Source: Lepidodermella squamata
Taxonomy: Eukaryota; Animalia; Gastrotricha
Direction: 5' to 3'
DNA length: 64,000 nt
Assembly: GCA_047495785.1 (NCBI GenBank)
Contig: JBLDXI010000029.1
Location: 3,348,001-3,412,000 of the forward strand
Below the pieces are notes generated by a model, which did not search any database, was not told where the DNA came from, and worked only from the letters and a program-made list of their open reading frames with translations. Below, one piece after another: positions 1-64,000 of the stretch. Every line of letters begins with the position of its first letter. Position 1 is the first letter of the stretch. Position numbers and translations under genes: made by a program.

Positions 1-19
1 CATATCAGCAAATGCCCTA

Positions 20-140
20 AACAGCAAACGCGACGAAACAGCAAATGCGACAAAATAGCAACTTTTTCAGCTTGCGACATAACAGCAGAAAAATGGTACG
101 AAATAACAAATTTGCTGTTTAGTCGCATTTGCTGTTTTAG
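20..140. repeat. Degenerate direct and inverted repeats of ACAGCAAATGCGAC, probably the end of a MITE/DNA transposon
   Basis: aaacagcaaatgcgac at 36-51 is reverse-complemented at 122-137, with further degenerate copies nearby; any partner end would lie outside the window. Confidence 0.45.
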
Positions 141-345
141 CGTCGTTCTTTTTTCACTCTCAGTCGTTGGAGAATTTTCTGAATATTATTTAGGTATCAC
201 AACCGCCGCCACGTTATTCGAAAGTAGCCCTTTGATATTTTCATTTATAAAATACAAAAACAATTAGAGTTCGTGAATCACATAAGGATTGTTCTTCCAC
301 TTCCGCGCATAACTACTCTCGTTGGTCTATTTTATATAAGCAGGT

Positions 346-2228
346 ATGGCCTCATCTAATAGCATGTTAACCTTACTATTTTGGGGCATTTCTATCATAC
401 CGATAGCGTATTTATTTAATTGTTTTGTTGCGGATATCGAGAGAGGTTTATCGAAGCCCTCTAAGCCGGATCGCCGTGAACCTCAATACACTGTCGATCT
501 AACAATTTTCAATCATGAAATACCAGAACATAGCGCTGAATTATGTCCAGCATATCCATTTGCCGATGGAAAAATTCCGAAAATTCTCAACAAAAATGGT
601 GAGAAATTCTAAATCATTCAAATTAAAACATTATTGGCTTATAATTTCTAAGTTAGATAATGAAAAAAACCAAGATAAATTATATTGAATCCTATTTCAA
701 TCCTAATATATTTATTGTCAATTCATCATTTTTGATAATTTATTAAATTTTGAAAATATTTTGAAAAACTTCGAATTTTCCCTAATTATATCCATTAGAA
801 TTGGAGACATTTTCTGTTCCGAGTATGGATGAAATCGAAGGTCAGAATATCGATGTCAAAATGGGCGGTCATTATTGGCCCCCTAATTGCCGCACGCTAG
901 AAAGCGTCGCCTTAATATTACCCTATCGAAATCGCGAAAAAAACCTGCGCGCTTTTCTATCAATCATGCACCCGCTGCTACAACGCCAACGCCTTCACTA
1001 CGCCATTATCATCGTCGAACAGCTTGATGACGAGCCGTTCAACAGAGGCGCTTTGCTCAACCTTGGCTTCGACGTGGCGATGCGGCTCTTCAATTGGACC
1101 TGTGTCATTTTTCATGATATTGACAAGGTGCCTTATGATGAGCGGCAGGATTACGGGTGTCCGAAGCCAGGTCACGTTCGCCACATGGCCCAGTTTCAGG
1201 ACAGATTCAACGGATGGTAAATCAACCTGAAATTCATTTCAAATATTTTCGAAATTATTCTTATATTTTGAAGGATTTTATGATTTCTCGGTGTGATCTT
1301 TTTGCACAAATTATGAATCATCACTTTGCAAAAAGTGCAGCGATGATTCATAATTATTAGCTCTTGTTCACACACAGTTTATGATTCATTCACATCTCCT
1401 AATTTATTTTGAAAATTTTGAAAACTCCACAAAAATTTCATATGAAATTTTGAATTTTATGACATTATCAAATTATCGAATTTTTTAAAAATAATTTGTT
1501 CGTTTTTATCCAGGCTTTGGAGAGATGGATTTTTCGGTGGAGTGAACGCTATTCGATCCGATGATGTTCGGCGCATGAATGGCTTCAGCAATATTTATTT
1601 CGGCTACGGTTTCGAAGACGATGAAATGCTGGCTCGTTGTACGGCAGCTGGTCTCAAAATTTGTAAAAATTTTCACTTTTTCAATAAATTCCATTTTTAC
1701 GCTTCAATTATTTTCAGATAGAGAACACCCTGTTGTAGCCACGTTTGGAAATTTCGAACATTCGGACAAGCCAAATACAGCCTTCGATAAGTTGGTCGAA
1801 GCAGTTCTTAATTTAATTATATCTTTCAAATATTTTCCGCTTCAGTGAATTTCTACTGGACAGCATTGACGCTAGAATAGCTCACGATGGCCTGACGTCA
1901 CTTGGCATCTATGATTTCAACACTTCGGTCGAATTCAAGCCCCTTTACACAAGAATAACTGTTAAATTGAATGCTACATCGATGTTCAAGGTTAGGAAAA
2001 TATTTCAGGAATTTCGAATTAATTACAAATAATGTTTAATTCTAGGCATTTTTCCGAAACTTCCCTCGATTGGCGCTTTCTATCGCGTACCAGCTCAATT
2101 TAAACCGGACAGAAATTGCTGATTTTTATTACGAGAAAAATCCTATAAAATCTGAGAAATTATTCTACGGACTCATTTTTAGTACCACGTTATCAAAATT
2201 AATTTCATCATTTTTCAAATTATTCTAA
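346..2228 (+). CDS. Beta-1,4-galactosyltransferase-like (GT7 family), type II membrane protein, 6 exons
   Basis: Exons 346-598, 799-1216, 1514-1662, 1718-1790, 1846-1990, 2046-2228 join in frame via GT-AG introns. N-terminal TM; ILPYRNR, LQRQ, FNRGALLNLG, FHDID (DxD), FFGGV, NGFSN..FGYGFEDDE, DGLTSL..PLYTRITV motifs. Confidence 0.9.
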
Positions 2229-2452
2229 AAATTCTCAATAAATAAATAAAAATATTAGAAAAATATAGAAAATTCTTGATTAGTTTTTGCTGCATTGTAA
2301 GGTATTCGAGCATTTTGTTATGCGCACCCTGTAATTATTGATTATTGAGAAAAAACGTCGCCTAGCAACCATTGTGCGAAGTAGGAAAGGTGAGAATGGC
2401 TTAATCACAACCGCAGTTTATAACAACATTACAGCTATTTCCTGCTGAAAAA

Positions 2453-5047
2453 ATGCCGTCGCCTAAAATTAACCGCAAAAAATCCAACTTAGAACCTACT
2501 GGCGCTATTAAATCTGGGTCACAAACAGCCCGAGCCGCGACTTCTCTCGACAAGTACCGGTCGAATTTGCCGAATTTCGCTAGATTTATCTGCAAAATTA
2601 AACTGACGACCGAATTTGGGTTATCAAGCCATCGACTCAACGCGTTTCTTTGCTCAATCAAGCATGACACTGGCATAATTTCAGGGGTTATCACCGACTA
2701 CAGCCTGATTCGAGGCTTCAATTTGAGGAATCGAACAATTTTACTTCAAAATTCAGCGATATCGATCGATTTTGAGACTTCGAAATTCTGCCTAACCATG
2801 CGTGACGATATTTCAAATTTCATCGCCGATCAGTGGTTGAACTTCACCTTTTTCGAGCTACAGCCCAATATAGCGGCGAAATTCAAGGAGAGGGGTCTTA
2901 TATTTCCGGTGTTAATGGAACGGGAAGAACTGATGACCGGCTCGCCGGTGACCTTGTACCAATTGAGGCATAACATTGCGTATTTGGGCGACTCGAAAAT
3001 TTCAAAAATTTTCAACGATGAAACTTTAGTGACCCATCTGCCTCATAATTCGGAATCCAATGGACTTCCAGCTTTTGATAGGGTAAGAAATAAATTTAAT
3101 AATATTTCCTAAAAAATTCGAAAATAAATTGCCTTAATTTTGAAAATTTTTCAGAATATTCGAAGAATAATTGGAATTCAGCGCGATATGACAGATGTTA
3201 GTCCTAAAGCTGTAGGCGATACCGGTCCGATTCATCCAGCTTCGAAAGTGGCGAAATCAATCCTTCGAACCTTTGCAGATCGAATTTTAGCCGAAGAGGC
3301 AATCGTTTACCAAACCAAGTCAAAAACTGATGAATCATCAACAGAAAAAGATGAATCGAAATCTCAAGAAGAGGATAAATCGGATGAGATACATCAGGAT
3401 CGAAGCGTCATTTCTGAACCAATTGTAAAAGTCAAAAGACTAAAGGTGAAATTTCACATTTTAAATTCCATTTTTTTGACAAAATCTAATTTTGCTTCAT
3501 AGATGACATTTGTCAAGGTACTTTTTGTGAATTTTTGTAATTTAATTTTTGTAAGAGTTTCCACCCAATTTAATTGCACTTTTCGGAGTTGATGTTTTTG
3601 TATAGAAATTCTCGAAAAATAAATTTAAAATTATTCACAGATTATTTACTATTTTATTACTATTTTAATTTATAGCCTTCAAAATTCATCGAATTTTTCG
3701 AGGCCACGGATATCCCGGATCGTCGGACCAAATATCACATTTTACATGTCCTTCAAGGTATTTAATTCGACTTTTTTCAATTTTTTTTCCAATTTATTTC
3801 CTCCTCAGAATGCGACTTGACAGTCGATGATTTGATGCGAATGGACCCTAATCAAATGAAATCTATTCTCAAAAATATTGACCTCAGAAAGCAGGCAGTT
3901 CTATGGTTAGGAGCTGTTGAAGTCCTTCGAAAGCAACAGGTAATTTTTTTAAATTTAAAATTAAATTTTCACGAATTTTTCGAGTAGTTGGAGCGTGAAG
4001 GATTGGTTTTACAGTGGGCCTCTGAGCAGGGCAATCTACCAGCAGTTCACGGCCTTCTCAACCAGAAGCACCTCGAGCGGCCAGACCGTGATTACATAAT
4101 CGACTACCGCGACATTGGCTTCGACAACTGCACAGCCCTCGTCGACGCAGCTCAAAGCGGGCACCTATCAATAGTTCAATATTTACTGCCTAAACAGTTG
4201 GAAAATCGGACTAAAATCTTCGATTTCGATGAGCAAATCAAATCGGCCATGTTCAAGGCGGCTGAAGCTGGCCATGTCGACGTCGTTCAGTACTTGATTG
4301 AAAATGTCAAACAGCTCGACACAGTTCGAAATAAATTAGGTAAATTAAATTTCCCACGCTCAAGTCTCAAAGAAAAATTCGTGAAATCGATGTCGGTCTT
4401 TGTGATTTTCGCCTCTGCGTTAAATTACCTATCGAATGAGTATAAACTTGATTAGGTTGGACGATAATTGGGTCAAGGCTAATTTTTAAAGGTGGGTCAA
4501 GGTGGATAATGTGGAAGTGTGCGCAGTTTTTATTGCGCGCGCGCGTGATTTATTTTCACACACACACACACACACACACTTCTAATATTATTTTATTATA
4601 GGTGAATTAGCGTTACACCGTGCAAGTTTTTCCGGTCGACTGCGAGTTGTTCAATTTTTTGTCATCGACCGCCATTTCAGCCTCGAAGTGAAGGGCAAAT
4701 ACGGCTGGACGCCGTTTTTGTACGCTGCAGCTGGCGGTTCAGTCGATGTTTGCCGCTTTCTCGCCGAGCAAGGCGCGCACGTCCGGGCTCAGGATATGTC
4801 GATAAGTGGCGATTTCGCCATGCATCTAGCCGCCTACTACGGCCGGCCGGATGTCGTCAAGTACCTAGTTGAGCTGGATGGCGGCGCCGGTATGCTGACT
4901 ATGGGCAATGCGCTTGGTTTCACGCCGCTGCAGCGGGCTAAATCGCAGAATAACGCATCGACAGCGGCTCTAATTGCCGAGGCCATAGCTGCTATGCCGG
5001 CTGAGCCAAAAGAAAAAGAAATCGCTATAAAATTTACTGATTATTGA
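2453..5047 (+). CDS. Inactive trypsin-like peptidase domain + SAM-like domain + ankyrin repeats
   Basis: Exons 2453-3082, 3155-3445, 3503-3517 (15 nt), 3676-3757, 3809-3939, 3988-4339, 4602-5047 splice in frame. Ankyrin motifs are clear (TALVDAAQSGH, TPFLYAAAGG, AMHLAAYYG). The SAM-like segment LTVDDLMRMDPNQMKSIL and the protease-like N-terminus are judged by motif resemblance. Confidence 0.7.
4534..4579. repeat. Intronic (GC)n and (CA)n microsatellites
   Basis: gcgcgcgcgcg near 4535-4545 and about 11 CA units at 4557-4579. Confidence 0.9.
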
Positions 5048-5318
5048 AATTTTCAAATTTTTAATAAAATAAAAAGGTGCGTGAAAAGTTGAAGGGTCAA
5101 ATATTATAATTATTGCGATAAGTCTGAAAATGTCCGAAAATGAGGTCAAATATCAGACAGCTAATTGAAGACGAGTTAATCGAGAATCGCAATAGATTTT
5201 GAACGAGAAATAATTTTTTAAAAATGAATAACAATGCCTCATATGGATAATTGGCTGCATTAATAAGCCGATTTTTTTCGAAAATTTTCAGAATTTTTTT
5301 GTTTGATAGTTGAACATC

Positions 5319-6158
5319 ATGAGAAATTTCTGGGCTTATCTAGCTCTTTTTGCTGCCCTGGCGGGTAAACAATTTTTATCCTAATTTATATTCAAATGTT
5401 ATTCTTTTTTTCAGTTATTTGCGTTAGGGCCACTGAGAAGAATGAAGGCGATCATGCTCAGCTTCTGGAACGGCTTCAAACTCTGACGAAATCGCTGGAT
5501 GAAGCCGAGGCGAATGCAGGTGCTCGTAGCACAAATCTGCTTCAAATGGTGAAAAGGCCGAAACAACGCGGGCTCACTGGACCTACCGGACCCCCGGGAC
5601 CCTTTGGACCAACTGGACCTACTGGACCCTCTGGCTTACCTGGATTGAACGGCGTACCAGGTACCCATAATGATATTTTTCAAATTTCCAGCAAAGTCTC
5701 AAAATTTTAAGGATCCGATTTTGTAATTTTTCAAATTTGGTACAATTTCTATTTTTTAATTCATTAAATTAAAAATAAATTCAATTAAAAAGTTAAAAAA
5801 TTAATAATTCAATTTCAATTTTTTCTAAAATTTTTTAAAATTTCAGAATTAATTTTTTTGAAATTTCATTTCGATGTGAATTTCAGGTGATACTGGACCT
5901 GTTGGACCACCTGGACCTCCCTTGGTTGGCGCCCCTGGTGGTCTTGGTACTACCGGCCCCACCGGACCAACGGGTCAAACCGGCCCTGTTGGCGCACCCG
6001 GAACACCCGGCGAACCCGGCTACGACTGCGAGCACGAGATCAAAGAAATTCGCCGCCAAATTAAAGCTATCCTCGAATGTATCGCCGAACTGTCTCACAA
6101 AAAGAAGAAGCACCACATGGGCGCTGAACAGCCAGATGACCTGAAGCTTAAATTCTAA
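5319..6158 (+). CDS. Short secreted collagen-like protein with flanking coiled-coil segments, 3 exons
   Basis: Signal peptide [21 protein letters not shown]; exons 5319-5364, 5415-5661, 5887-6158; Gly-X-Y repeats ([18 protein letters not shown]...) with one interruption; C-terminal helix [18 protein letters not shown]; AATAAA downstream. Confidence 0.85.
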
Positions 6159-6172
6159 CGACCTCGATGTAT

Positions 6173-6186
6173 AATAAATATTTATT
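6173..6186. promoter_or_regulatory. Palindromic bidirectional poly(A) signal AATAAATATTTATT
   Basis: Perfect palindrome carrying AATAAA on both strands, between the convergent stops at 6158 (+) and 6239 (-). Confidence 0.5.
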
Positions 6187-6238
6187 TGAAATAAAATTGA
6201 TTGATGATCAATAAAATTTTGGCGCAATGTGTTTTGTG

Positions 6239-6657
6239 TCACCCTATTCTCGCGCCGTCAGTCCGGCATATTCTAGCGACGATAGGTATAGCTCGAGCTG
6301 CTGGGCCGCCGAATTTTTCGAAGCATCTATCCATTTTTCGCTCGGCTTGATCGCGATAGGCGATTTCGAACGCTTTCGACAACCAAATTTTCAATTCTTC
6401 CTTTCGCTGAGAAGAGACGCGTGGCGGGGGGTTTCGACCTTGAACTGAGAAAGTTAAAATAAAATAAAAAAATTAAGAAAAATTGCGAAATTTTGAAATT
6501 AAAATTAATAATTTTTCAGTCAAATTTTATTATTATTTTTAAACACCCTACCTGCGTTATCAGTGATAATTGGAGATAAGATTGAAGAAAAGATCGGGGC
6601 GATAAATGCGACTAATAGCAGGAGCGAAACGTTCGAAATATATGTTATTTTTGCCAT
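6239..6657 (-). CDS. Small secreted prepropeptide (103 aa), candidate neuropeptide/hormone precursor; not in the ORF track
   Basis: Exons 6657-6552 and 6444-6239 give MAKITYISNVSLLLLVAFIAPIFSSILSPIITDNAVQGRNPPPRVSSQRKEELKIWLSKAFEIAYRDQAERKMDRCFEKFGGPAARAIPIVARICRTDGARIG*. Signal peptide, two RK sites, a Cys pair and a terminal Gly. Confidence 0.7.
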
Positions 6658-7197
6658 AATTTGTAAAATTTTTCCACAAAAAAATTCAAAGCTATTATGA
6701 AATTAAACCGCACGCATCACTTAGCGTGGGGGACTGAATGTGCGGGATTAGTGGGAATCGAGAGTCGCTTTAAAATATTAAAGCCAGCTTAAAATCGAGG
6801 GATTTTACTTATATCGCGATAGAAATAAATTATTGTAACTCCCACGCTTACTTCCGTTTCGCCTCACTTGCCGAGTTGAAATATTGCTCTTTTGTTTAAT
6901 AATGCGTAATGCGTGGAGTGGAAATTATACATATATCCAGAGCTAAAAATATATAATCTGAAATTTCTATCAGAATTTTTGTACGATTTTAAAAGCGTTC
7001 GCATTTCAAAATGTTACGACAGTTTTTAATAAAACGACCTAATTTTATCGCAATTTTTTTAATGAGCGTGATGAATAAAATCTAACGACATTTTTTGCCT
7101 GATATTTTGGACAATAGGAATATCGAGAATATCAGTAGAATCGAATTTTGAAAATTCAGTCAGCTCAAATTTGAAATGACCGTTGATATCCGTGAGT

Positions 7198-8763
7198 CAT
7201 AGACAATGATGGTACAGATCGGACACTCACGCACTTCGCATTGAAACACTAATTATGCGTGGATCGGCCATTATAAATCCGGCCGAAAAGTCGTTGTTCT
7301 CCTAAATTCTTGAAAAAAATATCGAAAAATCGGGCATTTTTTTACGGTAATAATGATCCAAGTCCCGTAGTGCGGTTCGATTTCGTTGCCGAGAAAATCA
7401 ATATCGAAAAATCGATTACTCACACTCTGTATTGTTGTGTTGCGTCATCGCGTGCCATGCTCACTCAATAAAAATAAGCATTCGAAAAATGTAAAGTTGT
7501 TGTGTGCATGTGTCATTAAAGTCAGCACTTCAGAGGAATTTTTTAAGGACGATTTCTTGAAATCTATTTCCTACCCATTTTTATTGAGTTTCATTTGTTG
7601 CGACGATAGCAGCCAAAAGGTGAGTGATGATCCTCCTTAAATTGTGCTCATTTTTATTTTTTTTCCAAAATATTGAAACCGATAAAAATATTTAGTATAG
7701 GCTGCAAAATTGTGAAAGAAATTTGAAGTAGGTTTTATTATAAATCTATGAAACAAAATCTCATTTATTGGAAAATAATTCGAAAATTGATTAAATTCAA
7801 TTTAAAATTTAAAAATTGATTTTTCCATAATTTTTTTGAATTTTTCGATATTTTTTATTCAGACCAAGGTTGATTTTGCCTCGATAATTGAGACTTTATT
7901 TTCTTCTAGGTTGCTGAGCTTCATGATTTAACTGAATGGGACGAACTTGAAGCTGAAGACGAGTTACTGCAAAGAGGAATGGAGTACGAAGCAACGCTCC
8001 CCCTAATTGGGGAAGAAATTATTGCCAACATTGGTGGATTTTGCGTCAAAAAACTTCTAACTGACAAGCTGAAATGCCCCGGCTGCATCGATTCCCTGAC
8101 ACGCGATTTCCTTCTGACTCCATGCCGTGTGATAAAGGGCTTCAGTTTCCGAAAACAAGACGGGAAATTATGGTAATAAACATTTTGCTTGGAATTCGCT
8201 ATCTAAAAGTTGTACGATTTCAGTCTCACTCGCCCGTCATTGACGGTATATCGAATCGTGAAATCAAGCTCAAAATGGGGCAGGTGGCTATGAAGCAACC
8301 GACGAAAAGCCGTAAAGCGGCTCAAAACCAAAACACGTGAATGAAAAATGAAAAACGCTTCAATTTTTTTCTATTTTGATATCTATCTACTATTTTTCGA
8401 TCAACTTAAATTAAAGCTGAAAAATAGCAATAAAAATGGAGTATGCCACAGATGTTCGTTTTTCGTAACAATCAAATTTTGAGTGGCGCTAAAAAAAACT
8501 TGAAAATAGACTTAACAACTGACAAAAATCGCTACAATCTTTTTTCCTAATTTAAAAATCATAGGGAAGGAACCGCACCTCGAAGTTTGCATCACTAGCA
8601 TCCTTGAAAGATGTGGAATTTTTAGGTCCAAGTTTCAAAAAATTCCGAGGCCTACGACTATTTACACCTTTTAAATCAATGCATTCAATTTAGTGTGCAA
8701 ATTTATGGTTTAACGTAAACAGGCAAGTGCGTGAGTGTCCGATCTGTTACATCATTGTCTATG
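7198..8763 (+). mobile_element. Internally deleted P-superfamily DNA transposon
   Basis: 39-bp TIRs starting CATAGACAATGATG (7198-7236 / 8725-8763, 2 mismatches); perfect 8-bp TSD CCGTGAGT (7190-7197, 8764-8771); internal exon 7910-8173 encodes IANIGGFCVKKLL..KCPGCIDSL, followed by LTRPSLTVYRIV, resembling the P/THAP9 transposase C-terminus. Confidence 0.88.
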
Positions 8764-8790
8764 CCGTGAGTCGACTGCGCATAAAAAATA

Positions 8791-9263
8791 CGGTGTGGCT
8801 ATTGGCACATAATTATGTGCCTCTTATTGGCTATTGGCACATACATTATGTGCCCCTTAATGGCTATTGGCACATAAAATTTTTCTTTCAACTGCTTTTT
8901 TCGGGAGTTTAATTCCTAGCTACCAGCATTTCAACTTTGAATTAGCAATCTAGGGGTGGCGAATTCACTGGAATCGTCGGATTTCACGTAGCTGTGCGAC
9001 AGACCTCAGATACTCTACTTGGGCTATCCATTAGATGACGGATACCCCAATTTGCGGGCCCTTAACTGCAATTTCGATATCGCCATTCGATTCCCCGTTG
9101 ACGAAACCCCTGGTATCAATACTCTTGGAACAATTCGATGCGTGATTTTCTAAAACATCGAAATTTTAAATTAGCGTCATGTGCCAATAGCCATTAAGGG
9201 GCACATAATGTATGTGCCAATAGCCAATAAGAGGCACATAATTATGTGCCAATAGCAACACCC
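8791..9263. mobile_element. Mutator/MULE-like MITE
   Basis: ~85-bp TIRs (8791-8875 / 9179-9263) built from repeated TGGCTATTGGCACATA units; 9-bp TSD TAAAAAATA (8782-8790, 9264-9272); no ORF. Confidence 0.85.
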
Positions 9264-10149
9264 TAAAAAATAACATCAGAATTTATTGCGCGACGAGTTA
9301 TTAATTGATGCAATAAAAACTCATTTTTTAAGCGCGCATTTTTCGCGATTTTCACCCGTAAACTTTGAAGCCCATTTTCTCAACGACCCTGGTGACTATC
9401 AACTATCAACCTATGTTTGATATCGTTCGATTCCTCGTTAAGTGATCTTGAAAGCGGCATCAAAATCCCAAAATGAAAAACTTTTCACCCAAGCTCGTTA
9501 ACGGTCAAATCTGGTGCAAACCATATAGGATCCCTTGCTCCTTGCTGGATTTTAGGCCCAAGTACATTTCACATTTACCTCTCGATAAAATGTGTCTCAT
9601 TATTACAAGTATTTTGCGTAATTATCGGTCAGCTTACGAGTCATACTTCAGCCTGCAGAGCCGATATCGATTCCGAGTATCGATTTTACAAATCTGTGAT
9701 TTTTCCGATATCAGCAGTATAGGAAGCCAAAATTTTAAATATTATTTATTCACACTTCAGTGAAAGAGAAAAAATTGTCAAAATGCTTAAATCTTGATCA
9801 AGTTTTGAAATCATCAAAAATACCTAATAATTCCTGATAATAATCGTTATTTTGAACTCGTTTTTATATGAGCCGCGTATGAGAGATTCGAAAATTGGAA
9901 CGAGTCGAGTCTATCAATTGTTCTTGGTACCAAAACGTAACACCAAGCAACACCAGGTTCTGATTGCAAGCAGTGCGGAAAAAAGCAGATAAATCTCGAA
10001 AAAACATACGGCAATTCACACCTGCAACTATTATGATAAGTGCAATTATCACACCTTAAACGCTCGAAAATAATGATGAAAAATTAACGAATCACAAAAC
10101 GATAGGGCGCCTTACATTCACTCGCACAGTTTTTTCCGATGCGAGAAAA

Positions 10150-13100
10150 ATGTGGCGAAATTTTGTGATTTTCCTATGTTGCTTCGACGTAGTATGGACG
10201 CAACTGGACCCGGCTAACCTGCTGGTCTATTGGCCGATGAATAAGCAATTCGGCCGGAACCCGACCAGTTCAGACGCGAGTTTAGCCCTGGCGACTAGCA
10301 ACTCGTCGGGGCTGCCTTTAATAACAGGTCCTTACTTCGGTAACGGAGCTTTTGAGACGAAATCAACGACAAGTTCGATCATTAATTTCAAGCTACCTTC
10401 AAAAGTTGTGTCGGATTCTAGCCAGCCTATTACAATATCAGCAATCGTTCAGATAAACAAAGGCGAGCGGTTTTTCGACTGTAACATGGATTCTGATGAC
10501 ACGCAAATGTGGGTCGGGCGGCATAGTTCGACTAATCAGCGGATGCAGTACTCGTCTGGCTCATCGTCGAGCCCGGCTGGTAGAACGATCAACTTTGATG
10601 ACAGCGATTGCCAGCTTGGCGGCAGTTGGGGCCTGGTTGGCATCACGTGGGATCCGGCTAATAAATATGTCTCCATGTTTTGCAAATCTTCGTTAGGATC
10701 TCAGCAGAGCTATGTCAGCTATGCGACAACAGGCACTTGCAGTCTTGGTGTCATAAGGTAAGCAAGCTGTGGTTAAATTGGGCCTAACCAGGTGAAATAA
10801 ACCGAAAATTACCGACCCAGTTACCATCGGGATTTTCTTCGGTAAACAGAGTACCGGGGGGTACGGGGGTACTGTACCCCCCACCTCCAGAGGTCAAGGC
10901 AAGGAAACCCCAAAAGGGGGACCCTTTGCCGATAAAGCGCCAAATATACCCGAAAAACCGATGGTTTGGTGATTTTCGGTATTTTACACCGGAAACAAGT
11001 AAATTCTGATATTTATCCGACCTACGATAGTAACCGATTTCAGTAACATTTGTTATTTGTTATTTATTTTCTTTTACTCAGGGCATCGGCTTCCTGGCTA
11101 CCAGACTATCCAACATCGTCGCAGTACGCTTGTTTGTCGGTCTTCAACGAGGCTGTCGACAGTGTCGATGATCTGACGTATCTGAGCTCGCTGTGCAGAA
11201 CCATGCAACAGTTGTGCCCTTCGCAGAACTGCCTACCCGAAACTTGCCGGTTCAACGGAACTGGCTACAGCTGCACCTGCGACCCATTGTGGGCCGGATC
11301 TTGGGACTGCACTGTCGGTAAGTCCAATCCACCGTCTACTTCTTTTCATTCCTAAAATAGAGCCGAGTAAGGTTGGTGAGGCTGGTCAAAACCATCTTTT
11401 TCAAGGTTAAAAGCTCAGAAGATTATAAAATTTTAACCAAAGAATCTTAGTCTATATCACTTGGGCCATCTGAATTTCTGAATTTCTGAATAACATTCTG
11501 AATTTCTTTTTCTAGCTCAATGCGTACCAGCTTGCCAAAACGGCGGAACTTGCACGTCAGGAACTTGCTCGTTAGTTTTTTCAAGCGATTTGGCCTTAAA
11601 AATGCTTCTTGATTTTCTTTATCATCTCCTATGCAGATGCCGTAGCGGATGGACAGGGGCACAATGTCAGACGTTCACCTGTAGCCCAACATGCCAGAAT
11701 GGCGGAACTTGCACGGGACCTAACACTTGCACCTGCGCGTAAAACGAAAGAATCGATTGTTATATTTTCCCTCATGAATTTCATGATTTAGAACTGGTTG
11801 GTCAAATGCAACTTGCACAACCCCAATTTGCACGAATGCTTGCCAAAACGGTGGAACGTGTACAGCCCCGAACAATTGCACGTAAGCCTCGATCATTTTT
11901 TGCATATCATATGCTATTTTTTCGATGATAACGAATCCAGATGTACGACACAATACGAAGGCCCAACATGCACAGCTCGTGAGTATTCATATCTAATTGG
12001 AGTAGGGAGTGAAAGTTCTAACTTTAACAGCTCGCTGCGTTCCATCGTGCAAAAATGGAGGAACGTGTCCAGCTCCTGCGAGTGCTTGTCAATGCACGTA
12101 AGTAATGACCTACACTTAAGTCCTCAGCAATTGAAATTCTCCTCAAAACTTTAAGCAATGACTACTCAGGCAATGACTGCAGCCAAGGTATGAGTTTATC
12201 TAAAATCCCTATATGAATTCTACAAAGATTTTGTTCCGATCGAAACTCAGCTGTCTGCAATCCGGTATGAGTATGTGAAAATTAGAAAATTTCGATAACT
12301 TCCTTCGTTTAGGTTTGCCAAAATGGAGGAAACTGCACAGGTAACATAGACTTTGAGCGTTTTTTTCCGAAATTGATTTAATTTTTTTTCAACAGCTCCC
12401 AATGTTTGCACGTAAGTCAAGATTTTATGTATGTTAGCGGTGGCTATCCGAGGGTTTTCAAGTTGCCCAACGAATCTATGGAACGGTACGGCTTGCACAT
12501 CGCCCCTCTGCGTTCCAGGGTGCCAAAATGGCGGCAGCTGCGTATCAGGAGGCGTTTGTGCTTGCAAGTAAGTTTTGACCTCGTTCAGAGCCCTAAAATT
12601 CGGCTTTCATCAATTCTAGTACTGGAACAACTGGGAACCGGTGTCAGAACTTTATCTGTACCCCACCTTGTGTAAATGGCTACTGTGGAGTCGGGGCGAT
12701 GTGCTATTGCGATTTTGGTTATGCCGGAACGCTTTGTGACCTAGGTAAATGTCTTTTACGAGAAAATTCGAACTAATCAAGAATGCTTTCGAAATGTCAA
12801 TTTTTTCCAATTTTTCATTTTCATACAAAGCTTACAATTCATTATCTAGATTATTGCACGACGCAATGTGAAAATGGAGGTGTTTGTAAGGCCGGCTATT
12901 GCAAATGCCCAGCCCCATGGACCGGAGCCACTTGCACGACAGAATTCTGCACACCAGCCTGCGAAAATGGCGGTACATGCAAAGACCAAGAATGCCAATG
13001 CCGTCCTGCATTCACCGGGCCGACTTGCAACATTAGTAAGCCTCGCAAGCCTATCAATAATTAATGAAACGATTCTTGTTCCAAAGCGTGCCCTGATCCG

Positions 13101-16100
13101 TGTAGAAATGGCGGAACGTGCGTGGCGGCTCAATGCGTTTGCCCAGCTGGCTGGACTGGAAGCGATTGCTCGATCAGTTTGTGCCCGGCCAACTTCTGTA
13201 CGAACGGTGGAGCTTGCTCGGGTAAAATTGCCGTTGGATTTTTCTTTGATTTTTCAAAAAAACCTTCAAACAGATCTGAACTGGTGCTCGTGCCCAGATC
13301 GTTGGACCGGAGCTAACTGTTCCGTCCCGAACTGTAACCCAGCCTGTGTATCCGGGGTGTGTATCAACAACGGGACAGCCAGTGTCTGCACCTGTAAACC
13401 ATTATGGCAGGGTTCTTACTGTCAGATTCCTATTTGCAACCCAACGTGCTCAAATGGAGGAATTTGTCAGAAACCGGGCGGAAATTCGTGCTACTGTCCT
13501 AATCAATGGACAGGACAAACTTGCACGCTACCCGTTCTGCAAATCTATGCTGGAAGTTCGGCTTTCACCCCGGATGGGTCCACAGTTTGGAATTCAAGTT
13601 TGGCCTAATATCCTACTTCAAATAAAACCCTGTTATTGTGTTTTGTAGAGAAAATGGTCAGTACTTTCGTCCCTGAAACTGTCGATTCTTCATGTGAGTA
13701 ACTTCCGAGTTTCCTTGATGCAAATTTCATTCTAAATTATCAGATTTGTCCACTCAAACGTGCTGTCCATGCGGCTCATTGCTGATTGATGGGAAATGCA
13801 TTTTTATTAAAGCTCTAAATGATTCCTTGCAAGTTTAAGGTGGATTAAACCTATCTCATTCTGAAGTTGATCTTCGATCAGGTATCTGGAAAATCCAGTT
13901 ATATTTGATGACGCAGTGGCTGAATGCGTCAAATATGGTAAGTATAGGGTGACTAAATCGGTTATCAAATCTAGCCCGATATTTTGCACATTGTTAAGGT
14001 GGAACTTTGGCAACTTTCGAATCAGGAAATGCTCAGAGAAATCTGGCGACGTTCTTCTCGTGGCTTTCTTCGGATTCAAACATAAAACTGGCGAAATGGC
14101 CCGTTGATTTCTGGGGCACACCCGATGACATCTGCGTTTGGCTTGGGATTTTTCAGGATAAGGTAAACAACAAGTGGTACTGGGAAGGCAACCCGCCAGT
14201 TGAGGTTCCGAGCTCACTTTGGGTCAAATTTCAAGACACGAGTTCCAACACTTTGGCCTGCGTAGTCCCGGTGGGATTTCTTCAGTATATTTAGGATCCA
14301 CCTTATTTCAATATTTCCAAAGCATCGAGTAAGGCCTATGCTCCGAGCAGCCTCTACAACTGATACCTATCCAGTTCTTTGTCAAATTTCCCAACCTTGC
14401 TCCCAGCAATGCAAACTAGGTGATGTCAAGATTTTCGATCGCTGTTATTCGAAAGGAGCTGGGACGCCTGTAGATCGTTTGGTTGCTAGCCAGTCTTGTG
14501 AGGCTCGTGGCGGGAAGTTAACAGCCGTGAATCAGCAATTTGATGTATCGTATTGGTCGAACGGCCTCTACGATCCAGATGTAGAGAATTTCGACAACGG
14601 ATGGATAGGCTACAACCACCTTAAATGTAAATTTGAGTATTTATTAATGGCTTTGAGCTTTGAGCAACATTTGCTTCTTCTATAGCTGATTACGTGTGGG
14701 ATACCGATGGCAGGGCTCTGCAGTCGCCGCTCGACACTCGTTGGGACATTATGTCGAATGCTCCGTCGAATCAAGTAACAAACAAATGCACGATGGCGAC
14801 TGGTAGAGGCTGGGTTGATGTCCCGTGTACCGAGAACAATGTTTCACCGGCTAACATTGCCTGTCAGGGTCCTGTAGTGACCGCTAGCCAGCAGGTGAGA
14901 CATCTTTGATTTCCCTCAAGTTCCCCTCGAGTTCGAACCTCTATTGAATCTCGAATTTCTAGCCATCAACCCCAGCCCCACCTACTACCACAGCAGCTAG
15001 CACGTCTACAGGACAGCCGACTACAACCTGGCCGAGCTATTGCATAGCATCGAAATGCGATGGCACACGTAAGAACCTAAGTTAGAGTTAAACCTTTGTA
15101 TGAGCAATATCGATTCAGCACCTTGTCCCGATGGATACACCTACAACTCGTGCTACGACAGGTCTGATTTTCCCTAATAACCAATTTAAAAAAATGCAAC
15201 TTACTCTTTTACAGCTGCTACAAAGTCAGGTGAGTAATTTTAACATTTCATCAATAAAAACCGCTAATTGGCATGCTCAGTAATTCGAGGACGTGGTACG
15301 ATTCGGCACTATGGGACTGCATGAACCGGAACGACCCTAACTACAGAAGTGCCACTCTTTTTGTCCCGAATTCGAGGGAGGAGCTTGCAGATGTCATGAG
15401 AATGCCAGGAGTTTCAACCTCGGACGATTATTGGATTGGATTAGTCGTAAGTTTTATAGGAATATAGCAGGAAATATATCGCTGAAAAACTTGTTTTTAC
15501 AGGATTTTGGAAGGTTTGCTCCTTTTGAACTCTGATTAATGAGGAAATTTATTTTGGTTCAGGAGTTTTGGTCCCTATAACCCTACAATAGGAATCTCAG
15601 ACCCGGGTAAGGATTCCTTTCGCGTCGCTTTAATCATATTGAGCTTTTCTATCTTTAAAAGATGGTTCATGGATGTCGCTGGATGATACTATGACAATTG
15701 GACCACCTTTCACAGCGAAAACTGCGACTCAATTTGTGAATTCGAACTATTCATGGCTTACGTTCGCCATGAATCCAACCTTGAACATCGGAAATGATGC
15801 AGCATTTCTAGATTTCACTGAAAACCAGTGGGCGGTTAGCCTAGCTGTACGAACAGCTTCAAATAACCAAAAGTCCTACATTTGTGAAGTAATTTCGCTT
15901 GGTACATCTAACTTCTAGAAATATTTCTTTTCACAGTTTTCATCAGCGTGCAAATTGTGTCCTGGAGGTAGGAGTTTCAGTTGTTATTAGCCGATTAGTA
16001 AATCCTATGCAATTTTATAGGCTGGCGAAAATACCTTGACCAGTGTTTTGCTTATAATTCAAATGGCTACAATGCAGATGGGGCCAAAGCAGCTTGCAGA

Positions 16101-19100
16101 AGTTTGGACTCAGATGCTGCTTTGATGAGACCGCGAACACCGGGTATCTTTCAGTTCGGCCGCTGGATTACCGAGGAACTCGGTTTCACGGCTTGGATGG
16201 GCCTAGTCTACAAAGGTCCATCTGCCTTTGGATGGGAGGTGGGCTTGATCTGCTAAATATAATCTAAATAAAATCAGTGTTTACGGACAGGATACTGGCC
16301 AGAATCTTGACGGAACAAGCCAGGCTAGATTTTATTATGCGGCATCAACCGATACTTCTCGGTCGCAATTTGCGTGGCATCCCTACTATCTATGGGTGAA
16401 TTACTACCCGTCGAGTTATTTGAATATGATATGTCAAATGGGTTGGCAATCTGTTTTCACTGCAACGACTACGACATCCACGACTTCTACGACAACGACG
16501 TCATGCCGTGTAAAATTCATGGCTACCAACATGATTTATGTTAATTTTAAATGGAATTATAGGATCGATGCTGCCCGTGTGGTTTTAAATTCATCCAGAA
16601 CCTGAACAAGTGCCTCATGTTCGTCAATATCTGGTACGTTGGGTGTAAATGTAACGATGAGTCGAAAAATGACATTTCCAATAGGCGATCCCGATCGGTA
16701 GCTATTCAGGAATGCATGACACAAGGAGCAACTCTTGTTTCCATCAGTTCGGCCCCTGAATTGCAGAACGTTATTTTTGACTCAGGATTCTCTGGGTCCT
16801 ATTATTGGACATCTCTCACGAGAAGTAAGATTAACCGAACTTTCAAGTTTTATTCCTACATTTTCCCGATAAGATCAATACGGCGTCTGGTCTTGGCCTG
16901 ATGGTTCGGTGCCGACCAGTGCTGTAATTGGAAACTTGGGTTCTGCTAACGACTGCTACGGGGCGTTTGTCACCAAATCTCCAGCAGGGGTGTATTCAGT
17001 TTGCGGTTACGACTACACCACCCAGCCTGTTAATCCTACGCTGAATATGACATTGATTTCCCCCAGTGCGAGTCACCTTGCTTTTTACATCTGCGAAATC
17101 GCAAACCCTTGCTCAAGTGAGTGTTAAGTTGATTTCTAGTTATGTGGATTGGAATTTTGTCTATATAGGTTGTCGGAATCCGAATTTTGAGGCCGGTCTA
17201 TCGCTGTATGCTAATAATACCGGGTTCAATCTACCCCTCCGAGTTGCACCTAACAAGTGCGTTTGGATCTTCAACAACACATCTACGGATCGGGCTACCA
17301 ATGTTAAAGCTTGCAAAGCGGCAGGCCTGGACCCTCTCGCGTTGACTAATCGCTACGAGAATGAAGTTGTTGAACGATTTCTTACGGCTTCAAGTCGCAG
17401 AATATGGACTGATCTTATTCTAGGGGATACAAGTTTGTTCTCTTGTTCCCAAGTTCCAACTCTTGGATAAGAGGATCTAAGAGGGTCCAATTGGGGACAT
17501 CAGGAAAAAAATGGGAAAATAAATGTTTAAACTGGATTTTTCAAATTCGATTTTTCGGATTTTGATACTTGAAATGTTCTTTGCTCACTTTCAATTTAAA
17601 TTTTTAGCACCTTACTCTTGGGATGGCGAAAGTGGCTCCTACAGTCGACTCTCAGCTGCACCGACAAATACCTGGCAACAACCTTGCGCTTTCATCGAGA
17701 AGAACACTTCGAAGATTACCGTTGATGCTTGCGTGAACCCTCGCTATCCCATCTGCTCGATTCCTTCAGCCGCATCTTGCGCCGATATGTGCCCAAGGGG
17801 TTTCATTTGGATCACAGCTGGAAAAATTGGCGGAACTTGTATCAGAGTTGTATTGAAGTAAGCTTTCTTTCGAAACTTTACTTCCTTTAAAGAGATTTTG
17901 TGAAGTGAAACCGCGAATACGCCACTTCAAGCTAGGAAGCGATGTTTCGAGATGTTTGGAACCTACAACTTACTTTCAATGAATAACGAGAAAACACAAA
18001 CGGAAGTTGCGAGCTACCTTAAGAATATTTCGGCAGTTCATGGAACTGACTTTTGGATCGGGCTTGACAACAGTTTTACGAAAATAGGCGGCGTGCTGTA
18101 TGTCCGATATCCCACCGATCCTGACAGTAGTAAGTATATTCAAACATTGCCGTATCCCATTTGCTAACCGGTTTCGCTATAGAATGGATTTGGGACAATG
18201 GAGACCCGGCTTTCCCGCCTTTGGCAAAGTTATGGAAAGCCGGCCAGCCGGATAACAACAACGGATTTGCTTTCATTGACTACGACGCGAACACGCCATC
18301 AGTTCCACTTGCAACCCTCCACGAGTCTCAAACCTCTTGGAAGTATTTCATCTGCGAAAGGACCCAGCCGTGCTTGACTTGCGAACCCGATTGGGTCTAC
18401 TTCAACGGCCGCTGCTTTCGCAACTTCAAATACACCTCGCCCATTTATCAAAACCAAGTGCGAGGTTTATGCGACTTCTACGGGGCTTACACGGCTACGA
18501 TGAATTCTGGCGTTAAGGACCTCTTCATCCGGAACTTGATCGGGAGGACGACCAACAATGGCTATACTGTTTACATATCTCTATACCGCTCTAGAACGCC
18601 TCTGGTTGCAGGAGGGAATACGCCTCTCTGTATGTTGATGTTCAGCTTGAGTTTGGCGAGGAAATTGAACAATTTTATGATAGCTTGGTTTCATTGGGAT
18701 GATGGAACAACAATGGCCGATACCCAGTATGGCCGTCTAAGCGATACTGAGCCAGATATGGGTGGGCAGGGTATTAATTCGAATTACGAATCAGGCTTCG
18801 GTCTTATCCTATGGGGTGACGGAGGTCCTTGGGTCGATCTACCTTACACTGTCGGAACGCTGGATAGCATTTGCGAAAAAGATGCCTTCACGTATTTGTA
18901 TCCGTGCCCAAAAGGTGTGATAGACAATTACATTTAAATTTTGAAGTAAATTCTGCATTTTAAGTTGGTTCTGGACCATCCGCTTGTGGCGACTCCCTAA
19001 TGACATCGGTCTATGTCAATGCTACAACAGGCTTCAACGCCAGCTCGGCTACTACAGCTAATCCACCTCAAGGCATGATTACAACTGGCGGTGCTTGGAT

Positions 19101-22100
19101 ACCTGTTTTATCAGATAACACCCCATGGCTTAGGGTAAGGATTCCGATCTTGAGCGGTCAATTCGTAATTCCAAGTTTTTAAAGGTGAAATTTAATTCCC
19201 CTGTCTACATTCGGGCGGTGAATCTAGCAGGTGGCTTGGCTACAGCTGGAATTGTGACAAATTACCGTCTGCAGTACAAATCAGTTTCGACAGCTACAAC
19301 CTGGGAAGATTTCTACGTTCATCGTGCGATTGCATACTTCAGTAAAACCAGCCCGTTATACTTTGCCGGTCCAGCCCAGGCTTCGGTGAAAAGCAATCAG
19401 GAGATTTGCCCCAGGGTCCCCGCTAGTGACGTCCTATTCACCTCTGCAGCATGGGTAGGAAGACCTGCCGTTAGGCTCGATTTCAGAGGATGCGACTTAA
19501 CTGATCAAGGTAAATCAAGTTCAATAGTTATTCAAAATTACCTATTCAAAATGTAGTGAGCACCTATTGTGATTGCTGGAGCGAACTTCTGCTCCATTCA
19601 GAAGTTTTCGGATGGTGGAGTGCTGCCACCCTAAGGACATTCCCATTTCTCCCCGAAACGATTCTCGCTGATTCGTTTGAATCGACATCAAGTAACGGAG
19701 CTCCCCTACTTCGAGAGGATCAGTTCAATGGCAAACTAGTACCAGATGGTTGGTTACCTAAGGTGGCCGACAGCACAAATTTCTGGCAGGTACGATTCAG
19801 AGTTCTCAGGGTAATCACTGGACTTGTTATGACTGGCCGGAAAGTCTCTGGCGAGACAAATTACATAACTGCCTACTACATAAAATGGTCAACTTCTGGC
19901 CATGAACATACATTCAACGACTATTTAAGTTCAGATGGAAACCCTAAGGTGAGACATTGTAAAGCTATTCGATCTTCTACTTGAAAATTTCCGAACAGCT
20001 TTTCGCCGGTTTATTAAACCAAGCTGCGAGTGTTCAGCAAACGTTTTGCCCGCCTATCAAGGCCCTGGCCGTTAGAATTGTCCCAAGCGGGTATATCAAC
20101 AAGCCAGGGATGGTATTGGAAATGTTTGGATGTGCCGCCCGGGGTAGACGGTGCTTTGATTGCTGCGACGAAACCAAGGGTTGCCAATGCTTCTGCCCGG
20201 TCGGTTACTCCGGATCAACATGTAGCACGCCGAGTTCTGACTTTATCATCGAATCTGAGGCACCGATCTGCGAATCTACCGATATCCTTCCCATGGTCCT
20301 CACTAGCCGATGGGGCGGTAAGGGCATTCTTGCTTCCTCGGCTCTGGACGAGGCTAGATACGCTGTTTTCGGCCAAGACCCCCTCAGAGCTTGGATTCCT
20401 ACAAACAGCGATACGAGACCCTTTATTGAGGCCGATTTTGGCCGAGTCATGTCAATAAGCATGATTCAGGTAGCTGGGAACCAGAATGGTACGACTCGAA
20501 CCTACGCTGTTTGGTTCAAAGTTCCGAACAAAGGCGATAACATGTTTTACCCGATTTTGACGACTCAAACTGACTCATCGTCTCCAATACTCCCAATACC
20601 AGGAGCTCGGGATGGTAATGTGGCGAACTATATTCCCTACAGATTCTGCCCGAATATACGGACCAACGCTTTGAGAATTCAGCCTATGGCGAGCATTGGG
20701 CAGAAGGCGATGAGGTTGAGGGTGTTTGGATGCCCCCCGCATGCACCCTGCTCTACTTGTTGCACAAATGCCGAGGGCTGTACCTGCAAATGCCCGATCG
20801 GTTATAAGACCAATTTTCAATCTTCGACAGCCGTGAATCCTTGGGAACATTGCGGTTAGTTTTCAAATTGAATTCTGATTCTAACTTAACTGATTTTGAA
20901 CAGAACAATGGCAATTCCAGCCCATCGATTGTGAAGATCTTGCCCTCCATCAGCCGAACCTTCCGAGTGGGGTCTATACCATATACCCACCCGGAATCGC
21001 CCCGAGGCAAGTCTATTGTGAAATGAAGGACTACGGAGGTGGCTGGACTATCATTCAACAAAGAATCGATAACACGCAAGATTTCTATCAAAATTGGGCG
21101 GCTTACAAGGCTGGTTTTGGCCAACTTACAGCCAACTTCTGGCTGGGAAATGAAGCTATTTTCCAACTCACAAACGGGTTGAATACTTATACAATAATGT
21201 TCGAGTTGACTGCTTTCGATGACGAGCTCGCCATCGCTAGCTACAACAGTTTCCGAATTGAAAATGAAGCGAATCGGTACACACTACGTCTCGGCAACTA
21301 CATTTGTGGAAAGGCTGGTAAAGATTTTCGTAACTTAATCATCGCTGATATATAGTGATAAATTTTTATTTAAGGCGACTCATTTTCGTATCAAAACAAT
21401 ATGGGATTTCAAACAAAAGACAATCAAGGCGGTTCGTATTGCGTCTCAAGTTTCAACGGCGCGTGGTGGCATAACGCTTGCCATCAAAGGTAAGTCTGGA
21501 ATAATTTTTGAAAGCAGTTGAGATGTTGCCTCCCCATAGCAACCTTAATGGGCTGTATGGATCGAAGACGTTTGGGGTAGGTATCAACTGGATGACGTTC
21601 AAAGGCTACTACGAGTCGAATAAAGCTACTCGAATGATGATTCGACGCTCGCCATTCCTCTACTCGTTACCACGTAAGGATTCTGGTATAGGATGTCTCT
21701 TCTAACTTGAAGATTTTTCTCAGCCTTTCTACCAACATATACTTACCCAACCGATTGCCAAGATATCCTACAGAATGACCCGCTCTCTGGTTCGGGAGTC
21801 TATCGAATCTACCCCGCTGAGACCCCTCTATCGACTGTAGTAACCGTTTACTGCGATATGGCTGCCCTGGGAGGTGGCTGGACCTCAATTTCTCGAAATT
21901 TCGACTCGACCGGTAACTTCAGCCAAAACTGGGCAGCCTACGCTAAGGGCTTTGGTGACCCAAGCGGGAATTACTACCTCGGAAACGAAGCCATCTCTCA
22001 AATGACGAATTTCCAAAAGTCAAACCTACCCTACAATCTTGCTGTTGTGCTTGAGGATTCAAGTGGCGACAAACGTACGGCTTACTACACAAATTTCTAC

Positions 22101-25100
22101 CTAGGCGATGCCACCGCGAATTACCAGCTAAATTTTGCCAGCTACGTAACAAATGATATGGATCTACCAGGTATGAAATGGCTTTAATGAAAATTAAGCT
22201 GTATTAAGGAGGATCTCTCTAAATCAAGGTGATAGCTTGACTGCTCATAAATCGCAAAAATTCAAGACTATCGATAAGCAAAACAATGACATGTGCCCAC
22301 AAAGTCGCAGCGGTGGGTGGTTTTTCAATCAAAACCTGTACGCAGAAAACAGTGGCTACTGCCTCGAGGCGAATCCCCATGGTCGATATGGGAACAACGA
22401 CTTCGAAATGGGTCTCAACTGGGTGACCTGGAAAGGTCGTTACGAATCACTGAAATCGATGATTCTTATGGTGAAACGGCCCAGTAAGCGCTACCATTTG
22501 GCTACATTTTCGGTTATACTAGTGATTTTTTCAGACGAAAAACCAATCGATTGCCAACATTTGCTGACCCAAATCGGCGGGACAGCTACGGATAAGGCTT
22601 ATTGGGTATACCCATTTAGACAACCACCTCTTTTCGTATCCTGCCAAATGAGTGCAGATATCAATGGAGTCACTGGTTGGACGGTACCTCGACCACCAAT
22701 TCAACCAACTTTAAAGCCTAAAAACCTTTGTTTTTCAAGCTTATTCAGCGGAGGAAGACCAATAATATCGACTTCACCAAGACGTGGGCTCAATACAAGG
22801 TAGGTTTTGGAAACGGGGGCGCATCTGGTTCGGATTTCTGGATAGGTAAACGTCAAATTGGAAAAATAAAAACAGAATAATTTTGAATCCCTAGGAAATG
22901 ATGTCCTGAATGTTTTGACGACAACGGCATCTTACATGCTAAGGATAACGGTTGTAGCTCAAAATGGGTCATCGTTCTGGGCCCAGTACAACCATTTCAG
23001 GATTCTGAGCGAAAGTGATGGCTATCGCTTGCAAGTTTGGGCATATTGGCCGAATAGTACTCTCCGTAAGTCTTGAAGTTCAACAACTAGCCTCTAATTA
23101 ATCTATCGAATTCCAGCCGAGGCTTTTAACTGGCACCATGGCAATACGTTCTCCACCATTGACCGTGGTAATACGGCTTGCGCAAATTCCTACAAAGGCG
23201 GCTGGTGGTACCGTAGCAGTGAATGCTACCGAGTCAATTTAAATGGGCAGCTAAATTCGCCGACTAATTCATCAATTATGTGGATCACGTTATCGAATAC
23301 ATCAAGTTTGACTGAAGTAACCATGGCGATAAGGCGTAGATGTAAGTAGGAAACTTGTGGTTATGCTCTTAGTTGAAAGTTCTACTTACTCTAGCGACTA
23401 TCGAAGTCCTCAATACTGCATCAATCCAACAGTGTGGCTCGAGTTATGTTCTTCAACACACTTGCAGCCATCCGAACACTGCCGCCGGTGAGGGAGATTC
23501 GATTCGAATGCCAGTCCCAAGATACGGAGTTGGGGTTTTCACTGGGACCGACTACAAGTGTGTCTCGCAAGCCCAACCTCAAGATTGCTCCTATTATCAA
23601 GCTGCGGCAACTGGAAGCGCTAAATTTTTCTCAACAACTTACAACAACTTATACAGCTCCGTTGGCGGTAAATTTTGGGATTTTTCCTGAAATTGTCCTA
23701 AAATTTGATTTTTCAGGAGCTTTCAGCGCTTATTGCGATATGGAAACTATGGCTGGAGGTTGGACGTTGATACAAAAGAGGATTGACAACCGGCAAACCT
23801 TCGCACAGGACGCATCCGGGTATCAAACTCCATTCGGGGCCTACAAGCAAAACTTCTGGCTTGGAAACGCGATGATTCAAGCTGTAACATCCGCCGCTGT
23901 ATACGAGCTCCTAGTTGAGATGCAGGATAGCAATCTCAACTATGCCTTTGCTTACTATACCTACTTCTATACGACTAGTTCGATGAACACCCTTAAAATC
24001 AGTGGCTATCAAAGCTGCTCAACTGCAGGGGATTCCCTAACGATCTTGAATGGGAAATGGTTCCTGGTACGTTTCGGTTTCTACCCTATTTCAGACCTGG
24101 ATTGAGCTTTAATTTCCAGGTTGATGACTGCAGTACAGGTGGCTGGTGGAGGAGCGCGACCTGCCAATGGCCGAGTGGCACTTCGAACCTCAACGCGGCC
24201 TATGGCACGCAATCCTCCTGCGAGCGAGGGATCTTCTGGTGGACGTACAACAACAATTACTGCCCATCACTGACAATGACACAAATGAAGATTCGAACGC
24301 GATCAACGCGAATTCGTTACGTTAAGGCGGCGAACTTTTCTTGTCCGAGTGCTCCAGTCGCTAGCGTTACAGCGGCTACTTCAGACGCTTGTACAGCTCA
24401 ATGCTCGTCAAAGTGGAATTGTGCCGTCGCGAATTATATCGCAGCAACCCAAACTTGCACGCTTCATTCGCAATACTGTGTCCCAGGCGATGGTATCGGC
24501 TTTGTAACCAACAATACCGATACTTACTTCCGAATGGATGATTGTGACAGTGTTTCACCGAGTTGCGGACCACCTCCCTCTATGGTAAGCAATTTCGAAA
24601 ATCGAATTAAATTTTGCTTGAAATTTGTTTTAGGATGGAACGACGCAAGAAATCATCAATATGCCGACCAGTTTGACAGTCCGATACAAATGCTTGCTTG
24701 GTTACATAAACGCTGCCTGGAATGGCGATAATACAACGCTAACATGTAATGCGTGAACCAAATCCGAAGTCCTGCTTGGTAAATTGAGAAAATTCGATTT
24801 TTAGGTAACCAGACCACTCGCCGCTGGGTTGGGCGTTTCTTGGACTGTCGAACACTGTGCGGCGTGTATCCTGATATAGATAACGCCCAACTGCAGCCCG
24901 ACGTCACGATTGTCGACGGAACTTTGACGTTGTACTACAAATGTAACCAAGATTACGAATGGGTTTCAGGAGATTTGACCCGAACTTGCGGTATTTTACC
25001 TTATTCCAACCTTTGAACCTTCTCTATACCTATATTTAAAGCCCCGCCATATGCCGGTTTTCAAGGCGAACCTTTGAACTGTACATCGACTAGGTGCTCC

Positions 25101-25889
25101 ACTCCACCTATTGTGGACAAATCCACGCGGAACACGACTGACGATGGATCGCCGGATAATAGGCGTTACACGATTTTGAATTATACTTGCAATGCTGGAT
25201 ATTTGTTTGATCAAACTCTAGCGAAATCTTCCTTGATACAGTGCGACGAAGCTAGTAACTGGGTACCTGCGATATCCAACTGCATTCGTAAGCGATGCTA
25301 TTCCCTGAGCCTAATTTTCAAATTTCCTCCTTCGAACTTGTGGAACCTCGCAACAAAAATTAGAAATATTTTTTCAAAAACTGAAAAAAATTGAGTTAAC
25401 AAAATGTTAATTAGCTCTGCACTGCACGATTTCGCCCTATGTTGACAACTGCATCATATCTCCGGATGCGGCTTCGAAGCCTGGAATATGGGAACTTCAA
25501 TCTCGCGTGCTTTACATTTGCAAAAATGACCAAGTGATCGATCCACTCGGCTGGGACAACAACGTTACAATATCCTGCGCGGCAAATGAAACATGGGTCG
25601 TAGTCGATTACATCGGCCCAGGAGGCCCTCGGCCAACATGGCTGCCATCGTCGTGTAGAGGTAAAAGGGTTAAAAACAGCGACGGTAAGGAAATGGGGCC
25701 GCAAAATAACGCCGAACAAAATTGGGCTTTGTATGATTTGCTTCTTTCGTAATTTTCGGTTACTCCCCGCATGGGAAGCTAAGGTGATTTACCTCCACGT
25801 GGTGCTTCCTGGGTTCGCGCTTAGCGGGCGGAGCTAAAAAATCACCGAATGGTTTACAAATCTTTCTTTTATTTTACGTTCAAGACTAG
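10150..25889 (+). CDS. Giant secreted mosaic protein: signal peptide, LamG/ConA-like, ~14 EGF, ~8 C-type lectin, 3 FA58C/discoidin, 4 fibrinogen-C, PAN/apple, 4 Sushi/CCP
   Basis: Most exon junctions were traced and join in one frame (dozens of ~50-nt introns). Motifs: CQNGGTC..C.C..GW.G..C (EGF); [14 protein letters not shown] (CTL); [16 protein letters not shown] (FA58C); [20 protein letters not shown] (FReD); C..C.A.NY....C.L (PAN); CCP Cys/Trp pattern. The 3' end is either a terminal mini-exon 25885-25889 or read-through to the stop at 25752; neither encodes a TM segment. Confidence 0.85.
10788..10992. repeat. Imperfect inverted-repeat insert (MITE-like) in intron 1 of the mosaic gene
   Basis: caggtgaaataaaccgaaaattacc resembles the reverse complement of ggtgattttcggtattttacaccgg; internal GGGGGTAC..GTACCCCC hairpin; the intron is unusually long for this gene. 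Confidence 0.4.
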
Positions 25890-25902
25890 TTATGGCTGTT
25901 TT

Positions 25903-26268
25903 TTACGCGTTGATTTCACGCTTTGACTTTCGAAAATTGATAATAGCAGAATCCAGGTCTTCCAACATGCATTTAGTGGCTGTAGCTCGATTGACACAAA
26001 TGCCTTCATCCGCAGCGAAATCTTCAGAGCCGCAGCATTGGTTCTCAGGATCCGGGCAGTCCTCCCTTGTTAGACATCGGCGATCTGATGCGCACCGTAT
26101 CGGTTTGAAGCTGTAAATGCAGAGATTGCTGCAGCAGCGCCGGAATGGTTGGCCGATTGATGAGGCCATTGGGCAGTCGTTTGAGTTTTGACAACTGCGA
26201 ACCATGCGACCTTGAATCATCGCAAAGGTGAGAGCAAAAATTAATGCGTAAAATAGCCGTATAATCAT
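25903..26268 (-). CDS. Small secreted cysteine-rich protein with two C-x5-C..CC..C..C modules
   Basis: Signal peptide MIIRLFYALIFALTFAMIQG; 12 Cys in two similar units; AATAAA on the minus strand near 25868-25873. Confidence 0.75.
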   Translation of the reverse strand: MIIRLFYALIFALTFAMIQGRMVRSCQNSNDCPMASSIGQPFRRCCSNLCIYSFKPIRCASDRRCLTREDCPDPENQCCGSEDFAADEGICVNRATATKCMLEDLDSAIINFRKSKREINA

Positions 26269-27630
26269 TCTATATAGCAGAAAAATTTGGGTATATGTCA
26301 CAAAGTAAAATTCAAAATTAAGTATAGAAGATAGTAGCTCGATCCCTACCAGGTGTAAACAAATACCATATACAAGTATATATACAAAATTCTAATATAG
26401 TTAGAAGCTTTTCAATTTCGTATTTATTATGAAGCAATTTCACTGGTATTCCGGTGGGCCAATGTGTCAACATGCACTAACACTATCTGGTGCGTGGAAT
26501 TTACTAGAAATTTCTACATAGTGTATTGTCAATGTATTTCGCAGATGAACTTTTAAGATAAAACGAGCTCGTTACGCATCAAATCTTGAGGTCATGGCCT
26601 CACGCTTACCATTAAACATACTTAAGCATAATTGTAGGTAGAAATTAATCTTCGCAGAGGTGGATTGAAAAAGTTTAAACTGAATAGCCGGATGAGTTGT
26701 CGTAAACAGATTTTTTTGTGAACCGGACAGCTTTTAGTGACTCCCTCTGGGGCTACTGCTGGGCTGGTGGTGGTATAAACTTCAAATGGCTCCGAAGGGG
26801 AATTATTTGCCTGGCCCTTGTACATAATTCGCACTGAATATCCGCGATTTTAAGTATACCGCCGTTGTGTGAAGACTTCATTTTTATATATTTTTTTTAT
26901 AATTATGAAATGGCTAAAAGCGTGGTGGCGCTGATGAATTATTGAAGACATGGGGTAGCCACCCCCAGGGGCTTTGTCGCATTATTTTTTCTCTCAAGTA
27001 AAAATCCGCGCCAAGTTTTTTTTATAAAAAAGCAAGAAAAACTGTACACTGCTGTCCGATAAAAGATTTTTACCGAAAGCGTATTTACAAGGTTATTGAG
27101 GATAAACGTTTGTCATTTAAAGAATTCCAATGTCGATTTTCAGTTCCTTCACTATCAATGACAGAAACTTAAAAGAATTATCGTGTTAGAAGCTTTGACC
27201 CCGTTGTGACACACCGATAAGTACCAAACGTGTGACGCGCTGAGGAGAAGCCTCTTTTGAGTCCAAGATCAACGATAAAAAATGGAACACGCCACTCTAC
27301 CGGCTGCCGCCTTTAAAATAGCGAGTTTTTAGGTAAAACAGCTTGAAGTCGGTGGTTTTTATGCGCCATGAAAAGGGATGAGGTGAAAGGAACCGGCCTA
27401 ATGTGCGGCATGTGACGTGTGACGCAAAGGGGTATGCGCAGTTTCTTAATTTGTACACTCGATGCGTTGAATGAGCGCACTCGAGCATGTCTAATGTGTA
27501 CTTCTGAAATGTCATACCTGCGGTAGAAAAAAAATCAGTTAATTAATGTTCTAATTTTATTCCAGTATTTTGTAATAAAATTTCAACAGCTGATTATTTT
27601 GAGTTCCAATATACATCATTTCGGATATTC

Positions 27631-28993
27631 ATGGCGAATAAAAATCGACCAGTTGCACCGAAACCTAACTCTCAAGCACCCTCAGACGGTAAATTTGATT
27701 TGGCTGAAATCAGTGCGCGAAGTAACGGGTGAAATTGTACCTTAAGTCGCAGAGCCAAGGTTAAAGCCCCTGGAAAACAACAGAAGGGGGGTTGGTCATA
27801 ACATATCCCATTCGAGGATCCCGCACTTCGCGCACTGACTGAAAGTGATCAGGGTTTCAGACATTGAAGCCATAATATTTATGCTTCCAGAGGACATTCC
27901 GATAAAACTTCACGTGGCCGCAGCGAAAGGCGATTTGGCCACAATCCAAGAAATTCTATTCCGACCTGGTTTTACGGCCGAAATCCGGCAACAGCTAGTC
28001 GAACACCAGGACGCTGGTAACTTCAACCGAACCGCCTTGATACAAGCAGCTCGAAGCGGCCATCTTGCAGTAGTCGAATACCTAGCCCGTGAAATGAAGG
28101 CCGATTTGCTGGCACGGGACAGTCACGAACTCGGCTCAATGGCCATTCATTTCGCCGCTGAATTAGGTCGGTTGGAAATTGTGAAATTTCTCGTCGATTT
28201 CAAGCCGGACCTCGTCGAAGCCCGCGATCTCTTCGGCTCTACTGCTCTCAATCTAGCCGCATTTGCTGGGCAGTTGAAAGTTGTCGAATACCTTGTCGAC
28301 GAAAAATCTGCGAATATCGAAAATGCAGGGGCTTTCAATCGAACTCCTTTCCTTTCCGCTTGCGAGCAGGGCCATTTAGCTGTTGCTCAGTTTTTGATGA
28401 AAAAAGGCGCGAATCTAATGGCCAAGAGCAGTCTAGAGTCTAATGAAGATATGGCGATTCATTTAGCGGCATTTTTCGGCCATCTGAAGGTTATCGAGGC
28501 TTTACTTGAGGCGAAGCCAGATTTCTTGGAGCTGAAGAACAAAACTAACGAAACTGCACTAAATCGAGCCGCGATGGGTAATCAAATCAAGGTTTGAGCT
28601 TTGAATTTGAACTTTTTCCGATACCAAATGAACTCGTACTTTCAGGTTGTTGAATATCTGATAGATGTGAAGCACGCAAATATCGAAAATCAGGGCGAAT
28701 TCGGCAGAACACCTTTGTTGCAGGCTGCTGATGAGGGACATCTCGATTGCGTTAAATTTTTAGTGGAACGAGGCGCAAATCTAGCTGCTCGAGATAGCCA
28801 AAATGGCGACTCAGCCCTGCATCTAGCGGCCTATTTCGATCACGTAAAAATCGCAGCTTATCTCCTCTCGCTGAATGCTGGGGGTTTAACTGAATTAACA
28901 AACAAACAGAACCTCACTCCACTTGGTCTAGCTAAAAGGCAAAATAATCAAGAAATAATTGCCCTTTTCATGGCTAAAGGGATTAAACATTGA
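27631..28993 (+). CDS. Ankyrin-repeat protein, 3 exons
   Basis: Exons 27631-27688, 27891-28591, 28646-28993; about 10 ANK repeats (TALIQAARSGH, TPFLSACEQGH, TPLLQAADEGH, SALHLAAYFDH). Confidence 0.9.
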
Positions 28994-29203
28994 AAACGTC
29001 CCGGTTATCAGTTTTCTGATCCTCTTTCAAATGATAGCTGGTTTATCATTTGCTTTCCCCGGTTTTTTCAACCCGGTCCTCGAAACAACCTTTCTTCTAA
29101 AATCAATAATTTGATTATAAAAATATTTAAAAATGAATAAAATCATTTACCGCGGTGTAGCATCTTAGGTTTTTATTGAGATAATTTCATCATTCATCAT
29201 TCA

Positions 29204-30187
29204 TCAAAAAATCATTGGGCTGAAAATGTAATTGATTGGAAAGTGTGTGTATTCGTCGAATGGGCGCTGGAATCGCGCAGGATTGTGCGTATTTACCTTG
29301 TTAAAATCCACTGCAATTCCACTATGGCGGCCATTTTTCATAATCAAAACCGAACCCGGGCGAATTTTATCCGCTGAGCATTGGCCACTGCTAAGCGTGC
29401 GTTGCCGGTTAACGTCGGAGCTAAATTGAGTCTCGTTAGCCTCAATGAACGGAGTACAGGTGTATTTCTGCCACCGATTCGGTTGATGCTCCAGGAATTC
29501 TTTCAACCCCAACATGCCAGCTTTCCGGCTTGCAAAGCCGATGTTGAAGTAGTAGCCGTCTAATTCGTAATTGACTAATTCGCTGATTTTCGATTTGTAG
29601 GGATGAATGTTTGGCAGAAGGCCGGCAGCTGCGAGCGAGCGAGATACGAATTCGGCGCATTGGAAGTTCATTTGGGCGCACTCTTCCTCGCCTCGGTAGG
29701 CGCAAAATCGGGGCACGGTCCGCTTACAACGTAAATCGTGGCATTTCCAGTTTTTATTCGCGAAAGAGAAGTCTGGAAGAAAGAAAAGGGGAAAATTCTG
29801 GATGTGAGAAACAAATAAACATTGGAAATCAATGCATTTGGGCTAAAATCGATTTTAGCGACAATTCAGCTGGTGACTTACGACAAATGAGCTAAATTTG
29901 ATATAAGCTCATTTTTTCAAGGGTCAGAGTTAGGATTAGGGCTGAACGTTGCATTAAATTTTCTCTTATATTGTTTGCTTACGTCGTTTTAGAAGCTCAG
30001 CACTTGGTCCAAAAACGAAATTCGCGACAAAACTGCAGTTGTAGTTGTCATCTGGGCACGACATGGGGATTCCCTCGCTGCTTACCAGTGAATATTGATC
30101 CAAAGGTTGAGGTATCGTGTTACATTGAACGTAAGCCAAATACAACAACTTTATCAAAAATAGAGTTTCAAAAACTTTTACGGGCAT
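29204..30187 (-). CDS. Secreted NlpC/P60-like putative amidase (Amidase_6-like), 2 exons
   Basis: Exons 30187-29983 and 29772-29204 join in phase 1. Signal peptide; FANKNWKC..QCAEFVSRSLAAAG (catalytic Cys); GSVLI..RHSGIAV..VNTHN..R (His motifs). Confidence 0.7.
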
Positions 30188-30593
30188 TTCAAACTGTAAT
30201 TATATCATTCCAAGAGAAAAAACTGATGAGTTTTTTTCACTGGTCAGCAAAATGCAATAATGAACTTGACGCATCGTTGATTTAATTGTAGTACATTTCT
30301 AATTTTTCAAGCGGCCGGCGGGCGTTTTTTTCGCCCACTACCGGTGCTAAGCTAATTTTCAGCAAGACCAACGCTGGCCAACGCATTTTTTTCATGCAGT
30401 CTGCGGGAAATGCACTCAGCTGCGCGAAAAAAGCCCAGATTTTTAAGACAGACTTTTACAATTTCGATCGGGTATCCAGGGGCTAGAGCTGTCTAGCCCT
30501 AACGAAGATTCACAATAAAATCACGTTCTCAAGTTTAAAATTAGATCTTCCTGCGTCAGAGTGAACCCACGGGCAGTTGCTGAATGCTGAAGG

Positions 30594-32897
30594 ATGAATA
30601 TTTCTGAACATTTCCGAAAGATGCTGTCAGCTGCACTTATAACAGCCACCTTGCTATCCGGAGTTTCAAGCTCTGAGAAACCTAGGAAACTCTCGATATA
30701 CAGCTCCTTCCCGATAAGTGGAGCTGAACCATCGACATCGCAATGCTGCATTGCCGCGACTCAATACGTCATTGACAATGTCAACAATCGCAGCGATATT
30801 CTGCCTGATTACAATCTGGAATTATCAATTTTCGACGAATCTGCCTTCGCAGTATTTGCCCCAGGCCATATCATGAGATTCATTGAAGGCAGAAACAGAG
30901 ACTCAACGCCTTCGCCAGTTCTTATTGGCCCGCAATTTGTTTGCAATTCGATTTCCATGGCAACGAGAAATGAAGGCTATACTCATTTTTCAACGGGATG
31001 TAATGGCCCGAAGATAGTTATGAACCGAAATCTCTACGACAATATCTACAGCGTTTACGGGAGCTCAATGGAGCAAATTTTAGGATGGGCTTTATTCGCG
31101 CGGGATGTCGGGAAGTGGCGTCGGGTCGGGATGCTACAATCTGCGGCTAATGTTAACGACTACCTCTTCGGTATGCGACTGTACCATATGTTCTTGGAGA
31201 TGGGGGTAGATGTCGCTTATTGGGACATGGCCCCAACTTATACCGATGCCTTCATGTTAGCGGCTAGTAAAGGCCGGGCTCGAATTCTGTACGGCGGGTC
31301 ATCCAACATCGCAGTATGCATGGCTTATCTGTGCTTGGCCCATAAATACGGAATGAGACCACCTCAATATGTGTTTGTCATGGCGGCACCGTGTAGCGTA
31401 GACCCTGCTTTGATCAAAACTTGCCCTTACGATATTTTGGTATCGCAATTACGCGCGGCCTTCTTTGTCGGTTCTTTTTCCTCGGAATCATTTGCCAATC
31501 AGGAAACCTTGACCACATTAGGTTACCCAGCTTCAAAGTTCGATTCTGATATCCTGAAGCTTTTAAATAACAAACTATGCGCTGATTGGGACTATCGACG
31601 ACTCTGCCATGACGTAGCACTTCTCTCGATTATAGCCCTAGATAATTCGGAAAAAACACTTCGTTCCAGCTATAATATGACCCTTGCCGATTTCCCAAAT
31701 AATAGAAAGTTCATTGGGAAAATTGTCAATGAAAGCGTGGCGAAAATTAATGTAATAGGAACCTTCCAAGGTCGTTTGAGGTACGATAGCAATCAGGACC
31801 TTAGAGATGCAGCTCTTTTTGTTAGCCAAAGATGGAGTTCCTCGCCACCCAAGATTTTCTATCGAATGGAACAAATTGGACCAGAAGTCGATGTGAAAAA
31901 CTACCGAATGGTTCCCCATCTTGCTAAGGAGAAGTTTGTTTGGCTTACAAAATACGGGAATCCACCTAAAGACTTGTCAGAGGTCGAAATTCGATCAAAC
32001 GGTGTTTCGCTAACGACTCTGATCCCAATTGTTACGATTGCTTCAATGTCAGAAATTTTTCTTGTGGTTACCTTTGTTTTCAATCTAAGGCAATGTCCCA
32101 AAAGGATACGGAGGCTGCGTCGAGATTTTTTTGACTTTTCGATTAATCTATTCTTGTTATTCGGGTGTTTTTTCCTGGTCTTGGAATCGATATTAATAAT
32201 GATCGGCTATTATGCATTTCTAAAGGTTTTTTGTCCTTGGCGGCATGTTTTGCCTATATTAGGCGTTTCCATTGTCAACAGTGTACTGAGCTTCACATTG
32301 ATCCAAATGAACACATTTGCGTTGAATTTAGCTTCATCACGACTATCGAGGAGGCTCACTAATTTCGGCTACCAGAGTGATAATCCAAGAGCCCGGTATG
32401 ATTCATACAAAATTGGACTTCAAATGGCTATTCATTTTCTAATTTCTTGTGTTATCGCCACAGCTTGGCCATTTTTTCACCCAGCAAAATCTGTACCAAT
32501 GATTTCAGAGGTTTTTTGGGACGAGTTTGGAGATACATATTACCAGACTACAGGTGAATTTTGCGAAGGTCCCTACCAGAATTACTGGACTGCTGCTGGG
32601 TTGATTTTTGGCATTCTCCCGCTCTTCATCGGCTGTTTCTACGCTTATGAATTGAGGAAAGTTGTTATGCCGGAAAAATATCGCCTACATTTCAAATTGG
32701 CTCGCTTGGCGGTTGTGAATGCTACTACGCTGAGTGTTGCGGCGATTTCTGTAGTCTATGCGACGTCGAATAGTGGTCAGAGCCTGCAGGTAGTGATTTT
32801 TGGAATAAGCTGCTTGGTTTATGGGACAGTAACGCCTGCAATAATTTTCTATCCAGTTTGGCTTTACTCCTTCAACCACAGGGCTATTTCACAGTAG
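30594..32897 (+). CDS. Class C GPCR, GABA-B-type architecture (Venus flytrap + 7TM), intronless; copy 1
   Basis: 767-aa ORF: signal peptide, VNNRSDILPDYNL, flytrap domain joined directly via PPKD to 7 hydrophobic helices; no Cys-rich domain; very short C-tail. Confidence 0.88.
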   Translation: MNISEHFRKMLSAALITATLLSGVSSSEKPRKLSIYSSFPISGAEPSTSQCCIAATQYVIDNVNNRSDILPDYNLELSIFDESAFAVFAPGHIMRFIEGRNRDSTPSPVLIGPQFVCNSISMATRNEGYTHFSTGCNGPKIVMNRNLYDNIYSVYGSSMEQILGWALFARDVGKWRRVGMLQSAANVNDYLFGMRLYHMFLEMGVDVAYWDMAPTYTDAFMLAASKGRARILYGGSSNIAVCMAYLCLAHKYGMRPPQYVFVMAAPCSVDPALIKTCPYDILVSQLRAAFFVGSFSSESFANQETLTTLGYPASKFDSDILKLLNNKLCADWDYRRLCHDVALLSIIALDNSEKTLRSSYNMTLADFPNNRKFIGKIVNESVAKINVIGTFQGRLRYDSNQDLRDAALFVSQRWSSSPPKIFYRMEQIGPEVDVKNYRMVPHLAKEKFVWLTKYGNPPKDLSEVEIRSNGVSLTTLIPIVTIASMSEIFLVVTFVFNLRQCPKRIRRLRRDFFDFSINLFLLFGCFFLVLESILIMIGYYAFLKVFCPWRHVLPILGVSIVNSVLSFTLIQMNTFALNLASSRLSRRLTNFGYQSDNPRARYDSYKIGLQMAIHFLISCVIATAWPFFHPAKSVPMISEVFWDEFGDTYYQTTGEFCEGPYQNYWTAAGLIFGILPLFIGCFYAYELRKVVMPEKYRLHFKLARLAVVNATTLSVAAISVVYATSNSGQSLQVVIFGISCLVYGTVTPAIIFYPVWLYSFNHRAISQ

Positions 32898-33494
32898 TCG
32901 ATGAAAATGAGAAATGAAACGCAGTGAGCGAGAAAGAATTTTCATGTTTTTTACATGTTAAAATTGGCGCAAATAGAATAGGTGTCGGAAAACTAAACAG
33001 TGGAAGGGATCGGGAATCGGAAAGTCGAAGGCTTAAAAGATTTCCAATTTTTTGGTCCGATAATGTTCCAATAGAATTAACGCAGAATGAAAGTAATCTG
33101 AACAGAAAAACAGGAAATTTACAGGATGAATTTTCACCGGTGGAGATGAGAGAAACAATACAAGTTCTCGAAGTCAGCAGCAAAATATTTGAGAAATTTT
33201 GAAGTAAAGAGTTGCGCAACATATCAGACACTGGTTTGCTAAAATTAGCAAGTCATCCCTTGGACCAAACAAGTTCTAATTGAAAGTACGTGATGCTACT
33301 GATTTTACGCGTAAGGGAGCGTTTTATCGATAAACCTAGCCCCTTTCGATGATCTTCTTTAATGAAGTTGGTAAAGTAAATCGCATGTCAGGTTTTACTA
33401 ATATGATGAATATTTCTGTCTTCCTCATAATATTTAATGGCTTGGTCGTAGTATACACTATAATTTTGCTAGCGAAACGTTCAATATCTTGGGA

Positions 33495-35903
33495 ATGATC
33501 TTTGGAAACGCCTATTTTCACCTCCTTGTCCTTACTGGATTAGCATTTAAAAATGCCGGATCGGTTGTTTCGAAGCCATACCGGCTTTCAGTGTTTAGCT
33601 CCTTTGTCATGACGGGAGCTGAACCTTCCACGTCCCAATGCTGCATTTCGGCTACAAAGTTCGTAGTTGATAATGTCAACAATCGAACCGATATCCTGCC
33701 CGATTACCACCTCGATCTGTTTGTTGACGACGAAAAACTGACCAATTGGATGGGGCCAAGGCTTTTTATGAAGTACCTTGACAACTATTACGCAAAGCAG
33801 CCAGCGGATGGTCGGACTTACTTATCCCCTGTTATGCTAGGCCCAATGTCTGTTTGCAACAATTACGCTCTTGTGGCTAAGGCCTTTGGATTTTCAATGT
33901 TTTCCTCTGCCTGCAACGGACCTCAAATCGGTTGGAGAAGATGGCTGTATCCAAATGTTTACAGCAGCCGAAGTTCAACTGATGAGTACATGATGGCTTG
34001 GATTAAGGTGGTTAAAGAGGTCGGAAATTGGAAGCAAGTCGGAATTCTCCACAATTCGGGAAACCCTAGCGACGTGTCTTACACACTGGTCCTTGAGCGG
34101 CTTTTCGTCCAAAACGGGGTTGATGTCATATACTCAGATGTGACAAATCTTTTCTCAGAAGAGTTTGTAATTGCTGCGAAACAGAGCAGAGCTCGTATTT
34201 TCGTGATTGGTTCCTCGCAGCTATCTCCGTGCGTCAATTTTCTGTGCTGGGCGTACAAGCATGGGATGCGAGCTCCCCGTTACGCATTCATCGCAGCTTA
34301 CTTCTGCTACATCCACCCAGATACGGTTACACAGTGCCCTGTTGAACATATTATAGCAATGTTGAGGATCACTTTTTACGTTGGACTATTCACGAACCCT
34401 ATACGGCCATTGGACATTACAACTAGCTTAGGTTATACAGCACGGCAATATGACGAATCATTTTTCAGGTATGTCAACTATACAAAATGTATAGATTGGG
34501 AATATCGACTGAGCTGCCATGACTCAGCTATGGCTGGATTGATCACCTTAGATAGGACTGAAGAATTTCTGAGGCGGAATTTCAACAAAAACTTGCGAGA
34601 TATCCAAAGTGATTTGAAAATAATGCCAGAATTTGTGGGTAACACTGTCAAGAGGTCTGAGATGATTGGCGTGCTTAAAGGTTCGATGCGATACGCACAA
34701 ACTGGAGACCTAATTGGGGATGCTATTTTCATAGGACACCGCTGGTCTCAAAACATATCAAAATTTTACTACACAATGGAGAGAATCGACCAGCGAATAA
34801 CGGATCCCTTTAATTATTCGAATTTTGAGTTGAAAAGATTCCCAACCAACGACACTTTGGTTTGGTTGACAAAGTCTGGCCGGCCCCCGAAAGACCTCTC
34901 GGAAATCCAGCAGAGGAAAGTCATTTACCCTTTGAGAACTATGATTGCAGTGACTGCTATTTCCGTGGCATGTATCCTTTACCTTCTTATTTTGGCCGTT
35001 CTTATGGCAAAGAGTAAGAAGGGCAATGTAACCAAAAAATATTTCGATTATCTCAGCAATTCATTCCTATTAATTGGATGCTTGTTTATGGTTATTCAGT
35101 CGCTTTTAATGGCTATTGGAAATACTCACTTCCCAGAGGCATTGTGTAGCTGGCGGAAGGTTTTCCTTCTACTTGGCCTGGCGCTTGTAAACGGGGTGAT
35201 ATGTTTTCGAATTATTTTCTTGCCGAACTTCATTCGAAAACATGCAAAGCGCAGGAAACGTCGATCAAGGGCTATTAGGCTCAGGATGTATGTCTTGAAG
35301 AGACCTGTTGAGGAGACTAAGTCCTCAACTCTAGTTACTGAACCAAAACGTTATCGTTTTACTTCTTTACTCTGCTGTGCCAGATCGCCCAAGACTGAGG
35401 GAACTTCAACGACAAATCATTCGACGGGAGATCAAAAAACTGTATTAGGAACAATAGTTTTACTTTCAATTACTCTTCTCTGTGTGCTCGCTTGGTCAAT
35501 TTTGCACCCTGTCAAGCTGATATCACGAATTTCGCCGCCACAGTTTGACGACGAGATGGATACTTATTTCGAAATTCGTGGTGAATTTTGCTATTCACCT
35601 TTTCAAATTTACTGGATAGCAACATTTCTTGTCATTCACGTTTTCCTTCTAATTATTGGATGCTTTTTTGCATACGAAACACGTCACTCGAAGGTGGGCA
35701 AGGCGCTTGTGATGCACGTCAGATTGGCCAGGTTGTCTGTTTTGAACGCTACAACTATGGTTTTGGCTACAATTCTGCTTGTGTTTTCGGTCCCTGACGC
35801 GGGAGTCTACCTTCAGGCTACTGCGTTTAGTATTTGCTGTTTGATTTATGCCGTGAGCTCCGCGACCATTTCTTTATTTACAATTTTGAAGTATCGTCCG
35901 TAA
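33495..35903 (+). CDS. Class C GPCR, GABA-B-type, intronless; copy 2
   Basis: Intact ORF with the same architecture; first ATG at 33495. Confidence 0.88.
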   Translation: MIFGNAYFHLLVLTGLAFKNAGSVVSKPYRLSVFSSFVMTGAEPSTSQCCISATKFVVDNVNNRTDILPDYHLDLFVDDEKLTNWMGPRLFMKYLDNYYAKQPADGRTYLSPVMLGPMSVCNNYALVAKAFGFSMFSSACNGPQIGWRRWLYPNVYSSRSSTDEYMMAWIKVVKEVGNWKQVGILHNSGNPSDVSYTLVLERLFVQNGVDVIYSDVTNLFSEEFVIAAKQSRARIFVIGSSQLSPCVNFLCWAYKHGMRAPRYAFIAAYFCYIHPDTVTQCPVEHIIAMLRITFYVGLFTNPIRPLDITTSLGYTARQYDESFFRYVNYTKCIDWEYRLSCHDSAMAGLITLDRTEEFLRRNFNKNLRDIQSDLKIMPEFVGNTVKRSEMIGVLKGSMRYAQTGDLIGDAIFIGHRWSQNISKFYYTMERIDQRITDPFNYSNFELKRFPTNDTLVWLTKSGRPPKDLSEIQQRKVIYPLRTMIAVTAISVACILYLLILAVLMAKSKKGNVTKKYFDYLSNSFLLIGCLFMVIQSLLMAIGNTHFPEALCSWRKVFLLLGLALVNGVICFRIIFLPNFIRKHAKRRKRRSRAIRLRMYVLKRPVEETKSSTLVTEPKRYRFTSLLCCARSPKTEGTSTTNHSTGDQKTVLGTIVLLSITLLCVLAWSILHPVKLISRISPPQFDDEMDTYFEIRGEFCYSPFQIYWIATFLVIHVFLLIIGCFFAYETRHSKVGKALVMHVRLARLSVLNATTMVLATILLVFSVPDAGVYLQATAFSICCLIYAVSSATISLFTILKYRP

Positions 35904-36490
35904 TTCCAAAATAAATGATGCGGGAGGACTTGAGACAAAGGTATCTTGTAGGCAATGAAAGAATTGTACAAACAACGATAAATCAATGAAACAATTTCAG
36001 AGATAATGAATTTACTGAAATATGGGTGGAAATGAAGTATTGTTTTGCATGCTATTATAGCATAAAGCATAATATCCAAACTGGCCTTCTGGGTGCGATC
36101 TTGGAATTCCAAGTGCGAATTTGGGGCCAAAGACTTCAAGGAACGTACAGAAATCAACAGAAAAAACAGTGACATTTCGATTGTTGCGCCATAATCTGTG
36201 TCTAATAATTAGGTCCAATTCTTTGGTCTGCTTTTTGGCTCTAATCCAAAATTTCGACGTTTTTTCACTGTCATTTTCAAAGACCTGCTCAGGCCTTGTG
36301 GCCCCGAATTCGGTGTCAAAAGAACCGCCGGGTCATGGCCTAAACTTTGCCGTCGGGCATTTCGCCCTACGACGCATCGTTGACCCGAAAAAGGACTTTC
36401 GACAGACCCAGGATTTGGATCCAAATATCGATCTCGCAGTGTATTTTTGGCAGTTAAAGTGTTAACCGCGAAAAGTACAATGTCACTGAA

Positions 36491-36820
36491 ATGATCTTAG
36501 AAAAAGCCTTATTTCAACTCCTTATCCTGACTGACAGGGTGCGATCTTGGATCATCGAGCTGCCAGGGATGGAAAAAAATTTTGGCGAATAAACGAGCGA
36601 AGCAAGAAAATTTTGAAGATTTTCCACTAAAACATGCTCCAGAACCTCTCAAAATTGACAAAATAGGGCAATAAATTCTCATTTCGTCGTCTGGCCCGGC
36701 CGAGCTGGGGGGATGACCCCCCCCCTCCCATCCACCCCTGAAAGTCGCACACTGCTGACTGAAATAGCCGTTAAAAATGCTCAATCGGCAGTTTCGAAGC
36801 CTTACCGACTTTCAGTGTTT
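36491..36820 (+). pseudogene. 5' relic of a further class C GPCR copy, interrupted by a MITE
   Basis: Removing 36535-36754 and one TSD copy restores MILEKALFQLLILTEIAVKNAQSAVSKPYRLSVF, closely matching the start of copy 3 (37742 onward); similarity then stops. Confidence 0.8.
36535..36754. mobile_element. hAT-like MITE (220 bp)
   Basis: Termini CAGGGTGCGA / TCGCACACTG (1 mismatch); perfect 8-bp TSD CTGACTGA at 36527-36534 and 36755-36762. Confidence 0.8.
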
Positions 36821-37720
36821 TCACGGCTAAAAGGACGATATCAGAATTTCTTACTTTGATAGTGAACAGTGACAGTAATTTCAGCTAGACCTGTGTTAAG
36901 GATCTTCATGGGAGTAATTTAGAATCTGAAAATACCTATGATTAAGGTATTTTAGTCAGGTGCTAAAAAATCGGCTGAAATCAGCTGGGATGATATTGGT
37001 GATTGATACCCTTTTTCGCACACGTTCTTACCAGTGATAGATGCGGAAAAGCGGGTTTCAAACTTGTTTTCGGGGTCTCCGAAAAAAGCTAAGAATAAGA
37101 AGCAACGACTAACCATTCTACCGCCCAAATACTACCACCTTGCAACAACATTCATTCGAGCTGCGATACCTACAATGCCCTACTGCCCAGTCTCAAAAGC
37201 CTCGCAAAGATCTAACATGAGATTGGCCTGAAGGACGAATATCCATCGATATAACCGGTATTCATATGGGTGTAATCCGCCACTGATTTTGCACTGATTT
37301 TGAGGGTCCTGCAGTGTGGAGCCAACCAGCCACTGCAGCCGCCAGTATCTGTACAATTTGATTGTTTTTCCGGCAGTAAATCTGTTGGTCAGAATCAGAA
37401 CACTGATCAGCCGCTCTTAAATGTAGCAATTGTAAAATGGACTTCTCAGTCGCGTTTATTGTTACGTTGTGTTACTTGAGTTGAGCAGCCTATAATGTGT
37501 AACATTTTGCCACGAATAGCTAAATCAATTAATAAATGCGTGATACTAATGATTTCACGCCTGTTAAGAGAGCCATTAATCGATAAACTTACCCCTGAGA
37601 TTTTGTAAATATATAATCTTGTTAAATCGCATGTCGGGTCTAACTAATATGACGAAAATCGCTATTTTTCTTCATAATATTTAATGGTTTGGACTTGATA
37701 TACTTGATTTTGCTCGTGAA

Positions 37721-40132
37721 ATGTACAATAATATCTCTGAAATGAATCTAGAAAAGGCCTTTTTTCACTTTCTTTTCCTTACTGAAATAGCCGTTAAAAA
37801 TGCCCAATCGGTTGTTTCGAAGCCTTATCGACTTTCAGTGTTTAGTTCCTTTCTCATAACAGGCGTAGAACCTTCAACATCACAGTGCTGCATAGCCGCC
37901 ACAAAATTCGTAGTTGAAAACATCAACAATCGAACAGACATACTACCAGATTATCATCTCGATTTGTTAGTCGAGGACGAAAAGTTCAACAATTGGATGG
38001 GGCCAAGGCTTTTCATGAAATATCTTGACGACTACGAGAAGCAAGCCTCAGATGGTCGGACATACTTGTCACCCGTCACGCTAGGTCCAATGTCGGTTTG
38101 CAACAATTATGCTCCTGCAGCTAAGGCGTTAGGATTTTCAATGTTTTCCACGAATTGCAACGGACCTCAAATCGTGAGGAATAGATGGCTGTATCCAAAT
38201 ATCTACAGCAGCCGAAGCTCAAGCGATGAGTACATGATTGCGTGGATTAAGGTGGTTAAAGAGATTGGGAACTGGAAGCAAGTCGGAATTCTCCACAGCT
38301 CGGCAAACCCTAATGATCTCGCTTACACCTTGGTCCTCGAGCGGCTTTTTGTTCAAAACGGGGTTGATGTCATCTATTCAGATGTGACAAATCTTTTCTC
38401 GGAAGAGTTTGTAATTGCTGCGAAGCAGAGCAGAGCTCGTATTTTCGCTATTGGGTCTGGGCAACTTCCTCTATGTGCAAGTCTGCTATGCTGGGCGTAC
38501 AAGCATGGCATGCGAGCTCCTCGATACGTTTTTATCCTATCATACTTTTGCTACATGCCCCCAGATACGGTGACCCAATGCCCTGTGGAACACATTATAG
38601 CTATGCTGAGAATAACTTTCTTCGTCGGATTTTTTACGAATCCTCTACGGCCATTGGACATTACAACTAGTCTCGGCTATACGGCCCGGCAGTATGACGA
38701 AGCATTTTTGAAGTATATGAACTATACACGATGCATAGACTGGGAGTATCGCCTCAACTGCCACGATTCAGCTATGACAGGTTTAATCGTCCTAGATAGG
38801 ACTGAAGCTTTTTTGAAGCGAAGCTTCAACAAAACCTTGCGTGATATCCAAAGTGATTTGAAAATGATGCCAGAAATGGTTGGTAAAATTGTCACTGAGT
38901 CTGAAATGTTTGGTGTGGTTCGAGGTTCCATTAGATACTCCTCACTAACTCGAGACCTAATCGGGGATCCCGTTTTTATAGGACATCGCTGGACTCAACA
39001 TGTATCGAAATTTTACTATACAATGGAAAGACTCGACCAGCGAATAACAGATCCTTTTAATTACTCGAATTTCGAGCTGAAAAGATTCCCGACAAATGAC
39101 ACTTTGGTTTGGTTGACAAAGTCTGGCCGGCCCCCGAAAGACCTCTCGGAAATCCAGCAGAGGAAAGTCATTTACCCACGGAAAACTATGATTGCAATGA
39201 CTGCTATTTCGGTGGCATGTATCCTTTACCTACTTATTTTAGTCGTCCGGATGGCGAGGAGAAAGAAGGTCAATGTAACCAAAAGATACTTCGACTATCC
39301 CAGCAATTCGCTCCTACTGATTGGATGCTTATTCTTGGTGATTCAGTCACTTCTAATGTCTCTAGGTAGTACTTACTTCCCAGAGGCATTGTGTAGCTGG
39401 CGGAAAGTTTTCCTTCTACTTGGCCTGGCGCTTGTAAACGGGGTGATATGCTTTCGAATGATTTTCTTGCCAAGCTTCATCCGCAAGCATGCGAAGCGGG
39501 TGAAACATCAATCAAGAAGTTCGAAGTTCATTATTAGTGGTACGGACGATTCAGTCCTTGTGACACAACGGAAACTTTATTGTTCCGCTTCGTCACGTTG
39601 CTGGGCAAGACCGGCCAATAAGCCTGAAGGAATTTCAGCTATAAATCTTTCGGCTGGAGATCGGAAATCTGTGATGGGATCTTTTCTATTGTTTTCCATC
39701 ACATTGTTTTGTGTATTCGCCTGGTCTTTGTTGCACCCTGTCAGGCTTATCTCGCGTGTTTCACCGCTACAGTTTGACGACAAAGAGGATACGTACTTTG
39801 AAGTTCAGGACAAATTTTGCTACTCGCCGTTTCAAATTTACTGGATAGCAACATTTCTTGTCATTCACATTTTCCTGCTAATTATCGGATGCTTTTTCGC
39901 GTATGAAACACGTCACTCGAGCGTAAACAAGAAGCTTGTCATGCACGTTAGATTAGCTAGATTGTCTGTTGCGAATGCTACGACCATGGTTTTGGCTACG
40001 ATTTTGCTAGTGCTTTCAGTCCCTGACGCAGGAGTTTACCTTCAGGTTACTGTGTTTAGTATTTGTTGCTTAATATACGCCGTCAGCTCAGCGACAATTT
40101 CACTATTTACTATTTTCGAAAGATGTACGTAA
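37721..40132 (+). CDS. Class C GPCR, GABA-B-type, intronless; copy 3
   Basis: 803-aa ORF, closest to copy 2; the true start may be 37742. Confidence 0.88.
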   Translation: MYNNISEMNLEKAFFHFLFLTEIAVKNAQSVVSKPYRLSVFSSFLITGVEPSTSQCCIAATKFVVENINNRTDILPDYHLDLLVEDEKFNNWMGPRLFMKYLDDYEKQASDGRTYLSPVTLGPMSVCNNYAPAAKALGFSMFSTNCNGPQIVRNRWLYPNIYSSRSSSDEYMIAWIKVVKEIGNWKQVGILHSSANPNDLAYTLVLERLFVQNGVDVIYSDVTNLFSEEFVIAAKQSRARIFAIGSGQLPLCASLLCWAYKHGMRAPRYVFILSYFCYMPPDTVTQCPVEHIIAMLRITFFVGFFTNPLRPLDITTSLGYTARQYDEAFLKYMNYTRCIDWEYRLNCHDSAMTGLIVLDRTEAFLKRSFNKTLRDIQSDLKMMPEMVGKIVTESEMFGVVRGSIRYSSLTRDLIGDPVFIGHRWTQHVSKFYYTMERLDQRITDPFNYSNFELKRFPTNDTLVWLTKSGRPPKDLSEIQQRKVIYPRKTMIAMTAISVACILYLLILVVRMARRKKVNVTKRYFDYPSNSLLLIGCLFLVIQSLLMSLGSTYFPEALCSWRKVFLLLGLALVNGVICFRMIFLPSFIRKHAKRVKHQSRSSKFIISGTDDSVLVTQRKLYCSASSRCWARPANKPEGISAINLSAGDRKSVMGSFLLFSITLFCVFAWSLLHPVRLISRVSPLQFDDKEDTYFEVQDKFCYSPFQIYWIATFLVIHIFLLIIGCFFAYETRHSSVNKKLVMHVRLARLSVANATTMVLATILLVLSVPDAGVYLQVTVFSICCLIYAVSSATISLFTIFERCT

Positions 40133-40497
40133 TTTTTTTGTAATACCGCATGGACGAAAGGTAACTCGATTGGATAATTGAATTTGAAGCAATGAACTTG
40201 AGGGATTTTTTTTTGAAAAAGCTAGAAAATTAGATAAGTATTTTTGCATACATTTTCAGACAGCCGAACCATATTTCCATCTTGCAAATCCTATTTATTC
40301 CACATTAATCAGATAATTTATCTTAAATTTTCTTCACATTGTGATAAAGCCGGTTTGAATTATGCTGATAAGAGGTTTTTATCAGGATTTTCGAGAATTC
40401 TAGAACAATTTATTACATGGGGAAAACTTTATTGGAGCCGTATCTTAAGGTAACAGTCAGTCTTCAAGATAAAGTCAAGTCGAAGGTTCACACTATT

Positions 40498-41808
40498 TTA
40501 AACTAATTGTGAGCCAAACAAAGCAATTATAGTGATTGCAACAAAACTAAAGAACTGTCCAGCTACGCCACTTGTTGTGGTAGGAATAAATGGCGTGGTT
40601 CCTTGGTCAGAAGTTGGACCAAATGCGTAGATGAAGCCATCAGAGCCCTGCGCGTAAATTACCCCGGCCGAAAACGCGTAATGACAATTGAGAAAAAATC
40701 CAGGATCAACAATACTGATAGTCGAAGCAACAGTTCCGTCATTTTTGTCGTAAATCACAAAACCAGAATACGATTGGCCGATTACATAGTCATTCAAAAC
40801 AATCGGGTTGCAAGCTGTAGGCGCGGGAGGGTCAGACGCGGCAAGGCTAATTGAGGTAATGTAATAGCCACTAGCAACGAGAAACTTCCCAAGAACAAAA
40901 TGATCACCCTTCTGGCATCTGCGGTACACAACTTCGCCATCGGTGGCATAACTGAAAAAGCTGTCGCAGATTAAGCCGTCTTCATCTGCCGTCCATTTCC
41001 AAGCTTTTTTATCGATATCAATAGCTACCATTTGAGTCTTATTCCTGGTAATTGCGATATTCCCGGTTATCATAGGCGCTTGATTTGCTGGGCTGTCTTC
41101 AAGTGGGATGTCAACACTCCACAGCTTGTTACCATTCTTCGTTACGTCGTATTCAGCGACAGCGTCGATAGTCGAGCTACTCGTCAGCCCGATCAATCGA
41201 TTATCGTTCGAAAGGGATAGGTAATAGGGCATATCGAGAGAAGCGACTCCAAATGGGGTTCTCTGCAGCCCTGTTTGAAAGTCCAGTGCGATCAATTCAC
41301 CGTTTTTCCCATCGGCTGTATAAGCGACGACTAGATCTTTCAGCCCTGTAACTGGCATTATGTCGCGAATACGACCCGGCAGTTTCTGAGACCATATGAC
41401 ACCCTCGTTCCCAGCGTCAAGGCTGATTGCGGCAAGTTGCCCGTCAAAATCTGCCAGGAACATAAGTTGATTTTCAGGCTCAATCACCTGATACGTTGCT
41501 GTCCGATTCGCCTTGATCTTGATCTGATTGATAAGAGCACCGTCTTTAGCAGCGATAATTGCCAAATCGCCGTCGCCCGTTGTAGCGTAAATTTTCTTGT
41601 TGAGGACAAAAACTCGACTAAGGCCTAGCAGGGTAGACACGGGCTTGCGAGTCCATAAAATGTCGATTTTGTTAACAGGGCCCAAGGTAAATGGCTTGAA
41701 TCCTGTATGGGCGTAATCGCCTCCCTCGTCGATCCAATCATCAACAGCCGCGTGTGCCTGGCACAGCAAAGGTATCAAGAAAATGGTAGTTGCTAGACCT
41801 AGTCTCAT
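40498..41808 (-). CDS. Secreted or GPI-anchored PQQ-like beta-propeller protein, intronless
   Basis: Signal peptide; WIDEGGDYAHTG..GP..ILW N-terminal motif; repeats such as DGQLAAISLDAG..VIW, LIALDFQTG, DGFIYAF; Thr-rich spacer and hydrophobic C-terminus. Confidence 0.75.
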   Translation of the reverse strand: MRLGLATTIFLIPLLCQAHAAVDDWIDEGGDYAHTGFKPFTLGPVNKIDILWTRKPVSTLLGLSRVFVLNKKIYATTGDGDLAIIAAKDGALINQIKIKANRTATYQVIEPENQLMFLADFDGQLAAISLDAGNEGVIWSQKLPGRIRDIMPVTGLKDLVVAYTADGKNGELIALDFQTGLQRTPFGVASLDMPYYLSLSNDNRLIGLTSSSTIDAVAEYDVTKNGNKLWSVDIPLEDSPANQAPMITGNIAITRNKTQMVAIDIDKKAWKWTADEDGLICDSFFSYATDGEVVYRRCQKGDHFVLGKFLVASGYYITSISLAASDPPAPTACNPIVLNDYVIGQSYSGFVIYDKNDGTVASTISIVDPGFFLNCHYAFSAGVIYAQGSDGFIYAFGPTSDQGTTPFIPTTTSGVAGQFFSFVAITIIALFGSQLV

Positions 41809-42371
41809 TTTTTGTCAGTCAAAAAGTTATTCTATAAACTGAAATACATAGAATCGTCGCCCGGTCTCTCAGCCTTATCAAATCTTATCTGAATAAGGCC
41901 ATCCGCTGGAAAAGGAATGATAATATGTCTGTGCTTTGATTTGTACAGCCTAGCGTAGTGCCATTTCAAGTGTGAATTGTTGCGCAAGTTATCAGCCATA
42001 TAATTGCGGAGTGATAACTAAAAGGCCAGGCAATCCTAGCGCGCTCCCCACACGCGACTCTAGTGGATGTCAAAAAAGTGTTTTTCATATTTTGATTTTG
42101 TTCGCTGAGGCATTTAGGTTTCGATGCTCGTTCAAATTTCGGATCCCATGAATTTGTTCGTTGTAGGAAGCCTATGCAGCTTTGTTTGCATATTCACCAA
42201 CGATTTTTGAATTCAGTTGGCTTTTTACCTGGCCGTTAAGGTCTCCCATGGATTTATTCAGTAACCTGTTGTATTCCACGTTTTATTCCACGTGAAAGTC
42301 TCACGACAGATCCTACTTCTGACCGACATCAGCCTTATATCGCTTATATGTCTTATGTCAACAAATTGTAA

Positions 42372-42895
42372 TCATTTTGCGTCGCCGAAGTAGGCCTGAG
42401 CAAACTGGCCCATGAGTTGAGCGTAAGGGAACGGGAATCCGATTGGCTGGAACTGGGTTGCCGGTTGACCTTGACAGGAGCCAATTGGATGCGTGACTGC
42501 CAAAATGACGTGTTCAAAAACCCAACCGCGCTGGCGGCATTCTCGTGCAATTTGACCTGGATTTTTGCACTTGAAGCACCTGAGATCAGGACAGTCGCGT
42601 GCGTAGTGGCCATATTTATGGTACATGCGGCATTTGTGTCCTCGTTTTCGCCGTCCGATTCGCTGTCCTCGTTTTCAGACACGTCCTTTCTTCTGGACAT
42701 CGCCAGTGTCCTCGTTTTCAGACACGTCGTTCTCCTCGTTTCCAGACGCCGGGGGAGCGACCGGTGGTCGAGACGGGCGAGAGGCGAATGAAACGAGTGA
42801 AATCGAGGCGGAACGAGCCGGTAGGCGAGTCGAGACGAGATTTTACGAGGTCGAAGGATTCCAAGCCGTCGACGGATGGAATCCTTCGGCTGCAT
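42372..42895 (-). pseudogene. Degenerate Gag-like double CCHC zinc-knuckle relic
   Basis: CRMYHKYGHYARDC and CFKCKNPGQIAREC each lack one metal ligand; in-frame TGA upstream; internal direct repeats tgtcctcgttttcagacacgtc (42665-42686, 42707-42728). Confidence 0.55.
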
Positions 42896-43123
42896 TTCTG
42901 CAGCGTAAAAAAAGAATAGTAGGGGTGAGACGTCAAAACTGCATAAACTTTTGACATTTTTCCTGCGGTTCTTTTCTTTCTTGTGTCAATTATACCGCTA
43001 TGTTAATAATACGTTTAATAATTATTCACATTAGCTGGTTTTATTCAGTTACTTACTGTTGCACCAATTCCTCTCTTTCACTATCTCTCGCTCTCACACA
43101 TATTCGCAACTTCAACAGCAATT

Positions 43124-43839
43124 TCAGCTTGCAAAAGGTGAAATCGTGTACGTTGCCTGATAAATCACATTGTTCCCCGGAAGTGGGCTGCAGGCTGGGA
43201 AAAGCTGGCACGTGGCTCTAATCGTGGAGTGAACAAAATTAACACACTTCGGGTTCCTGACACAGAGCGTAGCGCAATCAGCCGGATTTGCCATGGCTGC
43301 GTGGAATGACAGCTCAGGGTTCGAGCAGAAGCTGCTAGCTTTCTGGAAGTAGCTCATCGGAACACCGTCTATACGCGAAGGAAATGTAAGCATAGTTCAG
43401 TTCAACAAACAGTCTTAGCTTACTGTAACCCCCTGGGTGAGTAGCGTAGTTGGCCTTGTAGCCATCTAGATATGGAGCTCCCGGCGTTAACCTCCTATCC
43501 AAATTCATGTTTGTAACAGCTGTCGCGGCGACAAGTCTATCGTCGCACTTGGGGAACAGCATGCAGAACCCGTCGTGCTTAGTGTACGTGAAATAGAAGC
43601 ATCTGTGGTCAGCCAAGCACGCTTTCGCGCAGCCATCGGGTTGTGGTGTGAAAAGCATTTGCAAGTGTCCCTTAGCGCAACGTATCATCGTCTGCTTCGT
43701 GAAAAGGCTGAGTGGCTGAGCTAAGATACAACCGAATGATCTATATCATCTGATCAGGAATTTAGTAAAAATTCAACTTACTCTGCGCCAAGGTTACCGC
43801 TACCAGAGCCGAGGCAACGAATGTTAGCTGGAAAATCAT
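43124..43839 (-). CDS. Small secreted protein with two PAN/apple domains (paralog A), 3 exons
   Basis: Exons 43839-43782, 43720-43424, 43368-43124; signal MIFQLTFVASALVAVTLAQ; CAKACLADHRCFYFTY..C.L and CATLCVRNPKCVNF..CQL. Confidence 0.85.
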
Positions 43840-44197
43840 CGTGACGTTGGAATTAACAGAAAATTAAAATGTTGAGAATATTCGAAAAATGCTTTGAAGT
43901 GTCTTATGCCAATCGCACGAGCGGTAAATTGTTTGTTTAAACATCTGGCCATGTCTTTTTTTCTACGCCTTAAGCGAAATTTCTGAAACGCATGTGATGA
44001 CGGCGCCTTGGTGAAAGGCCAGATGTTCAAACAAACAATTTCCGCTCGTGCGATTGGCATAGAACACTTCAAAGCATTTTTTCGAATATTCTCAACATTT
44101 TAATTTTCGGTTAATTCCAACGTCACGATGATTTTCCAGCTAACATTCGTTGCCTCGGCTCTGGTAGCGGTAACCTTGGCGCAGAGTAAGTTTGAAT
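43771..44197. repeat. Large near-perfect palindrome: ~180-bp arms with a 66-bp spacer
   Basis: Arms 43771-43950 and 44017-44197 are reverse complements with few differences and contain exon 1 of both PAN genes. Confidence 0.95.
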
Positions 44198-44780
44198 CCT
44201 ATTTATACCTGTTCGGCTATTGAGTGTGGTTCGGTAACTTATAGCAAGCCCGCTCAGCGCCTTCACCATGACGCCGTCTCGCTGTAGTGTGCAGAATTTC
44301 AGATCGTATTCTGGACACAAAACGGCCGACAGTTGCGCCCAAGCCTGCCTGACTGACGCCAGATGTTTCTTTTTCCTATACTATTCGAAGTTGACGTATT
44401 GTTTGCTGTACCCCAATTGCGACAACAACCTGGTCGCTTTAGGGACGCAGGAACAATCAACAATGCTTGGCTATGAGGCAAACTACGCAACTCACCCTTT
44501 ACTTGCTACTACAACTACGGAGAAACCCGTTCAAGTCACACTTCCGATGACTTATTTCCAGGCGACTAGCAACTTCTGCTGGAATCCAGTGTTGGCAACA
44601 ATCAACGGAGTGAAAGACACAGCTGTTTGCGCTACGCATTGCTTGAAGAACACGAACTGCGTATTTTTCGCTCTCTCTGCGGATAGTGCCACGTGTCAGC
44701 TGTACCCAAGTTGCAGCCAAATCCCAGGCACCCATGTTGCTTACCAGGCAAAGTACAAGGTTTCACCTCTAGGCCGCTAA
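44128..44780 (+). CDS. Small secreted protein with two PAN/apple domains (paralog B), 2 exons
   Basis: Exons 44128-44185 and 44245-44780; signal exon identical to paralog A; CAQACLTDARCFFF..CLL and CATHCLKNTNCVFF..CQL. Confidence 0.85.
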
Positions 44781-45675
44781 AAAGGCCCATAAAATAAGCC
44801 GGGAGAGTGTGAGAGATTGAGAGTGCGAAATGGGTTGAAAAGTTGTAGAAATTGTAAATGAATAAAATCTGGAGTGTCGCCTTTTCTACTTTTTCACTTT
44901 ATCATGTCGAGATTCTAGATCAGAAAAAAATCGGACTTTTAGCTTGTGAAATCCCCTCACCTTCGACCCTGTATGTATCCTAATTCACGAATTTTCAAAA
45001 TTTATCTTAATTCATGCTCAAAAAGTGAAACTAATTCCATGGCCATGAATTCATTGTACTTCGAAAAAAGATTTACGGCGGCCAAAAGTGCCATCCTACC
45101 GAATTTGTTGCGATTTCTGTGAAGATCGAAGTTACGGTAAATATCGGAATACCTAGACCGGCGGTTTCCAGTGGTTTCTGTCTCGTTCTACAGCCCAGCT
45201 TCATAGAACAGCATAAATCGGCAAAATAGGGAATGGGCAGGATTACAACCTCGATCGGAACCTCGAATCAACAGTCAATCTTACAGGAAAGTGTTTCTGA
45301 ATTCTACTGAATTCTACACGTTGGTCAGCAATACTAGATCGAAGCCGACGACACTCGTTCCCATCCTCTTAGCTAAAATCGAAAAGTTATATTCCTCAGA
45401 ATGGCGATCAAAAAGTCATCAAAGTGAAATTACGTCCTTCCGTTCGTCCTTCCCGTCGTGGTTAAATTTGATTTACGTGTGATATTTGATATAAAGCAAC
45501 CAAGATTTTGGCAATATTTAAACTTATCTCCTCCGCTTACGTTTATTACCCGACAAGCCAAACGTGTTTAATTTGCATATTTTCGCGTAACCCGTGCAAA
45601 ATTGATAGTATTCAATTACAAGAGGCGCCAGGAGAAGAAGTTATAATTATGCTTAGTTTGTTCAAAACCATCGAA

Positions 45676-48022
45676 ATGATATTTCTCGCAACGCTAGCTC
45701 ACCTATTGCTTCTCAATGAAGCATCAAACGGCCAGCAGGCAATTCCTAAGCCATACCGTCTATCAGTGTATAGCTCTTTCATGATGACTGGGCTTGAGCC
45801 TTCGACCTCGCAATGCTGCGTCTCTGCTACAAAATACGTTGTAGATAATGTGAATAGCCGGTCGGACATTCTACCCGACTATCACCTCGATCTTTCAATC
45901 GACGACGAAAAGCTCAATGGATGGATGGGGCCGAGGCTTTTCATGAAATACCTGGAAAACTACGAAAAGCAAGCAGCGGATGGCCGGACCTATCTATCTC
46001 CAGTTATGCTAGGCCCGATGGGGGTTTGTAACAACTTCGCTTTAGCCGCTAGGACATTGGGATTCACAATGTTTTCGTCGGGTTGTAGCGGCTCGCAAAT
46101 CTCGTGGAAAAGATGGTTATACCCGAATGTCTTCAGCATCCGTAGTCCAGGCGATGAGTACGCGATGGCGTGGATTAAGGTGGTTAAAGAGGTCGGGAAA
46201 TGGAAACAAATCGGAATCCTCCACGGCTCAGCGAACCCCAGCGATCTCGCTTCAACTTTACTCCTCGAAAGACTCTTCGTCCAGCATGGTGTTGATGTGA
46301 TCCACTCAGATGTAGCGAACGGGTACACCGAGGATTTTGTAATCGCTGCCAAGAAAAGTAAAGCCCGAGTTTTCATCATTGGAGCTTCGCAACTAGGGTC
46401 ATGTATTAACTTACTACTAGAATTACTCTCTACGTTGGATTTTTCACAAACCCAGCCAGGCCGATGGATGTACAAACAAGTTTAGGCTACACAGCTCGAC
46501 AATACGATGAGGCCTTTCTGAGATACGTCAACTATACAAAATGCTTAGATTGGGAATTCCGACTCAACTGCCACGATTCTGCTATGACTGGATTGATCGC
46601 CCTAAATAGGACTGAAACATATTTGAGGCAAAATTTCAACAAAACCATTCGGGATTTCAAAAACGATCCAGCTTTTATCACGCGTTTAATTGGAGCCAGT
46701 GTTACCGAGTCTGAGATGATTGGGGTAATCCGGGGCCCAATAAGGTATTCGAGCTCACAAGACCTTATCGGCGATGCTGTATTCGTGGCACATCGCTGGT
46801 CTCAGAATTTAACAAAATTTTATTACAAGCTAGAGAGAGTCGATCCGTCAATAATCTCGTACTACAACTACTCGAACTTCGAATTGAAAAGATTCCCCTC
46901 AAATGACACTTTGATTTGGCTGACGAAGTCTGGCAGACCTCCGAAAGATTTATCTGAGATCCACATAAGAACGATCATCTATCCGAAGAGAGCTATGGTA
47001 GCAGTCTCGGTGATATCAGGAATCTGCGCCCTTTATCTACTAATACTCGGCATGCTTCTGATCAACAGGAATCTTAAGGCGGTGAACTGTTACTTCGATT
47101 CGCGGAACAACATGATTCTGTTAGCTGGGTGTATTTTTATGGTAATTCAGTCGCTATTAATGGCTCTTGGTAATACTTACTTCCAAGAGGAATTATGTAA
47201 CTGGCGGAAGGTTTTCCTAATGCTTGGCCTGGCTCTTGTAAATGGGGTGCTATGCTTCCGAATGATTTTCTTGCCAAGTTTCATTCGACAACATGCAAAT
47301 AACTTGAAGTATCAATCAAGCGGGGCGAGACTATCGATTTTCAGAGCTGATACCGCGATGCAACCTGTTACTAGGACGAATTCGTTCGCGCCTCTCACTA
47401 AGACTAATTCCTTAGCCCCACTTGTCAAGACGAATTCGTTAGCTCCTCTTGCGAAAACTCCAAGTTTACGTACAAATTCAGCATTAAGGAGGCTCAGTTC
47501 AATCATACCTGAGGGGATCATGAACATCATCAAACTGCAAGAGAGCCAGAAAGTTCAATATGGAACTTCTTTAATCTTCGTCATTTCACTCATTGGCGTG
47601 ATCGTTTGGTCTTGTGCGCATCCCGTCCAGCTAATCACGCGCGTTTCGCCGCTACAGTTCGACGAGGAGGAGGATTCGTATTTTGAGATTCGAGACGAAT
47701 TCTGCTACTCGCCGTATCAAATCTATTGGATAGCTGCGTACCTTGTCATACACATTTTCCTGCTAATTATCGGGTGTATTTTCGCCTACGAAACACGTAA
47801 AGCTGATGTTAACAAGGAGTTTGAGATGCACGTTAGATTAGCTAGATTGTCTGTTGTTAATGCTACTACCATGGTTTTGGCGACGATTTTGCTGGTGTTC
47901 TCGGTTCCAGGAGCTGGGGTATACTTGCAAGTAACAGTTTTCTGTTTCTCCGCCTAATCTATGCTGTAAGCTCTGCGACCATTTCGCTTTATCCTGTATT
48001 CAAAAAATGTGAGAGTGTTTAG
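45676..48022 (+). pseudogene. Class C GPCR copy 4, disrupted
   Basis: A frameshifting deletion of about 39 codons near 46418 removes CWAYKHGM...IIAML. A second 1-nt deletion near 47951 leaves the TM7 end (LIYAVSSATISLYPVFKKCESV*) in another frame, ending at 48022. Confidence 0.85.
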
Positions 48023-48369
48023 CCATTCGAAGCGGCAGTATTAATTATTAATATTCATACAGCAAATTATTCATATTGGAAACTGATTGAGTGTCTTGCG
48101 ATTTAATTTATTTGATTGGAAAAATGAACTGGCGAGTAAACTCAGTTTTTCTCCTCCGACGTGCTACGAGGGCGGTAATTTGTCTAGATTTAGCGAATAT
48201 ATATATGCCTAATCCAAGTGCCAAAATATCAGGTTACGTTAGGTAATCTCAATATCTCTAGCTAATCAGAAGGACTGACAAATTACGAAACATGTAAAAG
48301 ACTCGATTTCACAATCATCCAAAGTCAGTTCGTTATCTTTTGCCAAATCATAAAATCGAGTTTCTAGAC

Positions 48370-50709
48370 ATGCGGCGTGCTGCATTTTTGTTTCAAGTTT
48401 TACTGGCTCTATTCGAAACTTTGAACGGCCGAGCAGCTGTTTTAAAGCCGTATCGACTATCAGTGTACAGTTCGTTTCTCATAACAGGTGCGGAACCTTC
48501 AACCTCAGAGTGCTGCATAGCCGCCACTAAATTTGTAGTTGAACACATCAACAATCGAACTGACATTCTACCGGATTACACTCTCGATTTGTTTATCGAT
48601 GACGAAAAGGTCAATAATTGGATGGGGCCAAGGCTTTTCATGAAATACCTTGACAACTACGAGAAACAAGCCGCGGATGGTCAGACCTACTTGTCACCAG
48701 TTATGCTAGGTCCGATGTCGGTTTGCAACAACTTCGCCCTAGCTGCTAGAATATCAGGATTCTCCATGTTTTCAACACTGTGCAACAGCCCTCAAATTGC
48801 ATGGAAGAGGTCACTTTACCCAAATGTTTTCAGCAGCCGAAGTCCGGCCGATGAATACGCATCTGCTTGGGTGATGGTCGTAAAGACGATAGGACGCTGG
48901 AAGCAAATCGGAATGCTTCACAACTCAGCTAATCCTAACGACATAGCTTCCACACTACCCCTTGAACGTTTCTTTGTTGAGCATGGAGTCGATGTAATCT
49001 ATTCCGATGTAACGATCCTTTACTCTGACGATTACGTAATCGCTGCGAAGCAAAGCAAAGCTCGAATTTTCGTCGTTGGCTCATCGCAACTCGCGTCATG
49101 TGTTGCGTTGCTGTGTTTGGCTTACAAGCATGGGATGCGAGCTCCTCATTACGTTTTCATTGTCAATTTCTACTGCCACTTCCAACCTGAATCTGTCACC
49201 CAATGCCCATTCGAGCATATCATCGCAATGTTGAGAGCAACTTTTTACGTCGGTACTTTCACGAATCCCTTGAGGCCATTAGACATGAAAACAAGCTTGG
49301 GATACACAGCTCGGCAATATGAAGAAAGTTTTTTCAAGTATGTAAATTATACTCGTTGCTTTGATTGGGAGTTTCGGCTCAGTTGCCACGATTCTGCTAT
49401 GACTGGATTGATCGCCCTAAATAGGACTGAAACTTATCTGCGGCAAAATTTCAACAAAAACATTCGTGATTTTAAGAATAATCCGGAATTATTCACTCAT
49501 ATTGTCGGCAACAGCGCAATTGAGCCTGAAATGGCGGGGGTGACTAGAGGTCCAATAAGGTATTCGAAATCCCGGGACATAATTGGGGATACGGTCTTCA
49601 TAGCACAACGCTGGTCGCAAAATTTATTGAAACTATACTACACGATGGAAAGAATCGACCCAAAGATAACCTTGCCAACAAATTACTCAAATTATGATTT
49701 GAAGCGATTCCCGACAAATGATACGCTGATCTGGTTGACCAAGTCAGGCCGGCCCCCGAAAGATCTATCAGAAATCCAGCAAAGGGTGGTTGTCTACCCG
49801 GTGAAAACTATGATTGTAGCCATAGTGATCTCAGGAATTTGTGTAGTTTATCTCCTTCTTTTGGCCGCCCTTTCGCTAAAGAGGAAATTATCCCGGCAAT
49901 CTTCCTGTTACTTTGATTATCTTAACAACGCAATCCTCCTTATTGGATGTCTATTCATGTGTGTCCAGTCAGTCTTAATGGTTGTTGGTATGAATTATTT
50001 CCCTGCTGAGTTGTGTAACTGGAGGAAGGTTTTCCTAATGCTTGGTCTAGCTCTAATCAATGGGGTTTTGTGCTTCCGAATGATATTTCTGCCAAGTTTC
50101 ATCCGCCATCACGAAAATGGCAAAAATTCTCAGAAAAACGGTATGAAGAAAGATGTTCGGCCATCATTTCGCTCGAATTCAGCACTTCACGGCAGAATTT
50201 CAGTGATAAACGGGACACTTTCTGGAAAGTCAGCTGGAGAGAAAAATGTCTTCTATGGCACATTGTTCATCTTTATATTGACGCTCGCTGGCTTGATCGT
50301 TTGGTCCGTTATACACCCAGTTCGGCTGTTATCACGTGTTTCTTCCCTTCAGTTCGATGACGAGGAGGATACGTATTTCGAAATTCGTGACGAGCTATGC
50401 TACTCGCCTTATCAAATCTACTGGACAGCCGCGTATTTGGTCATCCATGTGTTCCTTCTAATCATCGGATGCATTTTCGCGTATGAAACACGCCATTCTA
50501 AAGTCGTCCCGGAGTTTCAGATGCATGTTAGATTAGCTAGGTTGTCTGTTGTAAATGCTGCTACCATTGCTATGGCAGCCATTTTGCTGGTCTTTTCGTT
50601 ACCAGGAGCCGGGGTCTATCTTCAGATTTCTGTTTTAACGTTCTGCTGTTTGATTTATGCCACTAGCTCTGCGTCTATCGTCTCATTCCCGGTTTTCAAG
50701 GTTAAGTAG
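48370..50709 (+). CDS. Class C GPCR, GABA-B-type, intronless; copy 5
   Basis: Intact ORF with the same architecture; first ATG at 48370. Confidence 0.88.
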   Translation: MRRAAFLFQVLLALFETLNGRAAVLKPYRLSVYSSFLITGAEPSTSECCIAATKFVVEHINNRTDILPDYTLDLFIDDEKVNNWMGPRLFMKYLDNYEKQAADGQTYLSPVMLGPMSVCNNFALAARISGFSMFSTLCNSPQIAWKRSLYPNVFSSRSPADEYASAWVMVVKTIGRWKQIGMLHNSANPNDIASTLPLERFFVEHGVDVIYSDVTILYSDDYVIAAKQSKARIFVVGSSQLASCVALLCLAYKHGMRAPHYVFIVNFYCHFQPESVTQCPFEHIIAMLRATFYVGTFTNPLRPLDMKTSLGYTARQYEESFFKYVNYTRCFDWEFRLSCHDSAMTGLIALNRTETYLRQNFNKNIRDFKNNPELFTHIVGNSAIEPEMAGVTRGPIRYSKSRDIIGDTVFIAQRWSQNLLKLYYTMERIDPKITLPTNYSNYDLKRFPTNDTLIWLTKSGRPPKDLSEIQQRVVVYPVKTMIVAIVISGICVVYLLLLAALSLKRKLSRQSSCYFDYLNNAILLIGCLFMCVQSVLMVVGMNYFPAELCNWRKVFLMLGLALINGVLCFRMIFLPSFIRHHENGKNSQKNGMKKDVRPSFRSNSALHGRISVINGTLSGKSAGEKNVFYGTLFIFILTLAGLIVWSVIHPVRLLSRVSSLQFDDEEDTYFEIRDELCYSPYQIYWTAAYLVIHVFLLIIGCIFAYETRHSKVVPEFQMHVRLARLSVVNAATIAMAAILLVFSLPGAGVYLQISVLTFCCLIYATSSASIVSFPVFKVK

Positions 50710-51185
50710 TTGAAGATTAGCTCAGATTTATTGTAATCGCCATTTTTTACAAGTACACTACCAGGTTGCTAATGAAAATTAAAAATATGATATTAACAAA
50801 TGAACAAGTTTGCACATCGTGAGATTTTTATGCCACTTTCAAGGTCAACGAATCAAGAGTCGAACTCTATCAAAAAGAATTGGAACGCAAATTGAGCGAA
50901 ACTGAAAATGTTTGTGTCTGTTGTTGAGCTAATCAAAACTGGGAAGCAGTGTAAAAGATAGGAGTTTTTCAGATAATTAATGAAACAGCCAAACGATGTA
51001 AAAATTGATAAGAGCAATCTACGCTTACATTAGCAGAATGCACAATGAATAATATTGAAAAAAACAGTGAATCATCTTTATTATCCCAAACACTATAAGT
51101 CACCGAAACTTTTCTATCATAATTCATTCTCTTCAGTCTAACAATTTCAAAATTCGATAAGCTGAGTAAAATTCTAAATTCTAAA

Positions 51186-52513
51186 ATGGCTCCCCTGTTA
51201 CCTGCTCAAACTGGTTAGAGTTTTTCACAAGCCGTCGATCCTTTTCTCAATAAATTGATGTTTTCAGGCTCTGCTGTCGCAGATGGAGATGGCAATAAAG
51301 ATTATGTAATTTGCGATGTTGAAGGTTGTGGCAAGAAAAGCGATTCTTTTGGAAGCTCAACGATCTCTTCTCTGCCGAAGCAAATCTATTCTAGCGCAGC
51401 CGTTACCATGGTAAGTCTTAAATTTCATCTGAAGTAGTGCAATCTTCTACATTTTTCTGCCGATTCAGAATCACAGGAATCAAGGACTAAGCGAGGAGAA
51501 AAGAATCGGTATCCAAAATCAATTGATCCTGATTTTGCATGCTCATAAGTGTGAAAAACGAAATGCCATTGCAAAGTCGATAGCAGCAAGTTTTGCTGGC
51601 ACTGCAACAAACCAGACTTTTCCGGACTGTAGAATCTCTCATTGTCGACTAATGAAAGACGTTATCAGCCACCTGAAAGGCTGCAGGGATGATAAGTATT
51701 GCACCTGTAAGTTTAAGCTTTCGATTTGGTTTCGAATATTACATATTACCTAAGATTGAATCGATTTTAGACAAAAGCTGCTTGTCGACGCGGCAAATAA
51801 TTAAACATTGGCAGTTGTGCAGGGACGAGGAGTGTCCGGTGTGTGCGGAAGTTCGGGCGCTGAGTCTCTTGCGGAAGCCTGTTTTCGATTCGAAAGTTTT
51901 CCGAAAAACATCTTGTCATAACGACCCTGGAGGCTCTGGCACCGTTATTCCCATTCAAGCTAGTACATCAACTTGGCAGAAAGAATTCGGCACTGAAGCT
52001 AGGCAGGCTGCTCTCAATCAATTCATGCAAGAATTAAGGGTGAACAGTGGGGGCTACAGTGACTTGGAGGCTTTGCGCAAGTTTGCCGTTCAAACCGAAG
52101 CTGAAATTTTCACCCGATCTGATAAATCTGAGCAGTACTTTTTTTACTGGCTGAGAAGCTCTACACTGCCTCGAAAGAACTCTTGCATACTGGAGGAAAT
52201 GGTAAGTGTTGAAGACATTTTTGTAAACACTTTTACATGTTTTGTTTCTTACTCCTTAAAGCGGAAAATATAAATGGTGAGACTTCTCAATGCCCGATTT
52301 GTTACTTGGACATCGTAAAACTCGGTTGCAGTTCGAGGCGATTGATTTGTGGACATGGTAAATTTGAATTTGCATTTCTTCACCTCATTTCCTTATATCG
52401 ATGTTTATCATCTAGCTTATCATATGGCATGCATCAACCGCTGGCTGAGAGGGAGTGACAATTGCCCAACTTGTAGAGCTATTGTACAGTCGCACTCAAC
52501 AAGTAAACTGTAG
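51186..52513 (+). CDS. CBP/p300-derived TAZ zinc finger + KIX domain + RING-H2 protein (one apparent 1-nt frameshift in T7 at 52139-52145)
   Basis: Exons 51186-51213, 51268-51410, 51469-51706, 51771-52201, 52262-52357, 52416-52513. TAZ1-like IQNQLILILHAHKC..HCRLMKDVISHLKGC..C..CLSTRQIIKHWQLCRDEECPVC; KIX-like WQKEF..EAEIFTRSDKSEQYF(F)LLAEKLY..KEL; RING-H2 CPIC..CGH.YH..C..W....CPTCR. Confidence 0.8.
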
Positions 52514-52686
52514 TTCTTGCGCGTGCTTGAAATCTTGAAATTCTAGCAATAATTTGAATATCATCATTGTGATTCTATTATTATTCAATATGAACTGATT
52601 GAAAACATGTTTGCAGTCGGAAATAAATTACCCAAAATTATGAGTTTTCAATTTGACATTCATTCATTCATATACCATAAAAGGGT

Positions 52687-53139
52687 TCACATCATTCGTA
52701 CGAACGATGCAATGGCATGTTTAATTTCCTTGCTCTAGTTCAGTTTTACAAAAGCCCCCGTCGGGTTACCTTCATCTAGCCCCTACTCTCGGGGGTGTGG
52801 GGGCGAAGCCCCCAAAAGAAGAAAGGGGGCAAGGGCCTGACAAGGGAAAACAACGTGAAATTTGAATTCCACGAATCCCTGCCAAATCCCACCAATCTTC
52901 AGCTAAAAAATTGGCCAGTTCAAAACATCTCACATCATTCGTATCAACGATATGATGGCATAACTAATGCCAAACCTTAATCCTGTCAAAAAATGCTCAC
53001 ATCATTCGTAAGTATGATGCGATGGCTTACCCGAATGCCGTACTTTGGCTCTCTCCTGAAAATACACCGCGGACTGAAGCCGAAACATGGGCCAGTTGGA
53101 AAAATATCACATCCTTCCTATGAACAATATGACGGTATG
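52687..53139. repeat. Four degenerate copies of a ~33-bp motif TCACATCATTCGTA..ACGAT..GATGGC
   Basis: Copies start near 52687, 52930, 52997 and 53107 at irregular spacing; a GGGGGCGAAGCCCCC hairpin lies at ~52800-52814. Confidence 0.6.
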
Positions 53140-53993
53140 TAATTTAGGTTAACTCAGGCAATCGTATGAGAACCTTATGAGTTCGCCAAGTAGAATAGTC
53201 GTAACTCTGGCAGTCGTAGGAGTGCCCAAGGCGTTGACTTGAAACATATCTGGCTAAGGTAGATCGCAAATCGCAAGCATCTGATACGTGTCTCAATCGA
53301 ATTTGAATTATGAAAAATCAGCAATTAGAAGACACGCGCTTCTCAATACGGAATTTCTCAGATTGAATAAGTAACTGGAACATTTATACTGATAGCAGTG
53401 CTATTTGTCGCAAGATTCGATACAGGTAAATGCGAGCAACATTCGGGCCTCTAGACCACGGTAATCGAATTCGCCGACCTTGATTTACCCACTCCTATAA
53501 CGACAGGCAAAATAACATTTCTGAAAGCACTCATAAGACACTTTGGGGTTTCCCGTCTTTTGATGAGGATGTAAGTCTCCTAGATTTTTGAATTTTGCAC
53601 AATTTTTACCATAGCCGAGAAAATCACACAATAGAGCAATCAAATTACCCGCCCAATGAGAAAAACCTTTCGGCCCGATAATTTTTATTTCCAAAATGAA
53701 AATATTCGCCGAAAAATCCGTTCGCGTTCAATTGTTCTAATTACGGGCTCTATTGTGAGATTTTCCCGGCCTCGGTAAAAAGTGGCTGCGCTATGTGTAA
53801 ATTCAGAATTCTGAAGAAAAGCTGCGTTGAAACTTATTGGAATCCAAGAATCGTCCCTCTTCAAGCCAACACACATTTTGTGCTGGAAAATAAAGAAACT
53901 TCACCAAACTCACCCCACTTTTCACTTGTTAAGGGCAAATCATAATATTATCAAAAATAATTTCCATTCACATAATTGCACGCCGGTAGAATA

Positions 53994-54093
53994 TACCGTA
54001 GTTACCGAAATAGAAGCCTGGGCGGCACTACAAAGAACATCAAAGTGCCGACAAAGAGGTGCCGCCTAGGCTTCTATTTCGGTAACTACGGTA
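53994..54093. mobile_element. 100-bp Tc1/mariner-pogo type MITE
   Basis: 35-bp TIRs starting TACCGTAGTTACCG (1 mismatch) flanked by TA on both sides. Confidence 0.8.
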
Positions 54094-54507
54094 TAAGTTG
54101 ATCTGCGTTTCCTTTGAAAATCTTAGGACACGCTCAAGTGTAATTTTGGGATTACGTTGTCTGGTTTAGTACGAATCTAAAAAATGTCATCTCTCACTGA
54201 GACAAGCCGGTTATATACTGTGCATTTTTTAAGTTTCGTCAATTACTTTCCAGTTTATTTTCTTAGTTTGAGGTTTGCACCTTGGTTGATGTTTGGACAT
54301 CCTTACTTATATATCCAGCATTAATCTTCGATAATTGCCGCTGAGAGTAAGAGCGGGCGGTACGCTCTTATATTATCTTTCTAAATTCCTTAAAGTGGGA
54401 GCCCAGACAACAACAAGAAACCGAAAACATTTTAGGGAAAATTACTCGGACTCGAACTCGTACGAAGTCCCGTCTCAGAAATCCAACTCCCTTTCAGAGG
54501 CATAAAC

Positions 54508-57021
54508 ATGAAACTTTTAGCGATTGTCTATTTTCAACTGATAACATGCGGTTTAGCCCTGAAACCGTATCGCCTCAACGTTTTGAAAATGATCCCATTC
54601 ACAGGTAGTTGATCTAAGTAAACAAATCACCCCAAACCTCAATTTCTCATTTGATACAGGAGCCGAGCCCAAGAAAGGGCTAAGCTGCCGTGATGGAGCA
54701 AGCGTGGCGTTCGATTTCGCGAACAGTCGCCCGGACATTCTGCCAGACTATCACATTGAAGCTCAGTACGAGGACGAATTCGTCGGAAACACTGCTGCGA
54801 GAGCTACGATTTCATACGCCAGAAGTTTCGAAGCTTCGAACCCGCGTAACTCATCGAATCTAGCCTCGGGTTACCAATCACCCATAATACTAGGGCCGCA
54901 TTACACTACAGGGTGCAAGGCGGTGGGACCCCTGCTACCTCACATTAAATCCGTAGGGGTTAGTACGTACTGCGGGGCTCCGTTTCTCTCCGATCACAGT
55001 TTGTACCCAAATTTATACCTCATGATCCAAACAAATCGCTTTACCGCTTTCGTTTACATTCGATTCCTGCGTGAAGTTGGAAAATGGAACCGTTTCGCTT
55101 TAATAACCAACGCGGCAAGTGTGAATGATTATCTAACAGCGATATTCGTTCAAAAAGCCGCGTTGGAAAATGGATTTTCCGTACCCTGGTTCGAAATAGT
55201 CACTGACATAACCGATGAAGCCGTTTCGAGTCTGAAATCCGGAGATTTTCGGGTTATAGTCATGTTTTCGGCCTCTGACCGTTTCACATGGCGACTTTTG
55301 TGCCAAACCTACAAAGTTGGTATTACAGGACCTAAGTACGCCCTTGTTGTCACCTACATCACCTACAGCGACCCATACGCCCTACCAGACGAGCCATTTC
55401 CTGGCTGTAAACGTTCCATGATCATCGAACAGTTGAAGATAACGTTCTGGTTGAGTTTTGTCCTTACCCCAGAAGACATGAAACTAACCTCCCAGCTCGG
55501 TTATAACGTAGCTGAGTTCGAAGCTATATTAGACGAGAAAACCAACAAATCGCGACCTGCCGATTACCAAAACCGATTTCTATGCCATGACACCGCTTTG
55601 AAGGGAATCTATGCGCTGGACGATGCTGAGAAACGTTTGAAGGCAATGAATCTATCGCTGCGAGACTTTTCGAAATACCCGGACTTGGTCATGCAAGTCG
55701 CGAATATCTCAGTCCAAACGACCCAGGTTAACGGTTTGAGAGTTGGCCCGATGAGGTACGGGAAGACTTTGATGCAAGAAACCGATGCGGCCATTATTGG
55801 CTACTGGAATCCAACGAGGGGCCTGGAGTACATGGGGATGATAAAACAAATCCCTGATACCCCGGAATTCGTCTACTCCAGCTATTCAATCCAAATGTTG
55901 AGACCCATAGTTTGGCTAACGAGAAACGGCCTACCCCCGAAGGATCAAATCACAGCTAGGAACATCATCGCCGAAGTCTCATCCAGTACTTTGATCGCAG
56001 TCTCATTTTTCGCTGGAATCATCGGTTTCGTTCAAGTCATCTTGCTAGCAATCACTCTGTGGATTCGTGAAAAGGAACGATGTATCAAACGCTTCTCAGA
56101 CAGTAAGATTCTCGGCCTATTGGGCAGCCTGATAATCGATGCTTCATCAATTTTGTTCTGCATCGAGACAAACCCATCGCCCTATCTACTTTGGGTCCTT
56201 CGATTAGTCACGATAGTCGTGGGACTATCCATTACCCACGGCGTATTTATTCTCAGACCTACAACAATCAATCGTTGGTTTAGTAGTAGAACGCACCGTG
56301 CAATTGGCCCATCGAAATCGAGGAAAAGCGTTTACGGTGGTAAGGAAGATACAGCAAATAGCCAGCAGTTGAGTTTCAACGACTTGAAACCTCCGGAAGA
56401 AACGCAGAGGAAGTCGATCATCAACTCCCCACTCCCGGAAGCGGATGTCTCGCGATTGAAGACACCGTCACGTTTGAGTACGGTGGGCAATAATTTGAAG
56501 CAGTCGAAAAGTGTTGCGCTGATCCCGGATGAAAGCTGGCGCCGATTTGATACTTACACCTGTATCGGAACTGTGATATTCACGCTTTTCAACGCAGTTC
56601 TCTTCTTCATATGGCTGGTTGCTGATCCTTTGATTTGCGAACTTGTCGAGGCGGGGTCTTACTACATCGAACAGGAAGATACACTGGTAGAAGTACTTAA
56701 TTCCAGCTGCCGGGGTAAATCTATGTTGGCCTGGATGTTGTCTTTCGTCTTCATTCACATAGCTTTTCTGTTCTTCGGAGTGTACAAGTCGTACTACCTT
56801 GGCAGGCAAAATGGGAGATTCTCGTCCCGGAGTTCGCAATGTTGCGCTTTGGAATTGCTAATGCCACAACGTTACTTTGCGGAATTCTGTTGATTGTCAT
56901 CATTATTCGAAATTTGATCGGTCAGCAAATCGCTGTGGCGGTTGGGTTGCTTTTAACATCTGCACTCACGACCCTCAGCTGGTACATTCAGTTCGTCCGG
57001 GAAAAGATGTGGCGATCTTGA
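54508..57021 (+). CDS. Divergent class C GPCR (GABA-B-type) with one intron and an apparent 1-nt frameshift before TM6
   Basis: Exon 1 54508-54604 (MKLLAIVYFQLITCGLALKPYRL..), intron 54605-54659. TM6-TM7 (EILVPEFAMLRFGIANATT...) lie in the -1 frame from about 56800-56815. Pseudogene or consensus error. Confidence 0.75.
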
Positions 57022-57720
57022 AGTCTCGGGACAAAGTTGTTTTTCGTAATCTGAAACTAATCTTGCCGGTCTCATTAGTCTTAATGTTGTCACTTCGCAC
57101 CTAGAATCATCAAAATAAATTGTACTTTTGCAGTATTAATATCATAAAATGGTTCGTTGCAGACACCTCACTAGTTAAATGGCGTTTTACACCAATACTA
57201 CAGTTTTCCCTTTTAATTATTATAAGAGGGATTTAATGACGGTCTCTCCAGTACTCATCATAAGAGTATTGAAGAATCGATCAAGGATCCAGGTTTTCTG
57301 TCCGTTGCGAACAAACATGTTGCATGAGTTCCTAGAATATAGTCGAAGAGATGGACGGACATGGATAAAATGGGAAATCAGCGTACAAAGTAGGATCCTT
57401 GAGCTAGCACTCTCGGCTATTTTTGGCCCAAGAGGGTTGTCTATTGCGCTGGGGGTGGGGGTACGGAACCCCTCGTACTTCGAATCAATCGAAAAACATC
57501 GGGTTTCTATTTGGAATGTTCAGCTTTCATGGACTGAATTCTCGTATGGCATTCGAAAGCATATAAATTATTCTGAGATCTGGAAGTTGAATGGTAGTAA
57601 ATTTTTAAATGTTTCCAGTTTTAACCAGTCCATCATTATAACCTGATAATATCATTGGGGTAATTTATTACATTCTAAGAAAAAACTGCCGTTTAAAGAT
57701 TTGGTACTAATTCTTAGTAA

Positions 57721-59874
57721 TTAGTCTCTACAGAAAGGAACAATCCATTTGTCATCACCAATATGCTCACAGATCAGCAGTACTGAAGCCGCCACTTTTG
57801 TGCATTTCGGATAGTCGCTCAGTACGAATTCCTTTTTACCATCACACAACTTCGGCAGTGCCATAGGATCGCTATTGCGCGCTATTGTGTCAATAAATTG
57901 ACCACTAGCTATCAAGACTGACGGTCCAGTTTCATTACGAATCCCGCAACCACCGATTAGGTAAGACGCATCTTTAACTGTAAGACCTTGATCCAAGGCC
58001 TTCGGATTTGGGAGAAGTTGCGTCTTAGAAATATCTCCGCCAATCGACAGGTAGAAAACCATCGATAGCTGAAATTTCATATCTAAAATAGTTTGAAGGC
58101 AGTCAACTTGAGTTTTCGCTTCCAGCGCAGTAACTCCCCAAGTTTCGACCAAAGGCACAAATTCAGCTGGGTGGATACAAAATATTCTCCGGCTAAAGTA
58201 AGGCCGATATAGATTCTCGACATTGAACGCTTCCCGGCCGGAATTATGACCAAGCCAAACGATTAGAATGGCAGTTTTAGGTTTTATCAGAGATTGAATC
58301 GTAGGGTCAGAAACATTTGGGCATTGCTTATTGGCAGCCTCGCCAGATTTGAGGTAAGATGTTGGGGCAGTGTTTTTCGAGGTCTGATTCGATGATTTAA
58401 TCAAAGGCTGTTCGTAAGGGTAGAACTCAAGCAGGGTTTTCTCATTCTCACGGCAGTCCAGCCGTTCACTACGCTGCGGGAATTCGTATCCAACCCTCCT
58501 TAAATCTTCCAGCCAGGCTATCGAGATCTTTGGGTCATAATCCTCGAGCATGGACTTTGATTTAGCCAGGTCTTTGAACAGCTGTCGGTAGCATTGCATA
58601 AAGCTTAATTCAACCGGCTTGCATTGCCAATTTGATAGAAACTTGATGAGTTTGCTCGATCGGCCGTGGAAATCAACTTCAGCGCTTAGATCCATCGGAT
58701 TCTCGCTTGGAGTTCGAATCGCATTAGGAGGTGTGAATCCTATTCTAGCGCCGGAGAGCCATAACAAAGGTTGATTGATATACGAGCGAAGAATATCAGC
58801 CTCTCGATCATTCTTAACATTACAAAACAATTTCATCATTCATCTTTCATAACTAGTTATCGAAACTTACAAGTTTATCGAATATCGGGAAGAAAAGAGC
58901 AGGGAAAGCGTCGTGGGTGAACAGCGTGTTCTGTGAGTTGGAAAGCGCGAAGAAATTCTCAGGCACAGCAACCTTTGTTGATTCATCAAACGAGTAAGTT
59001 TGTCCTGGGTCGAATTTCTTTCTTAGAACTGCAAGAACCCCGTCAAGATCAACATCTCCTTCCGTCAAACCTTGCACCCAAGACGGTGGCCTCGAATCGC
59101 AAAGCTTGTATCGCCTCATCGCAGGCTTCGCTATCTCTTGAAGTGGGAAACCACGTGGCCAGAGACTAGACTGGCCGAAATGAGGTAGATGATTGATGAC
59201 AGGGAGCGACTCGCCCTGTTTCTGAGCATCGAAGTACAGCATTTTGACTTGCTTCGACCGAGCGCCATTCTTCTCATGGCCTGTAACATCAAGCAGGGTT
59301 TGAAGATTGTCAACGACCTTTGTATTGTTATCCGTGTCGTAAATCAATTTCGCACCATGTTGAATGGCGAAGAGATAAGCCGAATTTTTAATCGAGGCGT
59401 AGCTTTTCGTACTGTTATGGTTTAAGCTTTTGAAACCGAGAGTCCGGGCCTCTTCGAAGGAAAGAAGACGAATGTGGTCGGGTGGGGACCATCCCTCTGG
59501 TTTGTCACCGGCTACGAGTAACCGCCAATTAGTTGATTTTGACAGCTCAACTTGATGCCTCAAATGTTCTGCCGAACACTGGAAATTAAAAACACTGCTT
59601 AAAATCGGAGATTTCCTCAAAATCCAACCTTCGAACAAACTACGACGATCCAACGTTCGGAAAGCTTTTCATTCGGCAGGGGTTTGAGAAATTGGCTTGA
59701 GTTGCTGATGTAACTGTCGTTGATTTCATTGAAGGTTTCGAGAACTGAGATTGCTGGAGGGCCCTCCGATAAGTCTTTGTTGTAACTTGTGATGTAGTGG
59801 AGAAAAAGTAAGATAACTAGTAGGTTTGGCAGTGCGATCAAGAGTTTTTTCACCAGTTGATTCTTTCGTCGCAT
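57721..59874 (-). CDS. STELLO-like (DUF288) Golgi glycosyltransferase, 3 exons
   Basis: Type II TM; RWIVV, WRLLVAGDKP, SYASIKNSAYLFAIQHGAKLIYDTD, WPRGFPL, NSQNTLF, DILRSY..QPLLW; introns 59628-59579 and 58870-58813 join the three ORFs. Confidence 0.85.
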
Positions 59875-61250
59875 TCTCCGCAGAGTAATTCATTGTCTGG
59901 CAATCATGAGCTTAGCTTGCTATCAGTTGTGCACTGGTGGCAAACAAATCGATTGAATTCTGTGGCTCACTGCATTATTCAGCATTGAGCACTTACAAAC
60001 AGATGCTGAGTGCTAACAACTATGTGAGCCTGACTTTGCTTAATCGATCTCGGATTGCGGTATTGATTGCATCTGTGAACTCAATCAGCTTAGGAATGGT
60101 AGGAATTAGGCAGTTATAAGCGAATCAGTGTGCGAAGTAGAATGCTCCTCGAGTTAGGGTACCTTAAGGTTTAAGGTATTTTTGGCCAGAATATTGAAAC
60201 GAAGGGGTCCCTCGAGATGTTAGTCCTCTCGATTTGGCTTTAATGTTTATACATTCTGGCGGTCTCCTTCTGATTCGAGGAGATGCAGGTTTGGGAAGGG
60301 TAGATTCAATACATCTTCAGCAAGGAACTATCGAAGCCTGACGTTTTAGCAAACGTAATCAAGGCTCCATAGAAAATTAAGAAATTGTGAGTTTCTGCGC
60401 AGGAAGCTCTGCATGTTTTGCAGCTCTGCTTTATTTCGATGGTTATAGTTATGCCATTGCTTTTACTCCTGAAATGTCTGCTATAATACATCCTTCGGCA
60501 GGGGCACAGCGTCATTCGGCAATCCTTTTCGCACTAAAAGTCGCAAAGCATTTTGACGGGAAGCCAATGTTCGAGCCATTTATTCAAATTTATTATTTTA
60601 TTGATTTTGAAAGAATCATGTTGTCGACTCATTGGCATTTACGGCATTTTTACAAGTTCGCAAAGAATATGTTTTAGCCAACTGGAAATTTTTATCAGAA
60701 CTCGGTCATTACTCATTTTTGAGTATGACTCTGGTCTGTAATCTGGATATTTTCTTACACTGTTCACGAGCTCGATGACGTTTGGGGTTTTCAATTTAAT
60801 TTCTTTAATTTCTTCCACTCCATAATGATAGATTGGGACCAAACTTTCGCAAAAAAACGCAAAACCTAGCGCCAAATGATATGGAAATCTTAATAAATGC
60901 TCCCACTCTATTTAATCACTTCTCAGCTTTAGCTGATAACGGTGGCCCCAGGCGCGTAATTAGATGACCAGAAACTGATTTTGTATTCTCAAAATTGCAT
61001 TTATTGAGGCAAGAATGCGCGGCCTCATTTTTATCACGGCCCACACATGAACAGATGAGATGGGCGCGGCCGGTCAGAGCTGTGAAGTTCGCACGTTTAA
61101 GTAGCCACAGCTCATTCGCGCGTTTTAGTCCATCCCAGGTAATCTGCATCGCCACCTGCCACCAAACGTACTATGAAATCAGCTTTCATCCTTTTTCTAC
61201 TGGCGAATAGTTTCCTTCGCGTTTCATCCTTTCTACCGCGCAATATACCA

Positions 61251-61596
61251 ATGGACAAAATTGTAGAAGATCGTAAGTGAACAATTGAAAAATTCCTCCT
61301 TAAAAATGCATATTTTTCATTTTTTCACAGTCAGGCAGCGCCTGGTGAATCTTGTCGATAACTGTTCCCTGGAGGAAATTGTTTCCCACGTAGAGCTGCT
61401 TCAGTCAGCGGAAGAGGCCGAGTTCCTTCAAGAATGCGTACATAAATTCATGTTCTTCTCGATATGCTCGCAATCGACAGCTTTCTTCATTTGGCAACAA
61501 GACGCAGTGGGCAAAATGCGGCAGCAAATGATGGAAAAAAATCGAGCCAGCCTCGGTGAGATTCTCAAAAAGCTCGATCACTGTTCGAACGACTAG
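61251..61596 (+). CDS. Small protein of unknown function
   Basis: ATG exon 61251-61272 with a GTAAGT donor joins in phase to an acceptor at 61330 and an open helical-looking frame; no recognisable motif. Confidence 0.35.
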
Positions 61597-61922
61597 TAGG
61601 AGGAAGCGAACGGCGAAATTTAATTGAAATTTTGTTACTTTTACAAAAATAAGCTGTGCTTAATTTAGTAGATAGCTATATTCAACCCGGTCATGCTGGC
61701 TCATGATCAAGCCACGTTTTCACTTTATATGAATGCCTAGCTCAAATCATTGTTGATCTTGTTGAATAAATACACAGCATTATTGCAATAGTTCACGCGT
61801 TGTTATTGATTTTGAATTCCCACCGCGCAATATGACTTTAGTTTATTTGAGCACCAGCATGTTTTGAAATCGCATTCAAAACGAAAAAATCTCTTGTGTT
61901 TTTTACCGTCAGTCGTATAATA

Positions 61923-63186
61923 ATGACGTTTTGCTCCCGTTTGATCTTTGCTTTCGCGTATCTTTCGCTCGCACAGGCGGCGAACCCGGTGCCTGAGGAC
62001 GAATTTTGCGGCTGGCTCTTCGATAGATGCAGCTATTTGGCTAGCCCACGTGGCCGGCCAGTCAGCAATCAGTCTGACGTAGTATCACTCCGGCTCGATT
62101 TCTCCGTGAAACGGGTGGTAGAAATCGATGAAGAGAAGCAAATGTAAACTTCATCGATTCCCTAAATATACCCAACAATAACGAATTTATCTCTTAGAAT
62201 GGTTCTACAGGCCGTTTTCAACATATACTGGTTAACAGGGGAATGTGCAAACTATTCGAATTATGCCTCCGAACTCGAAGCCTCTGAACTGTCGACCGAG
62301 GCGAAAAAAGTTGATATGTGCCTCGTTCCAGTATCGAATACTTGGTACCCCCGAATAACTGTGACCAACGGCGTTGAAAACAAGATCAGAATCGAAGATT
62401 ATGCTGACCACATTCTGTTATTGCGCGACGGTTTCGCGAGAATGACCTCAGTCGGAATTTTCAAAGTCCTATGCTCATTTAATTTTCAGGTATTTTATCC
62501 CACATTGAAAGCATTGGTCTTCACTTTTGTTGTTACAGAAATTTCCGTTCGACTCCCAAATCTGCTACGTGGAAGTGAGCGAAATTTTAGGACGGGGCGA
62601 TTTAGCCTCTATCGATATGTTCAGCCTTATCTTTCTCGAGCATTTCTATCCCGGAATCCGGTTTCTTGAAGATGCTGATATATGGAGGATTGTGGACAAT
62701 GGCTCTTATCAGCTGGTAGCAACCGATAGCAGTTTAACGCGATTTTACTTCAAATTCAAGCGCCAGCATCGCTATTACTTGATGTCGATTTTCGTGCCTA
62801 ATACCCTTCTAGTCCTACTTCAGTTGTTTTCAACGTTCATTCCACCTGAAAAATTGGAGAGACCAGCTTTTATGGCGTACATTTTATTCACCTACGTGAC
62901 AGTTTTCCCGGTGATTGTCGACAACATCCCGAAAACGTCACAGCGCATACATTTGTTTGAGTACATTGCATCATGCATGTCGCTGTGTGTGATGAAAACG
63001 ATTTACACAGTGATAACCGCTGCGTATTACGAGAAGCCGCTTCTGAGGCAACATGTCACGTGGTGCAAAGGCTATGCGATAAAGCGAGTTCGAATTATCG
63101 ACTCGATTGCTGCTGCCGTTGAGGTGCTGGTTGTGGCTCTCATCAATTCGGCATTCTTTTCTACAACGCTGCTCGCTGAAGACTAG
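61923..63186 (+). CDS. Divergent Cys-loop ligand-gated ion channel subunit (nAChR-like, non-alpha), 3 exons
   Basis: Exons 61923-62143, 62198-62489, 62539-63186; signal peptide; VEIDEEKQ, WYPRI, Cys-loop CSFNFQKFPFDSQIC (C-x13-C), KRQHRYY before M1, PPEKLER before M2, IPKTS, four TM segments. Confidence 0.88.
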
Positions 63187-63661
63187 AGCATATATATTAT
63201 GTTTATAAAATTAACGTGGATTCATTAAACTCGCATTTAATTATGAGTATAATTGTACGGAAAATTCAAGCAGGGTCGAGAGCTTAAGGGTTCAGCTGAA
63301 TGATCAATGCTGAGAGTTTTTGATTCTTCGTTGAAAATTCCTTCGTCTCAATGCCAAGTATTGTGAATTTCAGAGAATGCATGCAGCAAAGAATCGAAGC
63401 ATTAGGAACAGAATTACGGTAACTTCTTGTTTGAACGATGCTCACTGACAGTTTCCGCTTGACTGTCTAATGGTGCTATCGATCAGCTCATTTTTAAATG
63501 TGGGCTATTACACCCCCTTCCTTTTCATCTAGAATCTGGATCACTTAACAGGCATCAGAATACCTTATCTTCATGATTGTCGTCTTACTCGACGTCACAT
63601 CACGTACACCTAAGCCTCATCTATCATAAATAATGCTATGAAAAATACGAGTAAACAAATT

Positions 63662-63946
63662 TTAGTTTATCGAGTGTGCTTTGTGGGGTTTCGAGAGGGC
63701 GGAATAAGAAATCATGCAAGCACTCAAGATGCCAACAAACAAAGCAAAACAAGCCATCAGAATCGTCATTGCGCTTCCGTTTTGAGAACTAATTAGTCCA
63801 ATAAGAATAGATCCAAAAATAAATGTCACCAAGCCATGAATGACGTAGCTACAATAAATATCTTAAGCTGGATTTTAAGTCCATTAACTTTTCTAGAACC
63901 CCGTAAACCTCGCAAACCTTTTATAAGCGATGAGCATTTCAAAGCT
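63662..63946 (-). CDS. 3' exon(s) of a multi-pass membrane protein continuing beyond the window
   Basis: Acceptor at 63849; exon 63848-63662 encodes YVIHGLVTFIFGSILIGLISSQNGSAMTILMACFALFVGILSACMISYSALSKPHKAHSIN* (two TM helices); possible phase-compatible exon 63946-63920. Confidence 0.4.
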
Positions 63947-64000
63947 GAGGTTATATAGGCTCGAAGCAACTCAATAAAAGGATGAAGGATGCTATTAAAC

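Follow-up and report, generated by a model that had tools for sequence, protein, structure and literature searches.

The window that we analyzed, a stretch of 64,000 nucleotides, carries on its minus strand (positions 30187-29204) a two-exon gene that is a real, spliced, and selectively maintained gene of its animal host. Our preferred reading, which we consider fairly probable, is that this gene encodes a secreted papain-fold cysteine hydrolase of ~257 residues that is related to Amidase_6 enzymes, cuts peptidoglycan, and represents the most diverged, intron-bearing member of its family. We infer peptidoglycan hydrolysis because the relatives of the protein in fold are wall hydrolases, because its homologues include fusions to wall modules, and because the protein is likely to be secreted.

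Gene structure, splicing, and host status

The two-exon structure was read from the minus strand. Exon 1 (29983..30187; 205 nt) begins with an ATG at 30187 and contains 68 codons plus one base that starts a split codon. A spliceosomal intron of 210 nt (29773..29982) follows, with GT..AG ends and in phase 1, and is supported by a junction in the public run X2 and by the intron of an orthologue. Exon 2 (29204..29772) supplies the two bases that finish the split codon and 188 residues in frame from 29770, encodes the whole catalytic domain, and ends with a TGA stop codon (29206-29204). An AATAAA polyadenylation signal (29172..29177, minus strand) can be read 27 nt past the stop codon. For all further analyses, exon 1 (29984-30187, minus strand) and exon 2 (29207-29770, minus strand) were searched, folded, and placed in trees separately.

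Both motifs by which the gene had originally been recognized were present as written on the minus strand: QCAEFVSRSLAAAG, which corresponds to residues 37-50 of the exon-2 translation, and HSGIAVDFNKVNTHNPAR, which contains His149 and the His162-Asn163 pair. The codons of the proposed nucleophile Cys38 and the proposed general base His149 are located at 29657..29659 and 29324..29326, respectively, and those of His162-Asn163, an AHN/THN motif that may provide a third polar residue or oxyanion partner, at 29282..29287 (all minus strand). An additional intron close to the 3' end (GTAAAT at ~29296 to CAG at ~29221) was considered and rejected because the orthologue keeps the protein sequence across this stretch, and an alternative donor at ~30087 was dropped because the observed junction uses 29983.

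Residues 1-22 of the protein (30122..30187, minus strand), a hydrophobic stretch ending in ..AYVQC, form a putative signal peptide. The preliminary description had assigned a signal peptide outright. We find that the N terminus does resemble one, but E7 and K13 lie inside the hydrophobic core, and the best 12-residue Kyte-Doolittle mean is 2.15 in the window protein versus 2.55 in the more hydrophobic orthologue. After these 22 residues, exon 1 encodes a Cys-containing extension of ~46 residues that ends in Lys-Arg and that may be a propeptide. No further copy of exon 1 was found in the genome except that of a twin gene described below.

Evidence for splicing came from X2, a public run from 2015 that is presumed to be RNA. 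One X2 contig joins 29772 to 29983 and skips exactly 210 nt, with CT..AC ends on the plus strand; the short side of this joint is 26 letters at a depth of ~4, and we regard the junction as supportive rather than strong by itself. X2 depth was 5-30 over exon 2 and 0 both within the intron and upstream of 30088, with coverage of exon 1 confined to its 3' part. The DNA run X1 covered the exons, the intron, and the flanks evenly. Three joints between opposite strands were also observed in low-depth X2 contigs of exon 2 (29183/29301, 29362/29458, and 29654/29770), and these are probably assembly artefacts where two allelic variants meet.

The last exon of an ankyrin-repeat gene (28601-28993 on the plus strand and 29019-29149) converges on the amidase gene, with the 3' ends of the two genes ~30-50 nt apart; the X2 contigs begin at 29183 for the amidase gene and stop at 29149 for the ankyrin gene. 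On the other side, an unbroken open reading frame of 767 codons (30594-32897, plus strand) runs on the strand opposite to the amidase gene and begins ~400 nt upstream of it. Its product combines a signal peptide with a multi-pass membrane region and appeared class-C-receptor-like by eye; a word-indexed homologue search with this 767-residue sequence returned no match. Directly upstream of the amidase ATG (30188-30215, minus strand), the sequence reads ..TATAAT TACAG|TTTGAA ATG, in which TACAG could serve as a trans-splice acceptor, given that rotifers are known to use spliced leaders.

These observations bear on whether the locus could be bacterial contamination or a mis-assembly, an explanation to which we assign practically no probability and in favor of which no evidence was found. 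The intron is spliceosomal with a confirmed junction, the gene is flanked by the ankyrin-repeat and class-C-receptor-like genes in a window (3348001-3412000) that starts at base 3,348,001 of the multi-megabase contig C29, a second diverged copy has the same neighbors, and the X1 DNA run holds both variants at similar depth. Contamination is thus excluded by the intron, the neighbors, and the two copies. The same junction, animal-type neighbors, and pair of diverged copies bear out the original proposal of a host gene with a spliceosomal intron.

Family assignment, predicted fold, and proposed activity

Sequence comparisons placed the exon-2 product close to Amidase_6. Against the Pfam Amidase_6 model (PF12671), exon 2 scored 12.3 bits (E 0.18) over residues 32-74 only, which misses the gathering cut-off of 23.2. 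The Pfam model found no match across the whole genome, a search of NCBIfam with exon 2 found none, and the window protein had no sequence-level match to PF00877 or PF05257. With an eight-member family profile, 164 proteins were retrieved at E <= 0.001 and 102 at <= 1e-10 among 1.84 billion representatives. A 70-row profile, from which the window protein and its orthologue were excluded to avoid circularity, scored exon 2 at 106.8 bits (E 9.6e-26 in the 1.84-billion-protein space) over nearly its full length, well past anything expected by chance, and a profile of 29 bacterial rows alone scored it at 82.8 bits (E 2.2e-18). Four sequences in the latter profile (P0079, P0040, P0063, and P0099) themselves pass Amidase_6 with 27.6-30.8 bits over positions 3-157/163, and one bacterial relative that passes is named 'amidase domain-containing protein [Streptomyces vinaceus]' by NCBI. 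Judged by its sequence, the window protein is therefore a diverged relative of Amidase_6 and not a member by the Pfam threshold: the Amidase_6-type identity first claimed for it is upheld by the bacterial profile and by the predicted fold, but not by the score that Pfam demands.

Among 73 relatives, Pfam matches were to Amidase_6 in 12 (best E 2.2e-8), CHAP in 5, and NLPC_P60 in 2, and relatives were found fused to PG_binding_1, PG_binding_3, LysM, SH3_3, and SLT_3 modules. No wall-binding module is present in the window protein itself, which has an unusual amino-acid make-up and carries two insertions, one of 8 residues with a Cys and one of 26 residues flanked by cysteines. A word-indexed homologue search with the 73-row alignment yielded only 3 proteins, with low-complexity linkers probably swamping the signal. 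Across 72 aligned domains from bacteria, eukaryotes, and the source genome, C38, H149, H162, N163, and A165 were invariant; the Cys and His that had been described as intact are thus retained in all of these sequences.

Modeling of exon 2 with AlphaFold2 and the 73-row alignment gave a pLDDT of 87.7 and a pTM of 0.87 (pLDDT of 76.6 with an eight-row alignment). In the model, C38 opens a helix (38-48) and H149 is the first residue of a strand (149-155), which is the arrangement of the papain fold, and H162 is placed 13 residues after H149, a spacing typical for the third residue of NlpC/P60 enzymes. When the model was compared with 48,161 PDB chains by VIA-align, the top 28 matches were all NlpC/P60, CHAP, Tae3, or Tse1 wall hydrolases, with Z values of 9.5-7.1 and rmsd of 2.4-3.7 A over 97-119 residues; the first model behaved similarly. 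These matches included Trichomonas NlpC_A1 (6BIM; Z 9.5, rmsd 2.5 A over 102 residues), 8ER5 (Z 9.3), and 8TW1 (Z 8.9), followed by CwlO, LytE, SagA, Tae3 (Z 8.4), MepS, and Tse1 (Z 8.0). Since the Z values are only modestly over the background of 7-8 stated for VIA-align, the weight of the structural evidence comes from the uniformity of the list and from the sequence evidence rather than from the values themselves. A papain-like fold, the absence of which would have spoken against the initial assignment, is thus what the model predicts.

Other comparisons agreed with this placement to differing degrees. The nearest shape in the ESM Atlas was an Amidase_6 cluster (TM 0.56 over 133 residues), and Amidase_6 clusters made up 26 of 30 language-model neighbors (score 0.92). 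Foldseek gave no significant match to the PDB with either model (best E 0.09), and its weak list consisted mostly of papain-like peptidases. Searches of PDB sequences with 8-row and 72-row profiles returned rows at chance level only, indicating that no close relative in sequence has a solved structure. Together, these data support that exon 2 encodes an Amidase_6-like member of the NlpC/P60-CHAP papain-fold superfamily.

From the fold and its solved relatives, a mechanism can be proposed. Cys38, at the N terminus of its helix, would attack an amide bond in the peptidoglycan stem peptide; His149, on the neighboring strand, would activate Cys38; and the invariant His162-Asn163 pair would orient the histidine or stabilize the oxyanion. 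Amidase_6 has been listed among the families that need no third catalytic residue (PMC10318531). The short pro-segment that exon 1 may add would be removed at a conserved dibasic site (KR in the window protein and RR in the orthologue), and the enzyme would be released extracellularly, where it would kill bacteria or digest them. In a micro-invertebrate that feeds on bacteria, breakdown of the walls of its prey is as plausible a role as immune defense. As a point of reference, the Bacillus subtilis Amidase_6 proteins YhbB and YjcM are given as uncharacterised (PMC10653849).

The two insertions and the unusual amino-acid make-up make a changed substrate possible, and it may be that the protein is a papain-fold enzyme acting away from peptidoglycan, cutting or modifying another amide or ester in a protein, lipid, or thiol conjugate. 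LRAT-like proteins and glutathionylspermidine (Gsp) amidase are relatives of the fold that act in this way, and the structural matches did extend, at Z 5.5-6.6, to Gsp amidase, the amidase of trypanothione synthetase, C39 peptidases, and deamidases; in addition, the window gene has the longest branch of its family, insertions of its own, extra cysteines, and a new 5' exon. We nonetheless consider such a shift unlikely, given that wall hydrolases alone occupy the top 28 structural matches, that the invariant residues are retained, and that selection has kept the whole exon-2 protein sequence unchanged between the twin genes. Less likely still is a noncatalytic binding protein, with the fold kept without turnover in a sensor or lectin for fragments of the bacterial wall. 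Animals have repeatedly converted wall hydrolases into recognition proteins, with PGRPs as the established case, but pseudo-enzymes usually drop at least one catalytic residue, and here the Cys, the His, and the His-Asn pair are all kept and invariant. A peptidoglycan hydrolase remains our preferred reading.

Copies, relatives, and origin of the gene

A twin of 29204-30187 was found at C46:194007-194995 in the genome assembly (121 Mb, 151 contigs), with the same ankyrin and receptor neighbors. Over the 188 codons of exon 2, the twins differ by 31 synonymous and 0 replacement changes, such that the proteins encoded by this exon are 100% identical. Exon 1 differs by three substitutions, one of which is a replacement in the signal peptide (F6V), and the intron by 13 substitutions and an 8-nt indel. 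Over a 3.5-kb alignment, the copies vary between 0 and 21 substitutions per 100 nt, with intergenic stretches adjacent to the amidase gene among the least diverged; the divergence of exon 2 falls within this range, and we therefore ruled out that it is exceptional. The 31 silent changes against none that alter the protein are strong evidence of purifying selection, and in our preferred reading such selection now acts strongly on the family.

The orthologue (P0001) is 58% identical to the window protein and was found in four ENA metagenome assemblies, on four contigs of which three are 16-20 kb long; its neighbors there are Fibrinogen_C, Sushi, and PGAP2IP genes. Its locus has an intron of ~47 nt at the same codon position and in the same phase as that of the window gene, preceded by a short first exon that encodes a strongly hydrophobic N terminus and ends in Arg-Arg in place of the Lys-Arg of the window gene. 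The existence of this orthologue in another animal implies that the sublineage of the window gene is old.

A lone acquisition is not supported, as the window gene is one of ~11 family loci in the genome: four on C18, three on C19 (one with stops), and one each on C34, C54, C29, and C46. The other family members are single-exon genes with signal peptides of their own. These intronless paralogues resemble the window gene in family, invariant residues, and inferred role, but they are only 30-33% identical to it (38-39% over partial matches), and none of them has the intron, the separate first exon, the dibasic junction, or the very long branch of the window gene. Four of the paralogues form a tandem cluster at C18:25380-37592 (L066 and L069-L071) and two more at C19:2798676-2800697 (L067 and L068). 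These tandem genes are intronless, encode signal-peptide-bearing proteins of ~215-220 residues, and have a Cys-rich insertion that is absent from the window gene. A further copy at C19:2750294-2750929 (L074) is broken by one TGA and one TAA, with its match spread over two frames, and is either a pseudogene or another intron-bearing member.

Relatives in GTDB, which are 23-27% identical across the full domain, were almost all from Ktedonobacteria/Chloroflexota and Streptomycetaceae. All named bacterial sequences formed one group, with support of 100/99, in trees of 147 and 74 domains. A second group contained all other paralogues of the source genome and no GTDB sequence, with the paralogues nested among eukaryotic sequences from Klebsormidium, Phalansterium, and a copine-linked protist contig. 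We regard this second group as eukaryotic because of the identities of three of its members: P0112 comes from Klebsormidium nitens (GAQ81688.1), P0018 from a transcript of Phalansterium solitarium, and the gene of P0005 starts 131 nt past the end of a copine gene on AT-rich contigs. Signal peptides and linkers rich in Ser/Thr/Asn are found in many members of the eukaryotic group, and TSP1 repeats in one. The contig that carries P0005 (L076:2-1986; JGI 3300030741, plus six contigs from six other samples) encodes a copine with C2 and Copine domains followed by the 177-residue P0005, and is evidence for the presence of the family in a soil eukaryote with a compact genome.

The window gene, its twin, and P0001 form a clade that has a deviant composition and a branch length of 1.57 changes per site. 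The careful tree joins this clade to P0057 and P0099, which look bacterial (Ala-rich, with a lipoprotein-type start and SLT_3 and B_lectin modules), on the bacterial side of a branch with 96/94 support. Taken at face value, this position would mean that the window gene was taken directly from bacteria in a transfer event of its own and gained its intron and secretion signal later, and the GC3 of exon 2 (0.56, versus 0.39-0.44 in neighboring genes) also points in this direction. However, the long branch and deviant composition make long-branch attraction likely, and one clade uniting all copies of the source animal and its relative was not rejected by an AU test (p 0.188). Moreover, the nearest rows to exon 2 by path length and identity are mostly eukaryotic (33-37% identity versus 20-30% for most bacteria), and neither P0057 nor P0099 has a recorded taxon. 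That the window gene came from bacteria separately is thus a weak possibility.

For the family as a whole, no named animal was present among 30 relatives that were looked up, in which the named eukaryotes were an alga and an amoebozoan; most relatives are unnamed metagenome proteins, and sequences close to the source genome may be missing from the records. The lack of any named animal in this set makes a foreign origin of the family in the lineage of the source animal somewhat the likelier history, and for the paralogues a eukaryotic donor looks more likely than a bacterial one. The horizontal transfer proposed at the outset is therefore retained as a probable foreign origin, with a direct bacterial donor a weak possibility: trees with bacterial and protist homologues place the paralogues in the eukaryotic group and leave the window clade on its long branch. 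More speculatively, and in our estimation improbably, the window gene and its orthologue could represent a second independent bacterial acquisition on top of a protist-type set, or a duplicate rebuilt into a zymogen with a changed substrate range. In the zymogen variant, the signal peptide would come from the new first exon, as would a pro-segment with cleavage at the conserved dibasic site.

Relation to known wall hydrolases and significance

Amidase_6 (PF12671) gave the best single Pfam match and the best Atlas shape match to the window protein and shares with it the domain layout and the motifs C-A/N-x-F-V...AGG, H-x-x-I/V-G-V, and A-H-N/T. In contrast to Amidase_6, the subgroup of the window gene has an extra N-terminal W-x-C...C motif, further cysteines, a eukaryotic-type putative signal peptide, and an intron. 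The NlpC/P60 and CHAP hydrolases (6BIM, CwlO 8WT3, LytE 8I2E, and the phage endolysin Lys2972 8TW1) share the fold of the window protein over a core of ~100 residues (Z 8.4-9.5, rmsd 2.4-2.8 A) and follow the Cys...His...polar order as well, but identity to the window protein in structural alignments is 12-19%, and its Cys-rich N-terminal segment and two insertions differ. Secreted wall hydrolases of this kind that eukaryotes acquired laterally have a precedent in the NlpC/P60 enzymes of Trichomonas vaginalis (PMC6299479).

Likeness to the dae genes had also been suggested. The dae genes encode domesticated amidase effectors in ticks and other eukaryotes and derive from bacterial type VI Tae toxins. 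The shared idea is that of a bacterial-type papain-fold wall amidase kept as a secreted eukaryotic gene, and as a functional analogy this parallel stands. No tie to the Tae-derived dae genes was found: Tae3 (4HZ9), with its Z of 8.4, matches the model no better than ordinary NlpC/P60 enzymes do, and it and Tse1 come lower in the list than such enzymes, no Tae chain appeared in the PDB sequence searches, and the nearest relatives of the window gene are eukaryotic secreted proteins and proteins of Ktedonobacteria and Streptomycetaceae rather than type VI effectors. On sequence grounds, we do not class the window gene as a dae gene. A link between Amidase_6 and Tae3 has been drawn in the literature (PMC10318531). 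No paper on eukaryotic Amidase_6 proteins or on rotifer genes of the NlpC/P60 type came up in our literature searches.

Animals that live in association with bacteria have repeatedly borrowed microbial enzymes that cut cell walls, with tick dae2 and the NlpC/P60 enzymes of mites as examples. With its function inferred, the value of the window gene is incremental: it would extend this list to the Amidase_6 branch of the fold. The analysis also indicates that a eukaryotic clade related to Amidase_6 exists in protists, an alga, and the source animal and is missed by current Pfam thresholds. Intact, expressed, and tightly conserved, the window gene offers a practical starting point for finding what Amidase_6-type enzymes cut.

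Follow-up and report, generated by a model that had tools for sequence, protein, structure and literature searches.

A compact gene on the plus strand of Lepidodermella squamata DNA, at 51186-52513 of the 64,000-nucleotide stretch that we analysed (GCA_047495785.1 JBLDXI010000029.1:3348001-3412000, hereafter the window), brings together TAZ1 and KIX domains of the kind found in the coactivators CBP and p300 and a C-terminal RING-H2 finger. Our favoured reading, which we would give a probability of roughly 55%, is that it belongs to a multi-copy, lineage-restricted family of small RING-H2 ligases that would be directed at activation domains, and that this particular copy carries, as assembled, a run of seven T (7T) where an intact protein calls for eight. 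The parts of this reading differ in strength: we regard membership of a TAZ1-KIX-RING family as very probable indeed, while the proposed mechanism deserves noticeably more caution, and the state of the window copy turns on a single base.

The gene model comes from a reading of the sequence of 50600-53200 together with a script for splice sites and phases, and it comprises six exons (Table 1) that run from an ATG at 51186 to a stop codon at 52511-52513 and are separated by five introns of 54-64 nt, every one of them GT..AG. The locus is bounded by neighbouring genes, of which the upstream one ends at 50709 and the downstream one starts at 54704. When each exon piece was used in a tblastn search, no further copy of the family was found within the window, and Rfam gave no match across the whole of it. 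The Pfam, PDB and database searches with the gene itself used single exons or pieces; at that level, exon 2 has no significant Pfam domain. Just downstream of the gene, at 52672-53139, a 48-nt motif also occurs four times, the copies being 243, 67 and 110 nt apart, with the core TCACATCATTCGTA..ACGAT..ATGGCAT and an internal CATCAT/ATGATG palindrome.

Table 1. Coordinates of the gene, of the receptor-like array around it and of two related loci on metagenomic contigs
Feature	Position	Strand	Description
Exon 1	51186..51213	+	ATG + 9 codons (MAPLLPAQT), ends in phase 1; GT donor
Exon 2	51268..51410	+	N-terminal region, 47 codons, frame from phase script
Exon 3	51469..51706	+	Initial two-thirds of TAZ1 with zinc sites 1 and 2; loop following helix 1 carries 13 inserted residues
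Exon 4	51771..52201	+	Last zinc site of TAZ1, linker of ~38 residues, KIX; frame break inside
T7 homopolymer	52139..52145	+	One-base frame break within KIX helix 3
Exon 5	52262..52357	+	First half of RING-H2 (CPIC...C-G-H), entered in phase 1
Exon 6	52416..52513	+	Second half of RING-H2 (H-x2-C...CPTCR), short tail, stop codon
Candidate polyadenylation signal AATAAA	52622..52627	+	109 nt past the stop codon; from sequence reading alone
Receptor-like ORFs	30594-32897, 33489-35903, 37721-40132, 45508-47957, 48340-50709, 54704-56893	+	Tandem array
L001	ena:ERZ27333047:k141_435176 4006-4923		Intronless TAZ-KIX-RING gene, 37-39% GC
L002	ena:ERZ23486787 scaffold_15826 3928-4872		Intronless TAZ-KIX-RING gene

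The first of the three domains is the clearest. Pfam recognises zf-TAZ in exon 3 at 35.6 bits (cutoff 25), and the C-terminal third of the domain continues into exon 4, the start of which aligns with helix 4 of CBP TAZ1 in a sequence search of the PDB. In the same search the exon 3 portion matched the TAZ1 structures of p300 and CBP at E values of 4e-11 to 3e-10, as against about 0.03 for TAZ2, and all 12 His and Cys zinc ligands, which make up three HCCC sites, could be aligned. On these alignments the domain reads as TAZ1 (CH1) of CBP/p300 and not as TAZ2. The KIX domain in exon 4 is divergent, with KIX_2 found by Pfam at 30.6 bits (cutoff 25.6), a score obtained without helix 3, and with a weak hit to Med15a (E 0.62) as the sole match of exon 4 in the PDB over the KIX region. 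Its helix 3, taken in the corrected frame discussed below, reads LLAEKLYTASKEL beside LLAEKIYKIQKEL in CBP, nearly CBP-like, and retains both the Tyr and the Lys that contact the phosphoserine of pKID in the KIX-pKID complex of CBP (1KDX). The groove lined by helix 1 is another matter: in the alignment with CBP, the equivalents of Leu599 and Leu603 are both Ala and that of Lys606 is Gln, so that the known ligands of CBP cannot be assumed for this protein.

Exons 5 and 6 together spell out the ligand pattern C-x2-C-x15-C-x-H-x2-H-x2-C-x10-C-x2-C, in which eight of the eight metal ligands are present. Exon 6 on its own comes out slightly under the Pfam cutoffs, at 30.2 bits for zf-rbx1 (cutoff 31) and 26.4 bits for zf-RING_2 (cutoff 27.3), as half a domain would be expected to do. 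The residues through which a RING contacts its E2, as far as they can be read from sequence, are also retained (the Ile of CPIC, the Trp of RWL, and the Pro and linchpin Arg of CPTCR), and an alignment shows them to be conserved across the family too. Residues of this kind are typical of active RING-H2 ligases, and a profile of the family RING is closest to the RINGs of active ligases, namely Arkadia, RNF165, RNF126, RLIM and RNF38, with E values from 6e-16 to 1e-12. By such criteria the domain would be classed as a canonical RING-H2 of the Arkadia/RNF165/RNF38 type, and the protein as a putative RING-H2 ligase. With these closest relatives (Arkadia/RNF111, RNF165, also called ARK2C, RNF38 and RLIM) the gene has the Ile, the Trp and the linchpin Arg in common, but they carry other substrate-binding regions, such as SUMO-interaction motifs, and none of them has a TAZ or KIX domain. 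We also considered CBP's own RING as the source of this finger and rejected it: Pfam's RING_CBP-p300 matches P0005, a CBP-like protein, and does not match the TAZ1-KIX-RING family.

TAZ1 followed by KIX is the order in both CBP/p300 (KAT3) and the gene. Exon 4 is collinear with P0005, whose order is TAZ-KIX-bromodomain-CBP RING-PHD, over the last part of TAZ1, the linker and on into KIX (E 2e-15). CBP and p300 run to about 2,400 aa, whereas the gene would encode about 344 aa; it lacks the bromodomain, the CBP-type RING, PHD, HAT, ZZ, TAZ2 and IBiD, and it ends in a canonical RING-H2 that CBP does not have. Pfam found neither a bromodomain nor an acetyltransferase (HAT) domain in any exon, and the neighbouring genes leave no room for one between 50709 and 54704; the gene has no space for a kinase domain either. 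With no catalytic core, the gene is not a CBP/p300 orthologue. The preliminary description of this locus had proposed TAZ1-like and KIX-like domains in CBP order, a complete RING-H2 after them and no bromodomain or acetyltransferase, and on all these points it has held up; its picture of a truncated CBP that captured a RING is also a fair one, given a TAZ1-KIX segment collinear with P0005 and a RING of Arkadia/RNF38 rather than CBP type.

Is the architecture to be found elsewhere? An exhaustive HMMER search of 1.84 billion representative proteins with exon 4 returned 23 matches at E <= 1e-3. Three of them, P0002 (305 aa, E 2e-7), P0010 (309 aa, E 3e-5) and P0015 (314 aa, E 9e-5), contain TAZ, KIX and RING_2 according to Pfam, and the other matches, from insects, a bryozoan and nematodes, bear a TAZ domain or are CBP-like and have no RING-H2. 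A word search with a profile contributed P0031 and P0032 and no others, which brings the tally to five unnamed TAZ-KIX-RING clusters of about 305-320 aa, all of them from ENA metagenome assemblies. These five have the same domains in the same order as the window gene and align with it collinearly, but with an identity of only about 30-35% over exon 4; the exon pieces of the window align in order with P0002, P0010 and P0015, beginning at the first helix of TAZ and reaching the end of the RING. Among candidates 109-346 aa long, a word search found nothing at E <= 1e-3 for the stretch without stops that surrounds exon 4, since the word index is too insensitive for relatives at 30-35% identity. 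At the two metagenomic loci of Table 1, which are those of P0024 (from the P0002 cluster) and P0028 (from the P0015 cluster), the gene is a single uninterrupted ORF on an animal-like contig. Both are intronless, in contrast to the window gene with its five introns, and among their neighbours are animal genes, including Cys-loop channels and a fibrinogen/PAN protein; their uninterrupted ORFs prove independently that one protein contains all three domains.

Structure prediction gives a similar picture. An AlphaFold model of P0002, built from a family alignment of ten sequences, is of moderate confidence, with a pLDDT of 69.8 (about 80 in TAZ, 82-90 in KIX and 58-70 in the RING), and Foldseek places its parts in the PDB beside CBP/p300 TAZ1 (TM 0.74-0.81), KIX (TM 0.75-0.80, at 25-27% identity) and the RINGs of RNF165, Arkadia, RNF38 and RNF12 (TM 0.55-0.78). 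In the ESM Atlas, exon 4 matched generic truncated-CBP clusters only and the whole of P0002 had no usable match. We found no annotated protein and no paper with a TAZ1-KIX-RING architecture, our literature search having yielded reviews of CBP/p300 and unrelated work, and to that extent the earlier remark that the architecture is not known as a described family stands.

Public reads add a good deal to this. Of the two runs that we used, X2 dates from 2015 and is RNA by our guess, while X1 dates from 2024, is unspliced and is probably from the source sample; their organism labels differ, and X1 may be identical with the assembly data. X2 behaves as RNA, since GT..AG joints are seen for five of the five introns: 51212/51267, 51409/51468 and 51706/51771 for introns 1 to 3, 52201/52262 between the KIX exon and the RING exon, at a depth of 27.3, and 52357/52416 for intron 5. 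Its depth is zero in 51712-51762, the one read bin that is wholly intronic, and drops steeply in the bins made up mostly of introns 2, 4 and 5; one of its contigs extends at least to 52598. Because contigs of X2 cross the splice junction between KIX and RING, the RING exons are part of the KIX gene, and the suggestion that they might form a separate gene, for which RNA-seq across this junction had been named as the check, is contradicted.

The reads also show that the gene is one member of a multi-copy family in its genome, and the metagenomic relatives place the family in other uncultured animals as well, where the preliminary description had spoken of one gene. For the RING exon, X1 contains up to ten or more distinct variant contigs, the summed depth of which is about ten times that of a single-copy piece. 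Most related contigs are only 85-95% alike, the paralogous ones part from the window upstream of about 51307-51324, where they have loose ends, and two paralogue versions of the KIX-to-RING joint are present in X2 as well. Among the 36 best-supported differences between paralogues, 16 are synonymous and 20 non-synonymous, which should be read as a rough figure drawn from part of the differences; none of the 36 removes a metal ligand, the ligand codons being changed only synonymously, and five of the 20 non-synonymous differences cluster in 13 codons of KIX helix 1. The enrichment of synonymous differences points to moderate purifying selection together with change at the surface.

The difficulty lies in the frame. 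As an account of exon structure, the spliced gene of about 340 aa that had been described stands, with six GT..AG exons and agreeing start and stop coordinates; as an account of the protein it does not, because the six exons total 1034 nt, two more than a multiple of three, and the RING is out of frame unless there are eight T. In the frame as assembled, exon 4 ends in phase 0 and a stop follows three codons into exon 5 (RKI*), whereas the RING exons require phase 1. Ahead of the T7 run, the KIX frame reads ...SDKSEQYFF, and this part of exon 4 aligns with P0005 up to ...EQY; past the run, KIX helix 3 continues as LLAEKLYTASKELLHTGGN, in the frame that leads on into the RING. This shifted reading matches family members at the collinear place, with scores of 43-47 that none of 200 shuffles reached, and it also matches residues 332-344 of P0005 (FLAEKIYTTRKNI) and CBP itself, while the assembled frame after the run has no match to P0005 at the collinear place. 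One added T restores the spacing of CBP. A protein of about 340 aa therefore needs eight T, the assembly has seven, and the copy as assembled would be truncated ahead of the RING. The assembled frame has one similarity of its own, in that its tail YWLRSSTLPRKNSCILEE (52145-52201, +) resembles a TAZ segment of P0002 and P0031, LHLRSGECPRNDSCTMQF, with a score of 34-35 and none of 200 shuffles as high. We have treated this as chance, even though the score is above expectation, because it is non-collinear, is absent in other members and is not significant once the number of frames and targets is allowed for.

Which of the two counts is right depends on how the reads are weighed. In X2 every contig across the run has an extra base, either a T or, in paralogues, a C, and a 110-nt contig covering 52093-52201 has eight T and is otherwise identical to the window. 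In X1, two paralogue contigs carry the extra base, and a portion amounting to about 101.6 of 254 in depth has no inserted base and, at the nearby variable sites 52134 and 52170, is like the window, so X1 seems to support seven T. It is this pairing, an otherwise identical X2 contig with eight T and an X1 that seems to agree with seven, that leaves a choice between an allele and a miscall. We lean slightly towards a very recent frameshift allele of the sequenced strain; a homopolymer miscall is a serious competitor, although we would not quite give it an even chance, and slippage is very improbable. The 17 kb of intact ORFs contain one run only of seven bases or more, too few to gauge the accuracy of the assembly at such places. 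Either way, the difference between seven and eight T is a concrete and cheap test case, be it of gene birth and death in the family or of assembly accuracy.

This bears directly on the strongest of the rival accounts, for which we would lay even money: that the locus has been freshly inactivated in a birth-and-death family, so that the seven T give either a TAZ1-KIX protein without helix 3 and without the RING or a transcript removed by nonsense-mediated decay, and only other copies or alleles are functional. The seven T of the assembly, the insertion-free depth in X1 with its two matching variable sites, and a stop that comes after three codons of exon 5, before the final exon junction, are all what such a history would leave behind; broken members are common in multi-copy families, and a nearby GPCR-like gene is also split between frames. 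Against this are set the identical X2 contig with its eight T and the doubt over whether X1 and the assembly are the same data, the seven-T reading in X1 resting on depth. Any lesion would have to be very young, because the splice sites, the eight RING ligands and the downstream ORF are all intact. In the strain with seven T, the locus may yield no RING-bearing protein.

RING ligases are defined by what they bind. In the mechanism that we propose, which in our estimation falls a little below an even chance, the docking unit from the N-terminal part of CBP/p300, in which a short linker connects TAZ1 and KIX, would stand in for a conventional substrate-binding domain. TAZ1 and KIX would hold transcription factors by their disordered activation domains, a charged E2 of the UbcH5 kind would be recruited by the C-terminal RING of Arkadia/RNF38 type, and ubiquitin would then pass to the bound factor or to a close neighbour. 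Such a logic would be like that of MDM2 acting on the activation domain of p53, but built from the modules of a coactivator. In MDM2, an N-terminal domain binds the activation domain of a transcription factor and a C-terminal RING ubiquitinates that same factor; its binding domain has the SWIB/p53-binding fold, which is unrelated to TAZ1 or KIX and is absent from the Pfam matches of every exon of our gene, its RING is of a different subtype, and there is no homology between the two beyond the RING superfamily, making this a functional analogy only. To our knowledge, no described ligase uses the activation-domain docking modules of a coactivator as its substrate receptor.

Two known systems do connect these modules with ubiquitin. 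The N-terminal regions of CBP and p300 have been reported to have E3/E4 ubiquitin-ligase activity toward p53 (PMC6478392), and in plants the BTB-TAZ (BT) proteins serve as substrate adaptors of CUL3-RING ligases (PMC11101318, PMC8774732). The BT proteins resemble the gene in tying a TAZ zinc finger to the ubiquitin-ligase machinery, but they do so through a BTB adaptor instead of an intrinsic RING, they have no KIX, and they end in a calmodulin-binding tail; a BTB domain is absent from the Pfam matches of every exon of the gene. Since the BT proteins are plant proteins, their fusion of TAZ to a ligase arose independently.

The preliminary description had run the terms 'decoy' and 'ligase' together, and these are different mechanisms. 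As a dominant-negative decoy, the protein would chiefly compete with CBP for activation domains, and its RING would have no part beyond its own turnover or a structural one. We consider this improbable. TAZ1 and KIX are the conserved core, and other animals do have shortened CBP-like proteins that bear TAZ, in some cases together with KIX, and lack a catalytic domain; yet all the RING ligands and E2-contact residues are kept in four aligned RING-bearing groups as well as in the window copy, and ligand codons that change only synonymously are hard to square with a dispensable ligase function. It is this conservation of the RING that makes a pure decoy less likely. Least credible of all, to the point that we give it hardly any weight, is recoding, in which the seven T of the DNA are real and the intact frame is reached during expression, either because the polymerase slips in transcription or because the ribosome shifts by -1 on the U run. 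It would fit a DNA-like run with seven T and an RNA-like run with eight in otherwise identical sequence, and a -1 shift on UUU UUU U would yield exactly the conserved YFFLLAEK. But the extra base is in all of the X2 depth at the site, where slippage leaves a mixture; a run of seven T is short for a polymerase to slip on efficiently, and in the zero frame it does not form a canonical X XXY YYZ heptamer; the paralogues encode eight bases outright, some with a C inside the run; and a difference between strains is simpler, because the organism labels of X1 and X2 differ.

Returning to the ligase family, we would suggest, tentatively and at longer odds than the mechanism itself, that a set of ligases that read activation domains with coactivator modules may have arisen in animals of this lineage and grown to ten or more copies. 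Engagement of an activator could in this way be coupled to its destruction, or foreign transactivators of viral or transposon origin that hijack CBP could be intercepted, with the paralogues diversifying on the surface of KIX helix 1 for different ligands. If the family works as we infer, it would be a natural counterpart of the engineered degraders aimed at transcription factors and a second, independent solution to the job that MDM2 does for p53. It would also open a direct way into the long-standing connection of activation domains with degrons, and it would provide a naturally diversified collection of TAZ1 and KIX variants, the ligand preferences of which could be mapped.

The surroundings of the gene have features of their own. 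Six intronless ORFs of class C GPCR type, each of about 730-800 aa and all on the plus strand (Table 1), form a tandem array that extends to either side of it. Among the five ORFs scanned, those other than 33489-35903, Pfam recognised ANF_receptor in four and 7tm_3 in a broken fifth, and a word search with one of them (789 aa) gave no relative at a strict E <= 1e-10. The broken member is split between two frames, at 45508-46485 and 46464-47957 (+), and has about 40 residues fewer than its neighbour, the break being a larger lesion and not at a homopolymer; it is probably a pseudogene or a mis-assembled copy. At 8694-8783 (+), the peptides of exons 5 and 6 have a weak, RING-like match by tblastn (E 0.004 and 0.14), which may belong to an unrelated RING-finger gene. 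Finally, two ORFs on the minus strand are unusual for an animal genome, namely an intronless one at 40498-41808 that encodes a bacterial-type, PQQ_2/BamB-like beta-propeller, and one at 57721-58839 with a STELLO glycosyltransferase domain.
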